Assembly (NCBI GenBank): GCA_050295955.1
Contig: JBNKQQ010000024.1
Span: 13,225-77,224 of the forward strand
Reading direction: 5' to 3'
Length of the DNA: 64,000 nt
Origin: Thiohalomonadales bacterium
GTDB taxonomy: Bacteria > Pseudomonadota > Gammaproteobacteria > RBG-16-57-12
This document shows, one piece after another, positions 1-64,000 of the stretch. Numbering within the stretch: the stretch's first letter is position 1; every line of letters begins with the position of its first letter. The notes under the pieces are model-generated. The model had not been told where the DNA came from and did no database searches. It saw nothing but the letters and a program-made list of their open reading frames with translations. The position numbers and the translations under genes are program-made.

Positions 1-26
1 TAGAAAAATTTACGGTTGTACTCCCA

Positions 27-662
27 ATGAATGCACAAAAACGTTACGAAATCTTTTCACGCTTGCGCGCTGATAACCCTAAACCCGTTACCGAGCTGAA
101 CTACTCTACGCCTTTTGAGCTATTGATTGCTGTCATTTTATCGGCCCAAGCCACGGATAAAGGGGTCAATAAAGCAACCATCAAACTTTTTCCCATTGCC
201 AATACTCCCCAGGCAATTTATGACTTAGGAGAAGAGGGACTCAAGGCGTACATCAAGACCATCGGCCTCTATAATAGTAAAGGGGCTAATATCATCAAGG
301 CATGTCGCATGCTACTTGATCGGCACAACGGCGAAGTTCCTGAGGATCGAGCGGCACTGGAAGCACTCCCCGGTGTTGGTCGAAAAACCGCTAATGTCGT
401 ACTCAATACCGCCTTTGGGCATCCGACCATGGCGGTAGACACTCATATATTTCGTGTGGCCAACCGTACCAAAATCGCGCCAGGAAAAAATGTATTGGAG
501 GTAGAAAAGAAACTGATGAAGTTTGTTCCTAAAGAGTTTCTAGTGGATGCTCACCACTGGTTGATCCTTCATGGGCGCTATACCTGTATTGCCCGCAAAC
601 CGCGCTGCGGCTCCTGCATTATTGAGGATCTATGTGAATACAAAGAGAAGACTGAGGGCTAG
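27..662 (+). CDS. nth: Endonuclease III (DNA glycosylase/AP lyase)
   Basis: HhH motif LPGVGRKTANV, VDTH, and C-terminal 4Fe-4S motif CIARKPRCGSCIIEDLC. Confidence 0.98.
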   Translation: MNAQKRYEIFSRLRADNPKPVTELNYSTPFELLIAVILSAQATDKGVNKATIKLFPIANTPQAIYDLGEEGLKAYIKTIGLYNSKGANIIKACRMLLDRHNGEVPEDRAALEALPGVGRKTANVVLNTAFGHPTMAVDTHIFRVANRTKIAPGKNVLEVEKKLMKFVPKEFLVDAHHWLILHGRYTCIARKPRCGSCIIEDLCEYKEKTEG

Positions 663-664
663 GC

Positions 665-1096
665 ATGTTTTTCAATCAGGACCGAAATCAGTTGCGTCAG
701 GGCTTCTTTGATGCTTGGCAAAAACAGCAACAACGCCAGCCACTCACCCCGCTAGAGGAGATGATCACAGGTGTGATCAAGATGCATCCAGAATACCACA
801 AGCTCTTAGAAAGCTCCCAAGCCATGGAGCAGGAGTTTCCCCCTGAGCTGGGTGCCACCAACCCTTTCCTGCATATGGGTATGCATATTGCCTTACATGA
901 ACAGATCTCTACCGACCGCCCCAATGGGATTCGTGATGTAGCCCGCCAGCTATTAGCTAAACACAAAGAGGCTCATGAAGTGGAACATATGATGATGGAG
1001 CAACTGGGAGAGGAGATGTGGCGCTCCCAGCGCTACAATGTGCTACCCGATGAGCTGCGTTATCTCCAGCAGCTCAGAGAACTACTGGAGAAATAG
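665..1096 (+). CDS. DUF1841 family protein
   Basis: Motifs MHPEYH and NPFLHMGMHIALHEQISTDRP; 2 nt downstream of nth. Confidence 0.85.
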   Translation: MFFNQDRNQLRQGFFDAWQKQQQRQPLTPLEEMITGVIKMHPEYHKLLESSQAMEQEFPPELGATNPFLHMGMHIALHEQISTDRPNGIRDVARQLLAKHKEAHEVEHMMMEQLGEEMWRSQRYNVLPDELRYLQQLRELLEK

Positions 1097-1098
1097 GC

Positions 1099-1485
1099 TT
1101 AACCCCGTTTGCCAATAAGCTCAATCTGATAACCATCAGGATCCTCAACAAAGGCGATAATCGTAGTTCCTGCATTCATTGGCCCGGCATCGCGAATAAT
1201 CTTACCTCCACGACGGCGGATCTCATCGCAAGCTAGGTAAACATCATCCACCTCAATGGCCAGATGCCCAAAGCCGCTACCGATTTCATAGCTCTCCACG
1301 CCCCAATTATAGGTAAGCTCCAGCACGGTATTTTCAGCCTCATCACCGTAACCGAGAAAGGCCAGCGTAAATTCACCATCTGGGTATGCCTGCTGGCGCA
1401 ACAAGTTCATCCCTAACACCTCTGTATAAAACTGTATTGATCTCTCCAGATTGCCGCAACGCAGCATGGTGTGAAGTAGACGCAT
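1099..1485 (-). CDS. gloA: Lactoylglutathione lyase (glyoxalase I)
   Basis: [36 protein letters not shown]. Confidence 0.97.
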
Positions 1486-1498
1486 TTTTTTCTCCTAT

Positions 1499-2533
1499 CT
1501 ATTCCAAAATTGCAGCGGGAATCTCATTCAGTGACAACACTCGCTCCACCCCGCCCTGTTTAACCGCCTCTTTCGGCATACCGTAAACCACACAGCTCGC
1601 TTCATCCTGGGCAATCGTCATCGATCCAGCCTGCTGCATCGCTTTTAGCCCTACAGCACCATCCCCTCCCATCCCAGTCATAATGATCCCCAACGCATCG
1701 CGGCCTGCATGCTTCGCCACCGAACTGAATAATACATCGACTGATGGGCGATGGTGGCTCACCCTACCCCCATCAATAACCTCCACTGCATAGCTCATGC
1801 CTTTGCGGATTAAGCGCATATGTCGATCCCCGGGCGCAATCAATACCCGTCCTGGCTTAACCTGGTCTCCATCACTTGCCTCTTTCACCTCCATGCGACA
1901 CAAGCTATCTAAGCGTCTGGCGAATTGTCCAGTGAACTGCTGGGGCATATGCTGTACCACCAAGATACAAGGAGCACTAGCGGGCAAGCTAACCAATACC
2001 GCTTCTAACGTCTGTGGACCACCGGTGGATATACCAATTGCGACTAACTTATATGATCCCTTACGGGTTTTAGAAGAATGAATCGGCTGGGTATTGAATC
2101 GTGCAGCAGCATTAGAATACTTAATTGGCGGTGCCAGGCGGCGGGATCTCATCCTCACTTTTTTCAATAATTCGTTTGAGCTATCCTGCAGATACTCTTT
2201 AATGGCTAGCTTCGGGCGATTCACAATCTCGACGGCCCCCATCTTCAGCGCTCTATTGGCCACCTCCCTGTGACTCTCATCTTGAATCACCCCTAATACC
2301 ACGGTATTAGGCCGTTCCGTTAGAATCGTTTTGAGAAACGCCAGTCCATCAAAACCAGGAATTGCCAAGTCCAATACGATGAGATCTGGCCACTGCCTTG
2401 CCATCATCTCCATGGCTACCGTCAACTCTTTAGTGGCTCCCACCACCTCCATACTTTCTTCCTGTAAAATTTTGCTTAGCACTTGGCGAACCACTGCTGA
2501 GCCATCAATTATCATCACCTTAATGGCAAACAC
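1499..2533 (-). CDS. cheB: Chemotaxis methylesterase CheB, second copy, with a degenerate receiver domain
   Basis: Catalytic motifs GISTGG, VQHMP, TGMGGDG; receiver has DG for DD and RP for KP. Confidence 0.92.
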   Translation of the reverse strand: MFAIKVMIIDGSAVVRQVLSKILQEESMEVVGATKELTVAMEMMARQWPDLIVLDLAIPGFDGLAFLKTILTERPNTVVLGVIQDESHREVANRALKMGAVEIVNRPKLAIKEYLQDSSNELLKKVRMRSRRLAPPIKYSNAAARFNTQPIHSSKTRKGSYKLVAIGISTGGPQTLEAVLVSLPASAPCILVVQHMPQQFTGQFARRLDSLCRMEVKEASDGDQVKPGRVLIAPGDRHMRLIRKGMSYAVEVIDGGRVSHHRPSVDVLFSSVAKHAGRDALGIIMTGMGGDGAVGLKAMQQAGSMTIAQDEASCVVYGMPKEAVKQGGVERVLSLNEIPAAILE

Positions 2534-2592
2534 ACTATCCTCACATCATCATGTCGCTCATCAGCTATCGCTAATCTATTGGATATCGGGAT

Positions 2593-3093
2593 TTACTTCC
2601 CGTCTTTTTCAACGAAGGCCCCCATCCTAACCTGGACCTCACCACTGGCTATGTCAAAGATGACATTACGACTACCAATACCACCAACATGTTCACGAAT
2701 ACAGTTTAAATGATACTGTTTTATTAACTCCCTCCCCTTATGGATATTCTGAACGCCAACGTGATGACTATCTGGCGGAACAATATCAGGGAACATACAC
2801 CCACCACCATACATGCCCACCAGATACTCCTCTAATCGAGTTTGTCGCTGTAAGGCTGCTTTGAGGAGCAATTGCATTGCCTCATCAGCAAAACGCCCAT
2901 CCAACGCTCCATCACGTTGGCGCTGGCGAGATGGCATGGCAAAGTGGCACATCCCTCCGACATAGCGCTGGGGGTGCCAAAAGGTGAAAGAGACACAAGA
3001 ACCAAGCACGGTTTTCAATCGGACATCACGCTCTGCGAAGCGAACTCCGCCAATGTCGACAAATAACTCACGAGGTGACTGATCACTATCCAC
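2593..3093 (-). CDS. cheD: Chemoreceptor glutamine deamidase CheD, second copy
   Basis: [26 protein letters not shown]; GTG start with GGAGG RBS. Confidence 0.9.
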   Translation of the reverse strand: MDSDQSPRELFVDIGGVRFAERDVRLKTVLGSCVSFTFWHPQRYVGGMCHFAMPSRQRQRDGALDGRFADEAMQLLLKAALQRQTRLEEYLVGMYGGGCMFPDIVPPDSHHVGVQNIHKGRELIKQYHLNCIREHVGGIGSRNVIFDIASGEVQVRMGAFVEKDGK

Positions 3094-3254
3094 CGAACCT
3101 CCATAAAAAGCCCCATTATCAATCAGGATAACTGCTGAAGAAGTTCCTTAACTATAGGCCAGGGTTGCCTCACTGGATAGCGATCAACGAGAAATAACGC
3201 AAATAAACGAGGGAATTTTCGGCATAATACATCCAAATAATCTTAGCGAATGAT

Positions 3255-4313
3255 CTATTCCATTATTGCTGCCGGAATAGAGGAGAGTGGAATGACCCGG
3301 TCTGCAGCGCCCAATTTAACAGCCTCTTTAGGCATACCGTAAACCACACAGCTGGCCTCATCTTGAGCAATCGTAGAGGCTCCGGCCTGCTTCATCTCCA
3401 ACAGCCCCCGGGCACCATCATCCCCCATCCCCGTCATGATAATGCCCAAGGCATTTTTTCCAGCAAACTTGGCAACTGAACGAAACAATACATCCACCGA
3501 AGGACGATGGCGACTGACAGGAGGGCCATCAATAATATCTACATGATACTGTGCACCGTTGCGCTTCAAGAGCATGTGACGTCCTCCTGGCGCAATTAAT
3601 ACTCGCCCCGGTAATACTCGGTCACCATGGCGCGCCTCTCGCACCTCGACCTGACACAATCCATCCAAACGCTTGGCAAACTGCTCAGTGAATTTTTCTG
3701 GCATATGTTGAACTACCACAATACCTGGGGACACCCGTGGCAGTGCCGTCAATACCGCCTCCAGGGCTTGGGTTCCGCCGGTTGAGGTACCCATGGCTAC
3801 CACAGTCTCAGTAGTTTGTGCCATGGCACCCGTCGATGCAGGCAATATGGCATCTGCGGTTAGCTTTTTCGGAGGCGTAAACTTAGTCGGCGTCGGGGTA
3901 ATGAGCCGCTTCACATTGGCCACTGCGGCCGCTTTGACCGTTGATATCAGATCATTGGAGGCATCCTGAAGGTAGTTTTTCAAGCCCGCCTTGGGTTTGG
4001 TGATAATACTCACTGCCCCGGCCGCGAGAGCTTGCATCGTAGTCTCAGCGCCTTTCTCAGTCAGCGTTGAGCAAATCACGACCGGCGTAGGACGTTCAGC
4101 CATAATTTTCTTGAGAAAGGTGATGCCATCCATGCGTGGCATCTCCACATCCAGTACCACCACATCAGGCCACTGCTTTGCCATTTTATCCATGGCAAAG
4201 ATGGGGTCCGCCGCCACACCAATCACTTCGATTCCCGCCTGTTGCAAGGCACCGGTGAGTACCTGACGCACTACCGCGGAATCATCCACAATCATCACTT
4301 TGATGGCAGCCAT
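3255..4313 (-). CDS. cheB: Chemotaxis response regulator methylesterase CheB
   Basis: Canonical receiver (VDDS, LDVEMP, ST, KP) plus GTSTGG/QHMP/GMGDDG catalytic motifs. Confidence 0.97.
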
Positions 4314-4888
4314 CCCTTTCTCCCCATTGTTATTAGCGTATTACCGACCACATTCTCTAATGGTGCTGTAGGCTCCAATTTCATTGGCGTGCTTTTAGGT
4401 GAACCCACTGTTGCACCACCACTTTGACGCACCCGACCATCCCATGCATCAAAGACCAGTTTGCGGTAACCATTTCCCCCGATGTGCTCTGAAACACAAT
4501 TCAGCTGATACTGCTGCACTAACTGTCGTGCCGCCTCGATATTTTGTATGCCAATGTGGCGCTTCTCACTAGCACCGCTAGATGGAAACATATTTCCACC
4601 ACCAAAAATTTTGACTCGATATTGATCCGGTGTCGTGTGGAACCGTTTCATCTCTTGCAGGGCTAATTGCATTGCTTCATCAGCGTAACGCCCATCCAAT
4701 TTATCGAGAGGCTTCCCTCTACGAGTGGGTAGCATAAAGTGGCACATTCCCCCCACGCGTCGTTGCGGATGCCAAAATAACAGCGATACACAAGAGCCAA
4801 GTACGGTACGGATACGACTGGTATAGTCACCAAAGTAGATCTCTCCCGGATGTAGAAATATCTCCTTAATTTTGCCATTGCTATGCAT
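4295..4888 (-). CDS. cheD: Chemoreceptor glutamine deamidase CheD
   Basis: [30 protein letters not shown]. Start moved from the ORF-track 4942 to ATG 4888 (MHSNGK), which overlaps the cheR stop. Confidence 0.92.
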
Positions 4889-5690
4889 AAGGTTTTCTAT
4901 AAATAGAAGGCGATACAACATCAAGGTCATCATTGACCCCATTCAGGCTCTCTGAATGACTAACAATGAAATAACCGCCAGGGCGCAACCGCGGAATGAG
5001 TCGCTTAACGACCTCACGTTTAGTATCCATGCTGAAATAGATCATCACGTTACGCAGGAAAATGACATCAAACTCACCCAACTGAGGTAGTCTTTCATTA
5101 AGATTAACGCTCAGGAATTTCACCTGTTGACGCAACGGACGGTCAATCAGCAAAGTCCCTTCGTGCTCACCGACCCCCTTAAGACAAAAGCGGCGCAGAT
5201 ACTCCTGGGAAATCCCCTTAGCCCGGGAAAGGGGGTAGTGACCAGCACGGGCCTTGGCTAACACTCGACTGCTGATATCAGAGCCAACCACCTCCCAGGG
5301 GTGTTCTTCCAACACATCTGCCAATACCATCGCCAAGGTGTAGACCTCTTCACCGGAAGAGCAGGCGGCACTCCAGATACGGAAAGGGACACCCGTCCGT
5401 CTCTGGGGCAATATCTGCTCACGTAAAAACTCAAAGTGCTTCGGCTCGCGGAAGAAGTAAGTCTCATTGGTGGTCAACAAGTCCACCGCCATCTGCAACT
5501 CTTGTTGCCCCTTCTCTTGCAGCAGCGAAAAATAGTCACCATAGTTATCAAAACCATAGTGGCTTAGGCGCTTGGCAAGTCGACCACTCACCAGCGCCTT
5601 TTTCGCCTCAGACATCGTAATGCCCGCAATATCGTAGATTAACGTCCTGAACTGGCTGAACTCCTCATCGCTTATTTTTATCACCGCCAT
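4881..5690 (-). CDS. cheR: Chemotaxis methyltransferase CheR
   Basis: TTNETYFFREP, WSAACSSGEE, FDVIFLRNVMIYF. Confidence 0.97.
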   Translation of the reverse strand: MAVIKISDEEFSQFRTLIYDIAGITMSEAKKALVSGRLAKRLSHYGFDNYGDYFSLLQEKGQQELQMAVDLLTTNETYFFREPKHFEFLREQILPQRRTGVPFRIWSAACSSGEEVYTLAMVLADVLEEHPWEVVGSDISSRVLAKARAGHYPLSRAKGISQEYLRRFCLKGVGEHEGTLLIDRPLRQQVKFLSVNLNERLPQLGEFDVIFLRNVMIYFSMDTKREVVKRLIPRLRPGGYFIVSHSESLNGVNDDLDVVSPSIYRKPYA

Positions 5691-5702
5691 GTTCGTAATC
5701 CA

Positions 5703-6245
5703 CTATGCCTCGCTTGGCTCACCAAGCTCGGTCACCATTGCCAGCTCCTCAACCGATAACACCTTGTCCACATCCAGGATAATGACAAAATTACCATTCA
5801 CCTTCCCCATACCGGCGATAAAGTCGGCACGGATCTTAGCGCCAAAGGCAGGGGCGGGTTCGATTTCACTATCGGGAATCTCCAACACCTCTGAGACAGC
5901 ATCCACCACCACACCCACATCCTGTCGGGTTCCCTCACTGAGAACCTCAATGATGACGATACAGGTACGTTTGGTAATCTCGCTCTGAGTGCCGCCAAAG
6001 CGAGCACTCAGATCTACCACCGGTACCACTGCCCCACGTAAGTTGATCACTCCGCGGATAAATTCCGGCATCATCGGTACCGTGGTCAGTTGGCCATACT
6101 CCAAAATCTCTTTGATGCTTAAGATGCCTATAGCAAACATCTCTTTTCGCAGCTGGAAGGTGAGATACTGGCAATCCTCCCCCGAATTCCCCTGCCCATG
6201 GGAATCCGGCTGCTGCTCGACTTTCACTTTTTCTGATGCACTCAT
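5703..6245 (-). CDS. cheW: Chemotaxis coupling protein CheW
   Basis: GVINLRGAVVPVVDL, GVVVDAVSEV. Confidence 0.97.
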   Translation of the reverse strand: MSASEKVKVEQQPDSHGQGNSGEDCQYLTFQLRKEMFAIGILSIKEILEYGQLTTVPMMPEFIRGVINLRGAVVPVVDLSARFGGTQSEITKRTCIVIIEVLSEGTRQDVGVVVDAVSEVLEIPDSEIEPAPAFGAKIRADFIAGMGKVNGNFVIILDVDKVLSVEELAMVTELGEPSEA

Positions 6246-6254
6246 AACAGCCTC

Positions 6255-8195
6255 CTAAAAGCGGACAAACGAGGCGTCATCAACATCCACGTTTTCAGCT
6301 TGTGACTTAGGCTTACTGGCAGGCTTTGGTGCCGCCGCAGCGGGTGCACTAGGAGGGGTGGGTGTGGAACCACTCTCTACCTTGAAGAAGCTCATTAGCT
6401 GCTGCAGCTGCTCCGCCTGACCACTCATCTCTTCAGCGGTTGCTGCCAGCTCTTCTGAAGAGGAGGCACTCTGCTGAGTGATGCTGTTAAGTTGCTCCAT
6501 TGCAGTATTAATCTGCTTAGCACCGGATGACTGCTCTTCAGAAGCCGCGGTAATCTCCTGCACCAAATCTGAAGTTTTCTTGATAGAGGGAACAATCTCA
6601 TCCAACAGCTTACCTGCCTTCTCAGCCAAGCCCACACTATCCTGAGCCACCTCTCCAATCTCCTGAGCGGCGACCTGGCTGCGCTCCGCCAGTTTACGCA
6701 CCTCTGCCGCTACCACTGCGAAGCCTTTACCATGCTCACCGGCGCGGGCTGCCTCAATGGCCGCGTTCAGTGCCAACAGGTTGGTTTGGTAGGCAATGTC
6801 GTCGATGATACCGATCTTCTCGGCGATAGACTTCATCGCACTCACGGTTTCGCGAACCGCCTGGCCGCCTTCATCTGCTTCAGTAGAAGCCTTAGAGGCG
6901 ATGCCATCAGTTACCTTGGCATTCTCCGTATTTTGGTTGATGGAGGTAGACATCTGCTCAACAGAAGAGGAGGTTTCTTCCACACTGGCCGCCTGCTCAC
7001 TGGAGCCCTGGCTGATGCTTTGCGCTGTTGCAGAGACCTCTTCCGATGCTGAAGAGAGCATAGTCGCAGAAGCACGTACTTCACCAATCACCTGGGAAAG
7101 CTTAGCCACCATATTCTGCATAGCCTGTAACAGCAGGCCAGTTTCATCTTTACTGTCGACGACGATCTTAGCGGTCAAATCCCCATCTGCCAGTTGATTT
7201 GCCACCTCAACCGCTTCACGAATCGGATTGGTAATGGCACGAGTGATGATATACGCCATGACGACACCCAATACCACTGCAATCAAGCTCATCACCATCA
7301 CGAAGATCTTAGACTCATCATTAGAGGCTTGCAGCCTTGGGCCCAACTCATCCTGCTGGTCTTTGATCTCCAGTTTGAGATCTTCTGCTACCTGAGCAAA
7401 TTTCTGACCGGTAGGATCCAGCTTCTCAGCTTTTAATTTATTACGGGTATTAATGCTTTTCACTACATCATTGAAAGCCGTAATATATCTATTCTGAAGA
7501 CCCATAATCTCCTTCAGGCTGGCACGGCGCTCAGGGTTCTTTAGCTGATGATCAAGGCCTGTCAGGCGCTCTTGGAACTCCCGATACTCGCCACGTACCC
7601 GCTCAGCCTCCTCAGTGGTATTGCCTACCAGATATTTCACCACATAAAGGCGGGCCAGCAGTAACGCACGCATCGCCTGGGCCGACTCAAACGCCGCTTC
7701 GGTATCATCATCACGACGCGCACTGACCATAATATCAGTCAGCAGTTTCTCCATCTGTGGCCCCACTTTATCCAGCGTATTTCCCACCAAATCATGACGG
7801 GTGTGAATCAGCTCGACGATCTCAGCAAACACCTCATCATAGTGGACATGTAGCTCCTCCATTTGATCAAACACCTCACGCTGATGATCACTGATCGCTT
7901 TCTCTTTAGCCTCTTTGATTAAACTAGAGAGGGCAGAAGAGCGCTCTTGTTGAGTCTTCAACTGCTTCTCATCAGAGGTATTGTAATAGGCCAAGGCAGA
8001 CAGCCGCATCGTCAGCATATTGGCCTGCACCCGCCCCGAGTTGTTGGTATTGAGCGCCAAACCTCGGTATTCACCAAAACCTTCGGCTGCGGTATTCAAT
8101 GCGTTGAAAGAGATAATGGCAACAATGCCTAATAGCACCATGATGGCACCGAACCCCAGGCCCATGCGCATCCCGATTTTCAGATTTTTAAACAT
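6255..8195 (-). CDS. Methyl-accepting chemotaxis protein (2 TM, large helical periplasmic sensor, HAMP, C-terminal pentapeptide)
   Basis: [30 protein letters not shown] hairpin tip; HAMP DETGLL; Pro/Ala linker ending in SFVRF (xFxxF CheR/CheB tether type). Confidence 0.96.
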
Positions 8196-8222
8196 CGGCG
8201 TGTCCTCACTACTAAATTTTAA

Positions 8223-10403
8223 TTAGGCCACTTTGTGAGTGGCGTGCGTTTCTTTGGATGAGACCTGTTGAACCAATCCTGGCACATCGAGGATTAGCGC
8301 TACCTCACCATTCCCAAGGATGGTGGATCCCCCTACGCCACGTACGTGACTGAAGATACGACCCAGCGGTTTGATGACAGTCTGGAATTCCCCCATCAAG
8401 CGGTCGACTACCAGCCCAGCCTTATGACCGGCATAGTTGACAACCACCACACTCTCCCGCCGGGGAGGATGGCCACCCACTTCAAACATATTGCGCAAGC
8501 GGATATAAGGCAGAACCTCGCCGCGCAGATTGATATAATCCCTACCCCCATTGGTCTCACAAGCGCCCGCATCCAGCTCAACGCACTCCAATACCATGTC
8601 CAGCGGCACCACAAAGGAACTCTCGCCCACGCCCACCAAGAAGCCATCGATGATCGCCAGAGTCAGTGGCATACGGATCCGGAACGTGGTCCCCTGCCCC
8701 TCCTGACAATCCACATCGATTGCTCCCCGCAACGCCGTGATGTTACGCTTGACTACATCCATGCCCACCCCTCGTCCAGAGAGGTTACTGACCTTATCAG
8801 CGGTAGAAAAACCGGGTTCAAAGATCAGGTTGTAGATCTCCTGTTCTTCCAATTGCTGCTCAGGATTGACCAGCCCTTTCTCAATGGCCTTATTAAGAAT
8901 TCTTTCGCTATTCAGGCCCCCTCCATCATCGGAAACCTCAATTACAATGCTGCCAGAGTCATGATAAGCATTGAGATGCACCTTACCCCGTGCAGATTTA
9001 CCTTTCGCCTCACGCTCTTCTGGTGGCTCAATGCCATGGTCGATAGAGTTGCGTACCAAATGCATCAAGGGATCACCAATCTTCTCCACCACGGTTTTGT
9101 CCAGTTCAGTCTCAGCACCAGTGATCACCAGATCGATCTCTTTATTCAACTCTTTGGAGACATCCCGTACCACCCTCTGGAAGCGGTTAAAAGTCGCACC
9201 AATCTGCACCATCCGAAGCCGTAATGCAGAATCCCGGACCTCTTCCACCAAGCGCGCTAAAGTAGAAACTGACTCCATCAACACACCATCACCACTGGCC
9301 ATGGCATTAATAGAAGCCCCCGCCCCGGCAATCACCATTTCGCCAATCAGGTTAATCAGGTGGTCTAGCTTGTCCGCATCCACCCGCACTGATTGCGACT
9401 CCTGAGAGAAGCCTTCGCGGGTTTTGGTTTGCTTTTCTACCGCCGCATCCACCACCTCTTGCGAGGCCATCCCCTGCTCTACGAGAATGTTGCCCAGGGG
9501 CTGACTTTCGGATTGTTCTTGTTGGGATTTTTGTAGTGCCAGCGCTTCATCCAACTCCTGTTGTGTCAGAGAGCCGCACTTCACCAGAATCTCACCCAGG
9601 TACATATCCTCTTCCGGCAACTCCTGAATCAATGTCAGGTATTCACCCAAGCGACTGCGGGGCGGTAAGATGCGCACTTGGCTATCTTCGCGAATGAATT
9701 CAAACACCCCTTCGATGGCCTCTTTGTCAGCATCACTCTTGAAGCTGATCTCGAAGCCCAGATAGCAGCTCTCAGGGTCCATCTTATCCACGTTAGGAAG
9801 GGCATCATCCAGAGTAGTAACAGAGGTCACCTCACCCAATGTGGCCAGGTAACGCAGGAAGGAGAGCGGGTCCATACCATCCCGCAGGGAATTCTCACCA
9901 AAGCGTAGGGAAATATGCCAGTTGTCCGTCACGGCCGCCTCGCCGGTGGCCGTTTCGTCCTCTTCAGCCGGTGATGCACCAGAAGCTGATTGCTCCGCTT
10001 CTACCGCCCCTTCAGCACCGGCCGCAATCAGCCGCTCACTCAGTTCTTTACCTTTGGCGGCAATCGCCGCCTCTAACTGCTCTCCCCCTAATTCAATCTG
10101 GTCGATCAGGTCACTGATGTGATCACGACAAGCCAGCAACAAGGCAACCAGATCTTCATCAATGGGTAATTCACCCGCTCGCAATCGATCCAACAACGTC
10201 TCCGCGCCATGGGTAAAGGCAACGATGTCATCCAAACCAAACAGTCCTGCCGAGCCCTTAATGGTGTGGGCGGCACGGAAGATGGCGTTGAGTAACTCAT
10301 CGCGGTCTTCAGTCTGCTCCAGTTGCAACAGTGCATCTTCCATCTCTTGCAACAGTTCGCGACCTTCCGCAATATAAGTTCGTAGTGCTGGATCTAGCTC
10401 CAT
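8223..10403 (-). CDS. cheA: Chemotaxis histidine kinase CheA
   Basis: Hpt FRAAHTIKG, HLVRNSIDHGIE, SGRGVGMDVV, C-terminal CheW domain; MshEN-like tandem repeat at residues ~268-325. Confidence 0.97.
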   Translation of the reverse strand: MELDPALRTYIAEGRELLQEMEDALLQLEQTEDRDELLNAIFRAAHTIKGSAGLFGLDDIVAFTHGAETLLDRLRAGELPIDEDLVALLLACRDHISDLIDQIELGGEQLEAAIAAKGKELSERLIAAGAEGAVEAEQSASGASPAEEDETATGEAAVTDNWHISLRFGENSLRDGMDPLSFLRYLATLGEVTSVTTLDDALPNVDKMDPESCYLGFEISFKSDADKEAIEGVFEFIREDSQVRILPPRSRLGEYLTLIQELPEEDMYLGEILVKCGSLTQQELDEALALQKSQQEQSESQPLGNILVEQGMASQEVVDAAVEKQTKTREGFSQESQSVRVDADKLDHLINLIGEMVIAGAGASINAMASGDGVLMESVSTLARLVEEVRDSALRLRMVQIGATFNRFQRVVRDVSKELNKEIDLVITGAETELDKTVVEKIGDPLMHLVRNSIDHGIEPPEEREAKGKSARGKVHLNAYHDSGSIVIEVSDDGGGLNSERILNKAIEKGLVNPEQQLEEQEIYNLIFEPGFSTADKVSNLSGRGVGMDVVKRNITALRGAIDVDCQEGQGTTFRIRMPLTLAIIDGFLVGVGESSFVVPLDMVLECVELDAGACETNGGRDYINLRGEVLPYIRLRNMFEVGGHPPRRESVVVVNYAGHKAGLVVDRLMGEFQTVIKPLGRIFSHVRGVGGSTILGNGEVALILDVPGLVQQVSSKETHATHKVA

Positions 10404-10419
10404 AACTCTCTCCTCGGAA

Positions 10420-10734
10420 TCACTCGTCAGCGCTTTGCGCAGATTCCCCGAAATAGCAGTTCAAGCCCATCGCTTCGAAGGCGTTATGCACATCGTCACT
10501 CAATGCCACAAGGTGGAGGCCATACTGCTTTGCCTGGCGACTCTTCTTTGCCAACATCAGTAACTGAATGCCGGCACTATCAATCTCGTTCACCTTGGCC
10601 AGATCAATCTCCAGCTCAAGGGGGTCTTCTATCGCCTCATCAAACTTTTCTTTCAGCTCGGCGGCGGTATAAATGGTCATCTCACCTTCGAAGGTGACAA
10701 GACGCTTATCTGGTAATACCTGGCACTCGTACAT
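10420..10734 (-). CDS. STAS domain (anti-anti-sigma-like) protein
   Basis: GEMTIYTA, IDLAKVNEIDSAGIQLL with the phosphorylatable Ser motif DSAG. Confidence 0.9.
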   Translation of the reverse strand: MYECQVLPDKRLVTFEGEMTIYTAAELKEKFDEAIEDPLELEIDLAKVNEIDSAGIQLLMLAKKSRQAKQYGLHLVALSDDVHNAFEAMGLNCYFGESAQSADE

Positions 10735-10749
10735 ATTCCACCCCGGCCG

Positions 10750-11118
10750 TTAAGGCATAATCAGTTTGGACACTGCCGCCAACATGGTTTGTGGCTGGAA
10801 CGGTTTCACTACCCACGCCTTGGCACCTGCAGCCTGACCTTCCGCTTTCTTGCCCTCCTGAGACTCGGTGGTCAACATAATCACCGGAGTAAATTTGTAG
10901 TTGGGCAGCTTTTTCAGCTCTTTGACGAAGGTGATGCCATCCATATTGGGCATGTTGACATCACTGATGACCAGATGGACTTTGGCACCGTTAAGCTTGC
11001 TCAAGGCGTCTTTACCGTCACACGCTTCTAGGGTTTCATAGCCCGCCCCTTTCAGGGCAATACTGACGACCTGACGCAATGATGCAGAATCGTCGACAAT
11101 CATGATGGTTTTACTCAT
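10750..11118 (-). CDS. cheY: Single-domain response regulator CheY
   Basis: VDDS, ISDVNMP, MLTTE, VKPF; lies within the che operon. Confidence 0.93.
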   Translation of the reverse strand: MSKTIMIVDDSASLRQVVSIALKGAGYETLEACDGKDALSKLNGAKVHLVISDVNMPNMDGITFVKELKKLPNYKFTPVIMLTTESQEGKKAEGQAAGAKAWVVKPFQPQTMLAAVSKLIMP

Positions 11119-11132
11119 ACACTCCTCCTGGG

Positions 11133-12362
11133 TTAAAAGAAGGTGATTTCGGGTTGCTCTTGCTGACGGCCTCCGTCAGTAGTGCCACTGTGGATATCAT
11201 GCTGCTCCTCCATGGTGTAGCTCTCAGCCAACTCTTCCAGCCAACTTTCCGGCTCAATCGCCAATGCCTTAGAGCCATCCTGCTTAATCTCCTCCAGGTG
11301 ATGTTCCAGCTTCGCCATGTCAGCACAGACATGGCCAAGAATCTGGCTCACCCGATCCTGGAATTGCAGCGCAACCATCACCCCTTCAATCTCATTACGG
11401 ATCACCTTGGCCTCTTCGCGTAGCATCTCTGTCGAGTCATTCAGCCCGGAAGCGGTTAGATGAAAATCAGAAAGCACCTGCTCAATAATCTGCTCGGAGT
11501 GGGCAATGGTCTCGGCATCATGCTGGGCAAACTCACGAGAGAGCTGGAAGGTATCATTGATGGCGGAGTTAACGGTCTCCACCGTATCGGTAATTTTTCG
11601 GCCAGTCTCCGCTGACTGGCTGGAGAGCTTACGCACCTCGTCAGCCACCACCGCGAAGCCACGCCCAACTTCACCGGCACGTGCAGCTTCAATCGCTGCA
11701 TTCAATGCCAGCAGATTGGTCTGCCCTGCCAGATCCCCCACATCCTTAGCCATGGTTTTCAGCTCCTCAGTGAGGCTAGAGAGCGTTTCAATCTTGTTAA
11801 GCAACGAGGATTTTTCATTGAGGGTAGAGCGCAATGAGGTCGTAATCTTATTCAGCTCCTCCTCCCCTTCCTGAAGCAGCTCAACAACCCCCTTAACCGC
11901 TTGCCCTTCGCTACCCACTGACGCGTTTTGGGAAGTGGTTACCGCTGTTTCGATACGCTGATAGAGGTCAGAAAAGCTGTTGGTTAAATCGGTAATAGAA
12001 CTTTCGGTATGAGAGCGCGCATGCTCGACTTGACCTGACCAGATGGGAAGCACTTCCTGACAAAGATGGCCAAGACCTTGGTTATATTGCTCAAGAGCCT
12101 GTTGCTGTTCAGCCTCTGCTGCCTGGCGGGCCTCCAAATAGACCTGCTTGGTGACATTTTCACATTCATGGGTAAGCCAACGAATTGCGCCTGCAGTTGC
12201 CACAGACATCAGCACAATATACCCTATAACCATGGGGTGAAACCCACCAATCACCAAAGCTCCAGCAATTGCCATCATCCCTAATAACAAAGGCGCAAGT
12301 GCAATGCGTCTGTTCCAAATCCATGAGATCAAATTACCGTTAAATAGCTGCATTTGCCCCAC
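11133..12362 (-). CDS. Methyl-accepting chemotaxis protein lacking a periplasmic sensor (McpA-like)
   Basis: [27 protein letters not shown]; two adjacent N-terminal TM segments; [11 protein letters not shown]; C-terminal EITFF. Confidence 0.9.
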
Positions 12363-12522
12363 CTCGCACCAATGCTCTCTCTATCGCTTAACATATATCC
12401 TTATGTCTAAAATCTGGCCCGAATTTCCTGTCATCACCGTGCTACCATGGGAAGGAAATCGTCTTTTTAGTCCAGAGCTATAGTCAGTCAACCCTGTTTT
12501 GAGAGTAGGGGTTTAAGATGTC

Positions 12523-12544
12523 TTTGTCAGGAAATCCTGACAAA
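12523..12544. promoter_or_regulatory. Perfect palindrome TTTGTCAGGA-AA-TCCTGACAAA; candidate NarL/GacA-type regulator box upstream of the che operon
   Basis: Core TGTCAG-N6-CTGACA has the same geometry as the GacA box TGTAAG-N6-CTTACA; lies between the regulator gene and the first che gene. Confidence 0.55.
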
Positions 12545-12618
12545 AATAAATGAGAATCACCTCTCATTTTTACAAAACTTTAACAAATTCAAAAAGGAAG
12601 GGAGCCAAGCAAACTTGG

Positions 12619-13251
12619 TCATTTGATCAGATCATGATCCACTGCATAACGCACTAATTCTGCATTGCAGGTGAACTGCATCTTCTGCATCAAGCGCATC
12701 TTATGGGTACTGACAGTCTTACTACTGATCACTAATTGGTCCGCGATCGCGTTGAGACTCATTCCCTTGGCCAGCAACATAAAGATCTCATACTCACGCT
12801 GAGAGAGCGATTCATGAGGTAACGATTCTGTCGGTACACTGCTTTCAAAGACCATCTGCTCCGCCAGCATGGGGTCAATGAAGCGACTCCCTTTGGCCAC
12901 CTTACGAATCGCGGCCAGCAGAATCTCCGGCTCGCTATCTTTGGTGAGATAGCCATTAGCACCCGCACCCAGTGCACGACGGGCAATCTGTAACTCATTG
13001 TGCATACTCAATACCAGAATAGGCATATCGGGAAGCTGCTTGTGGATGCGTGCAATCAGGTTAACGCCACTAATGCCAGGCATCGACATATCCAGCAGGA
13101 TCATATCAAAGTCTCCCTGGCGCAGCAGTTCAAGTACTTGCTTACCGTTAACCGCTTCTGCCACCACTTCAATATCTGCTGCCAAACCGAAAAGTTGCTT
13201 CAATCCCTCCCTGAGAATACTGTGGTCCTCAGCCATTAAGAGTTTGATCAT
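12619..13251 (-). CDS. NarL/UvrY-family DNA-binding response regulator
   Basis: Receiver (AEDH, LLDMSMP, LSMH, TK) plus LuxR HTH LSQREYEIF...SSKTVSTHK. Confidence 0.95.
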   Translation of the reverse strand: MIKLLMAEDHSILREGLKQLFGLAADIEVVAEAVNGKQVLELLRQGDFDMILLDMSMPGISGVNLIARIHKQLPDMPILVLSMHNELQIARRALGAGANGYLTKDSEPEILLAAIRKVAKGSRFIDPMLAEQMVFESSVPTESLPHESLSQREYEIFMLLAKGMSLNAIADQLVISSKTVSTHKMRLMQKMQFTCNAELVRYAVDHDLIK

Positions 13252-15437
13252 ACGTGGGCTCCACGCTGTTTCTGTGGTGTCTGAGGTATCGGCAACGTTA
13301 CCCGGACCTTCGCTCCCCGATTTGGCTCGCTGATAATCTGTGCTTCACCATCCATCATGATGGCCCGCTCGTAAATGCCCAACAGCCCAAAGGAGTTATG
13401 GCCTGTCGCTTGAACATCAAACCCCTTGCCATCATCCGTGACCTCCACCAGAAAATGGCTATCACTATGCTGGAAACGGATAACAACCTGTGTCGCCTGG
13501 GCATGTCTGGCCACATTGGTCAGCGACTCCTGAACAATACGAAAGATTGCCGTGGCATACTTATCCCCCACATCAATCTCCCCTTCATCCATTTCGAGAT
13601 GACAAATAACACCACTACGCTTGGCAAACTCCTCCACCAACCACTCCAGCGCGGCGCGTATCCCCATATCCAGTGGAGCTGGACGTAAGCTAGTGGCAAT
13701 ATTTCGTACCACAAGAATGGTTTTATCCACCAATCCGCTCAACCCATGGAGTTGCTCTTTAAACGCGGGATCAACAGTGCCGTATTGCAGACGCAGCATA
13801 GAAACGCCCATACGTAACGCGGTCAAATTCTGTCCCAGCTCATCGTGAAGATCTCTGGCGATATGGCGACGCTCCTCTTCACGAATCGTTTCCAACTGGG
13901 CCGTCAATCCTCTTAAGCGAGCGTGGGACTCTGCCAGCTCCTTCTCGGCTTCTTTCAAAGCGGTAATATTATGTCCAATGGCCAGAACGCCAGCCATTTT
14001 TCCATTCTGCTTGCGCTCAGCAGTCACCTGAAAGTTATAGATATTCACCTTATCGCTACCAGGTTGTGGCCACTGTAAAATAAATTCTTTGCTCTCCCCC
14101 GTTTCCATTACCTGCTTTAGTAGTGTCTTGCACTCCAATGCAGAGAGCCCCACCGCAGAACTCCACATCTCCTCCAAAGTGCTATTTAGCGCCAATTCCG
14201 GGGGAACTCCCATCTCCCTTATGAAGGCTGGGTTGGCATAGACTCGTTGGCAGTTTCGGTTATAACGAACAATGATATTGGGTGAGTTTTCCGCCAACGT
14301 CCGGAACTTATTCTCACGATAGAGCAACTCCTCCTCCATGCGCTTCAATTCAGTGATATCCCGGGAAATCGAGGCAACACCGATAGTCTCACCGTCCCCT
14401 CCGTGGATAGGTGAAATCGTAATCGAGATATCAATCAAGTGCCCATCTTTGTGGCGACGTGCCGTGGAATAGTTACGCACCGTCTCGTTGTTTCGGATCT
14501 TATCCAGAATCAGCTGCTCTTCTTCCCAGAAAAATTTAGGAATCAGGCACTCAATACGCTCCCCCACCATTTCAGCGGCACTGTAGCCAAAAAGCGCTTC
14601 TGCACCGGGATTCCAACAAGTCACGACACCATCAAGCGTCTTGCCGATGATGGCATCATTCGTAGACGTCACAATGGCGGCAAAGTGCTGCAGTGACTGC
14701 TCAAGTTCTTTGCGAGGTGTAATATTCTGTACATTCAGGATACTACGCCGCTGTTGGCTATCCGGCTCTCGAACAACCGTAATATCCACAGCCACTGGGA
14801 AGGTACTACCATCCTTTCGCTGATGCACACTCTCCAGGGAGAGGTGTCCCTTTTGCTGAGCCTCTGCCATCATTAACATCATGTGATCACGATACTCTGT
14901 TGGGATCAATGCGATCACCGGCTGACCAATCAACTCTTCCATGGTATAGCCGTACATCTTGGCAAAAGCAGGATTAACCTCTTCAAGATGCTGCCCATCC
15001 AAGCTACTGATTCCTACCCCCCATTGCGTATCCAGCTCCTCTCCCTGTGCACTCAACGCAAGAGGCTCATCCTCAATGCCAACCACCTGAAAGAGATAAC
15101 TATCTGTCCCGCCATCACGACTCGACAACAGAGAAATATTCACCGTACTCCATAATAACGTCCCATCGCACCGTCGGTAACGCAGCGCCACCTGACATAA
15201 CTGCTGATGATCCGCCATCGCTTTGTAAAGACGACGCAATACCGGAATATCCTTGGAATAGATAATATCGGAGCAATGAACCCCTTGTAGCTCACTTTCC
15301 TCTTTGTAACCAAGGGATTGACAGAACGCCGGGTTGGCTGCCTGGATGACATCGTCTTCACTTATCTGCACCATACCAACCAGCGCTTGATAAAAAGCCT
15401 GACGATAAAAATTTTCGCATTGGGGCATGTCGATCAT
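13248..15437 (-). CDS. Cytoplasmic multi-PAS sensor histidine kinase (HisKA_3)
   Basis: About 4 PAS repeats; ERRHIARDLHDELGQ H-box; ESLTNVARHA, DDGKGF; overlaps the regulator start by 4 nt. Confidence 0.95.
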   Translation of the reverse strand: MIDMPQCENFYRQAFYQALVGMVQISEDDVIQAANPAFCQSLGYKEESELQGVHCSDIIYSKDIPVLRRLYKAMADHQQLCQVALRYRRCDGTLLWSTVNISLLSSRDGGTDSYLFQVVGIEDEPLALSAQGEELDTQWGVGISSLDGQHLEEVNPAFAKMYGYTMEELIGQPVIALIPTEYRDHMMLMMAEAQQKGHLSLESVHQRKDGSTFPVAVDITVVREPDSQQRRSILNVQNITPRKELEQSLQHFAAIVTSTNDAIIGKTLDGVVTCWNPGAEALFGYSAAEMVGERIECLIPKFFWEEEQLILDKIRNNETVRNYSTARRHKDGHLIDISITISPIHGGDGETIGVASISRDITELKRMEEELLYRENKFRTLAENSPNIIVRYNRNCQRVYANPAFIREMGVPPELALNSTLEEMWSSAVGLSALECKTLLKQVMETGESKEFILQWPQPGSDKVNIYNFQVTAERKQNGKMAGVLAIGHNITALKEAEKELAESHARLRGLTAQLETIREEERRHIARDLHDELGQNLTALRMGVSMLRLQYGTVDPAFKEQLHGLSGLVDKTILVVRNIATSLRPAPLDMGIRAALEWLVEEFAKRSGVICHLEMDEGEIDVGDKYATAIFRIVQESLTNVARHAQATQVVIRFQHSDSHFLVEVTDDGKGFDVQATGHNSFGLLGIYERAIMMDGEAQIISEPNRGAKVRVTLPIPQTPQKQRGAHV

Positions 15438-15542
15438 CCAACATGAGTCTATCGATAAAAACCAGGAAGAAGCTCGAGCGGTTTCAAACTTCTTTGGATA
15501 AGTATAGTTATCGATCTACAGGGTGATCTTCTTGAGCGGCAG

Positions 15543-18371
15543 TTAAGCCTTATTTAAACTTTGCCAGAGGGGGACTGGACGAGCCATGCAAAAACCTTGA
15601 ATGTGGTCGATCCCCAACTCCCAAAGTCTATGCAGTGTCGCATCATCCTCAACATACTCGGCAATCGTCTGAATTCCCATCGCATGTCCCATATTATTGA
15701 TGGATTCCACCAAAGCATAGTTAGTTTGATCCTTAAGCATGTCCCGCACAAAACTACCGTCGATCTTCAAATAGTCCACCGGCAACTCTTTTAGATAAGC
15801 AAATGAAGACATACCACTGCCAAAATCATCCAAGGCAAAGTGGAATCCCATACCTTTAAGCTCCTGGATAAAGCGCTGGGCCGCATGCATATTATTAATC
15901 GCAGCAGTTTCAGTGACCTCAAAACAGATTTGTTCAGGATCGAGCCCCAGCATCTTGGTACGTTCCGACACATAATCCAGCGTATTTTCATCGCTCAGAG
16001 TCTGTCCCGAAAGATTAATGGAGAAGCTTTGCCGTAGCCGACGCCTCCCGGTATGCAGAATGTTAAATACCCGATCGATGACCCAACGATCAACCTCTAC
16101 CATCATTTGATAGCGTTCTGCCGCAGCAATAAAAGCTGCCGGCCCAATTAGGCCTCCCTGCTCATCCACCATACGGACCAACACTTCAGAGTGGGGGGAA
16201 CCGCAACGACGATGATTATTTAACGGTAAAATTTTCTGATGATAGAGGCAGAAACTCCCCTCTTTCAAAGCTCGATTGAGGCGATGCAACCACTGCATCT
16301 CCCCGCGGCGTTGACTCAGCTGGCTATCATCCGGTGAATAAAGATGGATACTATTACGGCCACGCTCCTTCGCCAAATAGCAAGAAGCCTCCGCTGCACC
16401 TAATGCCTCCGCCATGCTACGGCTGTATCGATTCACAGGAGATACACCAATACTAATGCCTAAACGATAACTACGCTCAAACCAAGTAAAGCGGAAATGC
16501 TCCAGAGAAGCACAAATATCATCAGCAAGGCGCTGCCCTTGTGCCATATCCAGCCCACACAATAGCAAACCAAACTCATCGCCTCCCAAGCGAGCTGCCA
16601 CAGCACTCTCCACCTCTTTCAGTGACTCCTGCAGCAACCCAGTTACCTGCTTAAGCAGTACGTCTCCCGCTACATGCCCACAAGCATCGTTAATCACCTT
16701 AAACTGATCCAAATCCATCACCAGCAAACAGCTCTCCTGACCGGTACGACGACTGCTATTAATCACTTTGACCAGCCGCCCTTCGAACTCCTTACGGTTC
16801 AACAGACCCGTTAACGCATCATGAGTCGATTGATAGATCAGCTGGCGCTCAACACCGCGCAACTCGGTAATATCCTCAAACAGTAACACCACTCCCTCAA
16901 CGGCCCCTGTGGCATTTTTCATCGGCAGACAGTTAAGGCGAATTAACAAATCACTCTCGCCACGGCGCTTTAGCAGGCACTCACTCTGGTAAGAGCGTGA
17001 TTCACCAGTACGCAAAGCCCGCCAAATTTGATCCTCTACCGGTAGACCACTCTCTGCATCGATCGCCTGGAATATCTCTAATAGTGGCTTACCATATACC
17101 TGGGAGTTTCTGTGGCCAGTTAACTGCTCAGCCAAGGGATTGAGGTACTCCACCTCTCCCCGAGGGTTGAGGCCAATGACCCCTTCACTTACCTGCTGTA
17201 GAGTAAGCAAGGCTCGCTGATAATAGTGCTGTAGCTCGTGGCCAATGTCGTTATCCACCCGATTAATATTGGCAACGCAGAGTAGTCCATTGAATTTGCC
17301 CTCCTCATCCAATAGCGGCTTAAGAGACCAGAGTAGAGGCAACAACTGACCACTGGGTGTCGGCAGATAACTTTGCAAACGAGAAGAGTGGGTCGCCTCC
17401 CCTTTTTCAAGCAGCGAAGCCACTCCTTGGGGAAGCACCTTCTCCATCAGGAATTCCAGTTGCTGACCATCACACTGTTGATCCAGTAGCATCTGGGCAT
17501 AGCCGTTAATGAAACTGGGCCGCCCCTGGCAATCCAGGCGAATAATCAGGCTATCCGCCTGCTCGATCATCTGCTGATAGTCCCCTAATGGCTCATCGTA
17601 GCGGGGAGATTCTCCCGTCAGCTCGCCAAAGCTACAGGCAAAAAACAACACTTCGCCAATAGGGTTCAATACTGGCTTAAGATGGATTTCAGCATCCAGT
17701 TGTTCACCATTTGCCGTCTGAAGAGGTAGCTTTAGCTGCCACTCTCGTGGCGAAGAGAGTATAGAAAGGTAGTACTCAAAATCCTCAGCCTGCACAAACA
17801 GCGCGCAAGGTCCCCCCTCGTCATTGAGATGATCACGGGTATAACCCAGTAATTTTTGAGCAGCATAATTGATGCTGTTAACACGCCCCTGTTGAGTAAA
17901 AGTAATCAACGGTTGTGAAGAGTGGGCTGCTACCTCCTGCAATAGCTGTAGAGCATGATAATCACTCTCTTCACCTGCCAGAGGGGTACAGAGGACGGCT
18001 AAGCCGGTCAGGCGCTCCTGCTCAATCACCGGCACCGAGACATAAGCGATATAGTGCTTTTTTCCAGCCTTATCGATAAAGCTGGCACTGCCCGTTATAA
18101 TCCGCTGTCCTATACCCTGTTGTGCCAGATTGTCACTCCACAAAGGGCCATGATCATCACTAATCTTAAGCGTATGACAAAATGGTGAATGGCTGTATTC
18201 AAGGGTAGTGGTACCGAATAACTGTTCGGCTACCTGATTGAGGTAAATGAGATACCCCTGCGCATCCAGAGCGAAGACCGCCTGATGTTGCATAGAGACA
18301 AGATTGGTAAGCTCCCTTTTGGTTTTTCCCACTAGGCGTAGCTTATTACTCAAAGGACCACCTTCGCCCAC
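15543..18371 (-). CDS. PAS-GGDEF-EAL c-di-GMP turnover protein
   Basis: HDALTGLLNR, RLGGDEF (no RxxD I-site), EVLVRM, DDFGSGMSS, KIDGSFV; start codon uncertain (GTG 18371). Confidence 0.95.
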   Translation of the reverse strand: MGEGGPLSNKLRLVGKTKRELTNLVSMQHQAVFALDAQGYLIYLNQVAEQLFGTTTLEYSHSPFCHTLKISDDHGPLWSDNLAQQGIGQRIITGSASFIDKAGKKHYIAYVSVPVIEQERLTGLAVLCTPLAGEESDYHALQLLQEVAAHSSQPLITFTQQGRVNSINYAAQKLLGYTRDHLNDEGGPCALFVQAEDFEYYLSILSSPREWQLKLPLQTANGEQLDAEIHLKPVLNPIGEVLFFACSFGELTGESPRYDEPLGDYQQMIEQADSLIIRLDCQGRPSFINGYAQMLLDQQCDGQQLEFLMEKVLPQGVASLLEKGEATHSSRLQSYLPTPSGQLLPLLWSLKPLLDEEGKFNGLLCVANINRVDNDIGHELQHYYQRALLTLQQVSEGVIGLNPRGEVEYLNPLAEQLTGHRNSQVYGKPLLEIFQAIDAESGLPVEDQIWRALRTGESRSYQSECLLKRRGESDLLIRLNCLPMKNATGAVEGVVLLFEDITELRGVERQLIYQSTHDALTGLLNRKEFEGRLVKVINSSRRTGQESCLLVMDLDQFKVINDACGHVAGDVLLKQVTGLLQESLKEVESAVAARLGGDEFGLLLCGLDMAQGQRLADDICASLEHFRFTWFERSYRLGISIGVSPVNRYSRSMAEALGAAEASCYLAKERGRNSIHLYSPDDSQLSQRRGEMQWLHRLNRALKEGSFCLYHQKILPLNNHRRCGSPHSEVLVRMVDEQGGLIGPAAFIAAAERYQMMVEVDRWVIDRVFNILHTGRRRLRQSFSINLSGQTLSDENTLDYVSERTKMLGLDPEQICFEVTETAAINNMHAAQRFIQELKGMGFHFALDDFGSGMSSFAYLKELPVDYLKIDGSFVRDMLKDQTNYALVESINNMGHAMGIQTIAEYVEDDATLHRLWELGIDHIQGFCMARPVPLWQSLNKA

Positions 18372-18553
18372 AACGACTGTGTAGGTCAGTTAAAGTAAGT
18401 ATAAAAACTTTACTCCCTTAATTTATCCTTATATTCCATAGAGCTATTTAAGTTATATCTAATTTACTTTAACTATGTAAAGGATTTTTGACGAGATTAC
18501 CGAAAGTTAGGTTAATTAACCAATAGAAAGGGTGTGAATAGAGAAATTTGAGA

Positions 18554-18587
18554 GGAAAAGTATGGGGCAATCGGATGATTGCCCCAT
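18554..18587 (-). terminator. Intrinsic terminator after argG
   Basis: ATGGGGCAATC-N4-GATTGCCCCAT hairpin followed by ACTTTTCC on the minus strand. Confidence 0.7.
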
Positions 18588-18604
18588 GGAAATAGCAAGC
18601 AAGA

Positions 18605-19819
18605 TTAACCGCGACGCTTATTACCCGCAATACGCAAGCGTAGGGAGTTCAATCGGATAAAGCCTTCTGCATCCGCTTGATTATAAGCGCCCGCATCATC
18701 TTCAAAGGTAGCGATATTCGCATCAAACAGACTGTCGCTGGCAGACTCACGTCCCACTACGATCACGTTACCCTTATACAACTTCAGGCGAACGGTACCG
18801 TTAACGGTTGCTTGAGATGCATCGATCATCTCCTGCATCATCATGCGCTCAGGCGCCCACCAATAGCCGTTATAGATCAACTTGGCATAGCGCGGCATCA
18901 ACTCATCCTTCAGGTGAGCGACTTCACGGTCCAGTGTAATCGACTCAATAGCACGGTGCGCTTTCAGCATGATGGTACCTGCGGGTGTCTCATAGCAACC
19001 GCGGGACTTCATGCCTACATAGCGGTTCTCTACGATATCCAGGCGGCCAATACCATTAGCGCCGGCAATCTTGTTAAGATGCTCCATCACCTGTGCTGGA
19101 CTCATCGCCACTCCATCTACCGCAACGATATCCCCTTGCAGGTATTTCAGCTCAATGTAGGTAGGTTGATCAGGCGCGTTTTCAGGTGAAACACTCCAGC
19201 GCCACATATCCTCTTCAGGCTCTGCCCAGGGATCTTCCAGAATGCCGCCTTCGTAAGAAATATGCAGCAGATTGGCATCCATAGAGTAAGGGGACTTCTT
19301 ACCCTTTTTATTCTCAACCGAGATACCGTGCTTTTCTGCATAAGTCAGCAGTTTTTCACGGGAGTTCAGATCCCACTCACGCCAGGGCGCAATCACCTTA
19401 ACATCAGGCTTCAGTCCATAGTAGCCCAGCTCGAAACGGACCTGATCGTTGCCCTTACCGGTTGCACCGTGAGAAACCGCATCAGCGCCAGTCTCGTTGG
19501 CAATCTCAATTTGACGCTTAGAGATCAACGGGCGGGCAATAGAGGTACCCAGCAAATATTCACCTTCATAGATTGCATTGGCGCGAAACATTGGGAAAAC
19601 GAAATCACGAGCAAACTCTTCACGCAGATCATCGATGTAGATCTCTTTGATACCCAAAGCTTCCGCCTTGGCACGTGCTGGCTCCACCTCTTCACCCTGT
19701 CCGATGTCGGCCGTAAAGGTGACCACCTCACATTGATACTCATCCTGCAGCCACTTAAGGATAATCGAGGTATCCAAACCGCCGGAATAGGCCAATACCA
19801 CCTTTTTGACATCTGACAT
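18605..19819 (-). CDS. argG: Argininosuccinate synthase
   Basis: [35 protein letters not shown]. Confidence 0.99.
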
Positions 19820-19904
19820 GTGTAGACTCCAAATTGAAACTGTTGGTCAATGAAAGGGCGCTATTGTACGCCAAGATTGCGTAGAAATTCACCCACTAGA
19901 CAAT

Positions 19905-19930
19905 AAAAAAGGGGCTGAAGAGCCCCTTTT
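19905..19930 (-). terminator. Intrinsic terminator after the cNMP-domain gene
   Basis: AAAAGGGGCT-GAAG-AGCCCCTTTT, with a T-run on the minus strand. Confidence 0.75.
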
Positions 19931-19952
19931 CAACAAAAATCACCGTATCTCA

Positions 19953-20471
19953 CTATAACAGGTCCAGCAATACCCCGGTCGTCTGGCGCAAACGCTGGCT
20001 GATCAGTTTGGCCAACTGCCACACTAACACGACACCTATCTTGGGATAGTCCTGAGCAATTTTATCCAGTTTATCCCGGGTCAGTACCAGAATAGTGGAG
20101 TGCTCTTCCGCCTTGATGGTGGCTGAGTAGGGCAAGCCGTCGATCACCGCCATCTCGGCAAAGCTCTTACCTGCCCGCATCACCGTGATCTTCTTCTCTT
20201 CCCTCTCATCATTGCGCTTAAAGACGGCCAGCTTTCCCCGACTCAGGATGCAGAGGAACTGCCCCGGCTCCCCTTCATGAACGACCGTCCCCCCTTTTGG
20301 CACCTCATAAGCCATAAAGAAGCGGGCAATGGTCTGCAACTCACCGCTGCTAAACGAAGCGAACATCTGGTTAGAGACCAGCGAATCCAAAATCCCTTGT
20401 GGATCTTCAGAGAGCGGGGAGCGAATCAGGTCACCACTATCCAAGCGTGAACGCAATATATCTACGGCCAT
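19953..20471 (-). CDS. Stand-alone cyclic-nucleotide-binding domain protein
   Basis: VVHEGEPG...GKLAV...FAEMAVIDGLPYSATIKA CAP fold followed by the C-helix; no HTH. Confidence 0.88.
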   Translation of the reverse strand: MAVDILRSRLDSGDLIRSPLSEDPQGILDSLVSNQMFASFSSGELQTIARFFMAYEVPKGGTVVHEGEPGQFLCILSRGKLAVFKRNDEREEKKITVMRAGKSFAEMAVIDGLPYSATIKAEEHSTILVLTRDKLDKIAQDYPKIGVVLVWQLAKLISQRLRQTTGVLLDLL

Positions 20472-20551
20472 TTTCTAGACTCAGTTATGATTATGTATTA
20501 CAAAGCATAACGCAGCTTTGCCCTGCTGCCCAGCCCCATCACTCTCAACGG

Positions 20552-21397
20552 CTAAGCCGCCCTTCTCCCCGGACGGAAATACCGTTGATTATCGTAAAAA
20601 TCTTCCCTGTTATTATCAGTGTGCCAACCCGGCATACCCAATATTGGGAAAGGTTGCAGATCTTTGGGGTGCTGAAGTCGCGTTCCTTCACGAAAGATAG
20701 CCTCCAACTGCTGATCCAGCCACTGCCACTTCGCTTCCCAGCTCATTTCATGAAACGATTCCGGGCACTGAAGCAATACCGTATTGGCCGTCATACCGAC
20801 ATAAGGCACCAATCCCTTTTCATACATGGCGTGACCAAAGGTGATGCACTCAAAATATTTCTCTAGCGCTTCTCGACGCCCCCAAAACAGCTCTTTCCAA
20901 CGAAACTCTCGCACCAATTGCAACAGACTTTCATCACTGGAGAGGAGTACCGCCCCCCCCTCATCAAACAGTGATAAGGTATTCTCGATAGGTGAACGTC
21001 GTCCTAATGCCACCCCACTGTCGATGCGCTCTTGAGCATGGGGTATATGGATGGCGTTAATGCGTGCCTTGGTTTTGGGAAACATAAACCACGTCAGATA
21101 TTGGAAGAAGTCATGCCAATTCTCAGTGCGGGTCTGGATCTCACCACTGGCATAAATTCTTGGAGCATAGTGCTGTTCAAAGGTATCCGGTTTGCCCGCC
21201 TGCTCCACAATACGTAGTGGCTGACCACTTAAAGTCTCGACGGGGTGAGGCCACTGTTCAAGAAAGTTCTGATAATCATCCAATCCAGGCCACTTCTCAA
21301 AATGGGCGAATTGCTCCGCCAGTGGTTGAAGTGGTGCAAACATCGGTGATTGATGGAAAAACGCCCCTTCCCAGGGTGGCAAGTGCTGTAACGTCAT
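20552..21397 (-). CDS. DUF3025 family protein
   Basis: GEIQTRTENWHDFF, FPKTKARIN, TLSLFDEGG, FGHAMYEK, PILGMPGW, YFRPGR. Confidence 0.85.
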   Translation of the reverse strand: MTLQHLPPWEGAFFHQSPMFAPLQPLAEQFAHFEKWPGLDDYQNFLEQWPHPVETLSGQPLRIVEQAGKPDTFEQHYAPRIYASGEIQTRTENWHDFFQYLTWFMFPKTKARINAIHIPHAQERIDSGVALGRRSPIENTLSLFDEGGAVLLSSDESLLQLVREFRWKELFWGRREALEKYFECITFGHAMYEKGLVPYVGMTANTVLLQCPESFHEMSWEAKWQWLDQQLEAIFREGTRLQHPKDLQPFPILGMPGWHTDNNREDFYDNQRYFRPGRRAA

Positions 21398-21614
21398 TGC
21401 TCATCCCCTCCAAGAGTAAACAGGGAACAGTCGTATGGACATTCACCAAACATCTTTCTCACTATCAACCTCAACTCGACAACCTTTTTACGTTGCGCCC
21501 TTTATACCGCAAACCAAGCAGAAGAGTAAAACGCCCTCATTGTGCTATACCCAGTGCCAAGGTTTCTTTGTTACAATGGCCACAATTTGAACAACCCCTC
21601 CTAAATTTTTTGAG

Positions 21615-21866
21615 ATGAAGCTGAACAACGTTCAACCGGGTGACACCCTAATTTGGCGTCACCGTCATGCGAAAGAGTTAAAAGAACAGGCCAAGAGCCC
21701 TCGCCAACTGGAACGGATTATTACTGTCAAAGCGATCTACGATAACTACGTCAAAACCAATTATGGCGACTATGCCCTCTGCGATGGTCACAACATCACC
21801 AGCCCCTGCGGCTGCAACCGCTTCTGCAGTTGCTACGGCATTGTCGAAAAGCCTGTCACTGAATGA
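21615..21866 (+). CDS. Hypothetical 83-aa Cys-rich protein
   Basis: Fills the gap before rlmKL in the same orientation; CDGHNITSPCGCNRFCSC; no clear RBS. Confidence 0.55.
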   Translation: MKLNNVQPGDTLIWRHRHAKELKEQAKSPRQLERIITVKAIYDNYVKTNYGDYALCDGHNITSPCGCNRFCSCYGIVEKPVTE

Positions 21867-21910
21867 TCCAAGGCGTGCTAAAATTGCCCTTTTGAGCGGA
21901 TCCTCTCCCC

Positions 21911-24058
21911 ATGCCTGAAACCCTGAAACTGTTTGCCTCCACTCCCAAGGGAATGGAGCAATTACTCGCCGATGAGATTAAACGTTATGGCGGCTTCCAC
22001 ATGAAGCCAGTACGGGCCGGGGTAGAGTTCTCCGGTACGCTGGAGACCGCCTACCGTCTCTGCCTCTGGTCGCGCATCGCCAACCGGGTACTGCTCACCC
22101 TTCCTAGCTTCGAGGCGAAAACACCCGAAGCGCTCTACGAAGGCATTCAAAAAACCGACTGGTCGCAGCATATGTCTCCAGAAGGCACCCTAGCGGTGGA
22201 CTTCAACATTAGCCGCTCAAAAATCAACCATAGCCACTTCGCTGCACTCAAGGTGAAAGATGCCATCGTCGATCAATTCCGGGATAAATACGACCTGCGT
22301 CCCTCTGTCGACACGGAATTCCCTGACCTACGCATCAACTGCTATCTTGCGAAAAATATCTGCCGCCTAAGTATCGACCTCTCTGGCGATAGCCTGCACC
22401 GACGAGGTTATCGCTTGGAAGGGGGGGGCGCGCCTCTCAAGGAGAATCTGGCTGCTGCCATCCTGATGCTGGCCGATTGGCCACAGATTGCAGCCAATGG
22501 CGGTTCTCTGCTGGACCCCATGTGTGGCTCTGGCACTCTGTTAATCGAAGGGGCAATGATTGCAGCCGATATCGCGCCAGGATTACTTCGCAGCCACTTC
22601 GGCTTCCGCTACTGGAAACAGCACGACCCCATCCTCTGGGCTTCTCTACAAGCGGAGGCTGAAGAGCGCAGTGAAGTGGGGCTGAAAAAGCTCCCCTCCA
22701 TCCAAGGCTACGATATCGATGGTAAGATGATCAGCATCGCCCGGGCCAATGTGGAACGAGCCGGGTTAAATGGGTATATCAACATCACGGCCAGTGAAGT
22801 GGCCAAAGCCGAACCTAACGACCTCAACCCTGGCTTGGTGGTCTGTAATCCACCCTACGGTGAACGTCTCGGAGGCAGCAAAGATCTGGCGCTACTCTAC
22901 CGCCAGCTAGGCAGCACCCTCAATCGCCGTTTTGCCGATTGGAAAAGTGCCATCTTCACCGGCCTGCCAAAAATGGCCAGCCATACCGGCCTCTACCCGG
23001 AAGCGACCCATATCCTGTTTAACGGCCCCCTGAAGTGCAACCTACTTTGCTATGGCGAGCGCCGCGATGAGCTGGATATCGCTCTGGAGGGCGAAAGCCA
23101 AGGTGCCCCCATGCTGGCCAATCGCCTAAGCAAGAATCTCAAGCACCTCCGACGTTGGGCTAAGCGGGAAGAGATAAGCTGCTATCGAGTCTATGATGCC
23201 GATCTACCGGAATACGCACTGGCAATTGATCTTTACCAAGGAGAGAACCGCTGGGTTCATGTACAGGAGTATCAGGCTCCTAATACCGTCGATCCCACCA
23301 AGGCTGCACAACGCCTGCGAGATGCCCTACACACTATCAAAGAGGTGTTGCAGGTAAGTAATGACCAACTGTTCCTAAAACAACGCCGTCGCCAAAAAGG
23401 ACAAGCCCAATACGAGCGCTACGACCAGCGGGGTGAATATCATCAGGTTCAAGAGGGACAAATCTATTGTCTAGTCAATCTCAGTGACTATTTGGATACC
23501 GGGCTCTTCCTGGATCACCGTATAACCCGCCAGATGCTGTCACAAATAGCCAAGGGTAAACGTTTCCTCAACCTGTTTGCCTACACTGGTGTAGCCACCC
23601 TACACGCTGCCGCAGGTGGTGCTACCGCCACCATGACCGTAGATATGTCCAACACCTATCTGGAGTGGGCGCAACGTAATATGGAATTAAACGGCTTCAG
23701 CGGAAACCAGCATCACTTTGTCCAAGCGGACTGTCTAGAGTGGATCAAACAGGCGGTAGAGGCAGGCAATTATTACGACCTGATATTCCTTGATCCCCCC
23801 TCCTTCTCCAACTCCAAACGCATGGAACAAACCTTCGATGTATTGCGGGATCATGTTCCTCTGCTCAGCCAAGTGGCAGAGCTGCTTAGCGATAACGGTG
23901 TGCTGATCTTCTCCAACAATCATCGTAAATTTAAGATGGAGTACGAAGCACTACCCCAGCTGTTGATCGAGGATATTACTAGCCAAACGATCCCTGAGGA
24001 TTTCAAGCGTAATCCCAAGATCCACAACTGCTGGCGTATTACACGAAAGGTGAGCTAG
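21911..24058 (+). CDS. rlmKL: Bifunctional 23S rRNA m2G2445/m7G2069 methyltransferase RlmKL
   Basis: THUMP region, LHRRGYR, APLKENLAAA, DPMCGSGT, NPPYGER, DYLDTGLFLDHR, DPPSFSNSK. Confidence 0.97.
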   Translation: MPETLKLFASTPKGMEQLLADEIKRYGGFHMKPVRAGVEFSGTLETAYRLCLWSRIANRVLLTLPSFEAKTPEALYEGIQKTDWSQHMSPEGTLAVDFNISRSKINHSHFAALKVKDAIVDQFRDKYDLRPSVDTEFPDLRINCYLAKNICRLSIDLSGDSLHRRGYRLEGGGAPLKENLAAAILMLADWPQIAANGGSLLDPMCGSGTLLIEGAMIAADIAPGLLRSHFGFRYWKQHDPILWASLQAEAEERSEVGLKKLPSIQGYDIDGKMISIARANVERAGLNGYINITASEVAKAEPNDLNPGLVVCNPPYGERLGGSKDLALLYRQLGSTLNRRFADWKSAIFTGLPKMASHTGLYPEATHILFNGPLKCNLLCYGERRDELDIALEGESQGAPMLANRLSKNLKHLRRWAKREEISCYRVYDADLPEYALAIDLYQGENRWVHVQEYQAPNTVDPTKAAQRLRDALHTIKEVLQVSNDQLFLKQRRRQKGQAQYERYDQRGEYHQVQEGQIYCLVNLSDYLDTGLFLDHRITRQMLSQIAKGKRFLNLFAYTGVATLHAAAGGATATMTVDMSNTYLEWAQRNMELNGFSGNQHHFVQADCLEWIKQAVEAGNYYDLIFLDPPSFSNSKRMEQTFDVLRDHVPLLSQVAELLSDNGVLIFSNNHRKFKMEYEALPQLLIEDITSQTIPEDFKRNPKIHNCWRITRKVS

Positions 24059-24280
24059 ATGACACGAGAAGATGAATTAGAAAGCCGGATCATCGAGCTA
24101 GAGACCAAACAGGCATTTCAGGATGACCTGCTAAGCGATCTTAATGATGTGGTAGCTGAGCAATCTCAAACCATTGGCGTACTACTGCGGGAAGTATATG
24201 AACTGCGCCAGATGGTGAAAAACCTCACACCCTCCAATATTGCGGCCCCCAACGAAGAGACACCACCCCCTCACTACTAA
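24059..24280 (+). CDS. slyX: SlyX family protein
   Basis: LETKQAFQDD coiled coil and terminal EETPPPHY. Confidence 0.93.
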   Translation: MTREDELESRIIELETKQAFQDDLLSDLNDVVAEQSQTIGVLLREVYELRQMVKNLTPSNIAAPNEETPPPHY

Positions 24281-24350
24281 ACCACACAGGGATCACACCA
24301 GGGGGTTGAATCAAGACCCGTAAACGGTAACAAGCGAATTTTTATCGCGC

Positions 24351-24381
24351 CCCTTGAAACTTTTGTAGGCGATCCCCATCA
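24351..24381 (+). promoter_or_regulatory. Sigma32 (RpoH) promoter
   Basis: CTTGAAA (24353-24359), 14-nt spacer, CCCCATCA (24374-24381); matches CTTGAAA-N13-17-CCCCATNT. Confidence 0.7.
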
Positions 24382-24386
24382 AATAA

Positions 24387-24436
24387 GACAGCTACACCAT
24401 ACTTTGTTATTAGCCGACCTTCGGGTCGGCTTTTTC
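24387..24436 (+). ncRNA. Candidate ~50-nt sigma32-dependent small RNA
   Basis: Bounded by the sigma32 promoter and a UUCG-capped terminator, with no ORF in between; 5' end inferred. Confidence 0.4.
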
Positions 24437-24715
24437 TTTTTGTGCTACCCACTGCTGGAGACTATCCAGCTCAATCAACAAACGCTGCCGCTCCCCATCA
24501 GGGAGATGATTCCAATGACAATCCAGCAAGGCACCCGCCAGGGCATAAAGTAAATTTAATGATGGTTTTTGGCCACTATCAACTACCTGTTGATAAGCGA
24601 CAACAGCACCAAGATGCTGTAGTTGGAAGTAAGTTTCAATCCCCGCCCTATGTAACATCTTTTCCGATGCTAGGCCGAGATTTTTCAAGGAATGAAGTGG
24701 AGGGTTGTTAGGCAT
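24410..24715 (-). CDS. TfoX/Sxy C-terminal domain protein
   Basis: LKNLGLASEKMLHRAGIET and SLNLLYALAGALLDCHW; start moved to ATG 24715, coupled to the upstream gene. Confidence 0.85.
   Translation of the reverse strand: MPNNPPLHSLKNLGLASEKMLHRAGIETYFQLQHLGAVVAYQQVVDSGQKPSLNLLYALAGALLDCHWNHLPDGERQRLLIELDSLQQWVAQKEKADPKVG
24412..24440 (+). terminator. Intrinsic terminator on the plus strand, overlapping the 3' end of the TfoX-C gene
   Basis: AGCCGACC-TTCG-GGTCGGCT followed by TTTTCTTTT. Confidence 0.85.
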
Positions 24716-24914
24716 CCAGATCAGGAATGAGTTTGCTCTCCAGCTTGGCAATCTGATCTTTTAAAGCGAGCTTACGTTTTTTCATACGTCGTAGTTGTAA
24801 CTGATCAACACTAAAATCTTCCGACATACGCTGAATCACATCATCCAGATCACGGTGTTCAACACGCAGTGTCTCTAACCATTGTTTGATATTCACGATC
24901 TCATTTTCGTGCAT
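24708..24914 (-). CDS. YdcH/DUF465 family small coiled-coil protein
   Basis: EHRDLDDVI...RRMKKRKLALKDQI...PDLDA. Confidence 0.9.
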   Translation of the reverse strand: MHENEIVNIKQWLETLRVEHRDLDDVIQRMSEDFSVDQLQLRRMKKRKLALKDQIAKLESKLIPDLDA

Positions 24915-24965
24915 GAAAACCCCTCTTCAGCAAACGGACTGCAACAACTCAGTGTAGCCTATCCA

Positions 24966-25970
24966 TTATAGTAAGCGTAGTGTTGGTTCATCAATCAGTG
25001 CAATTTGTTCCCGCAGTGCCTGGACATGCTCTTCCCAATAACGCCCCCCTTCAAACCAGGGAAAGCTCTGTTTAAAAGCGGGATCATCCCAACGCCGCGC
25101 CAGCCAAGCAGCATAGTGAATCATGCGTAACGCACGCAGCGACTCAATCAGGTGGAGTTCTACAGGGTCAAATTCACAAAATTCACTATACCCATCCACC
25201 AGCTCAGCCAGTTGTAACTCCTGCTCATGACGCTCGCCGCTCAACAGCATCCAGAGATCCTGAATTGCCGGCCCCATACGGCAGTCGTCAAAGTCGACAA
25301 AATGGGGGCCATTGTCAGTCCACAATATGTTGCCGGGGTGACAATCCCCATGCAGGCGCAGCTGGCGTAGAGGTCCCACTTGCTCAAAGCGCTCCGTCAC
25401 TTTATCCAGCAAAGTACGGGTAACACTCTGGTAGTTATCTATCAAATAGCCAGGAATCAAGTCATCACGCTGCGCCAGATAGGCCAGCGAATCTTCGCCA
25501 AAACTTTGAATATCCAGAGTAGGGCGGTGGACAAATGATTTGGTGCCAGCAAAGTGGTGGATGCGCCCCATAAAACGCCCCAGCCAGTGCAGGTTATCCA
25601 TATTGTCCAATTCGGGCCAACGACCACCCTGACGAGGAAACAGGGCGAAGCGGTAATCCGCAAACTGTTGCAGCGTTCTCCCTTCAAAGGTCAATGGTGC
25701 AACGACAGGCATCTCCGCCTCCGCCAAGGCACAGCTATAGGCGTGCTCTTCCAGAATCGCCTCATCACTCCAACGCCCTGGGCGGTAAAACTTGGCAATC
25801 AGTGGAACCGCCTCCTCCATTCCCACCTGATAGACCCGGTTCTCATAGCTGTTTAGTGCCAACAGCCGGCCATCGCAAAGCAGCCCCAGGGATTCAACCG
25901 CCTGGAGAATCCGCTCTGGAGAGAGATCTGCGTAAGGTGTGGATTCAGACATGGTGTTGAGGATCATCAA
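24966..25970 (-). CDS. srkA: Stress response Ser/Thr kinase SrkA (RdoA/YihE)
   Basis: LNSYENRVY, KFYRPGRW, LHGDCHPGN, DFDD, RRWDDPAF; true start may be ATG 25967 or 25952. Confidence 0.95.
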   Translation of the reverse strand: MMILNTMSESTPYADLSPERILQAVESLGLLCDGRLLALNSYENRVYQVGMEEAVPLIAKFYRPGRWSDEAILEEHAYSCALAEAEMPVVAPLTFEGRTLQQFADYRFALFPRQGGRWPELDNMDNLHWLGRFMGRIHHFAGTKSFVHRPTLDIQSFGEDSLAYLAQRDDLIPGYLIDNYQSVTRTLLDKVTERFEQVGPLRQLRLHGDCHPGNILWTDNGPHFVDFDDCRMGPAIQDLWMLLSGERHEQELQLAELVDGYSEFCEFDPVELHLIESLRALRMIHYAAWLARRWDDPAFKQSFPWFEGGRYWEEHVQALREQIALIDEPTLRLL

Positions 25971-25973
25971 GTA

Positions 25974-26456
25974 TTAATTCGACCCACAACATTTTTTGTA
26001 TTTCTTACCACTGCCGCAGGGGCAGGGATCATTGCGCCCAATCTTTTCATTGGTGACTTCAATCAAAGGCGGCAGATCATCACCATCCACGTAGAACCAC
26101 TGCCCTGCCTCACGCACAAAACGAGAGCGTTCATGAAGCTGCTCAGGCCGTCCATTGATGGTGTAGCGGGCCACAAACTCAATTTCGCCAGAGGCATCCT
26201 GCTCCCCACCGCCATTAATCTCAAGTACTTCCAGGCCTCGCCACTTCAGCGTTGGGTTATGAGAAATCGCATCACCTGGGCGCGTAGAAGGGTGCCAGGT
26301 TTCATTCAGGTATTCATTATATTCGCGAACATAAGCACAATAGCGGGAGCGCAACAGCGCCTCTGCCGTGGTCACCATCGCCAATTTCTGATGATATTGC
26401 CCACAACACTCCAGGTAATCCCGACCAGAACCGCATTCGCATAGGGTTGCCGCCAT
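25974..26456 (-). CDS. ychJ: YchJ family protein with SEC-C motifs
   Basis: N-terminal CECGSG...[17 protein letters not shown]-terminal [18 protein letters not shown]; start moved to ATG 26456. Confidence 0.92.
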
Positions 26457-26633
26457 CTTACTCTTCTCCTCTTTTTGCCGGCTGATTGTACACCATTCCT
26501 TAAGCAATTGACTAAACCCTAACACACCCCAATTATCATCTATTTTTTTAATCAATACTCGGCAGAATTCGCAACAATAGATCAGAAAAATACATCCATA
26601 ATTAAGAAAAACCAGAAAGTAAAAGGATGATAA

Positions 26634-27599
26634 ATGAGCTTAGTGATTGATGGTCAGCTAAAAACCGAGTGGTTGGAACATGAACGTGAAGCGGGTGAAT
26701 TCGTTCGCCTGGAATCCCAATTTCGACACTGGATCACCCCAGATGGCCGCCCTGGCCCCTCGGGTGAAGGAGGATTTGTGGCTGAGAGAGATCGCTATCA
26801 CCTTTACGTCAGCCTTGCCTGCCCCTGGGCTCACCGCACGCTAATCTTCCGCAAATTGAAGGGTCTGGAGAAGATGATCTCCGTCTCTGTAGTTAATCCC
26901 TACATGGGTGAGGAGGGCTGGCACTTTGCCCCCTATCATGGCAGTACCGCTGATGATATCAATCAGGCTCAGTATCTGTACGAAAACTACCTACTGGCAG
27001 ATCCCCACTATACCGGTATCGTCACCGTGCCCGTGTTGTGGGATAAGCAGCAAAAAACTATCGTCAATAATGAGTCCTCAGAGATCATACGCATGTTTAA
27101 CTCCGCCTTCGATCATCTGGGGGCCAAGCCTGAGGATTACTACCCGGATGCTCTAAGAGTACAAATTGATGAGGTAAACCAGCTGGTCTACAACAATATC
27201 AACAACGGTGTCTATCGGGCAGGCTTCGCCAGTGAGCAACAGGCCTATAAAAAAGCCTATCATCGCTTATTTAGCACCTTGGACCAGCTCGAAGAGCGCC
27301 TCACTCACCAACCATACCTAGCAGGAGAAACCTTAAGCGAGGCGGACTGGCGACTATTTACTACCTTAGTGCGTTTCGATACTGTCTATTACAGTCATTT
27401 TAAGTGCAACCGTCAGCGTTTAGTGGATTATCCCAATCTTTGGCGCTTCACCCGACATCTCTACCAGATAGAGGGCATTGCCGATACCGTCAATATGGAC
27501 CATATCAAGCATCACTATTATGGCAGCCATAAAGAGCTCAATCCAACCGGCATTATCCCCTGTGGGCCAGAGATCGATTTCACGGCAAACCATGAGTAG
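26634..27599 (+). CDS. yqjG: Glutathionyl-hydroquinone reductase (Xi-class GST, YqjG-like)
   Basis: [43 protein letters not shown]. Confidence 0.94.
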
Positions 27600-27622
27600 T
27601 GTGAAACATTTCACACTACTCA
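27593..27622. promoter_or_regulatory. 14-bp perfect inverted repeat containing a consensus CRP/Vfr-type box
   Basis: TGAGTAGTGTGAAA-CA-TTTCACACTACTCA; core TGTGA-AACATT-TCACA at 27600-27615; no U-tract on either side. Confidence 0.55.
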
Positions 27623-27693
27623 CAGCATATAGTATTAAAGCCCTCAACCCCTAGCGTCGACATAATATTGATGGAATTTTATACGGATACACG

Positions 27694-28401
27694 ATGACGT
27701 TACTGTTGGTGGACGATGAAAGTAACATTCTCAGAGCCCTCACCCGGATGCTACGCCGAGATGGCTACAAGATCCTAACCGCCTCAAGCGGTAAGGAGGG
27801 CTTGGAGGTGGTTAATGACAACCCGGATATCAAAGTTATTATCTCAGACCAGCGCATGCCGGAAATGAGTGGTACTGAGTTCCTAAGTCAGGTAAAAGAG
27901 ATTTCCCCTTCAATCATCCGCATTATTTTGAGCGGTTTCTCCGACCTCAACACCATTACTGAAGCGATCAATAAGGGAGAGATCTTCCGCTTTATCAGCA
28001 AACCATGGGATGACGACATACTGCGTGAAAATGTCAAAGATGCTTTTCGCCATTACCAACTCTACACATTAAATGAAGAGTTTTTATTGGATCTGCAACG
28101 ACATGGCCTAACACCGCACCAACTCTCTGTACTATTAGATAACCTCCCTCAGGCCATTATCACTATCGATGATCAACAAAGCATTCACTTTGCCAATCAG
28201 CAGGCCAATCTCATCTTTAATAATAGTGAACCCCTCAAAGGTATGTTGCTGCAAGAGGCGATACCGGCACTTTGTGAGCCATTGGCATCGCAACAACCAC
28301 AGCCGATAGTCATTTCTCAGCAACACTACCAAACAACCTTTAGTAAAATGCAAATAGGTCAGGAGGAACAGCTATTGGTGACATTAACGCCGATAAGCTA
28401 A
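27694..28401 (+). CDS. Response regulator (receiver plus C-terminal PAS-like domain)
   Basis: VDDE, ISDQRMP, LSG, SKPW; LDNLPQAIITID...FANQQA PAS-like segment. Confidence 0.88.
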   Translation: MTLLLVDDESNILRALTRMLRRDGYKILTASSGKEGLEVVNDNPDIKVIISDQRMPEMSGTEFLSQVKEISPSIIRIILSGFSDLNTITEAINKGEIFRFISKPWDDDILRENVKDAFRHYQLYTLNEEFLLDLQRHGLTPHQLSVLLDNLPQAIITIDDQQSIHFANQQANLIFNNSEPLKGMLLQEAIPALCEPLASQQPQPIVISQQHYQTTFSKMQIGQEEQLLVTLTPIS

Positions 28402-28463
28402 ACCGTAGCTCATAACGCATAAGGATTTTGCCATGACACCACTCAGCGACTACCATCAATAAT

Positions 28464-29156
28464 ATGGATAACCCCCGACAGATTCACTATCACTTTGCAT
28501 TTACTGATGGGACCAGCAGTGAATTTAATGTTAGTCTCAATCGGATAACACTGCTTGCCGAAGTGCCTGAATCCTCCGTTCCCTCGTGGTGCCAGCTTCA
28601 GGTTGCGCAGTGCACTAATTGCCCCTTAAAAATCGAAGAAACTCCCCACTGCCCTCTCGCAATGACACTCTCCCCATTGGTAGGCACCTTCTCCGGTCGT
28701 ACTTCACACGACAGCGCAACGGTTACCGTCACCACAGAAGAGCGAACTATTAGCACCCATACCACGCTGCAACGAGGCCTGAGCTCTCTACTTGGTTTAT
28801 TAATGGCAACCAGTGGCTGTCCACACACCCGCCTATTTCGCCCCATGGCCCGCTTCCATCTTCCCTTTTCCAGCGCGGAAGAAACCACCTATCGAGCTGC
28901 CGCCAACTATCTGCTCAGTCAATATTTTTGCGATGGGGAAAAACGGGATTGGCAGTTACAAGGGCTAGCAGAAAGTTATCGGGCTCTACAACAGGTCAAT
29001 GCCGGCATCACCCAACGTCTGAGGCAGGTGTGTGAAGAAGATGCCGCGGTCAACGCAGTGATCCTGCTAGACCTATTCGCTAAAGACATCCCCTACTCCA
29101 TTGAAGAGGCACTGGAAGAATTAAGTCCACTCTTCAAAGCGGGCATCTGCAAATAA
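28464..29156 (+). CDS. Conserved hypothetical Cys-containing protein (DUF6901-like)
   Basis: QCTNCPL...HCP, MATSGCP, RPMARFHLPF, DAAVNAVILLD; family name from recall. Confidence 0.7.
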   Translation: MDNPRQIHYHFAFTDGTSSEFNVSLNRITLLAEVPESSVPSWCQLQVAQCTNCPLKIEETPHCPLAMTLSPLVGTFSGRTSHDSATVTVTTEERTISTHTTLQRGLSSLLGLLMATSGCPHTRLFRPMARFHLPFSSAEETTYRAAANYLLSQYFCDGEKRDWQLQGLAESYRALQQVNAGITQRLRQVCEEDAAVNAVILLDLFAKDIPYSIEEALEELSPLFKAGICK

Positions 29157-29165
29157 ACCACAACA

Positions 29166-31394
29166 CTACTGGGCGCCTAATACCCGTAAAATCTCAGCTA
29201 ATGTAGTATCCCCCTGATCCACCTTGCTATAAGCATCCCGCAACATACTGCTGCCACTGCTCTTGGAGATATATTCATTCAACTCCAACATGGTCACACC
29301 ATCTGACAACATATGGCGTAGATGCTCATCCATGGTTAATACCTCATAGATACCAATACGCCCGGCATACCCCGTCTGTCCACAACGATTACAGCCCACG
29401 CCAATGTAGCTGGCGGGAGGGTGGTCCAGAAACAGTGGTCCCAGTTGCTCCAGTAACTCACCATCATGGGGATGAGGCTCTTTGCAGTGTTGACAGATAC
29501 GCCGTACCAATCGCTGAGCAATAATCGCTTGTAGCGCACTGGCCACCACATAAGACTTCAGTCCCAGATCAAACAGGCGAGCGATAGTAGCAATCGCAGA
29601 GTTAGTATGTAGCGTGGAGTAGACCAAATGACCCGTGAGGGCAGCATGAAACGCCACTTCAGCTGTCTCAAAGTCACGAATCTCACCCAATAGTATGACA
29701 TCGGGATCCTGACGCAGAATCGCCCTCAACACCGAGGCAAAATCCAGTCCAATCTTGTCCCTCACCGCCACTTGACCAGCTGCATCCATGTAATACTCCA
29801 CTGGATCTTCGATGGTGACATAGTTCTTTTCACTGGAGGCATTATGCTGCAGTAATGAATAGAGCGTAGAGGTCTTACCGCTGCCAGTCGGGCCCGTGGT
29901 CAAAATAATCCCCTGAGGGCGACTCACTACATTCAACACCTTCTTTAAGTCACTGCTACTGAAATCCAACTGTTCCAATGTGCGGATAGAGGCATTTCGA
30001 TCCAACAGGCGCATCACCACTTTCTCACCATTAATGGTAGGTAGTGTAGAGATCCGCAAGTCCACCACTTTAAGGGGGCTCTTCACCGCAATCCGTCCAT
30101 CCTGCGGTTTACGCCGCTCAGTAATATCCAGCTCAGCCATCACCTTGATACGGGAAACCAATGGCAACAACAGGGAGTTGGGGACTTTGATCTTGTCATG
30201 CAGCACCCCGTCAATGCGATAGCGCACCACGACGCTTTTCGTACGCGGATGAATATGAATATCACTGGCACCCAGACGGATTGCCTCCAAAATAATCGCA
30301 TTCACCAGGCGAATAGCCGGTGGCTCTTCGGTGCCTTCCAACAAGGTTTGCAGATCAAGATTCTCATCTTCCTCGATGATCACCTCAATCCCATCATAGG
30401 GGTCCACATCAGAGATAATAGTCTCTAGACCCTTAATCCCCTCATCTTCATAAACCTCCGCCAACTTGGCTTCAATATCCACCACATTGGCCATCACCGG
30501 CTGAATCTTCACCCCCAGACCAAATCCCAAATCCTGAGTAATACCACTATCCATGGGATCGGCCATCACCAGAACCAGTCGCTGATTCTCCAAGCGTAAC
30601 GGGATCATCAACTGCTGCCGGCAGAGACTCAGCGGGATTAACGACGCCACTGCCGGATCGATACTGACCTCCGCCAATGCCACCTCTTCAATCATCAGCT
30701 CATCACGGAGGATCTTGCGTATTTTGCTCTCATCGACCCACTCCTTCTCCATCAGAATGGAAAAGACCGGTTTTTGACGACGCTGCTGTAGCTTGTAGAT
30801 CTCTTGTAACTGCTGATCATTCAACAAGCCACGCTTATGTAGCATGATAGCCAGCTGACTACGATTAGTCAGACTCAACTTCGCCATCGCCTTAAGTTCA
30901 CGACTCTGTTTAGCGGCTTGCTGCTGTAACTGACGATTTTTACGCTGTAGCTCATACTGTTCCAAAGCAACTGCTACTGTCACTCGCAAGTCATCATCAT
31001 TCCACGGTTTGAGGATGAATTTATAAACTGCCCCCTCTTTGATAGCACTCATCACAGCACCGGTATCCGCATGCCCGGTTAACATAATACGAATGGTTTC
31101 AGGGTAGAGCTCTTTGATCTTATAAAGCAGATCACCACCCGTGATTCCCGGCATCATATAGTCACTGATCACAATCTCACAGGGGTGGTCAGCCATCAGC
31201 TCTAACGCCTCCTGAGCATTGTTCGCCACCAAGACTTTGTAATTCTCCTGACGAAAGATACGCTTCAGCGCATTCAACACATTAGGCTCATCGTCCACCA
31301 ATAACAGTCGGTAGGGCTCACGCTGTGGTACGGCTTCCAGCGATTGCTCGCCATCCTCTTTCTCTCCGGTGAAAAGGGCTCGATATATCGACAT
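29166..31394 (-). CDS. Receiver-domain-fused GspE/PilB-family secretion ATPase
   Basis: N-terminal receiver (VDDE, ISDYMMP, LTG, KPW); ASDIH, PQDGR, Walker A GPTGSGKTS, TIEDPVE, GEIRD, TGHLVYSTLH, CQHC/CNRC zinc motif. Confidence 0.93.
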   Translation of the reverse strand: MSIYRALFTGEKEDGEQSLEAVPQREPYRLLLVDDEPNVLNALKRIFRQENYKVLVANNAQEALELMADHPCEIVISDYMMPGITGGDLLYKIKELYPETIRIMLTGHADTGAVMSAIKEGAVYKFILKPWNDDDLRVTVAVALEQYELQRKNRQLQQQAAKQSRELKAMAKLSLTNRSQLAIMLHKRGLLNDQQLQEIYKLQQRRQKPVFSILMEKEWVDESKIRKILRDELMIEEVALAEVSIDPAVASLIPLSLCRQQLMIPLRLENQRLVLVMADPMDSGITQDLGFGLGVKIQPVMANVVDIEAKLAEVYEDEGIKGLETIISDVDPYDGIEVIIEEDENLDLQTLLEGTEEPPAIRLVNAIILEAIRLGASDIHIHPRTKSVVVRYRIDGVLHDKIKVPNSLLLPLVSRIKVMAELDITERRKPQDGRIAVKSPLKVVDLRISTLPTINGEKVVMRLLDRNASIRTLEQLDFSSSDLKKVLNVVSRPQGIILTTGPTGSGKTSTLYSLLQHNASSEKNYVTIEDPVEYYMDAAGQVAVRDKIGLDFASVLRAILRQDPDVILLGEIRDFETAEVAFHAALTGHLVYSTLHTNSAIATIARLFDLGLKSYVVASALQAIIAQRLVRRICQHCKEPHPHDGELLEQLGPLFLDHPPASYIGVGCNRCGQTGYAGRIGIYEVLTMDEHLRHMLSDGVTMLELNEYISKSSGSSMLRDAYSKVDQGDTTLAEILRVLGAQ

Positions 31395-31399
31395 ATGGC

Positions 31400-32647
31400 C
31401 TACTCCCTGTTTGGTAGCTTGATAATAAAGGTAGCTCCCTGGCCCACTGTACTACTTACCTCAATGGCTCCCTGATGAGCAGTGACAATATCACTTGCAA
31501 CAGTTAACCCCAGCCCTACGCCCCCCCCCACTTCCCTCGTGGTAAAAAATGGATCAAATATATGTGCAAGTTGCGCCTCCTCGATTCCTACCCCATTATC
31601 TTCAACCACGATTTCGATGCCTGATGATGTGGTACGGCTCCTAATTTCTACCTTGCCATGAGGCACACACGCCTGCACCCCATTGAGTAGAATATTCATT
31701 AACAACTGCCCCATATCAGCAGGCATACAACGGTATCGGGGGAGTGCGGTTAAATGACATTGGAACGTTACCTCTGGTGGAGCCTGCAAGCTCACCATCT
31801 GGATGGCATTTTCGATGATCTCATTCAGCTCCACCAGCTCCTCCTCCGCACGATCAATTGCCGAAAAGTGGCGCAAGCTTTTTACAATGGCTGCCACCCG
31901 CTCAATACCATTCAATGACTCCTCCATCAAATGAGGAAAATCCTCCAGCACAAAATCCAAATCATGCTCTTGCCAATATTGCACAAACGATGACGGCATT
32001 CCCTGCTTCCGCAACTCCTGTAGCATTGGTTCAATCAAATGAAGATAACCGCATGCCGATGAGAGATTGCTTTTTACAAATCCAATCGGATTATTAATTT
32101 CATGGGCAACACCGGCAGCCAGCTGCCCAATTGACGCCTGTTTTTCTGAACGATAAAGCTGCCGCTGACGCTCCTGTAACTGCTGCAGCTGCGCTTCGAC
32201 ACGCTGCTCCAACTGTTCCGATAGCGCCTTATAGGCCATCTGTGACTGCTGTAATTCACTGTGTTTTTGTTGTAACGCCTGATAATCGTCTTTAATCGCT
32301 TCGAGGTGTAAAGATGATGCCATAAGGTAACGGGCCGTACTGCGTAGCAAGGCTTGTGCGACACCTTGCAGCGCCCTCTGCTGCGCCTCATCCACATGAT
32401 CTTCGATAGCCAGATAACCCACCGGCTCTAACTCAAAAACCAGTGGCAAAAATTGGGGGGAGTCGAGCTTTTCGGCACCGGCAATCCACTTAGCCGAGGC
32501 ATCCAATAACTGCACGGGTGAATCAGCTAAGACATGCAATTGCTCCAGCAGCTGCGCTACATTTACGCCATTCAGCAACTGCACCAAAGTAAATTCATCA
32601 TCATAACCGGATAGCAGCCCTTCTATGTGTTGTTCTCCCTGGCTCAT
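31400..32647 (-). CDS. Cytoplasmic sensor histidine kinase
   Basis: SIGQLAAGVAHEINNP H-box, NILLNG, DNGVGI, FDPFFTT, GVGLGL; no TM segments. Confidence 0.93.
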   Translation of the reverse strand: MSQGEQHIEGLLSGYDDEFTLVQLLNGVNVAQLLEQLHVLADSPVQLLDASAKWIAGAEKLDSPQFLPLVFELEPVGYLAIEDHVDEAQQRALQGVAQALLRSTARYLMASSLHLEAIKDDYQALQQKHSELQQSQMAYKALSEQLEQRVEAQLQQLQERQRQLYRSEKQASIGQLAAGVAHEINNPIGFVKSNLSSACGYLHLIEPMLQELRKQGMPSSFVQYWQEHDLDFVLEDFPHLMEESLNGIERVAAIVKSLRHFSAIDRAEEELVELNEIIENAIQMVSLQAPPEVTFQCHLTALPRYRCMPADMGQLLMNILLNGVQACVPHGKVEIRSRTTSSGIEIVVEDNGVGIEEAQLAHIFDPFFTTREVGGGVGLGLTVASDIVTAHQGAIEVSSTVGQGATFIIKLPNRE

Positions 32648-33294
32648 CCTCCCCCCTTAATCTCCTTAATAAAAGCAGACTGACTTAGGTGATGCTTTCC
32701 CGCCAATTGGTATTCACCATCCAAGCGCAGATAGAGCTGCTCCAACAAAGCAACAAAGGTCTGCACCACCCCCTCTCCCCGGCTGGCACTGCTATAACAG
32801 AGTGGCCAATTTGTTTTTTGCCAACGCGCATTAATCTCCTCTTCGGAAACGATCTGCGGTAAATCCCGTTTATTAAACTGAACGACCAAAGGGAGTCGCT
32901 CAAAATCCAAGCCAACCTTGGCACTATTTTCCGCAAGATTTTCAAAAGAGAGGGCATTATTTAGACTTTGGTTCTGCTGCGAGTCAGCGACAAACACCAC
33001 ACCATCGGCGCGGGAAAGCACCGCTTTGCGGGTACTATCGTGAGCGACCTGACCAGGCACGGTATAGAGCTTGAACTTAATTAGCAGACCAGATGGGGCT
33101 CGAATTCCCAAAGGAAATAGATCAAAAAACAGCGTGCGATCATTTTTGGTCTCAAGGGTCATCATCTCCCCCTTGAGTTGAGGACTAAGTTGATCGTGCA
33201 GACTCATTAAATTTGTCGTCTTGCCACTCAGAGCGGGCCCATAGTAGACCAACTTAAGCGTTAATCGTGACAGCTCCTCATCATACTCAGCCAT
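32644..33294 (-). CDS. mglA: MglA-family small Ras-like GTPase
   Basis: KLVYYGPALSGKTTN, DRTLFFD, LYTVPGQV, ADGVVFVADS, QFNKRD. Confidence 0.9.
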   Translation of the reverse strand: MAEYDEELSRLTLKLVYYGPALSGKTTNLMSLHDQLSPQLKGEMMTLETKNDRTLFFDLFPLGIRAPSGLLIKFKLYTVPGQVAHDSTRKAVLSRADGVVFVADSQQNQSLNNALSFENLAENSAKVGLDFERLPLVVQFNKRDLPQIVSEEEINARWQKTNWPLCYSSASRGEGVVQTFVALLEQLYLRLDGEYQLAGKHHLSQSAFIKEIKGGG

Positions 33295-33300
33295 TGTCCT

Positions 33301-34632
33301 TCACTCCAAACTCTCATCCATGACATAGATCTTAAATTGCTCATCAAAGGAGCGTTCAAATCGACGAATCTTGTCGATCAAATCGATATCAAGCACGTGT
33401 CCACGAGACAATAGCAACACACCATTACGTACAATCAGGTCACGGGAAATAATCATCCCTTCCTGCAGATCACCAGAACGAAGTGAGCGATCCTGATCTA
33501 CCCTCTCGATTGGCCCAATATCACTATATTCCGCAAACTCTTTCAGGAAGGTTTCAACAATTACCGGATCATAACGAACATGAGCATGCCTACGTAGATA
33601 TTCACAGGCCTCTTGTGCACTCATTTTTTGCGTTTTTAGAATCCCCTTCTGCAACCCATCAAACTCATCGACCACAGCTAGAATGCGAGCACCCAAAGGA
33701 ATATCTTTCCCGGATAAACCATCTGGATAGCCACGTCCGTCAAACAACTCATGATGATGACGAATAATTTTTGCTGCACCCTGCATGGGCTCAATCGACA
33801 TAATTGCAGCCTCAGCAATAATCGGATGTTCCGCAACCGTGGCCCGCTCATCCTTAGAGAGAGAATAGAATGGCGCATTGGCTAGCCGATCAGGCAGTGC
33901 CAAATAACCCATGTCATGCAACATACCGGCGAATAAAATATCCTGCAGGTCATTTTTATCCACACCTAATTTAATGGCCAGATGATAGGCCTTATCCGCA
34001 ACTGAGCGGGAGTGTCCTGTCATGGTACCACCACGCACCTCCAGTAGGTTGGCAAACATCTTCACCGTGGCACCATAGCTGTGTTTTAAATTTGAATAAG
34101 CACTTTCTAGTTGAGTATGGGCCTGGCGCAACTCTGCCGTACGCTCCCTGACCTTATCCTCCAACGAGGCATTCAGCACCTTCAGTTGCTCATTCTGTTC
34201 AGCGGTTAATGCCTGTAGGCGATCCCGTTCTTGCAGAAGCTGCTTACGCTCCAGTGCATTACGCACCGAGGTTTTAAGGTCATTCTCCTCCCATGGTTTA
34301 CTAATATATTTGTAGATGCTCCCTTCATTGATCGCCTGTATTGCGGAGCTCAAATCGGCATACCCCGTTAGCAGAATACGTATTACATCAGGCCATTTTT
34401 TCGCCGCTATCGCCAAAAACTGCGCACCATCCATCTCTGGCATTCGCATGTCGGAGATAATCAAATCCACCGCTTCCGATTCAAGAATCTCCAGCCCTTC
34501 AGCAGCACTACTTGCTGTGATGATGCGATAACCCGTTGGCCGAAATAACCGGCGCAGAGAGGACAATATATTGGATTCATCGTCCACAATCAGCAGAGTG
34601 GCATTTGCCTGCTGCATCTCCACTTCCCCCAT
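33301..34632 (-). CDS. Receiver-HD-GYP cyclic-dinucleotide phosphodiesterase
   Basis: Receiver ISDMRMP; GHSRSV, LHDMG, HHELFDGRGYPDG, ARILAVVD. Confidence 0.93.
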   Translation of the reverse strand: MGEVEMQQANATLLIVDDESNILSSLRRLFRPTGYRIITASSAAEGLEILESEAVDLIISDMRMPEMDGAQFLAIAAKKWPDVIRILLTGYADLSSAIQAINEGSIYKYISKPWEENDLKTSVRNALERKQLLQERDRLQALTAEQNEQLKVLNASLEDKVRERTAELRQAHTQLESAYSNLKHSYGATVKMFANLLEVRGGTMTGHSRSVADKAYHLAIKLGVDKNDLQDILFAGMLHDMGYLALPDRLANAPFYSLSKDERATVAEHPIIAEAAIMSIEPMQGAAKIIRHHHELFDGRGYPDGLSGKDIPLGARILAVVDEFDGLQKGILKTQKMSAQEACEYLRRHAHVRYDPVIVETFLKEFAEYSDIGPIERVDQDRSLRSGDLQEGMIISRDLIVRNGVLLLSRGHVLDIDLIDKIRRFERSFDEQFKIYVMDESLE

Positions 34633-34637
34633 CTCCG

Positions 34638-36986
34638 TTAGCCCCCTATGGCAATGTTCTCATCGAGCGAAGCCTTCACTGGTAAACGAATCGTGAAGGT
34701 AGTTCCCCTTCCCAGCTCTGTATCAATCTCTATGCGACCATTATGTTTTTCCACAATACTGAACGACAGTGAGAGCCCGAGCCCTGTCCCCTGACCTACT
34801 GGCTTTGTGGTAAAAAAGGGATCAAAGATACGCTTAATATGCTCTTCCGAAATGCCTTTTCCCGTATCAGAAAATTGCACCCATACCCACTCCCCCCCTT
34901 CCATACCGGTGCTAATCGTAATGACACCTCGCTCCTCAATAGCATGGGCAGCATTGACTAACATATTCATAAACACCTGATTCAACTGTGAAGGGATACA
35001 CTGAATGTCGGGGAGCTGACCGTACTCTTTTTTCACCTCGGCTTTATACTTCAACTCGTTCCAAACAATGTTCAGCGTGCTATCCAGGCCATCATGAAGA
35101 TTGGCCTCCTGCCACTCCGCCTCATCAACATGAGAGAAATCCTTTAGATCTTTTACGATCTGTTTTACCCGAGAGATGCCTTCCAATGATTCACCTAACA
35201 GATCCTGAATATCATCCCGCAAGAAATTCAGATCATGTTTTTTCTCCAGTGTCTGTAGCTCCTGCTGTATCTCATCCGGCAATAGCTCACGCTTCTGTTG
35301 GTAGTTGTCAATTACTTGAAAAAGGTCGCCAATGTAGCCACGCAAAGAGACGATGTTAGAGTTAATATAGCCAACAGGATTATTGATTTCATGGGCAACA
35401 CCAGCCGCTAATTGCCCAATCGATGCCATCTTTTCAGATTGTAGTAGCTGCTGTTGTGCCTCTTGTAACTGTGCCAAACTCTGTTCCAACTCATACTGTA
35501 CTTTGGCACGTTCACACTGCAGCATGTGATTGGAAATAATTTCAGAAAGTGCCGTCACAAAATAGTGTTCATCAACATGCCACTCCCGCACACGATTGCA
35601 CTGTTCTAGCGCGATCACCCCCACTGTCGTTCCCTCTGTCCAAATCGGTATATACATGGCAGAGGTAATTCCCTGAGGGCGGTAATAGCTCACTTTTAAC
35701 TCTTCCAACCCCTGATACTCTTCAGTATCTGCAATGTTCAATACTTGGCTGAACAACTCACTATGCAATCCTTTTGGGTAATCCTGAGGGGTTAATGCAC
35801 TTTTATACTCATTCTCATCCTGCAAAGAAGAGTAACGCGAATAGCTCTCAGGTAATCCTCGGCTATCAAACATCCATATCAGAACCTGGTCCACCTTTAA
35901 CGAGCGACCAATTACCCGAGTCAGCGATTTTAATTCCAGACTGAGGTCGCCACAGCTCTCCAAATCACTCCCCATTAGGTCTGCAAGAATAGAGTGCTGG
36001 TTGATCAAGCTAATCTCTTTATCTTCCAACTCCCGATTTTTCTCCATCAGGCTATTTAACAGACGTTGACGGCTGACAATTTTTTCCAATTCGTTTGCAT
36101 AAAGACTAGCAATCTCCATCTCCAAATCGCCATATTCACTACCAATTGGCTTATTGGCTACATACAGAAAACTAGGAGGACTACCATTGATTTGTATACG
36201 CTGACAGAGCAATCCTCTAATAGGCTCTTCATCACCAGCCCATCGTCCTTCGATATTCAACGCCTCAATATCGGTAATAATGGTTGGCTCAATATCCACA
36301 ATGCCTTGAAAAAGCGTTGTTAATAGCAATTCGTGGAGAGGATCCTCATCACTACTGACCATCTCAAGCAGATTACCCTCTTCATCAAAATGCCCCAGGG
36401 CACTATGGCTGGAATTGGTCAGCTCTTGTAGATCTCGCAAGTAGAGATAAAAAATCTCATGCCATTCATGAAACTCATCATCCAGCATCAAGCGATCCAG
36501 CTCCCTTACTTTGGCGGCGGCCATAATAAAGGTTGTCATGCGATTGATCTCTCGGGAGAGGTTATTGGCCAGCAGGCGCTTATCATCTAATAACTTTCTG
36601 ACCTCCAAATCGGAATGATGTAGAGATAGACTCAATTCAACCGCCACTTCCAACTCGCGTGGCTTAAGGGGCTTTACCAGATAGTGATAGACTCCCAGCT
36701 TCTTCGCCCGCTGAAAAGCCTCTTCGTCGTCAGCGCCAGTCAAAAGAATGACCGGAATACTATACTCATTCAGAATAATCTCAGCCGCATTCAGACCACC
36801 TAACTCACCTTCAAGAACAATATCCACCAATACAAGATCAGGCTGTAATGTTGAAAGTGAATCGATCGCTTGTTCTGCGCAAGGAAAGGTGGCGATGACA
36901 GAGTAGCCGGCCTGTTCAAGGGTAAGAGTGTAAAGGGATAGCAGGTCGCTATCATCATCGACAATAATCAACCGCTCCTTCGTCAT
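34638..36986 (-). CDS. Hybrid histidine kinase (receiver-GAF-GAF-HisKA-HATPase)
   Basis: N-terminal receiver, two GAF-like segments, SEKMASIGQLAAGVAHEINNP; start moved to ATG 36986 behind AAGGAGGAG RBS. Confidence 0.92.
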   Translation of the reverse strand: MTKERLIIVDDDSDLLSLYTLTLEQAGYSVIATFPCAEQAIDSLSTLQPDLVLVDIVLEGELGGLNAAEIILNEYSIPVILLTGADDEEAFQRAKKLGVYHYLVKPLKPRELEVAVELSLSLHHSDLEVRKLLDDKRLLANNLSREINRMTTFIMAAAKVRELDRLMLDDEFHEWHEIFYLYLRDLQELTNSSHSALGHFDEEGNLLEMVSSDEDPLHELLLTTLFQGIVDIEPTIITDIEALNIEGRWAGDEEPIRGLLCQRIQINGSPPSFLYVANKPIGSEYGDLEMEIASLYANELEKIVSRQRLLNSLMEKNRELEDKEISLINQHSILADLMGSDLESCGDLSLELKSLTRVIGRSLKVDQVLIWMFDSRGLPESYSRYSSLQDENEYKSALTPQDYPKGLHSELFSQVLNIADTEEYQGLEELKVSYYRPQGITSAMYIPIWTEGTTVGVIALEQCNRVREWHVDEHYFVTALSEIISNHMLQCERAKVQYELEQSLAQLQEAQQQLLQSEKMASIGQLAAGVAHEINNPVGYINSNIVSLRGYIGDLFQVIDNYQQKRELLPDEIQQELQTLEKKHDLNFLRDDIQDLLGESLEGISRVKQIVKDLKDFSHVDEAEWQEANLHDGLDSTLNIVWNELKYKAEVKKEYGQLPDIQCIPSQLNQVFMNMLVNAAHAIEERGVITISTGMEGGEWVWVQFSDTGKGISEEHIKRIFDPFFTTKPVGQGTGLGLSLSFSIVEKHNGRIEIDTELGRGTTFTIRLPVKASLDENIAIGG

Positions 36987-37201
36987 TTCTCCTCCTTGAG
37001 TCGTCAATTGAACATCTTGCCGCTGTTAACCCGCCGTTGTCTGCACGGGAACCTTTCGATAATGGAATAATGCATGGCTAACCACCCACGCGATTGCAAA
37101 AAATTGCCACCACGCCCCATACGACATTAATAACGACCAGTGCTCAATAATCCTAAGAAAAACTGTTAAAATGGCACCTCATTTAACTCGACAATTTCAT
37201 C

Positions 37202-38125
37202 ATGACCCCAGCACTTCGTATTCAAGGCCTGCGCAAGACCTATAAGAACGGTTTCACCGCACTAAGCGGTATTGACCTGGAGGTACAGCAGGGGGATTTT
37301 TTCGCCTTACTGGGCCCCAATGGTGCAGGCAAATCCACTACCATCGGTATCGTCAGCTCTCTGGTTAACAAAAGTGGCGGCCAAGTGGAAATCTTTGGGC
37401 ACAATCTGGATAGCGAACTAGAGGCAGCCAAATCCTGCATTGGCTTGGTTCCCCAAGAGTTTAACTTCAACGTATGGGAGCCGGTTGCTGAAGTTGTCAT
37501 CAACCAAGCGGGTTATTATGGCATCGACCGCACTACAGCCACCCAACGGGCAGAGAAGTATCTAAAGCAGTTGGGATTATGGGAAAAGCGTAGCTCCATG
37601 TCTCGCAACCTCTCTGGCGGTATGAAGCGCCGTCTAATGATTGCACGGGCATTGGTACATCAGCCTAAGTTATTGATTCTGGATGAGCCTACCGCTGGTG
37701 TAGATATCGAAATCCGCCACTCCATGTGGCAATTCCTTAAACAGATTAATCGCGAAGGGACGACGATCATCCTCACCACCCACTATCTGGAAGAGGCTGA
37801 GAGCCTTTGCCGCAATATTGCCATTATCGATCAAGGTCAAATTGTAGAAAACACCAGCATGAAGCATTTGCTTAACCAACTGAATGCAGAAGCTTTTGTC
37901 CTGGATTTGGCAAACCCCATTGACTATACACCTGAATTAGCCGGTCACGATATTATCATCCTGGATGAAACCACTTTAGAGGTGTGCATCGACAAGCAGA
38001 TCGGCATTAACAAACTGTTTGAAGACCTCAGCCAACACAACATCAAAGTATTAAGCATGCGTAATAAAACCAACCGCCTGGAACAGCTATTCATGGGCCT
38101 GGTTAATCAGAGCAATGGTGAATAA
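37202..38125 (+). CDS. yadG: ABC-2 transporter ATP-binding protein (YadG-like)
   Basis: GPNGAGKST, LSGGMKRR, LILDEPT, TTHYLEEAE, SMRNKTNRLE. Confidence 0.92.
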   Translation: MTPALRIQGLRKTYKNGFTALSGIDLEVQQGDFFALLGPNGAGKSTTIGIVSSLVNKSGGQVEIFGHNLDSELEAAKSCIGLVPQEFNFNVWEPVAEVVINQAGYYGIDRTTATQRAEKYLKQLGLWEKRSSMSRNLSGGMKRRLMIARALVHQPKLLILDEPTAGVDIEIRHSMWQFLKQINREGTTIILTTHYLEEAESLCRNIAIIDQGQIVENTSMKHLLNQLNAEAFVLDLANPIDYTPELAGHDIIILDETTLEVCIDKQIGINKLFEDLSQHNIKVLSMRNKTNRLEQLFMGLVNQSNGE

Positions 38126-38128
38126 GCT

Positions 38129-38902
38129 ATGACCGCTAAAGAGAAATACATCGCATTTCAGACGATTTTAATCAAAGAGATTCTGCGATTCTCTCGAATC
38201 TGGCTACAGACCATTCTGCCGCCAATGATTACCACTGCCCTCTATTTCATCATCTTCGGTAACCTGATTGGCTCACAGATCGGTGATATGGATGGATTCC
38301 GCTATATGGATTATATCGTCCCTGGCCTGATCCTGATGGCCATCATCACCAACTCCTATAGCAATGTGGTCTCATCATTCTATAGCTCTAAATATCAAAA
38401 CCACATTCAAGAGATGATTGTTGCCCCGCTACCCAACTATGTCATCCTACTTGGCTTTGTCGCAGGAGGCGTGGCTCGTGGGCTGGTAGTAGGCCTATCA
38501 GTGACCATTGTCTCGCTCTTTTTCAGTGAGCTAAATATCGCCCACTACGGGATCACTTGCAGTATTGCGGTTCTCACCGCCATCCTCTTCTCCATCGCGG
38601 GTTTAATCAATGGCATCTATGCCAACTCTTTTGATGATATCTCCATCATCCCGACCTTTGTACTCACCCCTCTCACCTATCTGGGCGGGATCTTCTACTC
38701 TATCAGCATGCTTCCAGAATTCTGGCAAGATGTCTCACTAGCGAATCCCATTCTCTATATGGTGAATGGCTTCCGCTACGGCATCCTGGGAAACTCGGAT
38801 ATTGCACCTATCGCCTCTTTCAGCCTGATTAGCATCTTTATTGTCGGACTCTATCTTTATGCCCTCTGGTTACTCAACAAAGGACATGGCATCCGCGCCT
38901 AA
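38129..38902 (+). CDS. yadH: ABC-2 transporter permease (YadH-like)
   Basis: RIWLQTILPP, NSYSNVVSSF, FDDISIIPTFVLTPLTYLGG; about 6 TM. Confidence 0.92.
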   Translation: MTAKEKYIAFQTILIKEILRFSRIWLQTILPPMITTALYFIIFGNLIGSQIGDMDGFRYMDYIVPGLILMAIITNSYSNVVSSFYSSKYQNHIQEMIVAPLPNYVILLGFVAGGVARGLVVGLSVTIVSLFFSELNIAHYGITCSIAVLTAILFSIAGLINGIYANSFDDISIIPTFVLTPLTYLGGIFYSISMLPEFWQDVSLANPILYMVNGFRYGILGNSDIAPIASFSLISIFIVGLYLYALWLLNKGHGIRA

Positions 38903-38926
38903 AGAGTGCACAGAAATGGCCGATCT
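38900..38926 (+). promoter_or_regulatory. Sigma28 (FliA)-type promoter
   Basis: TAAA-N15-GCCGATCT versus consensus TAAA-N15-GCCGATAA, about 30 nt upstream of the tandem-receiver gene. Confidence 0.6.
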
Positions 38927-38955
38927 ATTCCGAGTTAACACTCTACGGATCGGCC

Positions 38956-39753
38956 ATGAAATCACTCAGCATTAGTGACCTTTCACTACTCATCGTTGAA
39001 CCTTCCAGTACCCAAGCCAAAATCATTGGCGACAAACTCCATGAACTGCAACTCAACCGACTCGAATTTGTCAGCAATGGCGAAGAGGCGTTGCAGTCCA
39101 TGTTGCAGAATCTCCCCGACCTAGTCATTAGCAGCATGTATCTCCCCGATACGGATGCGGCTAAGCTGGTACAAACCATGCGAAGTTCAGAAAAGCTGTG
39201 TGACGTTCCCTTCATGTTAATCTCCAGCCAGACCTCCTTCGCTGAACTGGACCCCCTCCGCCAAGCAGGCGTAGTAGCGATTCTCCCCAAGCCCTTCGAC
39301 ATCACTGATCTCAAGCGTGCCCTCAACTCGACACTCGACCATATTTGCGTGGATGAAGATGCTCTGGCAGATATTGATGTGGATAACCTATCCGTTCTAG
39401 TTGTGGATGATAGCTCCACGGCTAGACGCCATATCAGCCGAGTACTCGCTAATCTGGGGATCGAAAACATTACCACGGCTAAAAACGGTATTGAGGGTGC
39501 GCAAAAACTGAATGAAAGCTACTTCGATCTGGTTGTTACCGACTACAACATGCCGGAGATGGACGGTGAGCAGCTCACCCGCTATATCCGCGAACACAGT
39601 TCACAACGCTCAATCCCTGTACTCATGGTAACCAGTGAAGAAAGTGGCAGTCGGCTCTCTGCCGTTCAGCAAGCTGGCGTATCCGGCATCTGTGACAAAC
39701 CCTTCGACCCTCAAGTGGTCAAACAGCTCATCCGAAGTGCGTTGAGCGAATAA
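38956..39753 (+). CDS. Tandem receiver-domain protein (pseudo-receiver plus canonical receiver)
   Basis: Domain 1 VEPS/VISSMY (Asp replaced by Ser)/KPF; domain 2 VDDS/VTDYNMP/VTS/KPF. Confidence 0.9.
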   Translation: MKSLSISDLSLLIVEPSSTQAKIIGDKLHELQLNRLEFVSNGEEALQSMLQNLPDLVISSMYLPDTDAAKLVQTMRSSEKLCDVPFMLISSQTSFAELDPLRQAGVVAILPKPFDITDLKRALNSTLDHICVDEDALADIDVDNLSVLVVDDSSTARRHISRVLANLGIENITTAKNGIEGAQKLNESYFDLVVTDYNMPEMDGEQLTRYIREHSSQRSIPVLMVTSEESGSRLSAVQQAGVSGICDKPFDPQVVKQLIRSALSE

Positions 39754-39761
39754 TTTCAGGC

Positions 39762-39911
39762 AAAAAAAAGAGGCCAGCAGCTAATTGGGGGGAGCCACCG
39801 ACCTCATACTAGAAAGTAGGAGGAGAATCATTGCATTCGCAATAATTCAACTTCGAGTGGCAATGAAAGCGGCTTCATGCCGAGGAGGAAGGGGGAGCCA
39901 CTCGAAGCTGC
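39762..39911 (-). ncRNA. Candidate sigma54-dependent structured sRNA, copy 1
   Basis: Stem CAGCUUCGAGUGGC/GCCACUCGAAGUUG with a C-rich loop, hairpin GAAUUAUUGC/GCAAUGAUUC, linker UCCUCCUACUU, terminator GAGGUCGGUGGCU-CCCCCCAAUU-AGCUGCUGGCCUC-U8. Confidence 0.75.
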
Positions 39912-39920
39912 TATATATAA

Positions 39921-39937
39921 TACAAAGAACGTGCCAA
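39921..39937 (-). promoter_or_regulatory. Sigma54 -24/-12 promoter, copy 1
   Basis: Minus strand TTGGCACG-TTCT-TTGTA (GG-N10-GT). Confidence 0.75.
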
Positions 39938-39954
39938 CTTCAAATAACCTAGCA

Positions 39955-39967
39955 AATCAATAGTTTA
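39955..39967. promoter_or_regulatory. IHF site, copy 1
   Basis: AATCAA-TAGT-TTA is an exact WATCAANNNNTTR match, between the promoter and the upstream palindromes. Confidence 0.65.
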
Positions 39968-39990
39968 CTAAATTAGTCAAAATAAAGCAG

Positions 39991-40026
39991 TGCGGCATAT
40001 CCCGCAATCGTGCTGCATTTCACAAA
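39991..40026. promoter_or_regulatory. Paired upstream activator-like sites, copy 1
   Basis: TGCGGCATATCCCGCA (39991) and TGCTGCATTTCACAAA (40011), 20 bp apart; a related TGCGGCAAATACTACA lies at 40066. Confidence 0.5.
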
Positions 40027-40161
40027 TTATTTTTCAAATACAGCGACTTATACCCCTTCAGATAATGCGGCAAATACTACACATACCACTATGTGCTGAC
40101 AAGCTCAATTCTCATACTAAAAAACTCATCTGAAATAAAAATAATCAGGCTTCACTTAGGC

Positions 40162-40303
40162 AAAAAAAAAGGCCATGCACTATGGGGGTAGTACATGACC
40201 TTATATAAGTAAGTAGGAGAAGAATCATTGCTATGCAATAAATCTTATCGCGCTCACAGTGTGTTGGCATCTGCCGGAGGGGGGTTCACACTGTGTCGCG
40301 ACA
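40162..40303 (-). ncRNA. Candidate sigma54-dependent structured sRNA, copy 2
   Basis: Stem UGUCGCG-CACAGUGUG/CACACUGUG-CGCGAUA with a CCCCCCUCC loop, hairpin UUAUUGC/GCAAUGA, linker UCUCCUACUU, terminator AAGGUCAUGUACUA-CCCCCA-UAGUGCAUGGCCUU followed by a U-run. Confidence 0.75.
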
Positions 40304-40313
40304 ATTAATATAA

Positions 40314-40330
40314 TACAATCACCGTGCCAA
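40314..40330 (-). promoter_or_regulatory. Sigma54 -24/-12 promoter, copy 2
   Basis: Minus strand TTGGCACG-GTGA-TTGTA; same spacing as copy 1. Confidence 0.75.
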
Positions 40331-40347
40331 CTTTTAATTTTCTTTAT

Positions 40348-41424
<1,077 letters not shown>

Positions 41425-41442
41425 TCTTTAAAGCTTTGTATC

Positions 41443-41490
41443 AATAAAAAAGCCACTGTGGATGAAATGTCCACAGCGGCTTTTATTTTT
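41443..41490 (+). terminator. Bidirectional terminator-like hairpin after hemF
   Basis: AATAAAAAAGCCACTGTGGA-N7-TCCACAGCGGCTTTTATTTTT. Confidence 0.75.
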
Positions 41491-41573
41491 TATTGCAACT
41501 ACAAATATTCCCAACATCCCCTACAAAGAGGCAGAGAAAAGCCCAACCACATAAGAGATAATTTTAATCTGAT

Positions 41574-41603
41574 AATAAAAAGGGCTGATTTTTTATCAGC
41601 CCT
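41574..41603 (-). terminator. Terminator directly after the RHS gene
   Basis: Minus strand AGGGCTGAT-AAAAA-ATCAGCCCT-TTTTATT, about 55 nt after the stop codon. Confidence 0.65.
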
Positions 41604-41657
41604 GATTATTGATTTAAACTACTTCGACCCTATAGGATATAGCGTATATAAAGAATC

Positions 41658-44600
41658 TCATATCCCATACATAGGATAGGTATCATCAAAATGATTCCCC
41701 CCTGGAATAACGTTGGCGTGCAAGTTAAATATTGACCCCAAAAAACCTCCATTAACGGGGTCAAAAGCTTTATTCGTTACGTCAACATTTAGTGTCGCAC
41801 CTGCCCCAAATGGAAGCGAGTGTACTTCAGCATACGGAGCAGCTCCGGAAGCTACAAGATTTGAAGCATCTAAAGCTCCTAAGCTGTGTCCAGTTAGTGG
41901 AGTGCCCCATGAAGTAAACATATAATGTAAACTTGAAGCATTTGGAAGCCCTTGGTAGGCCAGAGCAACATCCGCCACATCAAATATAAAGCTCCCACAA
42001 TATGCAGCTCTAGTGCAAAACCCTCCCATATGCCCCTCAGTCGCGTTAAATCTCGATCCAAGCATGGCATTTCCCATACCAGATATTGCAAGCAACCCTA
42101 TATTTAACTCGGTCATAGAAACACCATGACGTGCTACCTCTTTAGCTAATTTATTACTGAAATAGCTATTCAGCCGGTAATCTACAATAGAAGAGGCAAC
42201 AGATGCAGCAGCCCAAGCGGCACTTTGCGTTCTAGCATACATACTCACAGCATTCGCATACCCTCCCATTACTGGTGACAAGATACTGTATGCACGCAAG
42301 CCATGTGCAGCACCATATTTCAACGAATCTTCAATACTAGCTCCATTAGAATACGCCCTATTTGCTTTGTACATCCCGTATGACATAGCAATACCTTTTG
42401 CACATAAGGCACCAGCGCTCATCGCACACGTCGCAACACCCGCCTGAACAGCTAATATATTCCTTCCATCCTTAGTTTGAGCCATCATCGCAGATCCAGT
42501 AATAGGGTCAATTGCCTGAACAACTGTAGCAACTACAGTCTTTACATCATTGCTCAAACTTTTCCACTTCTTACTCAACCAGCTATAACCTGACGGATCA
42601 ACACGAGATAGCGGATTATTGTCAGTGTAGGAATAACGATTCCATCCTTGCGTACTAGCGGGATAAGCGACTCTAGGATCAGCGCTTAGGAAACGCGCTA
42701 GTTCTGGATCATATACCCGCCCCCCCATATGAATCAGCCCAACATTGTCTAACGACTTATGCTTGGTATAAGCTAGCCCGGTGATACCGGATGTCATCAA
42801 TGCCACATAACCATCATTCCATTGCGCATCACGGCGTTTGCCAAATGGATCATAGCTAAAGCGTTCTGCAATTTGCCCATTCTCTTTGGTAATGACAGAG
42901 ATAGACCCTAAGTGATCGGTATGGAAGTAGCGTAAGGTAGTTGCCGCATTACTCTTACGAGTGTGTACCGCCACCAACTTACTGCCTGCGTAAACGTTAT
43001 TACGATACTCAATCGTGCCTCCGGGCTTATTCACCTGCTCAAACAGCTTGCCCACATAGCGGCTGGTCGTCGTACCTTGGGAGGTTACCGCTACTTGCTT
43101 ATACAGATTACGGTTAGGCCCATAGGTAAACGCAGTACTGTTTGTACCTTGGGTAATCAGCGAAGGCTTATTATACGAGGTGTAGTTAACCACTCTCCCT
43201 CGGCCATTAATCATGTTGCCGTTGGCATCGTAACTGAGGCTTGCACCCTGCACATAGGTCACTGCATGGGGACCGGCACCATTTTGGCCATAGATGTAGC
43301 TGCCTAGATCACTACTGTATTGAATATTCCCCACCGCATCATATTGATAACTTTTCGCGGTAGTGCCATTGATGGTGGCATTGGTTAATCGATTAAGCGC
43401 ATCATAGGTAAACGTTTCAGTAACACCGGTTTGCCCCAACCATTTTTGGTTATAGTCATAACGGGCTTCTAGATTGCCCAGATTATCAAAGTCATATTCC
43501 AGATACTGAATCTGGGCACTCGCTCCGGTGGTAATAGACGCCAGCGCCCCACTGATGGGATGGAATTCTCGCACAGTACTTAAGCCATTACCCAGCGCTT
43601 CCCAGGTCACATTGCCATTGGCATTGGTGCTGACACGCGACCAAAAAGTATAGCCAGAGCCAACTTCCTTCACATCGGTTAAGAAGCCGGTTGCACTATA
43701 GACATTTTGAGTTTTGAAACGACCAGAGCTCCCCGATGCGGGATAGGTCACATACTGTAGCCGACTCAAATTGTCGTATTGGTTGGTCACTACATAATCC
43801 ACACCATCCAATTTAGTGGTTACTGATGATGCTCTACCCAAATTATCGTAGGCATAGATCTCTTGATAGTTATCACTACCTCTCACCATTTTGTGCAGCT
43901 TGCCTTTTCCTGCACCAGCGGCGGTATCGTAATACCAAGTGGTAGTTCCTCCGGTCGTTTCCGAGCGAGTCTTTAAGCGATTGAGCGTATCGTAGCTCAT
44001 AGTGATGGTTTGGTTCTTGGCATCGGTTTGGCTTCTGAGTAAACCCAGCGAGTCATAGCGATAGCTCCACGCGCCAAGATTAGGATCGTCAACTCCAATC
44101 TTATTACCTTGCGCATTATATTGATAGGTGACTCGATTTTGGTAAGGATCTACCGTCTCCATAAGGCGACCAAAGCCATCATAGTAGTAACGATTCGCGT
44201 TATTGTTGCTATCGATACTTTGTAGCAACTTACCCGAAGAGCTCTTGTACTGCACCGAGGTCAAGGCAGTGGTGCCATTATTCCCTTTGCGATAGCGAGT
44301 GGTTGCTGTTTTTACTCCTTGGCCAGATACAAATGGGTAATAGATCATTACCTCGTCAGGATTAGCGACATTCGTATTACCTGGCAATAACATCTTGCTG
44401 AGGCGGCCATAGCTATCATAGATATATTGTTTCCAATAGATAACCGGACCATCAAACTCATTGCGTGACTCTTTGGTGACACGGCCTAAATTGTCATACA
44501 CCTTGTATTGATGAACATACTCACCATCCACGTTCTGTACATGGCTTGAGGTTTGTCGACCAAGAGTATCATAGTGAACCATCTTGATAGGCTTGCCAGA

Positions 44601-47600
44601 ACCTGATGATTTGACATAAAACTTATCGTATTGACCACAATAAACACCCGGATCACAGGAGAGATATTCCCACTGGGTATACGTTCCATCAGCACGATTC
44701 TCTCGAATCTTCCGCGCAAAAGCATCATACTGCCAAGAGGTCGTAATGCCATTGATTCCGACCTGAGAAACCGTATTACCCGTCGCTCTATCAATCACCA
44801 TTGATGATGTTTGCAACAGGGGGTTGGTTGTAGTAATTGTTAACTGAGTCGGCGTATAGCTATAACTTGTTGATGTCGTTCTCGCGACAATGTTTCCAGT
44901 AGCGGTACCATCACGACCTTCAATTTTATGAGAGTTCTGATTGCCATAGTTGTTATAGGTAAAGGTCTCTGTACGCTCAACATTGGTACCGACTTGACTG
45001 GTCTTAGTCCATAGTGCTCCAGTACCAGGATAGTAAGTAAAGTCTGTTCTATCCGTCACTGGTAAAGCATAACTTCCTGCCACCAGACTAGATGGTGTAG
45101 AAGAGACCATCGAGGTACAGATATTAAATATCCAGTTTGCCGTATCAGCAGCACACGGAGTGTTCTCTTGGGTTGTGAAGGAACCATCAAGTAACGTCGT
45201 TACGCTTCGACCAACTATCCCATAAAGATTAATATTGTAGTTATTAGTGGTATCTTCAGAGATCTTCCCTCCACTTGCAGGCTCATAGGCAGTGGAAATA
45301 GATTGGCTTAGATATGGGTAAGGCCGGCCTTTGTCTGAGTTAATACTCAGCCATGTATTAACGTTCTTCCCAACTAATTTACCGTTAACAATGGTCTCAG
45401 TTTTATTCACCAAGCCATTGGCCCAATAGTCAGAAGGCATAGTTTGCTGACGATAATAGGTGTTTACTGTTGTATTGCTCTGCTGATTTGTTATCGATGT
45501 TTTGGCAAAGCCAAGAAAGCCTCGACCTTTCACATTTATCTTTGCACCCTCATAATGATATGAATATGTATTTTGCCCCCCTATTCCATTACTTATAGAA
45601 TAATTGGAAGCAACATACATTGATCCTTGGTAATCACGAATGGAATAGGGATATGTTTGGGTATTGTACTTTGTATAGACTGCATCATCCGTTATTGTCG
45701 TATATTGAATATCTGTTCTTACACTGGAGCCAGACTCAATACTAATGACTTGGTCCCGACCTGCGCTACCATGTGAGACATACAAATCATGTTTCTCATA
45801 AGGAACCCAAGCCTTATCAGGTAATCCATCACCATTTATGTCAGGATAACCTTCGTGCCAACTATTGTAAGCATAGGGGTTCCCCCCCCCCGCAGAACCC
45901 GCCGAAATCCAAATTTTTGGCGTCGAGAAACCATTACCCGTTGATAACGCAACATAAAGATCATGTCGACCAGATGGCACCCATGCAAAGTCAACAAGAC
46001 CATCACCATTTACATCAATAGCTGCTTCATGCCGCCCTTCAAAACCATATGGCTTTGAATATGTTGATGGATACTCACCAAGCCATATTGTCGGCGTTGA
46101 GAAAGAGGTGCCTGTTGATAGTGCTACATAACGCTCTTGCCTACCATAGGGGACCCAGATTTTGTCCGCTAAGCCATCACCATTCACATCACCATAATGT
46201 TCATGCCAACCATTGTATCCATACGGATTAGCACCATCTGCTGAACCCGCGGCTAACCATATCTGGGGAGCTAAAAAACCATTTCCGTTACCTAATGCCA
46301 CATATAGATCATGCCTCTGGTATGGCACCCATAACTTATCTAGCAGACCATCACCATTCACATCTACATACTGTTCATGCCTACCAATGTATCCATATGG
46401 ATTAGCACCATCTGCAGCGCCAGCGGCAATCCAAATTGTTGGCGTGGAAAAACCATTACCCATTGATAAAGCAACGTAAAGATCATGTCGACCAGATGGC
46501 ACCCATGCAAAGTCGACAAGGCCATCACCATTTATATCAATGGCCGCTTCATGCCGCCCTTCAAAACCATATGGCTTTGAATATGTTGATGGATCCTCAC
46601 CAAGCCATATTGTCGGCGTTGAGAAAGAGGTACCGGTTGATAGCGCGACATAACGCTCTTGCCTACCATAGGGAACCCAGATTTTGTCCGCTAAGCCATC
46701 ACCATTCACATCACCATAATGTTCATGCCAACTATTATATCCATACGGATTAGCACCATCTGCCGATCCTGCTGCCAACCATATTTTAGGCGTCGAAAAG
46801 CCATTATCAGAAGCTAATGCAACATATAAATCATGCCGACCAGATGGAACCCATAATTTATCTTGTCTCCCATCACCATTTACATCGGCATAGCTTTCAT
46901 GCCTACCTTCAAATCCATATGGGTTTGCACCGCCAGCAGCCCCAGCATTAATTTTAAGCTGTGGAGTTTCAAAGGAAGGAAGCGATGTATTTTCTACAGA
47001 TTCCCACTTTATCTTTACAGGGTCCTTACATACACCATAAGCACATTCAGCAATGGATTGAATTAAACTTCTATTAGTAGAATAGCTATTAACATATGAA
47101 ACAGTATATGCCCTTATCTCAGATAGATTGTGCTGAACTCTTATTCCCTTAAGCCTAAACGGCGTACTTATTTTGGCACCTGCAGTAAATCCAGTGAAAA
47201 TATCACTGCGATTTTCATAATCAAAAATTAACGAAGTATTTCCCTCTGCATAGTCTATCTGGCTAACATGATAATAGCCTTCATCACGATTTTGGGTATA
47301 GTTATAAATTATCTGATTACCAAAGCGATCAGAGATTTTAGTCACTGGCCAAACATATGAGTAAACTTGACCGTTTGATTGATTCTTTATGGCAATAGGC
47401 ATACCACCATATTCAAAAATACGACCCGATTTATCTATAACTTCAAAATATTGTGGTGCATTATTGTAAGTGCCATAAGAAATGACTCTTGAGTAAGATT
47501 CAATTTCAGTTCTGTATTCTGTGCCGGAAGCCCCATATGCACCAGAAACAGCAAAAAGCTGCTGCCCATCCAAACAGAAACGATCAGAGCTATCAAATTT

Positions 47601-47921
47601 AACTCCAGCCACTTCACCATTTTGTTCGATTGTTTTTCCGCAACGGGTTATCGATGAGAGTCCACCTAAACTCCAGCCAACACCCAAGAGTCCATTTCCC
47701 CCTTGACTGTTGTAATTAAGAGAAATCCCTGGCTGTAAGCCATTGATACCGGGAGGAACTTCAATAGGAATTGAATAACTTGCTGCACCGGTAGGGCTAA
47801 CATCAAAATTACCGGTTAATGAGCCATTATAAGTAGTCGCATTTGCATGTGTTGAGAGACACAAAACAAACAAAGCAACCAGCCATGCATAGCTGACCTT
47901 CATTTTCATACAGATATCCAT
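41658..47921 (-). CDS. Secreted SpvB-N/FG-GAP/RHS-YD repeat protein (TcB-TcC fusion-like) with a lipase-like C-terminal domain
   Basis: Signal peptide ending THANA; GAASYSIPIEVPPG...GVGWSLGG SpvB N-terminus; DxNGDG repeats; GRGFLGF; YD repeats; TDHLGS and PLSRVDPSG core; GHSLG in the tip. Start may be 47909 or 47903. Confidence 0.92.
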   Translation of the reverse strand: MDICMKMKVSYAWLVALFVLCLSTHANATTYNGSLTGNFDVSPTGAASYSIPIEVPPGINGLQPGISLNYNSQGGNGLLGVGWSLGGLSSITRCGKTIEQNGEVAGVKFDSSDRFCLDGQQLFAVSGAYGASGTEYRTEIESYSRVISYGTYNNAPQYFEVIDKSGRIFEYGGMPIAIKNQSNGQVYSYVWPVTKISDRFGNQIIYNYTQNRDEGYYHVSQIDYAEGNTSLIFDYENRSDIFTGFTAGAKISTPFRLKGIRVQHNLSEIRAYTVSYVNSYSTNRSLIQSIAECAYGVCKDPVKIKWESVENTSLPSFETPQLKINAGAAGGANPYGFEGRHESYADVNGDGRQDKLWVPSGRHDLYVALASDNGFSTPKIWLAAGSADGANPYGYNSWHEHYGDVNGDGLADKIWVPYGRQERYVALSTGTSFSTPTIWLGEDPSTYSKPYGFEGRHEAAIDINGDGLVDFAWVPSGRHDLYVALSMGNGFSTPTIWIAAGAADGANPYGYIGRHEQYVDVNGDGLLDKLWVPYQRHDLYVALGNGNGFLAPQIWLAAGSADGANPYGYNGWHEHYGDVNGDGLADKIWVPYGRQERYVALSTGTSFSTPTIWLGEYPSTYSKPYGFEGRHEAAIDVNGDGLVDFAWVPSGRHDLYVALSTGNGFSTPKIWISAGSAGGGNPYAYNSWHEGYPDINGDGLPDKAWVPYEKHDLYVSHGSAGRDQVISIESGSSVRTDIQYTTITDDAVYTKYNTQTYPYSIRDYQGSMYVASNYSISNGIGGQNTYSYHYEGAKINVKGRGFLGFAKTSITNQQSNTTVNTYYRQQTMPSDYWANGLVNKTETIVNGKLVGKNVNTWLSINSDKGRPYPYLSQSISTAYEPASGGKISEDTTNNYNINLYGIVGRSVTTLLDGSFTTQENTPCAADTANWIFNICTSMVSSTPSSLVAGSYALPVTDRTDFTYYPGTGALWTKTSQVGTNVERTETFTYNNYGNQNSHKIEGRDGTATGNIVARTTSTSYSYTPTQLTITTTNPLLQTSSMVIDRATGNTVSQVGINGITTSWQYDAFARKIRENRADGTYTQWEYLSCDPGVYCGQYDKFYVKSSGSGKPIKMVHYDTLGRQTSSHVQNVDGEYVHQYKVYDNLGRVTKESRNEFDGPVIYWKQYIYDSYGRLSKMLLPGNTNVANPDEVMIYYPFVSGQGVKTATTRYRKGNNGTTALTSVQYKSSSGKLLQSIDSNNNANRYYYDGFGRLMETVDPYQNRVTYQYNAQGNKIGVDDPNLGAWSYRYDSLGLLRSQTDAKNQTITMSYDTLNRLKTRSETTGGTTTWYYDTAAGAGKGKLHKMVRGSDNYQEIYAYDNLGRASSVTTKLDGVDYVVTNQYDNLSRLQYVTYPASGSSGRFKTQNVYSATGFLTDVKEVGSGYTFWSRVSTNANGNVTWEALGNGLSTVREFHPISGALASITTGASAQIQYLEYDFDNLGNLEARYDYNQKWLGQTGVTETFTYDALNRLTNATINGTTAKSYQYDAVGNIQYSSDLGSYIYGQNGAGPHAVTYVQGASLSYDANGNMINGRGRVVNYTSYNKPSLITQGTNSTAFTYGPNRNLYKQVAVTSQGTTTSRYVGKLFEQVNKPGGTIEYRNNVYAGSKLVAVHTRKSNAATTLRYFHTDHLGSISVITKENGQIAERFSYDPFGKRRDAQWNDGYVALMTSGITGLAYTKHKSLDNVGLIHMGGRVYDPELARFLSADPRVAYPASTQGWNRYSYTDNNPLSRVDPSGYSWLSKKWKSLSNDVKTVVATVVQAIDPITGSAMMAQTKDGRNILAVQAGVATCAMSAGALCAKGIAMSYGMYKANRAYSNGASIEDSLKYGAAHGLRAYSILSPVMGGYANAVSMYARTQSAAWAAASVASSIVDYRLNSYFSNKLAKEVARHGVSMTELNIGLLAISGMGNAMLGSRFNATEGHMGGFCTRAAYCGSFIFDVADVALAYQGLPNASSLHYMFTSWGTPLTGHSLGALDASNLVASGAAPYAEVHSLPFGAGATLNVDVTNKAFDPVNGGFLGSIFNLHANVIPGGNHFDDTYPMYGI
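45765..46945 (-). repeat. Seven 58-aa (174-bp) FG-GAP/VCBS-like repeats containing a 522-bp higher-order duplication
   Basis: Units PYG..HE..DVNGDG..D..WVP....LYVAL; DNA near 45959 recurs near-identically at 46481. Confidence 0.9.
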
Positions 47922-48090
47922 ATATTAAAAATTAATAAAAAACAGATGGATTTTACCTGCATGCATGGGCACAACCTATTCAGATTTGTCTTATTAGGCT
48001 GTAGGAATTATCTTGCTTATACACCAAATATAAAGGGGTAATTGAGGATGGATGCTTTAATAGTCACAATGAGTGCTTTATCTTCTTATA

Positions 48091-48134
48091 AATAAAAAGC
48101 CACCACAGATGTCATTCTATGGTGGCTTTTTATT
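48091..48134 (-). terminator. Bidirectional terminator-like hairpin between the membrane-protein gene and the RHS gene
   Basis: AATAAAAAGCCACCACAGA-TGTCAT-TCTATGGTGGCTTTTTATT. Confidence 0.75.
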
Positions 48135-48196
48135 GATGCAGGCTGTGACAACTTATTTAGTACAATTCACTGCAGTAAATCCATTACATCGCTTAT

Positions 48197-48688
48197 TTAC
48201 TGCTCCATACGATTGATCAGTACATCCAAGTTACGGGTGTCCAAGTTTGGTAAGCGGGTAATAGGCTCACTCAGGGAGCGAACCTGTACTGGATTCAATA
48301 CCCGCTTCTCATTCAGCGTGTTGGTTAGTTGTAGAAATTGGCTGCGATTAACATTGATATTTTCTGCGGCCAGCCTTACTTCTTTGCTGATGGCTTTGTT
48401 GGTTTCAGCCACCACCTTCACCTCATCACTCAGCTTTTCACTCTTTTGTGCTACCTGAGTTACCTGCTCTTCCAACCGTTCAAACTCAGCGCGAAAACCG
48501 TCAGCGGACACTTCGACACTGGCACCACTCCAAACTGAAAGACCGACCAGCAATACACCGAAAAAGCTAAGTACGCCACCGCCAACGCCCAATACCTGCT
48601 TACGGATCCACACCCAGCAGACGGAGACCAGCACCATACATCCCAACAGCAGCCCCACTAGAAACGCCATCTCTTTGACGTCCATCAT
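48197..48688 (-). CDS. Hypothetical membrane-anchored coiled-coil protein
   Basis: Two N-terminal hydrophobic segments followed by a heptad-rich region; GAGGA RBS. Confidence 0.75.
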   Translation of the reverse strand: MMDVKEMAFLVGLLLGCMVLVSVCWVWIRKQVLGVGGGVLSFFGVLLVGLSVWSGASVEVSADGFRAEFERLEEQVTQVAQKSEKLSDEVKVVAETNKAISKEVRLAAENINVNRSQFLQLTNTLNEKRVLNPVQVRSLSEPITRLPNLDTRNLDVLINRMEQ

Positions 48689-48871
48689 CCTATCCTCTCG
48701 CTATTTTTAAATAACTCTCTATCAAACATAACTCCCATAAACACATATGGAAAGGGAAAGTTGTCATCTGAGCCAAAGCAGCGCTATTAACAGTATAAAA
48801 ATTGAGCATTAAATATATTCTCATCACTCTATAATCATTTAATAAGCCACATCCTAAACAAGGAGAGTAAG

Positions 48872-49846
48872 ATGCCTGCAATCAGTTACTCTGGCCCAGA
48901 CTATGAATATGATCTGGATGATGAGATTCAAAAAATCCGGCGCCATCAAATTCATCGGGGAATCCCGGAGAAGAAGCCTGATAATATGCTTCTTGCTTCA
49001 TGGAATCTATGCAATCTCGGTGATAATAAGCAGCAAAGAACCACTAGTGACTTGGTATTGATGGCTGAAATTCTCCGCCCTTTTGACTTAATTGCAGTGC
49101 AGGAGATAAAAGATAACTTTCGTCAGTTTCGCGATCTCGTTCACCTCCTTGGTGGAAATTATGATTACATGATCACCGACCGTGCTGGGAATGATGAGAG
49201 GCTGGGTTTTATCTACGACACCAATCGTGTAAAGCGGTTGCAGCTAGCTGCGGAATTAGTAGTGCCAAAAAGGGAAAGCAAAAGCATTACCGTTGTATAC
49301 GATAACAAAAATACTGAAGCAAAATTTAGCGGCTTTAATCGTAATCCCTATCTGGCCTCATTCAGATCTGGGCAATTCAATTTTACCTTGGCCAATGTCC
49401 ATATCATTTTTGGCAGTGGAAAACGGGGTTACCTGAAAAGAATCGCGGAGGTCTTCAACCTAGCTCACTGGGCACATACCCGGGTGACCAAAAAGTCTGA
49501 GCGCACCTTTGACCAAGACATTATATTAATTGGTGACTTTAATACCCCTAAGGCCAATATGACGGATCGGGTGGGAAAACAGCTGCTCGCCTATGGAATG
49601 CAACCAACCACTCACGGCAGTAAAATGGGCTCAAACCTGGCGGGAACCGATCATTATGATCAGATCGCCTTCCATCCAGAACATACTAATAATAAATTTA
49701 CTGGCATAAGCGGTGTCTTTGATTTTGATAAGGTGCTGTTTACCGATATTTGGCGTAATCATCCTGTGCACTTTACAAAATTTACGCAGTATCACATCAG
49801 TGATCACCGGCCAATCTGGAGCGAATGGAATAACACCTTTTCGTGA
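48872..49846 (+). CDS. Endonuclease/exonuclease/phosphatase (DNase I-like) family protein
   Basis: ASWNL, AVQEI, RNPY, NVH, IGDFN, YDQI, SDHRP catalytic motifs; AAGGAG RBS. Confidence 0.9.
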   Translation: MPAISYSGPDYEYDLDDEIQKIRRHQIHRGIPEKKPDNMLLASWNLCNLGDNKQQRTTSDLVLMAEILRPFDLIAVQEIKDNFRQFRDLVHLLGGNYDYMITDRAGNDERLGFIYDTNRVKRLQLAAELVVPKRESKSITVVYDNKNTEAKFSGFNRNPYLASFRSGQFNFTLANVHIIFGSGKRGYLKRIAEVFNLAHWAHTRVTKKSERTFDQDIILIGDFNTPKANMTDRVGKQLLAYGMQPTTHGSKMGSNLAGTDHYDQIAFHPEHTNNKFTGISGVFDFDKVLFTDIWRNHPVHFTKFTQYHISDHRPIWSEWNNTFS

Positions 49847-49853
49847 AAGAGAT

Positions 49854-51122
49854 TTAAGCAGACCGCTTCTTCATCTCTGACTCGACCAGTATTGCAACTT
49901 TATCCAGCGCGCCGCGGTTCTCCTCCACCAATCGCTTGCCATTTTCACCCATGGATTCACGTAACGCATCGTCCTTAAATAGGGCAATGACTTCTCGTGC
50001 CAGATGAGCAGGTGTTTCCACTTCAATGGCGGCCTCACCTTGTTGCAACAGACGGTGTATTTCAGCGAAATTGAACATATGGGGACCGGTTAGTACAGGC
50101 AATCCTAGCGAGGCAGGTTCCAGCAAGTTATGTCCACCGGTGGGAACCAGACTACCGCCCACAAAGGCGACATCTGAAGCGGCAAACATCAGCATCAACT
50201 CGCCCATGCTATCCCCAAGAAAGATCTGCACTTCATCATGGCATGGCTGTTTTTGACTGCGCCTTACCAGCTTTAAGCCTCGATTAATACAGAGCTCCGC
50301 TACATCATCAAATCGCTCTGGGTGACGTGGCACCAGAATCAATAGCGTCTCGGGCAGATGTCGACGAATCTGCTCAAAAGCATCCAGGATCTGCTCATCT
50401 TCCCCCTTATGAGTACTGGCTGCAATGAACACTTTACGTAACACCCCAAGCTGTTTACGCAGCTCTCCCGCCTCATTGGCCAACTCCCGGGGGGGATGAA
50501 AATCAAACTTCAGACTGCCCGTAACATGGATATGTGCGGGATCGGCACCCAACATAATCAACCGCTCTTCATCATCGCGGTTTTGTACTGCAATCTGACT
50601 AAAGTTACTTAATGCTTCCTCCACCAATGTGGCAAAGCGAGCGTAGCCTTGTGCCGACTTTTCTGACATGCGGGCATTCGCCAACATGGTGGGAATACGC
50701 TGTTTTTTACAATAGTGCAGCATGTTAGGCCAGATTTCCGTCTCCATCACGATCAACATCTTGGGTTGCACTCTCGCCAAGAAGCGCTTGATACAACCAG
50801 GAGTGTCATAGGGAACGTAACGATGGTGAACATTACCCTTGATCTGCTCCACTCGCTCTGCACCGGTAGGCGTCATGGTGGTGATCAGGATATGGTGATG
50901 AGGATAAAACTGCTGCAAACGGCCTATCAATGGCCGGGAGGCCTGTACCTCGCCCACGGAGACTGCATGGATCCAAATGGTAGGTGTAGTGGAGCGACGC
51001 CCAAACCCGAAGCGCTCCAGTATACGTTCCCGGTAAGCGGGTGCCTTACGGGAACGAAGCAGAAGACGAATAAGAATAAGCGGTAATGCCGCAACAAAAA
51101 GTAGTGAGTAGAGGGCGCGCAC
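49854..51122 (-). CDS. waaA: Kdo transferase WaaA
   Basis: WIHAVSVGE, ETEIWPN, ASTHKGE, VPRHPERF, GGHNLLEP. Confidence 0.97.
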   Translation of the reverse strand: MRALYSLLFVAALPLILIRLLLRSRKAPAYRERILERFGFGRRSTTPTIWIHAVSVGEVQASRPLIGRLQQFYPHHHILITTMTPTGAERVEQIKGNVHHRYVPYDTPGCIKRFLARVQPKMLIVMETEIWPNMLHYCKKQRIPTMLANARMSEKSAQGYARFATLVEEALSNFSQIAVQNRDDEERLIMLGADPAHIHVTGSLKFDFHPPRELANEAGELRKQLGVLRKVFIAASTHKGEDEQILDAFEQIRRHLPETLLILVPRHPERFDDVAELCINRGLKLVRRSQKQPCHDEVQIFLGDSMGELMLMFAASDVAFVGGSLVPTGGHNLLEPASLGLPVLTGPHMFNFAEIHRLLQQGEAAIEVETPAHLAREVIALFKDDALRESMGENGKRLVEENRGALDKVAILVESEMKKRSA

Positions 51123-51139
51123 CCGTACGCTCCTGATAA

Positions 51140-52585
51140 TTATTTTTGTGTCCGAATCCGTTCCACAATACTACTGGTAGAACACCCATCTGCAAAGTGT
51201 AGCACCTTAACCTCACCACCGTTGTCCTGTACACATTGATGGCCAGCGATCTCTTCCACCTTGTAATCGCCCCCTTTCACCAACACATCGGGCAGCAGGT
51301 GACAAATCAGCCGTTCAGGGGTCTCTTCGGAGAATGGCACCACCCAATCCACGCTGCGTAGCGCAGCCAGTACTGTCATTCTTTGTTCCAGGGGAACGAT
51401 GGGACGGGAATCCCCCTTAAGACCACGTACTGATTCATCGCTATTTACCGCGACAATCAGACGATCCCCCAAGGCTTTGGCCTTTTCCAGATAGGAGACA
51501 TGACCGGCATGCAGCAAGTCAAAACAGCCATTCGTCATCACGATACGCTCGCCCAGATCTTTGGCTCGCTGCACCACATGGCTAAGGCTCTCCTCATCCA
51601 GCATCCCTGTTTCAATAGTGGATTCAGTCTGGTGATCAGCAAGAATCGCTTCTCGCAATTCCGCCACACTGACGGTCGCAGTACCCAGCTTACCCACGAC
51701 AATCCCCGCTGCCAGATTGGCCAGCGCGGTCGCCTCTGCCAAGGGCTGTCCTGCTGCCAAAGCTGCGGCCAAAGTAGAGATGACGGTGTCACCTGCACCG
51801 GTCACGTCATACACCTCACGGGCCAGTGTAGGCAGGTGGAGAGGATCGTGTCCCTTATGTAGTAGGGTCATCCCTTTTTCGCTACGAGTAATTAACAGGG
51901 CCTGCAGTTGCAGCTCATCTCGCAACGCCTCCCCTTTACTTACCAGAACTTCATCGCTATCGCAGTGGCCCACTACCGCCTCGAATTCTGAAAGATTTGG
52001 GGTCAACAATGTGGCACCCCGATACTTTCGCATATCCGTTCCCTTGGGATCGATCAGCACCGGCTTTCCTGCTTTATTGGCTGCCTGAATCAGAGGTTGT
52101 ACGTGGGCCAGGGTGCCTTTTGCATAATCAGACAGTACCACGACGTTACAATCTGCTAAACCTTCGTCAAAGCGCTTGAGTAGGGAATCATCAACCAGGC
52201 TGTGTAGCGGCTCCTCAAAGTCGAGACGCAGTAGCTGCTGGTGACGGCTCAATACCCGCAGTTTGGTAATAGTCTGCACACTCTCTGAAAGCACAAAGCG
52301 ACATGTCACGCCTGCCTCAGTCAGCTGCTCCTGCATAATCCGGCCAGACTCATCATTGCCAGCTAATCCATCAACAGCAGCCCGAGCCCCCAAAGCCGCA
52401 ATATTAATCGCCACGTTACCAGCACCACCCGCTCTGGCCTGTAGTTCACTGTTTTTCACATTCACTACCGGCACTGGCGCTTCTGGGGAAATGCGTGACG
52501 TCGACCCTTGCCAGTATCGATCCAACATCAAGTCACCGGTTACCAATACTGACGCATTCTCAAAATGGGGAATGTGGAGTTTCAT
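51140..52585 (-). CDS. hldE: Bifunctional heptose-7-phosphate kinase / heptose-1-phosphate adenylyltransferase
   Basis: [41 protein letters not shown]. Confidence 0.98.
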
Positions 52586-53146
52586 CTAAATCATCTGCTC
52601 AAAAGGTTCACAGAACATGTGGAGTAGCAGGATATGCATCTCCTGAATACGCGCGGTACGAGATACATTAATGGTCAATGCTACATCAACCATCGATTTG
52701 AGTTGGCCACCATCTTTACCCAGTAGGGCGATGGTTTTAATTCCCGCACATTTAGCTTGATCCACCGCTTTGATCACATTGGCTGAATTACCGGAAGTGC
52801 TCAAACCAATCAATAGATCCCCTTCCCGGCCCAGTGCAGAGAGCTGACGGGAAAAGACATAATCAAAACCGTAATCATTACCGATAGAGGTGAGAGCAGA
52901 GCAATCGGTGGTCAATGCCACAGCCGCATAACCTTGGCGGTCCTTTTCAAAACGCCCGGTCAACTCTGCAGCAAAGTGCTGGGCATCTGAGGCAGATCCG
53001 CCGTTACCGCAGACATAGACGGTGTTCCCAGCTGCCAGTGTTTGCTCTAGCAGCGCGATGGCCTGCTGTATGGTATCTTGCATCCGCTCTACACAGGCCA
53101 ATGCTTCACGGTGTTCGCCAATCAGCGATGGGATATCGATCGCCAT
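52586..53146 (-). CDS. gmhA: D-sedoheptulose-7-phosphate isomerase
   Basis: CGNGGSASDAQHFAAE, NDYGF, STSGNS, RIQEMH; start probably ATG 53146. Confidence 0.95.
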   Translation of the reverse strand: MAIDIPSLIGEHREALACVERMQDTIQQAIALLEQTLAAGNTVYVCGNGGSASDAQHFAAELTGRFEKDRQGYAAVALTTDCSALTSIGNDYGFDYVFSRQLSALGREGDLLIGLSTSGNSANVIKAVDQAKCAGIKTIALLGKDGGQLKSMVDVALTINVSRTARIQEMHILLLHMFCEPFEQMI

Positions 53147-53228
53147 GCAATTATCCACTACTCATTAAACTGGGTGGTATACTACCACAACTGTCACTTA
53201 ACAAGCTGTTAGAACTGCAAAAGATCCT

Positions 53229-54158
53229 GTGAACAAATCCAGTCATTCCAATCGTCCCCCCATACACCCTAAATATTGGCCAATATGGCTGGGGCTTGCA
53301 CTATTACGTCTACTCACCCTACTGCCATTTTCCCTGCAATTAAAGCTGGGTGGCTTGCTTGGCACGCTGATGTACCACGTTGGCAAATCCCGCCGCCAAG
53401 TCGCCGCTACCAATCTGAAACTCTGTTTTCCTGAACTCACGGACTCAGAAAGGGGGAGCCTTCTCAAAGAGCACTTTACCTCCATGGGCATCATGGTATT
53501 CGAACTGGGGCTTAGCTGGTGGGCCAGTAATGCGCGCCTGGCACGATTGACAGAGATTGAAGGAATGGAACACCTGGAGAAGGCAATCGAAAAGGGCCGT
53601 GGTGCATTGCTGCTGGGCGCACACTACACCACGCTGGATATCAGTGGCCATCTCCTGGCGACACAAACTGATCTGCCTATTCGCAGTATGTACCGTCCTC
53701 ATGAAAATCCGGTGATTGAATATGTCATGCGACGTGGACGTGAAAGCTATCTGGACAGTCTGATTTCCCGTGATGATATTCGTGGACTGATTCGTACCCT
53801 TAAAGAGAACAAAATCGTTTGGTATGCACCGGATCAGCAGTATGAAGGTAAAGGTTCCGCGTTAGTCCCCTTCTTTGGTGTAGAGGCTCCCACCAATACT
53901 GGCACTTCGCGAATTGCCAAGCTGAGCAAAACAGCAGTCATCCCCTTTGTATCCATCCGCAAATCCGATGGCAGTGGATACAAGCTAACGCTGTTACCGC
54001 CCTTGGAAGATTTCCCGACGGATGATGAAGTTGCCGATACGACTCGGATACACCAGATTTTTGAAGCGCAGATCCGTCGCAACAAAGCGCAATATTTCTG
54101 GGTTCATAAGCGCTTTAAACGCAAATGGATTGGTGGTTCCGATCCTTACCAGGACTAG
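53229..54158 (+). CDS. lpxL: Lipid A late acyltransferase (LpxL/HtrB family)
   Basis: HPKYWPIW, AHYTTLD, WYAPDQ, VPFFG, QYFWVHKRFK. Confidence 0.92.
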   Translation: MNKSSHSNRPPIHPKYWPIWLGLALLRLLTLLPFSLQLKLGGLLGTLMYHVGKSRRQVAATNLKLCFPELTDSERGSLLKEHFTSMGIMVFELGLSWWASNARLARLTEIEGMEHLEKAIEKGRGALLLGAHYTTLDISGHLLATQTDLPIRSMYRPHENPVIEYVMRRGRESYLDSLISRDDIRGLIRTLKENKIVWYAPDQQYEGKGSALVPFFGVEAPTNTGTSRIAKLSKTAVIPFVSIRKSDGSGYKLTLLPPLEDFPTDDEVADTTRIHQIFEAQIRRNKAQYFWVHKRFKRKWIGGSDPYQD

Positions 54159-55219
54159 CCTGCTAACTGTCGATAGAGATCCTGATACTGTGACACGATT
54201 GCCTGCTTGGTAAAGTGGGCATTCACCTTGGCATAGCCAGCCTCCGCCAGTGCCTGACGATACGCCTCATCGGCTAAACAACGTTGCAAGGCATTCGCCA
54301 TCGCTTTTGTGTCATCGATAGGTACCAAGAGACCATCCTGACCATCCGTGATCAGCTCTACCCCGCCCATTGTCGCGGTGGATACCACTGGTTTTCGGTA
54401 TGCCCATCCTTCCAGAATCACATTCCCCAATGGCTCTTCCCGGGAAGGACAGACAAACAGATCTGCCATATTAAAATAACCGCTGGCATCGGTCTGCCAT
54501 CCCGCCCAATGGATACGATCACCACAATCCAATGCGGCCGCCTGCTGTTTCCATGCCTCCGCCATTGGGCCATCACCCGCGATGACCAAATGAACCGGCC
54601 TTCCCTGAAGCTCACTTGGTAACTGTGCCAATGCCTGTACAAGGGTATCAAATCCCTTTTTCTGTACTAGACGCCCCAGCGCGAATATCACCAATGCCTC
54701 CTCAGGAATACCATAAGTCAGACGCAGTTGTTTGATATCTACCTCTTCGGATGGGCGTGTATCACCCACAAAATTACCAATATAAAAGACCTTATCCGCA
54801 GGCAGGCCACCCGCTATCAGGAAATCACATATCCCTTTGGTATTGCCGATCCAGGCATGGGCGTGGCGAAAACGCTTGATATTGTAAAAACCACCAAGGC
54901 GTGCAATGTGCACCGGCCCTTTCTCTATAGGAATATGGGTTAATACGGTAGCTCGCGTCATATAGGTCTGAACGATATCAGGTTGCTCCCGTTTTATCGT
55001 CTTATTAATCGCCATACGCGAGAAGAGATCCCACTGACTACTCATCTTGGCATGATACTGAGGAATAATGCCGTGCAACTCCCTGGCCACCAGACTATTT
55101 GGACGATTGATAGCAATGGTCTGCTCCCCAGCCTCCTGCAATCCCCGTATCAGACGCATATAGAAACTCTCAGCACCACCTAGTAGGCGACTACCGATTA
55201 TGTGCAGCGATTTACTCAT
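54155..55219 (-). CDS. GT4 family glycosyltransferase
   Basis: GGAE, GRLVQKKG, EPLGNVILE (EX7E). Confidence 0.92.
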   Translation of the reverse strand: MSKSLHIIGSRLLGGAESFYMRLIRGLQEAGEQTIAINRPNSLVARELHGIIPQYHAKMSSQWDLFSRMAINKTIKREQPDIVQTYMTRATVLTHIPIEKGPVHIARLGGFYNIKRFRHAHAWIGNTKGICDFLIAGGLPADKVFYIGNFVGDTRPSEEVDIKQLRLTYGIPEEALVIFALGRLVQKKGFDTLVQALAQLPSELQGRPVHLVIAGDGPMAEAWKQQAAALDCGDRIHWAGWQTDASGYFNMADLFVCPSREEPLGNVILEGWAYRKPVVSTATMGGVELITDGQDGLLVPIDDTKAMANALQRCLADEAYRQALAEAGYAKVNAHFTKQAIVSQYQDLYRQLAG

Positions 55220-55292
55220 CTCAATTCCTAAAGTCTGTGGAGGTTTTGCTTAACCGATCTTTAAGCTTAATTTAAAGCATCACCGGGAGATC

Positions 55293-57110
55293 TTAAACGA
55301 TATAGGCCACTGGATCGCAGGCCGCCTCCGGCATAGATCCATCCCCTTCAATAAACAAACTATACCAAATAGCAAATTGCCACAGTCGCCACAATGGCTG
55401 AGTCACGTCGCCTTTTTCTCGCTGACGCACAAACAACTGCCGGATACCTGCAGGGTTAAACCACTCTTTAATTCCAGGATGCTCTGGCAAACATTGCTCC
55501 AAAGGGGTCAACAAAGGCCCGGTTAACCAATCGCGGACCGGTACGCTGAACCCTTGTTTCTTACTCCAAAGATGTTCCTTGGGCAGATATTGCTCTGCCC
55601 AGCGGCGTAAAAAGGCTTTGCCACTCTTCCCCTGCACCTTTAATTCAGGTGGTAACGCCAGACCAAATTCCACAATTTGGTGATCAAGGAAAGGGACACG
55701 CCCCTCTACTCCCCAAGCCATCAGCATACGGTCAGCTTTCACCAATAGATCGTCAGCTAACCAACTCTGTATATCGACGGCCTGCATCCGCGACATCCGC
55801 GGCCACTCACTTGGCAGACTCTGCCAACTATCGATAAAGGGCCGTGACCAAGCATCCCGCTGGTCCAATAATGCAGGTCCAAATAAGGCTTTCTCCCAAG
55901 GCGACTTGAAGGTTTTACTCATACGAAAACCACCCGAGCCAGGATAACGCAGCTGCTTGATGATGCGCTTCGGCGCCGGCATGCGGTAACGCGCATAACC
56001 CGCAAAGACCTCATCTCCCCCCTCGCCGGAAAAGACCACCTTAAGATCCTGCGCCGCACGTTGCGCTAACAATGAGACCGGTAAGTTGGCATAGTCCCCC
56101 ATCAATTCATCTGCCGCCCAGATGGCATGAGGAAGCGCCTGTAACAAATCCTGCTCATGCAGTTCCAGTACGGTGTGCCGGGTATTGAAACGCTTGGCAA
56201 TTTCGCCAGCAGCATTCAATTCATTGGCAACACTTGTCCCAGGAAAACCAACAGAGTAGGTAGAGATCGGTCCATCCGCGTATCGATCCAGCATCGCCAA
56301 CAAGACAGCAGAGTCCACACCACCAGAGAGAAACAGGCCAAACGGCACATCAGAACGCAGGTGAATCTTCATCACCTCATCCATCAGATAGTCAAACTGC
56401 TGCTGTAACTCGCCCTCACTGCCCTGGATGGGAGTCACATGATTGGGCTTCCAGTATTGCCAGCGCCTAACAATCTCCCCCTTCTCGATGAGAATCGCCT
56501 CGCCCGGCAATACGCGATCAACACCTTGTAGCAGAGTCGTTTGCTGTGAACTGAAATTGTTTTGCAGATACTGTACCAATCCAGCAGGGTTAATAGGTGG
56601 GCGCTTACCGCTGATTGCCGACAACCCTTTTAACTCAGAGGCGAAAAAAACACCTCTCTCATCTTGCTGTAAGAATAAGGGTTTGATGCCCAATCGATCA
56701 CGGGCAATCAGTAGTCTCTCTCTCTTGCGATCATAGAGTGCAAAGGCATACATCCCCTTCAACTGCTGTAGAAAATCCTCACCATAATGTTGGTAAGCAG
56801 CCAAGATCGGTTCACAATCAGAGTGAGTGCGGAAGTGGTAACCCTGATTTACGAGGGAGGCTTTCAATTCCAGGTAGTTGTAGACCTCACAATTTGCCAC
56901 CAAACAGAGGTTCTCGTCTTCGCTAAAAAGTGGCTGCGCGCCCCCTTCCAGATCGATAATTGAGAGCCGGACATGAGTTAGCCCAACCTGGCCTTCTTGG
57001 AAAAACCCCTGTCCATCCGGGCCTCGATGCGCTATCGCCTTAGCCGCAGACGCCAGCACATTCCGATCCACTTCACCCTGGCGAAGAAAAGCCCCGGCAA
57101 TTCCACACAT
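55293..57110 (-). CDS. asnB: Asparagine synthase-like class II glutamine amidotransferase
   Basis: N-terminal MCGI, HRGPDG, RLSIID, RDRLGIKPL, LSGGVDS, SGEGGDEVFAGY; embedded among glycosyltransferase genes. Confidence 0.92.
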   Translation of the reverse strand: MCGIAGAFLRQGEVDRNVLASAAKAIAHRGPDGQGFFQEGQVGLTHVRLSIIDLEGGAQPLFSEDENLCLVANCEVYNYLELKASLVNQGYHFRTHSDCEPILAAYQHYGEDFLQQLKGMYAFALYDRKRERLLIARDRLGIKPLFLQQDERGVFFASELKGLSAISGKRPPINPAGLVQYLQNNFSSQQTTLLQGVDRVLPGEAILIEKGEIVRRWQYWKPNHVTPIQGSEGELQQQFDYLMDEVMKIHLRSDVPFGLFLSGGVDSAVLLAMLDRYADGPISTYSVGFPGTSVANELNAAGEIAKRFNTRHTVLELHEQDLLQALPHAIWAADELMGDYANLPVSLLAQRAAQDLKVVFSGEGGDEVFAGYARYRMPAPKRIIKQLRYPGSGGFRMSKTFKSPWEKALFGPALLDQRDAWSRPFIDSWQSLPSEWPRMSRMQAVDIQSWLADDLLVKADRMLMAWGVEGRVPFLDHQIVEFGLALPPELKVQGKSGKAFLRRWAEQYLPKEHLWSKKQGFSVPVRDWLTGPLLTPLEQCLPEHPGIKEWFNPAGIRQLFVRQREKGDVTQPLWRLWQFAIWYSLFIEGDGSMPEAACDPVAYIV

Positions 57111-57121
57111 CAACGCACCTC

Positions 57122-58204
57122 CTAAAGAGATTGGTAAACCTGAAAATTCCCTTCGACCATTGCCTCGATAGAAAACTCATTTCTGGCAATGGTCTTTCCA
57201 GCTATTCCCCACGCTTTGGCCTGTTGATCATCCGCCAGCAGGCGCAACAGGGCATCACGTAATTGAGGGACATTTTGTGGATCGATTAAGATACCGTTCT
57301 GACCATCCCGAACAATCTCGGGAATACCGCCTGCACGCGTGCCAATCAATGGCACACCTGCAGCGGCAGCCTGCAATAAAGAGACGCCTAATCCTTCCAT
57401 GTCTGCTGGATGCACAACGGCATGAAGGTTTGCCATCACCCGATAGAGATCATCGCGAAAACCAATCAGTCGAACATGCTCAGACAATCCCTGCTGCACG
57501 ATCTGTTGCTGCAGTTCCTCTTCCTTGGGACCTTTACCAAACAGCAGCACTTGAATATCCGGGTGTTGCGCAATCACCTCTGGCAGTGCGGCAAACAGGT
57601 GACGATGCCCCTTACGATGGATCAGCTGTGCGATCACTCCAAGTACACGACTCCCCTCCGGCAATCCAAACTCCTGGTAGAACCATTCAGGTTCAGGCTT
57701 GCGATCAAAGCGCTCCACATCCACCGCGCTGTGTACACAACGCACCTTCTCAGCAGGCACTCCTTCACTCAAGAGCACCTCGCGAATACCATTGGAGATC
57801 GTCACCACTTGATCAAACAGCCGATACTTTAACTTAGCAATAAAGGGCGATTCTGGATTATCCACTCGCCGGGAGCAGACACACTTTACCCCAGCCCATT
57901 TGCCGGCAATCCCCCCCAGCACATCAGCACCGCGACGACTGTGCAGGTGGAGGACATCAGGCTGCTCCTCTTTCAGCACCCATTTGAGGCGCTTGATAAA
58001 GCCTATATCCAGATCCCCATACATAGGCATCTCGTACACTTTATCCACCACATGGCGTGCAGCATCAGCAATAGCACTCCCTTGTGGACAAACCAACACA
58101 CTGCGCACTGGCTTGTTTTGTAATCCACGCAATAGGTAAAAAACTTGTAGTGCGCCACCATAGAGATGCATACCGGCCTCCACATGGACAACGGTCATGC
58201 TCAT
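57122..58204 (-). CDS. GT4 family glycosyltransferase
   Basis: YGGALQ, HRKGH, EGLGVSLLQA, GGIPEIV. Confidence 0.92.
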   Translation of the reverse strand: MSMTVVHVEAGMHLYGGALQVFYLLRGLQNKPVRSVLVCPQGSAIADAARHVVDKVYEMPMYGDLDIGFIKRLKWVLKEEQPDVLHLHSRRGADVLGGIAGKWAGVKCVCSRRVDNPESPFIAKLKYRLFDQVVTISNGIREVLLSEGVPAEKVRCVHSAVDVERFDRKPEPEWFYQEFGLPEGSRVLGVIAQLIHRKGHRHLFAALPEVIAQHPDIQVLLFGKGPKEEELQQQIVQQGLSEHVRLIGFRDDLYRVMANLHAVVHPADMEGLGVSLLQAAAAGVPLIGTRAGGIPEIVRDGQNGILIDPQNVPQLRDALLRLLADDQQAKAWGIAGKTIARNEFSIEAMVEGNFQVYQSL

Positions 58205-59226
58205 GACAATACCTCGGCACTGTTCTGCATGATCTCCTCGATGGTCAGTCGCTTCATACAGGTGAAGTCGCCATCACAGCTGGGGCTGCGCCGGCAAGGA
58301 GAGCAATCCATTTTATGGTAGAGCACACGGGCATTCTGTCGGGTGGTATCACTATAAGGGCAGGTAGAACCGAATAGTGCCAGGGTCGGTACATTGAAAG
58401 CAATTCCCATGTGAGTCAGCCCGGTGTCCACGCCTATCAAGAGGGAACCATATTTGATCACCGCCGCGGTTTGAGTCAGGGAGGATTTTCCAGCCAAGTT
58501 GATAATTTGGGGATTGGCCTGCTGAATGCGAGCCGCCGCCTCCACATCACCCGGACCACCCAGCATCATCACCGGCATGCCATGCTGCTGCATAATCTGC
58601 TCAGCCAGCACCGGCCAGCGCTCCTCCACCCAATGCTTTTGGGGACGGGTGGTAAAGGGACAGATCACCGCATAACGTCCAGGCTCTGCCAGCTCACGAC
58701 CGTAAGCCTCATCGGCCTCGCTTAGGGCAATATCCATCTCGAAATGACTCACATCCAGCCCTAACGCCTCAGCGAGATGGTAATACTCCGAACCAATACG
58801 AGGACTATCCCCCTGGCGGGAGATCATCGCCGTCATGAAGCGGGCACTCCCCTCTTTTGACCCCAGGCCAATACGCTCAGGCGCACCAGACCAATTTGCC
58901 CAGACACCGCTTTTAAGCAACCCTTGCAGATCAATGGCCACATCGAAACGCTTATCCCGCAGGCGTTTGCGTAGCTGTCGCACCTCACGCCAAAGGGTAA
59001 AAAACTGACGCTGTTTCCAGAGCTGTTTCCACTGAGCCTTGGGCCAGAGAATCACTTCGTCCAAATCAGGATTATTTTTGAGCAGTGGTGCGGCGGCAGG
59101 TTCTACCATCCAACTGATTTGTGCCTGGGGATAACGGCGGCGAAGCGCCTTAATCAAGGGAGAAGCAAACACCACATCGCCAATGGCGCTGAGGCGGATA
59201 ATCAGAATCTTTTTTGGTTCAGTCAT
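58201..59226 (-). CDS. GT9 family LPS heptosyltransferase
   Basis: IRLSAIGDV, DLQGLLKS, GVDTGLTH, LFGST, C-terminal CSPC...C...CM. Confidence 0.92.
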   Translation of the reverse strand: MTEPKKILIIRLSAIGDVVFASPLIKALRRRYPQAQISWMVEPAAAPLLKNNPDLDEVILWPKAQWKQLWKQRQFFTLWREVRQLRKRLRDKRFDVAIDLQGLLKSGVWANWSGAPERIGLGSKEGSARFMTAMISRQGDSPRIGSEYYHLAEALGLDVSHFEMDIALSEADEAYGRELAEPGRYAVICPFTTRPQKHWVEERWPVLAEQIMQQHGMPVMMLGGPGDVEAAARIQQANPQIINLAGKSSLTQTAAVIKYGSLLIGVDTGLTHMGIAFNVPTLALFGSTCPYSDTTRQNARVLYHKMDCSPCRRSPSCDGDFTCMKRLTIEEIMQNSAEVLS

Positions 59227-59363
59227 GGTCTATGCAGCAAAAAAAGTTAAGCAATTGTAACAGGCACCAAGGCAGAGTGGTAAACTCACATTAAGATAAT
59301 CCACCAACAACCTATAATTCCTTTATAATCAAATAAGAATTATCTCATGGATGCCATCGGGAC

Positions 59364-60317
59364 ATGCCTGAACGCATTGTAAAATCATTGATTCTTTCGG
59401 TCATTGCGGCGATCGTTCTCTACTTTGCGGCCATTATGGCCACCGGCTATGAGGAGATATTGGCCGCCTTTAACCGCCTGGACGCATTAGGTGTGTTGCT
59501 GATATTGGGCCTCTCCCTGGTCAATTACGGGCTACGCTTTATCCGCTGGCACTGGTTTGTCAATGCCCAGGGGCACCCCATTCCTGCTCTATTACACAGC
59601 AGCTACTATATCAGTGGCTTTGCCCTCACCACCACCCCAGGTAAAGTGGGCGAAGCGATCCGCTCCCGCTACCTGAAACGCCATGGCATGCCCTATAACC
59701 AAAGCTTCGCCACCTTTTTTATGGAACGTTTCCTCGATTTTTGCGCCATCGTGCTCTTGTCTGCCAGCGCCGTTCTACATTTCCAGGGCTATGAATCACT
59801 CATACTCCTCTCCCTTATCGCCATCGCCTTCGGCCTATGGTTTCTGAAAAGTGGCTTGGCCACCTTAATGCTGGACCATCTAAAGCAGCGTACCCAGCAA
59901 CCAAAGATCCATGATCTCGCCGAGAAGCTGCACCGTTTTCTCTTCTCAGCGGTTGAGCTTTTAAAAGGAAAATTTCTGCTAGGTGGTCTGACACTGGGCA
60001 TTATTGCCTGGGCTGCTGAAGGCATTGCCTTCTACTTTATCCTGCAATATCTAGGGATTGAGAGCAGTTTGTGGCTGGCAATAGGCATCTACTCCATTAG
60101 TGTAGTGGCTGGCGCCATCTCCTTTATTCCCGGTGGATTGGGCAGTACCGAAGCCGTAATGGGACTGCTGTTAATCGCGCTGGGAGCAGAGCCTGCCACC
60201 GCCGTAGCCGCCACAGTGATCTGCCGGGTTGCTACCCTATGGTTTGCTGTCGCTCTAGGCGCCATCACCATGAGCTGGCTGGAACTCAAGCACCCTGTAT
60301 CCCTGACTGAATCATGA
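59364..60317 (+). CDS. Lysylphosphatidylglycerol-synthase-TM (MprF flippase-like/UPF0104) membrane protein
   Basis: RFIRW, TPGKVGE, ERFLD, PGGLGSTE; multiple TM segments. Confidence 0.88.
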   Translation: MPERIVKSLILSVIAAIVLYFAAIMATGYEEILAAFNRLDALGVLLILGLSLVNYGLRFIRWHWFVNAQGHPIPALLHSSYYISGFALTTTPGKVGEAIRSRYLKRHGMPYNQSFATFFMERFLDFCAIVLLSASAVLHFQGYESLILLSLIAIAFGLWFLKSGLATLMLDHLKQRTQQPKIHDLAEKLHRFLFSAVELLKGKFLLGGLTLGIIAWAAEGIAFYFILQYLGIESSLWLAIGIYSISVVAGAISFIPGGLGSTEAVMGLLLIALGAEPATAVAATVICRVATLWFAVALGAITMSWLELKHPVSLTES

Positions 60318-61750
60318 ACTCGATGAATAACACCAACTCACTACCACTCTGCGTCGACCTGGACGGCACCCTGATTAAAACCGATCTGTTGATGGAATCA
60401 CTATTTGCCCTATTAAAAGATAATTTTCTATGGGCTTTCATGCTGCCCTTCTGGCTACTTGGCGGCAAAGCGAATCTAAAGCACCAGATTGCCAAGCGGG
60501 CTAACATCAATGTGGCCCTACTTCCCTACAACGAATCCTTCATTGATTACTTACAGGAACAGAAGAGCCTTGGACGAAAATTGATTCTAGCGACTGCCTC
60601 TAACCAGAAATATGCTCAACAAATTGCAGAACACCTGGGGCTATTTGAGCAAGTATTGGCGAGTAGTGAATCACACAATCTATCCGGTAAGAATAAACTA
60701 AATGCCTTGGTCTCACAGTTTGACGAACAGGGCTTTGTCTATGCGGGCAACGACACGCCTGATCTCAAAATATGGCCCCATGCTGCTGCCGCAGTTGTGG
60801 TCAACCCGCTAGGAAGGGTGGGTAGTAAAGCGCGAAAGAAACATACTATCGAAGCAGAGTTTATCGATCCAAAGCCAGGCTTAGCAGGCCTGATCAAGGC
60901 CCTTCGCTGCCATCAGTGGATGAAAAACATCCTGATCTTTGTGGCTGCGGTTACCGCCCATGTGGCTATCAACATAGATATCATCAGCAACCTACTGCTG
61001 GCGTTTTTTGCCTATTCACTCTGCGCCTCGGCCGTTTATCTCCTCAACGACATGTTAGATCTGGAGGATGATCGCAAACACCCCCGCAAACGTCATCGCC
61101 CCTTTGCTGCGGGTACCATGCCATTGATCCATGGCGCTTTCCTGCTACCAACGCTATTTGCCGGTAGTATGCTATTGGCATCACTGGTCTCGATAAATTT
61201 TCTCTGTGTCCTGCTAGGCTACTTTATACTCACCATGGCCTACTCATTGAAGTTGAAACGTATCATGCTACTGGATGCCATCTCACTGGCCTGCCTCTAT
61301 ACCCTGAGGGTTATTGCAGGAGCTGTAGCGATAGAGGTGACCCTCTCCTTCTGGCTACTGGCCTTCTCCATGTTCATCTTTCTTAGCCTCGCCTTCGTAA
61401 AACGCTCTACCGAAATTATGGAGGCATTAAAACAAAATAAAGAGAAGCTCAGTGGCCGTGGCTATCAAACCACTGATTTGGAGCATCTCAACACCATGGG
61501 CACCACCAGCGGTTACCTATCAATCTTGGTATTCGCCCTCTATATTAATAGCGAAGAGGTACTAACCAACTACCAATATCCAGAAGTATTATGGCTAATC
61601 TGCCCACTACTGCTCTATTGGATTAGCCGAGTCTGGTTGATTGCCGGACGGGGAGAGATGCATCATGACCCGGTTGTCTTCGCTCTCACTGATCGTATCA
61701 GTCTATTTACTGGAATGGTCCTGGGTCTGCTACTGGTGGTCGCGATTTAG
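60314..61750 (+). CDS. HAD-fused UbiA-family polyprenyl-phosphate phosphoribosyltransferase
   Basis: N-terminal VDLDGTL HAD domain; HQWMKN, YLLNDMLDLEDDRKHPRKRHRPFAAG, YSLKLKR, HHDPV. Confidence 0.9.
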   Translation: MNSMNNTNSLPLCVDLDGTLIKTDLLMESLFALLKDNFLWAFMLPFWLLGGKANLKHQIAKRANINVALLPYNESFIDYLQEQKSLGRKLILATASNQKYAQQIAEHLGLFEQVLASSESHNLSGKNKLNALVSQFDEQGFVYAGNDTPDLKIWPHAAAAVVVNPLGRVGSKARKKHTIEAEFIDPKPGLAGLIKALRCHQWMKNILIFVAAVTAHVAINIDIISNLLLAFFAYSLCASAVYLLNDMLDLEDDRKHPRKRHRPFAAGTMPLIHGAFLLPTLFAGSMLLASLVSINFLCVLLGYFILTMAYSLKLKRIMLLDAISLACLYTLRVIAGAVAIEVTLSFWLLAFSMFIFLSLAFVKRSTEIMEALKQNKEKLSGRGYQTTDLEHLNTMGTTSGYLSILVFALYINSEEVLTNYQYPEVLWLICPLLLYWISRVWLIAGRGEMHHDPVVFALTDRISLFTGMVLGLLLVVAI

Positions 61751-63076
61751 ATGGCTCAGCACTACACATCCTGGGGGCGCTACCCAGCTATTGAGCAAGA
61801 GGGCATTCCCCTTGACTGGCGTCATCAGCCTTTACCCCTTGAGCAGGCTGACAACAAACTACTGCTCCCCTACGGCAATGGCCGCAGCTACGGCGACAGC
61901 TGCCTCAACAAAGATAATCTAGTACTGGCGACTCGCGAGCTTCGCCATCTGATCCAGTTTGGTCGCGAGTACGGCATTCTGCGCTGTGAAGCGGGTATCA
62001 CCTTGGGAGAAATACTGGAAGTTATCGTTCCTGCCGGGTGGTTCTTACCTGTCACGCCAGGCACTCAATTTGTCACCCTTGGTGGTGCCATCGCCAATGA
62101 TGTGCATGGTAAAAATCACCATCACGCAGGCACCTTTGGTCACCACCTACGCTGTTTTGAGTTGCTACGCTCCAGCGGAGAGCGCCTGCTTTGTTCACCA
62201 CAAAAGAACCGTGAACTATTTAACGCCACCATCGCGGGACTAGGGCTAACGGGTCTAATTACCTGGGCTGAGATTCAACTCAAGCCCATCAACAATCCCT
62301 ATATTCATTGCGAAACCCTGCGTTTTTCCAATCTTAATGAGTTTATCCAGCTGTGTAATGACTCTGATCAGGGATATGAATACACCGTTGCTTGGTTGGA
62401 CTGTCTGGCAAAAGGCGATAGCCTGGGACGAGGAGTGTTTATGCGTGGCAACCATGCTGGGAGTGAATATAACCAACTACCTATCAAGTCTCCCAAGAAA
62501 CGCCCCAGCATCCCATTCGATGCCCCAGGGTTTGCCATGAGTCCATGGGTTATCAAAGCCTTTAACCACCTCTATTACAATAAGCAGAAGAGTGAGCGTA
62601 TTGAATCCATCGACCATTATGCACCCTTCTTCTATCCGCTAGATGCTATCGGCAACTGGAATAGGCTCTATGGAAAACGAGGCTTTTTACAATATCAATG
62701 CGTGGTGCCAGATGATAACGGCAAGCTCACCACCATCAGAGCCATTCTTGAGCTAATTGTCCAAGCAGGCCAGGGCTCCTTCCTGGCGGTACTCAAACGC
62801 TTTGGAGATAAGCCCTCCCCTGGCCTACTCTCCTTCCCCCGCCCAGGCCTGACCCTCGCATTGGACTTTCCAAATCGGGGAGAGAAACTGTTACATCTGT
62901 TTAACCAATTGGATCATCTAGTTGTAGAGAGTGGTGGAGCCATCTACCCCGCCAAAGATGCCGCTATGCATAGCCCTGCATTCAAACAGTTCTACCCCCA
63001 ATGGCAGGCATTTAGTGAGTATATTGATCCGCGCTTCTCATCATCCTTATGGCGCAGAGTGACAGGAAAAAAATAG
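61751..63076 (+). CDS. FAD-dependent polyprenyl-phosphoribose 2'-oxidase (DprE1-like)
   Basis: GNGRSYGD, PVTPGTQFVTLGGAIANDVHGKNHH, WNRLYG, QYQCV, LSFPRPG, YPAKD. Confidence 0.9.
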   Translation: MAQHYTSWGRYPAIEQEGIPLDWRHQPLPLEQADNKLLLPYGNGRSYGDSCLNKDNLVLATRELRHLIQFGREYGILRCEAGITLGEILEVIVPAGWFLPVTPGTQFVTLGGAIANDVHGKNHHHAGTFGHHLRCFELLRSSGERLLCSPQKNRELFNATIAGLGLTGLITWAEIQLKPINNPYIHCETLRFSNLNEFIQLCNDSDQGYEYTVAWLDCLAKGDSLGRGVFMRGNHAGSEYNQLPIKSPKKRPSIPFDAPGFAMSPWVIKAFNHLYYNKQKSERIESIDHYAPFFYPLDAIGNWNRLYGKRGFLQYQCVVPDDNGKLTTIRAILELIVQAGQGSFLAVLKRFGDKPSPGLLSFPRPGLTLALDFPNRGEKLLHLFNQLDHLVVESGGAIYPAKDAAMHSPAFKQFYPQWQAFSEYIDPRFSSSLWRRVTGKK

Positions 63077-63078
63077 CA

Positions 63079-63816
63079 ATGAATATTCTAATTATCGGTG
63101 CCACCTCAGCCATCGCCCAAGCTACGGCCAAACGCTACACTCAGCCCGGCAACCATCTGTTACTGGTGGGCAGAAACCCGGATAAGCTCGCCATTATTGC
63201 CGAAGATCTTCGCGCTCGCGGGGCCGATGAGGTCTCTTACGAAACCGCTGATCTGCGTGAAGTGGCTCAACATCCGGCACTTTTCAATCGCATATCCGAG
63301 CAACTGAAACAGATCGACATCACCCTAATCGCCCATGGTAGCCTGCCCAACCAACAAGCCTGCGAGCAGGATTATCAGGTCGCCTTTGATGAACTACAAA
63401 CCAACTGTCTAAGTGTAATCTCTCTACTTACCCTGCTGGCCAACCAACTGGAAAAACAAGGCCATGGCAAGGTCGCCGTCATTACCTCGGTTGCAGGGAA
63501 TCGAGGCCGCCAGAGCAACTACCTCTACGGCACCGCCAAAGGGGCGGTGAGTATTTTCCTGCAAGGATTACGCAACCGATTTGGCCAACGTCCAGATATT
63601 CATTTCTGCGACATCAAGCCCGGCTTTGTTGATACCCCTATGACCTCTGAATTTGATAAGGGAGCACTATGGGCACAACCTGAAACAATTGCACAGGGAA
63701 TTGTAATGGCATTGGAGAAAGGAAAAGGGATTGCCTACCTTCCCTGGTTCTGGCGGTTTATTATGCTTATTATCTGCTCCATTCCTGAGCGAATATTTAA
63801 TAAGCTGAAGCTGTAA
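63079..63816 (+). CDS. SDR reductase (DprE2-like)
   Basis: GATSAIA, SVAGNRGRQSNYLYGTAK (YxxxK), PGFVDTPMT; start moved to ATG 63079. Confidence 0.88.
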   Translation: MNILIIGATSAIAQATAKRYTQPGNHLLLVGRNPDKLAIIAEDLRARGADEVSYETADLREVAQHPALFNRISEQLKQIDITLIAHGSLPNQQACEQDYQVAFDELQTNCLSVISLLTLLANQLEKQGHGKVAVITSVAGNRGRQSNYLYGTAKGAVSIFLQGLRNRFGQRPDIHFCDIKPGFVDTPMTSEFDKGALWAQPETIAQGIVMALEKGKGIAYLPWFWRFIMLIICSIPERIFNKLKL

Positions 63817-63838
63817 TAGACACCAAGGATCAACAAAC

Positions 63839-64000
63839 CTAAGATTTTCTATATTTATATATTTTTCGTATTATGTTTTTATGGATTATTCTTAAACCAA
63901 ATGGTCTAAGAGAAACTAGGAAATAATATAAATAACGTCGACTTGCCTTAAGCTCAGGCAAGGAGAATAACTTCTTTGCCGCACAGGCATATTCAAGAAG
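63839..64000 (-). CDS. 3' end of a gene running off the window (possibly a glycosyltransferase)
   Basis: Open frame LLEYACAAKK...IIRKIYKYRKS ending at TAG 63839-63841; AT-rich with a basic C-terminus; function is a guess from context. Confidence 0.35.
   Translation of the reverse strand, partial: LLEYACAAKKLFSLPELKASRRYLYYFLVSLRPFGLRIIHKNIIRKIYKYRKS

Follow-up and report, generated by a model that had tools for sequence, protein, structure and literature searches.

How might an MglA GTPase work when its gene has no Roadblock gene beside it and instead lies in an operon with histidine kinases and a receiver-fused motor ATPase? The question is raised by a locus within a 64,000-nucleotide stretch of DNA from a Thiohalomonadales bacterium, hereafter the window. 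Seven genes were considered, five on the minus strand, listed here in order of transcription, and two on the plus strand.

34638..37007, minus strand: REC–GAF–histidine kinase (HATPase_c), 789 aa from a TTG start, accessory (Pfam/NCBIfam)
33301..34632, minus strand: predicted REC–HD-GYP c-di-GMP phosphodiesterase, 443 aa, accessory (Pfam/NCBIfam)
32644..33294, minus strand: MglA-family small GTPase of Group-1 type, 216 aa (PDB search; motif counts in 81 sequences; alignment)
31400..32647, minus strand: core soluble histidine kinase HK2, 415 aa (Pfam/NCBIfam; AF2 model; fold matches)
29166..31394, minus strand: REC–MshEN-like–T2SSE ATPase, 742 aa (Pfam/NCBIfam; motif test; paralogue comparison)
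27694..28401, plus strand: REC–PAS protein, 235 aa, accessory (Pfam/NCBIfam)
28464..29156, plus strand: DUF6901 protein, 230 aa, occasional neighbour of the module (Pfam, 253 bits)

Operon organization

Domain architectures were assigned by Pfam and NCBIfam, with the Pfam scan covering 14 ORFs of the window (24966-41424). The operon is as tightly packed as the first-pass annotation had described it, with gaps of 5, 6 and 5 nt and a single ATGA overlap, and the plus-strand pair converges on the ATPase gene with 9 nt between the DUF6901 and ATPase stop codons. The overlap joins the mglA stop to the HK2 start (read directly as ...GGAGGATGAGCC) and is preceded by a GGAGGA, an arrangement from which we predict translational coupling of mglA and hk2. 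Two descriptions had to be refined. The leading gene does encode a kinase, previously called hybrid, but its receiver is N-terminal and followed by a GAF domain; the end coordinate of 36986 proposed for it falls on an ATG inside the longest ORF, which begins at the TTG at 37007. The "receiver-GspE/PilB" protein is indeed a receiver-fused T2SSE ATPase; between these two domains it also has an N1 domain of MshEN type. The Pfam scan found no roadblock, pilin, platform or secretin genes in the region, in agreement with the earlier claim. No membrane helix is predicted in any of the seven proteins (KD(19) at most 1.47, compared with 2.39 for the adjoining ABC-2 permease), and the module is predicted to be wholly cytoplasmic.

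A three-gene core with variable accessories

A gene-neighbourhood survey, one of the checks suggested with the first-pass annotation, found conserved synteny for part of the operon: MglA, HK2 and the REC-ATPase follow one another in this order and on the same strand in all 68 related loci that have at least 3.6 kb of DNA downstream of MglA. By BLASTP, HK2 adjoins MglA in 77 of 79 loci; the two misses are explained by runs of N in those loci, where tblastn recovers the pieces in order. Within a class sample of 250/251 genomes, strong matches to MglA, to the N-domain of HK2 (profile E 1e-53 to 1e-65) and to the linker/MshEN region of the ATPase (E ≤8e-65; 53-56% identity in the three other genomes) lie side by side in the same 4 genomes, and no strong match to any core part occurs in the sample outside those 4. 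A genome of the same genus lacks the block though it has both flanks. Bare triads also exist, for example at loci L042 and L028, which sit amid unrelated genes with no other kinase or receiver nearby, so that HK2 and the ATPase receiver are predicted to be a natural phosphotransfer pair. As judged from gene content, the core is an all-or-none MglA–HK2–REC-ATPase triad, narrower and better conserved than first supposed. The description of a poorly characterised module stands, since a literature search found no account of an MglA–HK2–REC-ATPase module, and the three-gene unit appears never to have been studied before. That the module contains two kinases does not stand, as only HK2 belongs to the core.

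The other genes come and go. The sensor region of the REC-GAF kinase was found at 3 of 80 loci (its architecture is shared by L005, the closest locus), DUF6901 at 6 of 80, and a REC–HD-GYP gene within 1.5 kb upstream of MglA at 44 of 72, and because of these counts we class all three as accessories; REC-PAS-like proteins occur at about 27 of 80 loci, and that gene, too, is assigned to the variable accessories. Identity between the REC-PAS protein and the L005 REC protein is 50%, and the REC-PAS receiver is a paralogue of the receivers in the HD-GYP protein and in the ATPase. DUF6901 has 2956 homologues across many phyla; its model has a pLDDT of 90.4, and no structural match to it was found. 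The REC–HD-GYP protein has the Pfam architecture REC-HD_5 with HD (LHDMGY) and GYP (GRGYPDG) motifs intact in translation, and it scores 550 bits against NF053512 ("NosR family"; cut-off 400). The name of this family does not imply nitric oxide sensing here, because no FIST/NosP gene was found among the 14 scanned ORFs of the window (24966-41424).

MglA carries a clade-wide substitution in the P-loop

In a PDB search, the window GTPase matched MglA of M. xanthus (6h17; E 3.6e-45, aligned residues 10-200) and of T. thermophilus (3t12; E 1.9e-43), and we assign it by homology as a true MglA of Group 1. The intrinsic Arg (DRTLFFD) and catalytic Gln (PGQ) picked out in the first-pass annotation were borne out by alignment, in which DRTLFFD and TVPGQ fall on structural Arg53 and Gln82. 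All 81 MglA sequences of the clade carry Arg53, Thr78 and Gln82 as well as the G4 motif NKRD, which has the canonical form N-K-x-D, and overall identity in the clade is 64-73%. The P-loop reads GPALSGKT, with Ala21 where Gly is expected; this position, equivalent to Ras-G12, is Ala in 80 of the 81 sequences and Ser in the remaining one. Overlooked previously, the clade-wide Gly21-to-Ala change is the best sequence clue to why MglB may be dispensable. The protein also has a C-terminal extension of ~20 aa with an invariant His201.

Roadblock genes elsewhere in the genome

A genome search for mglB found two Robl_LC7 matches on contig C62, one a 121-aa protein (61 bits) and the other weaker, at 22.6 bits genome-wide and 21.7 bits (cut-off 23) when scored on the 211-aa ORF. 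This cluster has no GTPase gene of its own and the genome has no second MglA-like gene, as would be expected if the C62 proteins were the cognate MglB of a split but conventional MglA/MglB pair. We consider such a pairing very improbable because the co-occurrence pattern speaks against it: G107, a genome of the same genus without the MglA module, has 3 Roadblock matches, and PF03259 was found in 0 of the 3 other carriers of the class sample. More broadly, Robl_LC7 (PF03259) was not found in 39 of 50 module-bearing genomes, two complete chromosomes included, and matched in 11. The C62 protein is also much nearer to generic Robl (E 2e-12) and CvnB (E 2e-5) than to MglB (only E 0.04), and the module MglA has Ala21 at the GAP-sensitive position. 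At the loci themselves, BLASTP with the genome's own Roadblock proteins gave matches at 0 of 80, and no Robl_LC7 was found among 77 ORFs of 8 loci. The proposal of an MglA without MglB is therefore upheld in that no Roadblock gene is adjacent and most carriers have no match, but it must be qualified by the Roadblock genes on C62, which are shared with the module-less congener.

The HK2 N-domain as a candidate MglA partner

In HK2 a mini GAF-like N-domain (residues ~23-113) is followed by a long coiled coil, then by a DHp domain with H-E-I-N-N and by HATPase_c (AF2 model, pLDDT 91.9). The best Foldseek matches of the N-domain are GAF domains (E 0.02-0.1), with MglB chains at E 0.23-0.26; VIA-align likewise gave GAF domains (Z 6.4-6.8 over 87-91 residues; PelD, 3hcy, 3eea) and no MglB among the 50 matches listed. 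At ~90 residues the domain is short compared with the matched GAF domains of 140-150 residues. Its family is small and uniform, with 110 representatives at E ≤1e-30 among 1.84 billion, full-length members of ~400-420 aa and the domain at residues ~3-175, and in the profile search of the class sample it was found only beside this MglA. The window copy has an N-terminal Y-D-D-E motif compared with the near-invariant F-D-R-E (Arg17 in 44 of 48 sequences), and for that reason its coupling may differ.

No MglA–HK2 fusion occurs among the best 150 relatives of the HK2 N-domain. Natural fusions of Ala21-type MglA to neighbouring partners were found as REC+MglA (P0121), REC-HD-GYP+MglA (P0122) and MglA-PocR-HisKA-HATPase (P0126); all three are single-member clusters and possibly gene-calling artefacts, and the P0126 kinase is of a different family.

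Structural modelling of MglA with the kinase N-domain had also been suggested, and we modelled MglA(1-200) with GTP and Mg together with HK2(1-130), a trimming of MglA at residue 200 that loses part of the conserved C-terminal extension. The models gave ipSAE values of 0.59, 0.58 and 0.58, compared with 0.13 for the best of 3 controls, with partner pLDDT of at least 83 and contact agreement of at least 98%; scores ≤0.60 fall in the band graded as weak support. The first-pass annotation had offered two roles for this domain. That of GTPase effector gains from the strict co-occurrence and the model, while replacement of MglB is left without structural support because the domain looks more GAF-like than Roadblock-like. 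To our knowledge, the MglA effectors known from M. xanthus and from Bdellovibrio are not kinases but TPR proteins and receiver proteins.

A receiver-fused motor ATPase with degenerate MshEN motifs

The ATPase matches T2SSE (PF00437) at 425 bits over residues 356-737, and Walker A (GPTGSGKT), Walker B (DPDVILLGEIRD), a His box (TGHLVYSTLHT) and a tetracysteine motif can be read from its translation; the receiver keeps the DD/D/T/K set. Identification as PilB or GspE was rejected at the equivalog level, the scores being 544.6 bits for TIGR02538 (cut-off 675.65) and 530.4 bits for TIGR02533 (cut-off 630.25), and the gene is not located in a gsp operon. The genome has a separate PilB adjoining PilC on C53 and a GspE adjoining GspF on C22; the core of the module ATPase has its nearest paralogue in this GspE (48% identity, 372 bits).

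It had been proposed that c-di-GMP converges on this ATPase. The Pfam MshEN match (60 bits) covers the C-subdomain only, and a relaxed form of the tandem pair of 24-residue motifs from Wang et al. 2016 (RLGxx(L/V/I)(L/V/I)xxG(L/V/I)(L/V/I)xxxxLxxxLxxQ) matched 0 of 69 clade ATPases, where QLA... stands in motif I and the Gly position of motif II is taken by Ile, Leu or Val. An 802-aa orphan ATPase of the same genome, used as a positive control, matched both motifs. This degeneracy makes convergence of c-di-GMP on the motor doubtful. A T2SSF platform gene is present in all 53 carrier genomes, a co-occurrence that neither supports nor tests platform sharing since such genes are nearly universal.

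Relation to known systems

The module resembles the Group 1 MglA–MglB systems of M. xanthus and T. thermophilus (Wuichet & Søgaard-Andersen 2014) in its homologous GTPase with Arg53, Thr78-x-x-Gly-Gln82 and NKxD, and in a link to the PilB-type ATPase family, as MglA stimulates T4P formation in M. xanthus. It differs in lacking an adjacent or generally co-occurring Roadblock GAP, in having Ala for Gly21 and the ~20-aa C-terminal extension, and in the operon that mglA shares with genes for a histidine kinase and for a receiver-fused ATPase. Bdellovibrio bacteriovorus MglA (Milner et al. 2014, PMC3983030) has a position-21 substitution (Ser21) and no MglB, the mglB gene having been lost, and c-di-GMP components and T4P are part of its network; the same paper refers to Keilberg et al. 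on "MglA A/S21 with no MglB" in five species. The Bdellovibrio protein is described there as working with a TPR protein, RomR and CdgA, its gene not lying beside a kinase or ATPase, whereas residue 21 of the module MglA is Ala and its predicted partners are a dedicated kinase and the REC-ATPase.

Actinobacterial conservons (CvnA kinase, CvnB Roadblock, CvnC, CvnD GTPase; Group 2 MglA) also encode an MglA-family GTPase with a histidine kinase, and the GTPase is thought to act on that kinase or together with it (PMC4316618). Their kinase is a membrane protein, they include a Roadblock protein and CvnC, their G4 motif is divergent and they lack a response regulator, whereas the module has a soluble kinase, canonical NKRD, a receiver-fused ATPase as output and neither Roadblock nor CvnC. 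We rejected assignment of the module as a conservon, the triad having no Roadblock or further conserved unknown gene and its kinase no predicted membrane helix.

In the NosP/NosK/NosR and H-NOX/HnoK systems, as presented in the portions of the literature consulted, a small accessory protein is encoded beside a soluble H-E-I-N-N kinase with an unassigned N-region of ~130 aa, and the kinases feed RpfG-type receivers including REC–HD-GYP; the window HD-GYP protein passes the NosR-family model. However, MglA occupies the accessory-protein position, no FIST/NosP or H-NOX gene is found among the 14 ORFs of 24966-41424, and the HD and GYP motifs are intact, unlike those described as degenerate in B. 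pseudomallei NosR. Nothing in the module points to nitric oxide. With the MshE/PilB/GspE ATPases that carry MshEN (Wang et al. 2016, PMC5013675, where REC–MshEN fusions are mentioned), the module ATPase shares the T2SSE core, the MshEN match, the Walker and His boxes and the tetracysteine motif. It differs from them in falling below the PilB and GspE cut-offs, in its N-terminal receiver, in having no platform, pilin or secretin gene nearby, and in the degeneracy of both c-di-GMP motifs in 69 of 69 clade ATPases.

Possible mechanisms

We infer the binding and phosphotransfer steps, and the machine that the ATPase drives, from the features above. The explanation we prefer, and to which we give about an even chance, is that MglA(Ala21) gates HK2 and HK2 phosphorylates the ATPase receiver, with the accessories as side branches. 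MglA in one nucleotide state would bind the mini GAF-like N-domain and, as an accessory switch, tip HK2 between kinase and phosphatase activity, much in the manner of H-NOX or NosP proteins with their soluble HEINN-type kinases. HK2 would phosphorylate or dephosphorylate the receiver fused to the ATPase, and receiver phosphorylation would gate assembly or activity of the hexameric motor. Since no platform gene accompanies the motor, it would probably dock on one from elsewhere in the genome (T4aP PilC or T2SS GspF). Precedents are NosP/NosK/NosR, where an accessory protein governs a soluble HEINN kinase that has a REC-HD-GYP as its target (PMC12570481), and conservons, where a GTPase and a kinase are coupled (PMC4316618).

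MglA could instead act directly on the ATPase and not the kinase, recruiting or localising it in the way T4P polarity is controlled in Myxococcus and Bdellovibrio. HK2 would then be a parallel input to the receiver, its N-domain sensing a small ligand, a role that would suit the GAF-like fold of that domain, since GAF is a classic small-ligand fold; co-inheritance of the triad is equally compatible with this. MglA-GTP promotes T4P formation via effectors in M. xanthus (PMC7519303, PMC7668184) and also in Bdellovibrio (PMC3983030). Yet the N-domain is shorter than the matched GAF domains and is found only beside this MglA, and both the mglA/hk2 overlap and the gap between the complex model and its controls argue for a kinase partner, so we regard direct action on the ATPase as rather unlikely. 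We give still less weight to a permanently GTP-bound MglA(Ala21) that serves as a structural subunit or adaptor without switching, leaving an ordinary two-component HK2 to REC-ATPase pathway in which the G protein is a constitutive cofactor. Near-invariant Ala21 and the many carriers without a Roadblock GAP match would fit such a protein, and PMC3983030 states that MglA G21V and Ras G12S/V lower hydrolysis and that Bdellovibrio MglA, with Ser21 and no MglB, is proposed to be GTP-locked. Against it, Arg53 and Gln82 are invariant in a clade of such modest overall identity, which argues that GTP hydrolysis is still under selection.

Under the preferred explanation, in which MglA gates HK2, the Gly21-to-Ala change with Arg53 and Gln82 kept would replace the MglB-dependent GTPase cycle by one that is slow or controlled by another partner. 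In this genome the REC-GAF kinase, REC–HD-GYP and REC-PAS proteins, with their receivers of the same subtype, would be side branches that add further inputs and a c-di-GMP-degrading output to the core of MglA, HK2 and motor ATPase.

Operon organization of the MglA locus

The MglA gene lies in a five-gene minus-strand operon that also encodes two histidine kinases, an HD-GYP protein and a secretion-type ATPase, each of the last two carrying a receiver domain (REC). Two plus-strand genes converge on it.

Genes of the MglA locus
27694-28401, plus strand, REC-PAS protein (Pfam/NCBIfam)
28464-29156, plus strand, DUF6901 protein (253 bits)
29166-31394, minus strand, REC-MshEN-T2SSE ATPase, 742 aa (425 bits)
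31400-32647, minus strand, HK2, soluble histidine kinase, 415 aa; HATPase_c, with an N-terminus that has no Pfam/NCBIfam family
32644-33294, minus strand, MglA small GTPase, 216 aa; only weak Arf and Ras matches in Pfam/NCBIfam
33301-34632, minus strand, REC-HD_5 protein, 443 aa; 550 bits to the 'NosR family' HD-GYP model (cut-off 400)
34638-37007, minus strand, REC-GAF-HATPase_c kinase, 789 aa from a TTG start (Pfam/NCBIfam)

From the ORF listing and translation, the intergenic gaps in the operon are 5, 6 and 5 nt, the MglA/HK2 junction is an ATGA overlap with GGAGGA ahead of it, and the REC-PAS and DUF6901 genes run toward the ATPase gene with stop codons 9 nt apart. ORFs and domain scans thus bear out the gene order, tight gaps, overlap and convergent stops described in the first-pass annotation; its end coordinate, 36986, is an in-frame ATG, and the longest ORF begins at the TTG at 37007. 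None of the seven proteins contains a membrane-helix-like stretch (maximum KD(19) ≤1.47, versus 2.39 in the adjacent ABC-2 permease). Promoter and terminator prediction returned 12 promoter-like and 10 terminator-like sites, not above shuffled sequence. Downstream of a divergently transcribed ABC-2 transporter pair, positions 38956-39753 (plus strand) encode a 265-aa protein with two receiver-domain stretches, which we place outside the variable block because it is conserved in a same-genus genome (81% identity).

MglA, HK2 and the ATPase form a conserved unit

A scan of one genome per species yielded at least 599 candidate stretches, at least 510 of them encoding an MglA relative; we retained the 80 best loci. 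Their MglA proteins are 64-73% identical, and the source genomes are beta- and gammaproteobacterial (Methylomonas, Methylotuvimicrobium, Sulfuricella, Thiobacillus, Pseudothauera, Rhodocyclaceae, Chromatiales and others) apart from one MAG labelled Deltaproteobacteria. Using fragments of the window proteins specific to individual domains, we then searched all ORFs of the 80 loci by BLASTP. In 77 of the 79 loci having at least 1.3 kb of downstream DNA, MglA is followed immediately by the HK2 N-domain, and HK2 and the REC-MshEN-T2SSE ATPase follow in order on the same strand in all 68 loci having at least 3.6 kb. The two HK2 misses (L013 and L035) hold N runs, and tblastn recovers kinase and ATPase pieces there in the correct order. 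In a Pfam run on 77 ORFs of 8 loci selected for diversity, we found bare triads flanked by unrelated genes: chitinases and murB in L042, and in L028 one EAL and one large GGDEF-EAL gene. None of these 8 loci contained a Roadblock (the family of MglB-type GTPase-activating proteins, GAPs), pilin, platform or secretin gene. The triad is very likely a functional unit.

The three parts are also found together at the level of genomes. In a single evenly sampled genome set from the window's class (250-251 genomes), we found MglA in 4 of 251 genomes, including the window's own, and not in a same-genus genome, G107, that is 100% complete. A profile of the HK2 N-terminus gave strong full-length matches (E 1e-53 to 1e-65) adjoining MglA in exactly the same four of 250 genomes; elsewhere it gave three weak matches, to the coiled coil only. 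ATPase residues 141-340 matched in the three other carriers (G074, G095 and G137) at E ≤8e-65, with 53-56% identity across the whole query, in addition to the window's copy, and the next best match was at E 7.6e-17, in a tally that counts an unpublished genome (G141) with a weak generic match only, on which no conclusion here depends. The triad is thus a patchily distributed accessory unit that is inherited whole.

DNA comparison with G107 gave matches of 70-75% identity at window positions 22000-24281, 24976-26448, 37164-39746 and 40207-41432, and none across 26449-37163 except one 66% paralogue match. Because the G107 contigs break or rearrange at both flanks, the comparison supports only the statement that the block is absent and the flanks are present. 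The high conservation together with the patchy distribution suggests that the triad may have spread horizontally.

The module GTPase is an MglA with an altered P-loop

A PDB sequence search with the window GTPase retrieved MglA of M. xanthus (6h17, E 3.6e-45) and of T. thermophilus (3t12, E 1.9e-43), with DRTLFFD and TVPGQ aligned to Arg53 and Gln82 of the structures; by this alignment it is a genuine MglA. Arg53, Thr78, Gln82 and NKRD are present in all 81 aligned sequences (the window protein and 80 fetched relatives). Position 21, the equivalent of Ras Gly12, is Ala in 80 of these and Ser in one, and by sequence it is the GAP-sensitive P-loop glycine, changed across the clade. Residues ~186-216 (32644-32740, minus strand) form a C-terminal extension that is not in the 195-203-aa MglA chains of the PDB; His201 is invariant and Phe208 nearly so, and the extension may be a partner-binding tail. 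No second MglA-like gene was found in the window's genome.

HK2 carries a putative GAF-like domain that may contact MglA

HK2 has an AHEINNP H-box and complete N, G1 and G2 boxes in translation. Its first 170 residues, modelled from a 48-sequence alignment (pLDDT 91.9), fold into four strands between a short N-terminal helix and a long one that runs into the DHp domain. The best Foldseek matches of the N-domain are GAF domains (CodY, KdpD and NifA, E 0.02-0.1), with MglB chains at E 0.23-0.26. An exhaustive structural aligner (VIA) gave GAF domains (PelD 4dmz, 3hcy, 3eea and PDE2A) at Z 6.4-6.8 over 87-91 residues, scores equalled by coiled-coil hits on the long helix, and no MglB was present among the 50 rows shown. 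We read the modelled domain as a truncated GAF-like domain. Among 1.84 billion representative proteins its family numbers 484 members at E ≤1e-3, 232 at ≤1e-10 and 110 at ≤1e-30, and in full-length members, which are ~400-420 aa long, the domain occupies the very N-terminus. Near-invariant positions in the alignment are F15, D16, R17, E74, R106, Y107 and H114. The window copy is an outlier, with Y-D-D-E at residues 15-18 versus F-D-R-E, Arg17 being present in 44 of the 48 sequences.

We modelled the complex of MglA(1-200), GTP and Mg with HK2(1-130), using a 48-row alignment for each protein. The ipSAE was 0.59, 0.58 and 0.58 versus 0.00, 0.01 and 0.13 for controls, which the tool grades as 'weak support'; partner pLDDT was ≥83 and contact agreement between runs ≥98%. 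In the calibration of the tool, 116 of 157 solved complexes passed its mark, as did 2 of 215 mismatched pairs, and the passers scoring ≤0.60 comprise 18 solved complexes and both mismatched pairs. Cutting MglA at residue 200 drops part of the conserved C-terminal extension, including the invariant His201, which may matter. We put binding of MglA to the HK2 N-domain at about an even chance.

No MglA–HK2 fusion was found among the best 150 of the 484 relatives of the HK2 N-domain. The longer MglA relatives include A21-type fusions to a receiver (P0121, 386 aa) and to REC-HD-GYP (P0122, 660 aa), as well as a 728-aa protein from a 3.27-Mb contig (P0126) with A21-type MglA, a PocR sensor, HisKA and HATPase_c in one chain. 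As each is a single-member cluster, these fusions are hints only.

The module ATPase is an orphan motor with a degenerate c-di-GMP motif

In translation, the ATPase receiver has the acidic pair, acceptor Asp, Thr and Lys, and the motor has Walker A, Walker B, the His box and CxxC...CxxC. The protein scores under both the PilB and GspE equivalog cut-offs, and its core is nearest to the own-genome GspE (48% identity, 372 bits), followed by PilB (42%, 318 bits). The genome encodes five long GspE/PilB-type ATPases and two platform genes (PilB and PilC on contig C53, GspE and GspF on contig C22), so the module ATPase is one of three orphans. A platform gene lies elsewhere in 53 of 53 carrier entries, which are 51 distinct genomes (G074 equals G289 and G095 equals G258, with identical coordinates); because platform genes are nearly universal, this co-occurrence is uninformative, though compatible with sharing.

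The 24-residue c-di-GMP motif of MshEN has been published (PMC5013675, in the portion consulted). None of 69 clade ATPases matches a relaxed form of it: motif I has changed from RLG to QLA and the motif II Gly to Ile, Leu or Val. The test has power because both motifs match in the 802-aa orphan ATPase of the window's genome, and canonical c-di-GMP binding by the module ATPase is therefore unlikely on sequence grounds. The degenerate region is still highly conserved (Q195, Q197, E198, W219 and E222), suggesting another role.

The other orphan MshEN-T2SSE ATPases, of 753 and 802 aa, are on contig C83 (L085:7304-9565 and L086:7045-9453). Each has ~250 N-terminal residues without a family match and a housekeeping neighbourhood (after der/engA and after ferrochelatase); the c-di-GMP motifs are not both intact in the 753-aa protein.

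Accessory genes vary among loci

Among the 72 loci having enough upstream DNA, REC-HD-GYP lies within 1.5 kb upstream of MglA in 44, a single-receiver protein of ~170-200 aa lies immediately upstream of MglA in 39, and one or the other is present in 50. The window lacks the single-receiver protein, which in the database protein P0121 is joined to MglA.

Examples of the single-receiver protein (REC and a ~60-aa tail without Pfam match)
L041:9420-9971
L031:9480-9998
L015:9418-10008

The sensor region of the REC-GAF kinase was found in 3 of 80 loci, DUF6901 in 6 of 80 and REC-PAS-like proteins in ~27 of 80, the window copy of the last being 50% identical to that of L005. Wherever met in the examined loci, DUF6901 adjoins two-component genes. 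The DUF6901 family has 2956 homologues at E ≤1e-10, ~50% identical and from many phyla, and is far wider than the module; Cys50, Cys53, Cys63, Cys119 and His132 are invariant. Its model (pLDDT 90.4, pTM 0.87) had no structural match, with a best Foldseek E of 0.24 and a best VIA Z of 4.7 (none ≥5 among 48,161 chains), and a protein-atlas search returned DUF6901 clusters only. We considered DUF6901 as a disguised Roadblock/GAP or core partner and rejected this, given the lack of a structural match and the breadth of the family. It may be a metal-binding protein of undescribed fold. No papers on it were found in a full-text search.

Proposed signalling cascade and alternatives

On the receiver portion of one NCBIfam model, the ATPase, HD-GYP and REC-PAS receivers each reach 173-183 bits and are thus of one subtype. 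Both kinases have a HEINN-type DHp and match the 'T2SS_HK' model below its cut-off. In the NosP/NosK/NosR system an accessory protein controls kinase autophosphorylation (PMC12570481, in the section available), and the gene order there is parallel: a small accessory protein, a soluble HEINN kinase whose N-region has no assigned family, and an RpfG-type receiver output. On the basis of this gene order, the shared receivers and the kinase type, we propose a three-step path in which MglA would act as accessory switch of HK2, HK2 would control the ATPase receiver, and the motor would serve either a platform whose genes lie elsewhere or an unknown machine. That HK2 and the ATPase receiver are a cognate pair is probable; that the path ends at a pilus or secretion platform is rather doubtful. 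In full, the scheme is tentative, with somewhat under an even chance: a GAP-independent MglA(Ala21) would directly bind and switch HK2 through the mini GAF-like effector domain, which might also be a GAP or GEF; HK2 would license the orphan ATPase by receiver phosphorylation; the ATPase would either commandeer a pilus or secretion platform already in the cell or power an unknown machine; and the triad would travel as a self-contained mobile unit between beta- and gammaproteobacteria.

One alternative is that the module holds half of a split MglA/MglB pair. The window's genome does encode a Robl_LC7 (PF03259) protein of 121 aa (61 bits), on contig C62, along with a second, weak match there, which scored 22.6 bits when the genome was searched and 21.7 bits (cut-off 23) when the 211-aa ORF was scanned.

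C62 Roadblock cluster (L004:1059-3418)
ORF of at least 324 aa, open at the contig end
Robl_LC7 protein, 121 aa
Protoglobin-like protein, 190 aa
TPR protein, 245 aa
Weak Robl_LC7 protein, 211 aa
ORF, 108 aa

No GTPase gene was found near this cluster. The module-less G107 has three Roadblock matches similar to the C62 genes, and the three other carriers in the class sample have none (completeness 99, 92 and 73%). In 50 carrier genomes, chosen from the 80 loci for long flanks, 11 had a Roadblock match at E ≤0.01 (10 over the cut-off) and 39 had none, among them two complete chromosomes, those of L019 and L025. The 121-aa protein itself resembles generic Roadblock (E 2e-12) and CvnB (E 2e-5) more closely than MglB (E 0.04). 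The first-pass annotation had named a cognate MglB elsewhere as a finding that would refute it; the pattern in G107 and the other carriers and the un-MglB-like sequence of the C62 protein argue against its being that partner.

Another alternative is that MglA is locked and does not switch. In the parts of Milner et al. 2014 (PMC3983030) that we draw on, the G21V change lowers MglA hydrolysis, and the Bdellovibrio MglA, with Ser21 and no MglB, is proposed to be GTP-locked; the clade studied here has Ala or Ser at this position, together with the invariant Arg53 and Gln82. A further alternative is that MglA acts directly on the ATPase. We favour the path through HK2 at the tentative strength stated.

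Significance of the module

The full-text literature holds no description of the module that we could find; subscription-only literature was outside this scope, and the supplementary tables of Wuichet & Søgaard-Andersen 2014 may list its genes. That paper, in the portion available, places some Group 1 MglA in beta- and gammaproteobacteria, notes that Group 1 neighbourhoods 'vary widely' and sets aside 59 orphan MglA. The words 'receiver' and 'GTPase' are absent from a 2024 review of PilB regulation (PMC11656802). An earlier survey cited in PMC3983030, as excerpted there, records five species with 'MglA A/S21 with no MglB', so the type has been glimpsed before but not described. By their definitions, none of the MglA/MglB, conservon, PilB and GspE systems includes the module. 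It is real, conserved and uncharacterised, and is best seen as an MglB-independent MglA wired to two-component signalling that would control an orphan secretion/pilus-type ATPase.

MglA is the model Ras-like polarity switch of bacteria, and its biology is known almost entirely with the MglB GAP, from a few deltaproteobacteria and Thermus. Here we describe a large, sharply bounded MglA clade (at least 510 relatives in species-representative genomes) without MglB, with the P-loop glycine changed, and tied to a kinase and a putatively phosphorylation-controlled ATPase. Genetics is feasible because some methanotrophs and sulfur oxidisers already in culture (Methylotuvimicrobium, Methylomonas, Sulfuricella and Pseudothauera) are among the carriers. 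As a compact, all-soluble three-protein system, the triad offers a test of a small GTPase directly gating two-component signalling, and a chance to learn how a fused receiver regulates GspE/PilB-type motors and what role 'orphan' motor ATPases have without a platform of their own.

Follow-up and report, generated by a model that had tools for sequence, protein, structure and literature searches.

Among the closest described systems are the multicopy, homologous small RNAs (sRNAs) Qrr1-5 of Vibrio, each with a sigma-54 promoter, an unpaired conserved seed and a Rho-independent terminator; qrr1 adjoins luxO, and the LuxO box reads TTGCAWWWTGCAA. Promoters that depend on a sigma-54 enhancer-binding protein (bEBP) have activator sites about 80 to 150 bp upstream, often paired, with an IHF site in between. 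GlmY works by protein mimicry, GlmZ activates glmS, and the sites of their regulator GlrR read TGTCN10GACA. Xanthomonas sX13 and Helicobacter RepG use C-rich loops to bind G-rich stretches in or close to ribosome-binding sites, and the same is reported of the Firmicute RNA RsaE/RoxS. According to one report, GlmY and GlmZ of enterobacteria are two homologous sRNAs with sigma-54 promoters and upstream activator sites (PMC3045617). According to another, ar14 has three hairpins, each with an identical unpaired anti-Shine-Dalgarno motif, CCUCCUCCC; RNAs of this type act on translation start regions, and LsrB serves as an activator of NfeR1, NtrC as its repressor (PMC10746234).

Here, we analyzed a 64-kb stretch of DNA (the window) from a member of a poorly studied gammaproteobacterial order. 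The gap of 750 bp between hemF and a tandem-receiver gene contains two modules on the minus strand (Table 1). They are direct repeats with a spacing of 393 to 399 bp; a preliminary description of this DNA had named two modules of about 395 bp, and indeed every sequence feature named there was found again in the letters. In each module, TGGCACG-N4-TTGTA precedes a long 5' stem enclosing a C-rich loop; next come a further hairpin, CUYCUCCUACUU in unpaired form and a terminator whose loop is likewise rich in C. The gap had also been called free of open reading frames (ORFs), which is true of conserved ORFs, but mechanical ORFs of 41 to 63 aa do exist; none of them is conserved among the 16 members of the family described below. 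The predicted 5' ends, near 40303 and 39910, are the same as those proposed before if the G/T of TTGT is taken as -13/-12, and the predicted 3' ends lie at about 40163 (copy A) and 39763 (copy B). The functional unit is larger than the stretch first assigned to it (39762 to 40330), because the candidate upstream activator sites reach 40418.

Table 1. Features of the tandem sRNA locus and its neighbors (positions in the window)
Feature	Position	Strand	Details
sRNA copy A (A-type)	40163..40303	-	about 141 nt; fold z -7.9, covariation, terminator scan, covariance model 134 bits
Copy A P1	40303-40246	-	C-rich loop CCCCCCUCC at 40284-40276
Copy A P2	40245-40221	-	
Copy A conserved core	40229-40211	-	AAUGAUUCUUCUCCUACUU; unpaired from 40220
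Copy A terminator	40202-40163	-	loop CCCCC at 40188-40184
Copy A sigma-54-type promoter	40314..40329	-	TGGCACGgtgaTTGTA; -24 GG, -12 GT
Copy A candidate upstream activator sites	40383..40418	-	palindrome 1 TGCGTGATTTGCCGCA at 40418-40403; palindrome 2 TGCGTGTGAAATAGCGCA at 40400-40383; about 90 to 55 bp upstream of -24
sRNA copy B (B-type)	39763..39910	-	about 148 nt; fold z -5.7, covariation, covariance model 95 bits
Copy B P1	39909-39849	-	loop UCCCCCUUCCUCCU at 39896-39883
Copy B P2	39848-39825	-	
Copy B conserved core	39832-39814	-	AAUGAUUCUCCUCCUACUU; UCCUCC unpaired
Copy B terminator	39805-39763	-	loop CCCCCC at 39792-39787
Copy B sigma-54-type promoter	39921..39936	-	TGGCACGttctTTGTA; string match and conservation
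Copy B candidate upstream activator sites	39991..40024	-	TGTGAAATGCAGCACG at 40024-40009; TGCGGGATATGCCGCA at 40006-39991
Third related site near copy B	40081-40066	-	TGTAGTATTTGCCGCA
hemF, oxygen-dependent coproporphyrinogen III oxidase	40504..41424	+	Pfam PF01218, E = 6e-134; divergent neighbor
265-aa protein with two receiver domains	38956..39753	+	PF00072, two stretches; convergent neighbor
ABC-2 transporter operon	37202-38902		upstream of the tandem-receiver gene

Both RNAs fold as had been drawn, into a 5' stem (P1), hairpin 2 (P2), a linker and a terminator. In both copies, the 5' stem encloses a small GGC/GCC hairpin together with a C-rich internal loop; hairpin 2 (UUAUUGC/GCAAUGA) is followed by the unpaired linker and then by the terminator with its CCCCC(C) loop. 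Free energies were -52.2 and -58.1 kcal/mol, with z values of -7.9 (A) and -5.7 (B), and none of 200 shuffled sequences folded equally well. The plus strands folded more poorly (z of -2.7 and -4.2). Alignment of A with B showed conservation of the promoter, of hairpin 2, of GCAATGATTCTYCTCCTACTT and of the T-run with the GCC behind it, but not of the arms of the P1 stem. In the alignment of 16 sequences, which was fitted to the covariance model and thus favors pairing counts, 92.2% of the cells paired, versus 28.6 to 47.9% with slid partners, both sides had changed in 30 of 40 pairs, and 0 of 500 shuffles attained any of the five measures. MAFFT-based alignments made without model fitting gave 9 compensatory pairs out of 40 for the A-type and 8 out of 36 for the B-type (four sequences each). 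G-U pairs were among the covarying pairs. Stems that diverge and yet pair had been taken as the signature of selection on RNA structure, and with strong covariation across 16 members, selection does act on the minus-strand RNA structure of both copies. The unpaired regions are kept as well: all 16 members carry a C-run or CCUCC in the 5' loop, 15 keep the linker GAYUCUYCUCC, which is lost from one B-type (L071), and 13 have a terminator loop with at least four C, the remaining three being without a C-rich terminator loop. Conservation of the linker spans about 19 nt, well past a CCCC motif.

The two copies are paralogous siblings, as had been supposed, for a covariance model built from A-types only recovered the B-types with E values of 2e-9 to 8e-5. 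Members were found in six of the seven genomes of the order; with three metagenome contigs, which contribute five copies, the family has 16 members. The window's own genome contains these two copies only, each of the three remaining species in the genus carries a single A-type and a single B-type, and a second genus (G005 and G006) also carries members, in tandem in G005. With blastn, copy B matched sequences in the genus only, among 40 relatives, and in 151 genomes (one per family of the class) model R2, run with Infernal's stricter filters, matched only G000 and G001. A pattern scan of genome contigs returned 22 stretches: four true members from two genomes, four sRNA-like stretches without a match to model R1 (L019, L021, L024 and L032) and 14 that look like chance matches inside genes. 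Two further matches were rejected. The one in G004 (E = 0.007) was without a promoter, and the region upstream of hemF in that genome is without the elements; the one at 48008-48135 of the window (plus strand, E = 0.016) is merely a bidirectional terminator.

At the gathering threshold, Rfam 15 had no match in the whole window and Rfam none in five related or look-alike loci; with E up to 10, positions 39700-40400 gave four sub-threshold matches only (trpB motif, TarA, ar14 and rli117), all far below the cut-offs. No paper describing this family was found in the literature searched. The suggestion that the family is undescribed thus held: it is a real new sRNA family, of a kind already known from other bacteria. 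Qrr, sX13 and CcsR/"cuckoo" had been named as analogies only, and good analogies, not memberships, is what they are, Rfam being without a match. The best of the four, ar14/NfeR1 (RF02344), covered the whole of copy B, and copy B only, with 17.8 bits against a gathering threshold of 58.8 (E = 0.59), so the RNAs are not members of that family. As in ar14 and CcsR/"cuckoo", the hairpin stems vary and the unpaired regions keep anti-Shine-Dalgarno motifs. Here, however, the three unpaired motifs differ from one another (CCCCCCUCC, CUUCUCCUAC and CCCCC in copy A), the ar14 motif is found in neither copy in the window, and CCUCC occurs in both the 5' loop and the linker of the B-type only. Moreover, the promoter is of the sigma-54 type, unlike that of NfeR1, and the host is a gammaproteobacterium, whereas ar14 is alphaproteobacterial. 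With sX13, RsaE/RoxS and RepG the pair shares C-rich loops, including that of the terminator, but not an Rfam match, the promoters or the hosts, and beyond them it has a long conserved linker seed and the tandem A/B arrangement. GlmY/GlmZ are likewise a homologous pair with sigma-54 promoters and upstream sites, but again Rfam gave no match, and the palindromes found here differ from GlrR sites.

Both RNAs have what is generally expected of trans-acting sRNAs, namely a predicted promoter of their own, a Rho-independent terminator, no downstream gene in cis, no coding function, and a structure under selection combined with a conserved unpaired seed. They were also considered as leaders, a reading that was rejected because each has an intrinsic terminator at its end and the gene that follows is in convergent orientation. 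The best explanation, which we hold to be reasonably probable, is that they are two sibling trans-acting sRNAs with their own sigma-54 promoters, controlled by a dedicated bEBP and repressing several mRNAs by anti-Shine-Dalgarno pairing. Its computed part comprises the genes, their homology, the selection on structure, the layout of promoters and upstream sites, and the synteny. Each sRNA would be transcribed from its own sigma-54 promoter, with a dedicated bEBP bound to the two adjacent palindromes upstream of each -24 element. Up to three unpaired pyrimidine-rich segments per RNA (the 5' C-rich loop, the linker GAUUCUYCUCCUACUU and the C-rich terminator loop) would mimic the anti-Shine-Dalgarno sequence of 16S rRNA, and several mRNAs would most likely be bound by the sRNAs at their G-rich ribosome-binding regions and have their translation repressed. 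Specificity may come from the flanks of the CUCC core, with or without assistance by Hfq, the gene for which is present in the genome, and the pair would be the output of one signaling pathway in the manner of LuxO-Qrr. Transcription, dependence on RpoN and a bEBP, pairing to Shine-Dalgarno regions and the resulting translational repression, as well as the targets, are what we infer from the sequence.

The prediction of targets covered one genome with crude gene calls, in which any anti-Shine-Dalgarno sequence matches every strong Shine-Dalgarno sequence, and its top matches were without a clear functional theme. The best linker match genome-wide was the translation start region of flgD, with 14 consecutive pairs. 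When the flgD of each species was paired with that species' own sRNAs, energies of -26.2 kcal/mol in G000 and -23.4 kcal/mol in G002 were equaled by 0 and 1 of 200 shuffled seeds, respectively; 20 of 200 were as good in G003 and 8 of 200 in G001, and in G005 and G006 the sRNAs did no better than shuffles. As a predicted target, flgD is a weak lead. Its complementary region overlaps the stop codon of the upstream gene. Another candidate, fliN, was discarded since its complementarity is not conserved. Further matches were in glgC, nhaA, a CitMHS transporter, a pgl-like gene, an E1 dehydrogenase, mreD, a thioredoxin and three proteins without a Pfam match.

No coherent set of mRNA targets emerged from this prediction, and the RNAs might be real and yet titrate a protein or another RNA (CsrB/RsmZ-type GGA-rich decoys or a C-rich-loop binder) rather than block ribosome-binding sites. 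As is typical of decoy designs, each molecule has several unpaired motifs rich in C and there are two copies of the gene; the genome has two csrA genes, and the C-rich motifs (16/16 and 13/16) are kept even where the linker is lost, in the B-type of L071. On the other hand, we know of no bacterial protein that binds C-rich loops, and a conserved linker of about 19 nt is expected of an antisense seed. The similarly built RNAs ar14/NfeR1 and RsaE/RoxS are reported to act on translation start regions of mRNAs. Titration is unlikely in our view.

The promoter string TGGCACG-N4-TTGTATTATAT, pointed out before for each module, is present exactly twice in the window, both times on the minus strand (40329-40308 and 39936-39915); chance would give 0.01 occurrences, and 0 of 100 shuffles contained two. 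Throughout the family, TGGCAYG is found in 16 of 16 promoters and a -12 TTGTA in 14; the -24 GG is invariant and lies at a fixed distance from both the -12 G and the beginning of P1. By motif, this is a sigma-54 promoter as in qrr genes, with GT instead of GC at -12. The -12 element reads TTGT (GTGT/GTGG in the second copies of G005 and G006). The sigma-54 consensus at this position is TTGC, with a C that is usually conserved, and the weaker element counts against the sigma-54 reading. It also fits transcription of real RNAs by sigma-70 polymerase, or by both polymerases, in which case TGGCAYG-N4-TTGT and the upstream palindromes would serve another regulator. The A/T-rich stretch past TTGT does contain -10-like hexamers (TATTAT and TATATT), and at copy A a weak sigma-70-like site on the minus strand, TTAAAA-16-TATTAT (9 of 12 matches), overlaps the promoter. 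However, these hexamers are not conserved, the second copies of G005 and G006 have TGGCATG without a TATAAT-like box, and sigma-70-like sites are not enriched in the region (3 versus 2.2 in shuffles). A -24 GG kept in 16 of 16 promoters with fixed spacing also speaks against sigma-70, and the position of the palindromes, about 55 to 92 bp upstream and thus too distant for a usual sigma-70 activator site, fits the usual bEBP layout, as does an IHF-like site. We regard sigma-70 transcription as improbable.

A pair of adjacent palindromes of 16 to 18 bp, about TGCGnnAWATGCCGCR, was found at a fixed offset from TGGCA in 16 of 16 family promoters, about 55 to 92 bp upstream of the -24 element. The sites of copy A rank among the best palindrome matches in the genome of 4.03 Mb, and copy B has the best of all. 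In B-types, the IHF-like TAACCTATTGATT lies between palindromes and promoter, though a motif this short is weak evidence. At motif level, the paired upstream sites, together with rpoN and bEBP genes in the genome, agree with bEBP-dependent promoters, and both sRNA promoters show the full sigma-54 layout of -24/-12 elements and conserved upstream palindromes. Among 276 sigma-54-like strings in the genome, the palindrome (with up to two weighted mismatches) occurred only at the two sRNA promoters. Since it accompanies no other sigma-54-like promoter, this points to a dedicated enhancer-binding activator for the sRNA pair.

Wherever flanks could be read, an A-type and a B-type gene stand in tandem, with hemF on one side and the same receiver gene on the other: hemF adjoins them in six other loci (84 to 89% identity), and the receiver gene is retained in L047, L048, L051 and L071. 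So strict a synteny would also be seen if the elements acted in cis, by promoter interference with hemF or by opposing read-through out of the receiver/ABC operon, either as a barrier or in antisense. Within the 5' end of copy A there is a strong plus-strand sigma-70-like site that faces hemF, TTCACA-18-TATAAT (11 of 12), and sRNA B ends 9 nt away from the receiver gene's stop codon. But the -35 of that site is part of the P1 stem, which varies in sequence from species to species, and selection acts on the minus-strand fold, as seen from covarying G-U pairs and the poorer plus-strand folds. Conserved unpaired seeds and separate promoters and terminators are traits of trans-acting RNAs, and hemF is retained in G004, which is without the elements. 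An action in cis is thus very unlikely. That the conserved core codes for a tiny hydrophobic peptide (AUG AUU CUU CUC CUA CUU, MILLLL...), as a small mRNA or dual-function RNA, was rejected and has next to no probability: an AUG does begin the core in most copies and the CUU to CUC change between A and B is synonymous, but the AUG lies in the 3' arm of P2 without a preceding Shine-Dalgarno sequence and is ACG in two B-types (G002 and G003), third codon positions are as invariant as the rest, the frame runs for 7 to more than 25 codons before it closes, its tails are unrelated, an indel of 1 nt in the loop of P2 puts A-types out of frame with one another, and there is no conserved ORF.

The likeness of the two sibling sRNAs to Qrr/LuxO extends to candidate activator sites found at the sRNA genes only, which suggests a single enhancer-binding regulator with the sRNAs as its main, or its only, output. 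There are differences, too. The pair gave no match to the Qrr covariance model, either at the gathering threshold in the window or with E up to 10 in 39700-40400. The upstream sites are TGCGnnAWATGCCGCR palindromes; the LuxO box, with up to two mismatches, had three matches in the window, where nine are expected, and none near the sRNA genes. The seed is an anti-Shine-Dalgarno/C-rich motif, the copies are in tandem, and no bEBP gene adjoins them. It is conceivable, but we think doubtful, that a dedicated bEBP has this pair as its one transcriptional output, and that the system is an independently evolved counterpart of LuxO-Qrr in which siblings with different loop motifs split the regulon. 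If so, one signaling pathway would have been converted wholly to post-transcriptional control by two anti-Shine-Dalgarno sibling sRNAs, the always adjacent tandem-receiver protein might belong to it, and the regulon split between A and B might include flagellar hook assembly (flgD).

The family has few members and a narrow taxonomic range, and the way it is built (C-rich/anti-Shine-Dalgarno seeds, sigma-54 siblings) is known in other bacteria, so the finding is useful rather than surprising. It would give a lineage without described riboregulators a well-defined sRNA family, with 16 members, a covariance model, a promoter and upstream sites, and a clean natural case of sibling divergence in which stems are free to change and seeds are constrained. 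It would also serve the question of how sigma-54 enhancer-binding proteins are wired to RNA outputs only, and the palindrome is a direct handle for finding the regulator and its signal. The window contains no bEBP gene; genome-wide, rpoN is present once, and 11 proteins strongly match the sigma-54 activator (AAA+) domain. NifA and NtrC exceed NCBIfam cut-offs, a FleQ/FleR-like pair was named from best sub-threshold matches and proximity on contig C71, PilR from its PilS and pilin neighbors, and a hydrogenase-linked regulator from a neighboring hypD and a gene of the AIR synthase family, probably hypE. In L062 no Pfam HTH_8 (Fis-type) DNA-binding domain was seen, and L053, L056, L057 and L061 are also among the 11.

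The 750-bp gap between hemF and a gene for a protein with two receiver domains (tandem-receiver gene) carries two minus-strand modules, copy A and copy B, at a spacing of 393 to 399 bp. Both open with TTGGCACG-N4-TTGTATTATAT, a string that occurs exactly twice in the window (0.01 expected), and the sRNA starts were predicted with TTGT set so that its G and T fall at -13/-12. Folding of both RNAs gave one shared predicted architecture: a long 5' stem around a C-rich internal loop together with a short GGC/GCC hairpin, followed by a second hairpin (UUAUUGC/GCAAUGA), the unpaired stretch CUYCUCCUACUU between this hairpin and the terminator, and at the 3' end an intrinsic terminator whose loop is CCCCC(C). 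The free energies of copies A and B were -52.2 and -58.1 kcal/mol (z = -7.9 and -5.7), with 0 of 200 shuffles as good, and the plus strand of both modules folded more poorly than the minus strand. Alignment, folding and motif counts bore out the preliminary description of the modules, the promoter string and the folds at every checkable point.

Features of the window and their coordinates
Feature	Position	Strand	Basis
hemF	40504-41424	+	Pfam PF01218
265-aa protein, two receiver domains	38956-39753	+	domain search
sRNA copy A	predicted start ~40303, end ~40163 at T-run	-	sequence and promoter spacing
sRNA copy B	predicted start ~39910, end ~39763 at T-run	-	sequence and promoter spacing
sigma-70-like site	40285-40314	+	
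2087-aa ORF	41658-47921	-	Pfam scan
bidirectional terminator hairpin	48090-48135	both	
receiver-GAF-histidine kinase, 789 aa	within 29166-37007	-	
receiver-HD-GYP protein, 443 aa	within 29166-37007	-	
small Ras/Arf-like GTPase, 216 aa	within 29166-37007	-	
kinase, 415 aa	within 29166-37007	-	
receiver-MshEN-T2SSE ATPase, 742 aa	within 29166-37007	-	

The window genome (4.03 Mb, 84 contigs) contains no copies beyond these two, and all three other species of the genus have one counterpart of copy A (A-type) and one of copy B (B-type), all with TGGCAYG-N4-TTGTA. Since a covariance model of the four A-types alone recovered the four B-types (E = 2e-9 to 8e-5), A and B are homologous. A model of all eight copies (R2) was used to search the whole GTDB order (7 genomes, 3 genera), a check that the preliminary description had proposed, and relatives were found, with members of the family in 6 of these 7 genomes. 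In the second genus, R2 matched one copy in each of the two genomes (E = 5e-5 and 3e-4); a further copy upstream of this match was found in G005 by reading the locus (E = 9e-4), and in G006 a contig end cuts off the upstream neighbour. A weak match in the third genus (genome 86% complete) was rejected, because it lacks the promoter and because the region upstream of hemF, which is present there without the sRNAs, lacks the elements. With stricter filters, R2 had no match in 149 further genomes, each representing one family of the class, and among 185,579 species genomes scanned with a strict promoter-plus-core pattern, true members came only from the window's genus. A pattern scan of metagenome contigs gave one contig that repeats a known copy exactly, plus three others with five new copies, two being A/B tandems, for a total of 16 distinct members. 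As far as searched, the predicted family is limited to a single small order of Gammaproteobacteria. Every locus with enough flank, also in the second genus and on metagenome contigs, keeps the same arrangement: divergent hemF, sRNA A, sRNA B, the convergent tandem-receiver gene and an ABC-2 transporter, with identities of 84 to 89% for hemF and 66 to 82% for the receiver protein.

Selection on RNA structure, as claimed earlier from the sequence of the two copies, was upheld: stems covary, and unpaired segments are conserved. In MAFFT alignments made separately for the four A-types and the four B-types, which are independent of any model and had their structures assigned by RNAalifold, 9 of 40 pairs (A-types) and 8 of 36 (B-types) were kept through two-sided changes. 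The 16-member alignment was fitted to R2 and is hence somewhat favourable to pairing counts; in it, 92.2% of cells were standard pairs versus 28.6 to 47.9% with partners slid by 1 to 3 columns, two-sided changes occurred at 30 of 40 pairs, and for each of five measures the observed value was reached by 0 of 500 column shuffles. Every pair of the inner 5' stem (9 pairs) and of the terminator stem (13 pairs) covaries. A C-run or CCUCC is present in the 5' loop of all 16 members, the linker GAYUCUYCUCC after the second hairpin in 15 (the exception is the B-type of metagenome contig L071), and at least four C's in the terminator loop in 13. No reading frame is conserved across the family; the longest ATG ORFs have 14 to 44 codons and unrelated sequences, and a 1-nt indel in the loop of the second hairpin changes the frame between A-types. 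A coding role of the core AUG was rejected, since this triplet has no Shine-Dalgarno (SD) sequence, is part of a stem and reads ACG in two B-types.

When the 16 promoters were aligned by anchoring on TGGCA, two adjacent imperfect palindromes (~TGCGnnAWATGCCGCR), ~21 bp apart, were found at about -92 to -56 in every one. B-types have an IHF-like TAACCTATTGATT between palindromes and promoter, a short motif and weak evidence. In this genome, the palindrome has its best matches upstream of the two sRNA genes; among 276 sigma-54-like promoter strings in the genome, the palindrome (at most 2 weighted mismatches, 30 to 260 bp upstream) was found only at the two sRNA promoters, and the four matches within the window (two sites, both strands) all lie at the sRNA genes. 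Sigma-70-like sites are not enriched in the region (3 versus 2.2 expected), and the second genus conserves the -24 element but not the -10-like hexamers present near copy A. Together with the promoter architecture, these findings make the predicted sigma-54 dependence of both sRNA promoters well supported. The -12 element reads GT versus the consensus GC. Judged from sequence, the two sibling sRNA genes are a genuine, conserved pair under structural constraint, and their promoters have the complete sigma-54 enhancer-type architecture. A near-consensus sigma-70-like site directed at hemF, TTCACA-18-TATAAT (11/12 matches), lies across the promoter and 5' end of sRNA A. With its -35 in a stem of non-conserved sequence, this site may match by chance; if it is real, transcription of hemF and of sRNA A would interfere with each other.

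The genome has one rpoN and 11 genes whose products strongly match the sigma-54 activator domain, all 11 outside the window. Seven were labelled from NCBIfam, Pfam and gene neighbours: NifA (L052, contig C6 32516-34072; 711 bits versus an equivalog cut-off of 529) and NtrC scored above NCBIfam cut-offs, a FleQ/FleR-like pair is labelled only by best sub-threshold matches and proximity on one contig, PilR by PilS and pilin neighbours, and a hydrogenase-linked regulator by a hypD neighbour. The seventh, the activator-domain protein L062, has no HTH_8 DNA-binding domain. The activators at L053, L056, L057 and L061 are candidates for control of the sRNA promoters. The presence of NifA and of a regulator with hydrogenase-maturation neighbours suggests that nitrogen fixation and hydrogen use are part of the organism's metabolism.

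Rfam 15 gave no match at gathering thresholds. At E values up to 10, ar14 (RF02344) on copy B was the sole match to a conceptually related family, and membership was rejected because 17.8 bits is far under the cut-off of 58.8. There was no Rfam match to Qrr, GlmY/Z, sX13 or RsaE, in line with the initial failure to recognise the RNAs as Qrr or sX13, and a LuxO box is absent at the sRNA genes. The possibility raised at that stage, a hitherto undescribed family, agrees with Rfam 15 and with full-text literature searches, which, judged from titles and abstract openings, turned up no description of such RNAs; supplementary transcriptome tables might name them otherwise. By analogy, the closest systems in function and design would be LuxO-Qrr, where one regulator has sigma-54 siblings as its output, and ar14/NfeR1, which combines several anti-SD motifs with variable stems (PMC10746234). 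In sequence and predicted structure, the family stands apart. It is new to Rfam; its kind (sigma-54 siblings; anti-SD/C-rich seeds) is already known.

Three unpaired pyrimidine-rich segments hold CUCC/CCUCC, the core of the 16S anti-SD sequence, and the linker is conserved over ~19 nt, well beyond the needs of a terminator or protein site. The family shares this design with ar14/NfeR1, in which three unpaired anti-SD motifs silence mRNAs at translation start regions (PMC10746234), and with the C-rich-loop RNAs RsaE/RoxS. On these grounds, we favour with some confidence, as the most likely mechanism, translational repression, in which the sRNAs would pair with ribosome-binding regions of mRNAs. 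Hfq is encoded in the genome. In a crude target scan of a single genome (3,633 putative start regions), the top rank went to flgD, which could form 14 consecutive pairs with the B-type linker. Each species' own sRNAs were compared with 200 shuffled seeds: the flgD match had -26.2 kcal/mol in the window's own genome (0 of 200 as good) and -23.4 in G002 of the same genus (1 of 200), 8 and 20 of 200 were as good in its congeners G001 and G003, and in the second genus (G005, G006) the match was not above shuffles. The predicted match is kept in parts of the window's genus; it overlaps with the upstream gene's stop codon, a possible reason for its conservation. Another top match, fliN, was not supported, since the complementarity is not conserved in relatives, and the remaining top matches in this one genome had no common functional theme.

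The pattern scan also returned look-alikes at L021 6533-6635 (-) of Methylobacillus rhizosphaerae and L024 653-755 (-) of a Methylophilaceae bacterium. Both have a consensus sigma-54 promoter, TGGCACG-N4-TTGCT, followed by a ~100-nt RNA with unpaired CUCCUCCUCCUU immediately 5' of a strong terminator, and their upstream DNA carries TGCACCAC-type strings, which we take to resemble NtrC sites. They matched neither Rfam nor the family's covariance models R1 and R2 and may form an anti-SD sRNA family of their own in Methylophilaceae, under nitrogen regulation. At L032 892-995 (-) of a Gammaproteobacteria MAG and L019 1014-1132 (+) of uncultured Gammaproteobacteria, TGGCAYG-N4-TTGC precedes a structured RNA with unpaired CUUCUCCUCCUU or CUCUCCUCCUACUU, in L032 with a clear terminator as well; neither matched Rfam or R1.

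Within the window, a weak sRNA-model match (E = 0.016) was dismissed as spurious because it is a bidirectional terminator hairpin, GCCACCACAGATGTCATTCTATGGTGGC with flanking A- and T-runs, between two minus-strand genes. The 2087-aa ORF directly downstream of hemF resembles an insecticidal Tc/RHS-type toxin, a likeness based on its SpvB, FG-GAP and RHS-repeat domains. A dense signalling cluster occupies 29166-37007 on the minus strand.
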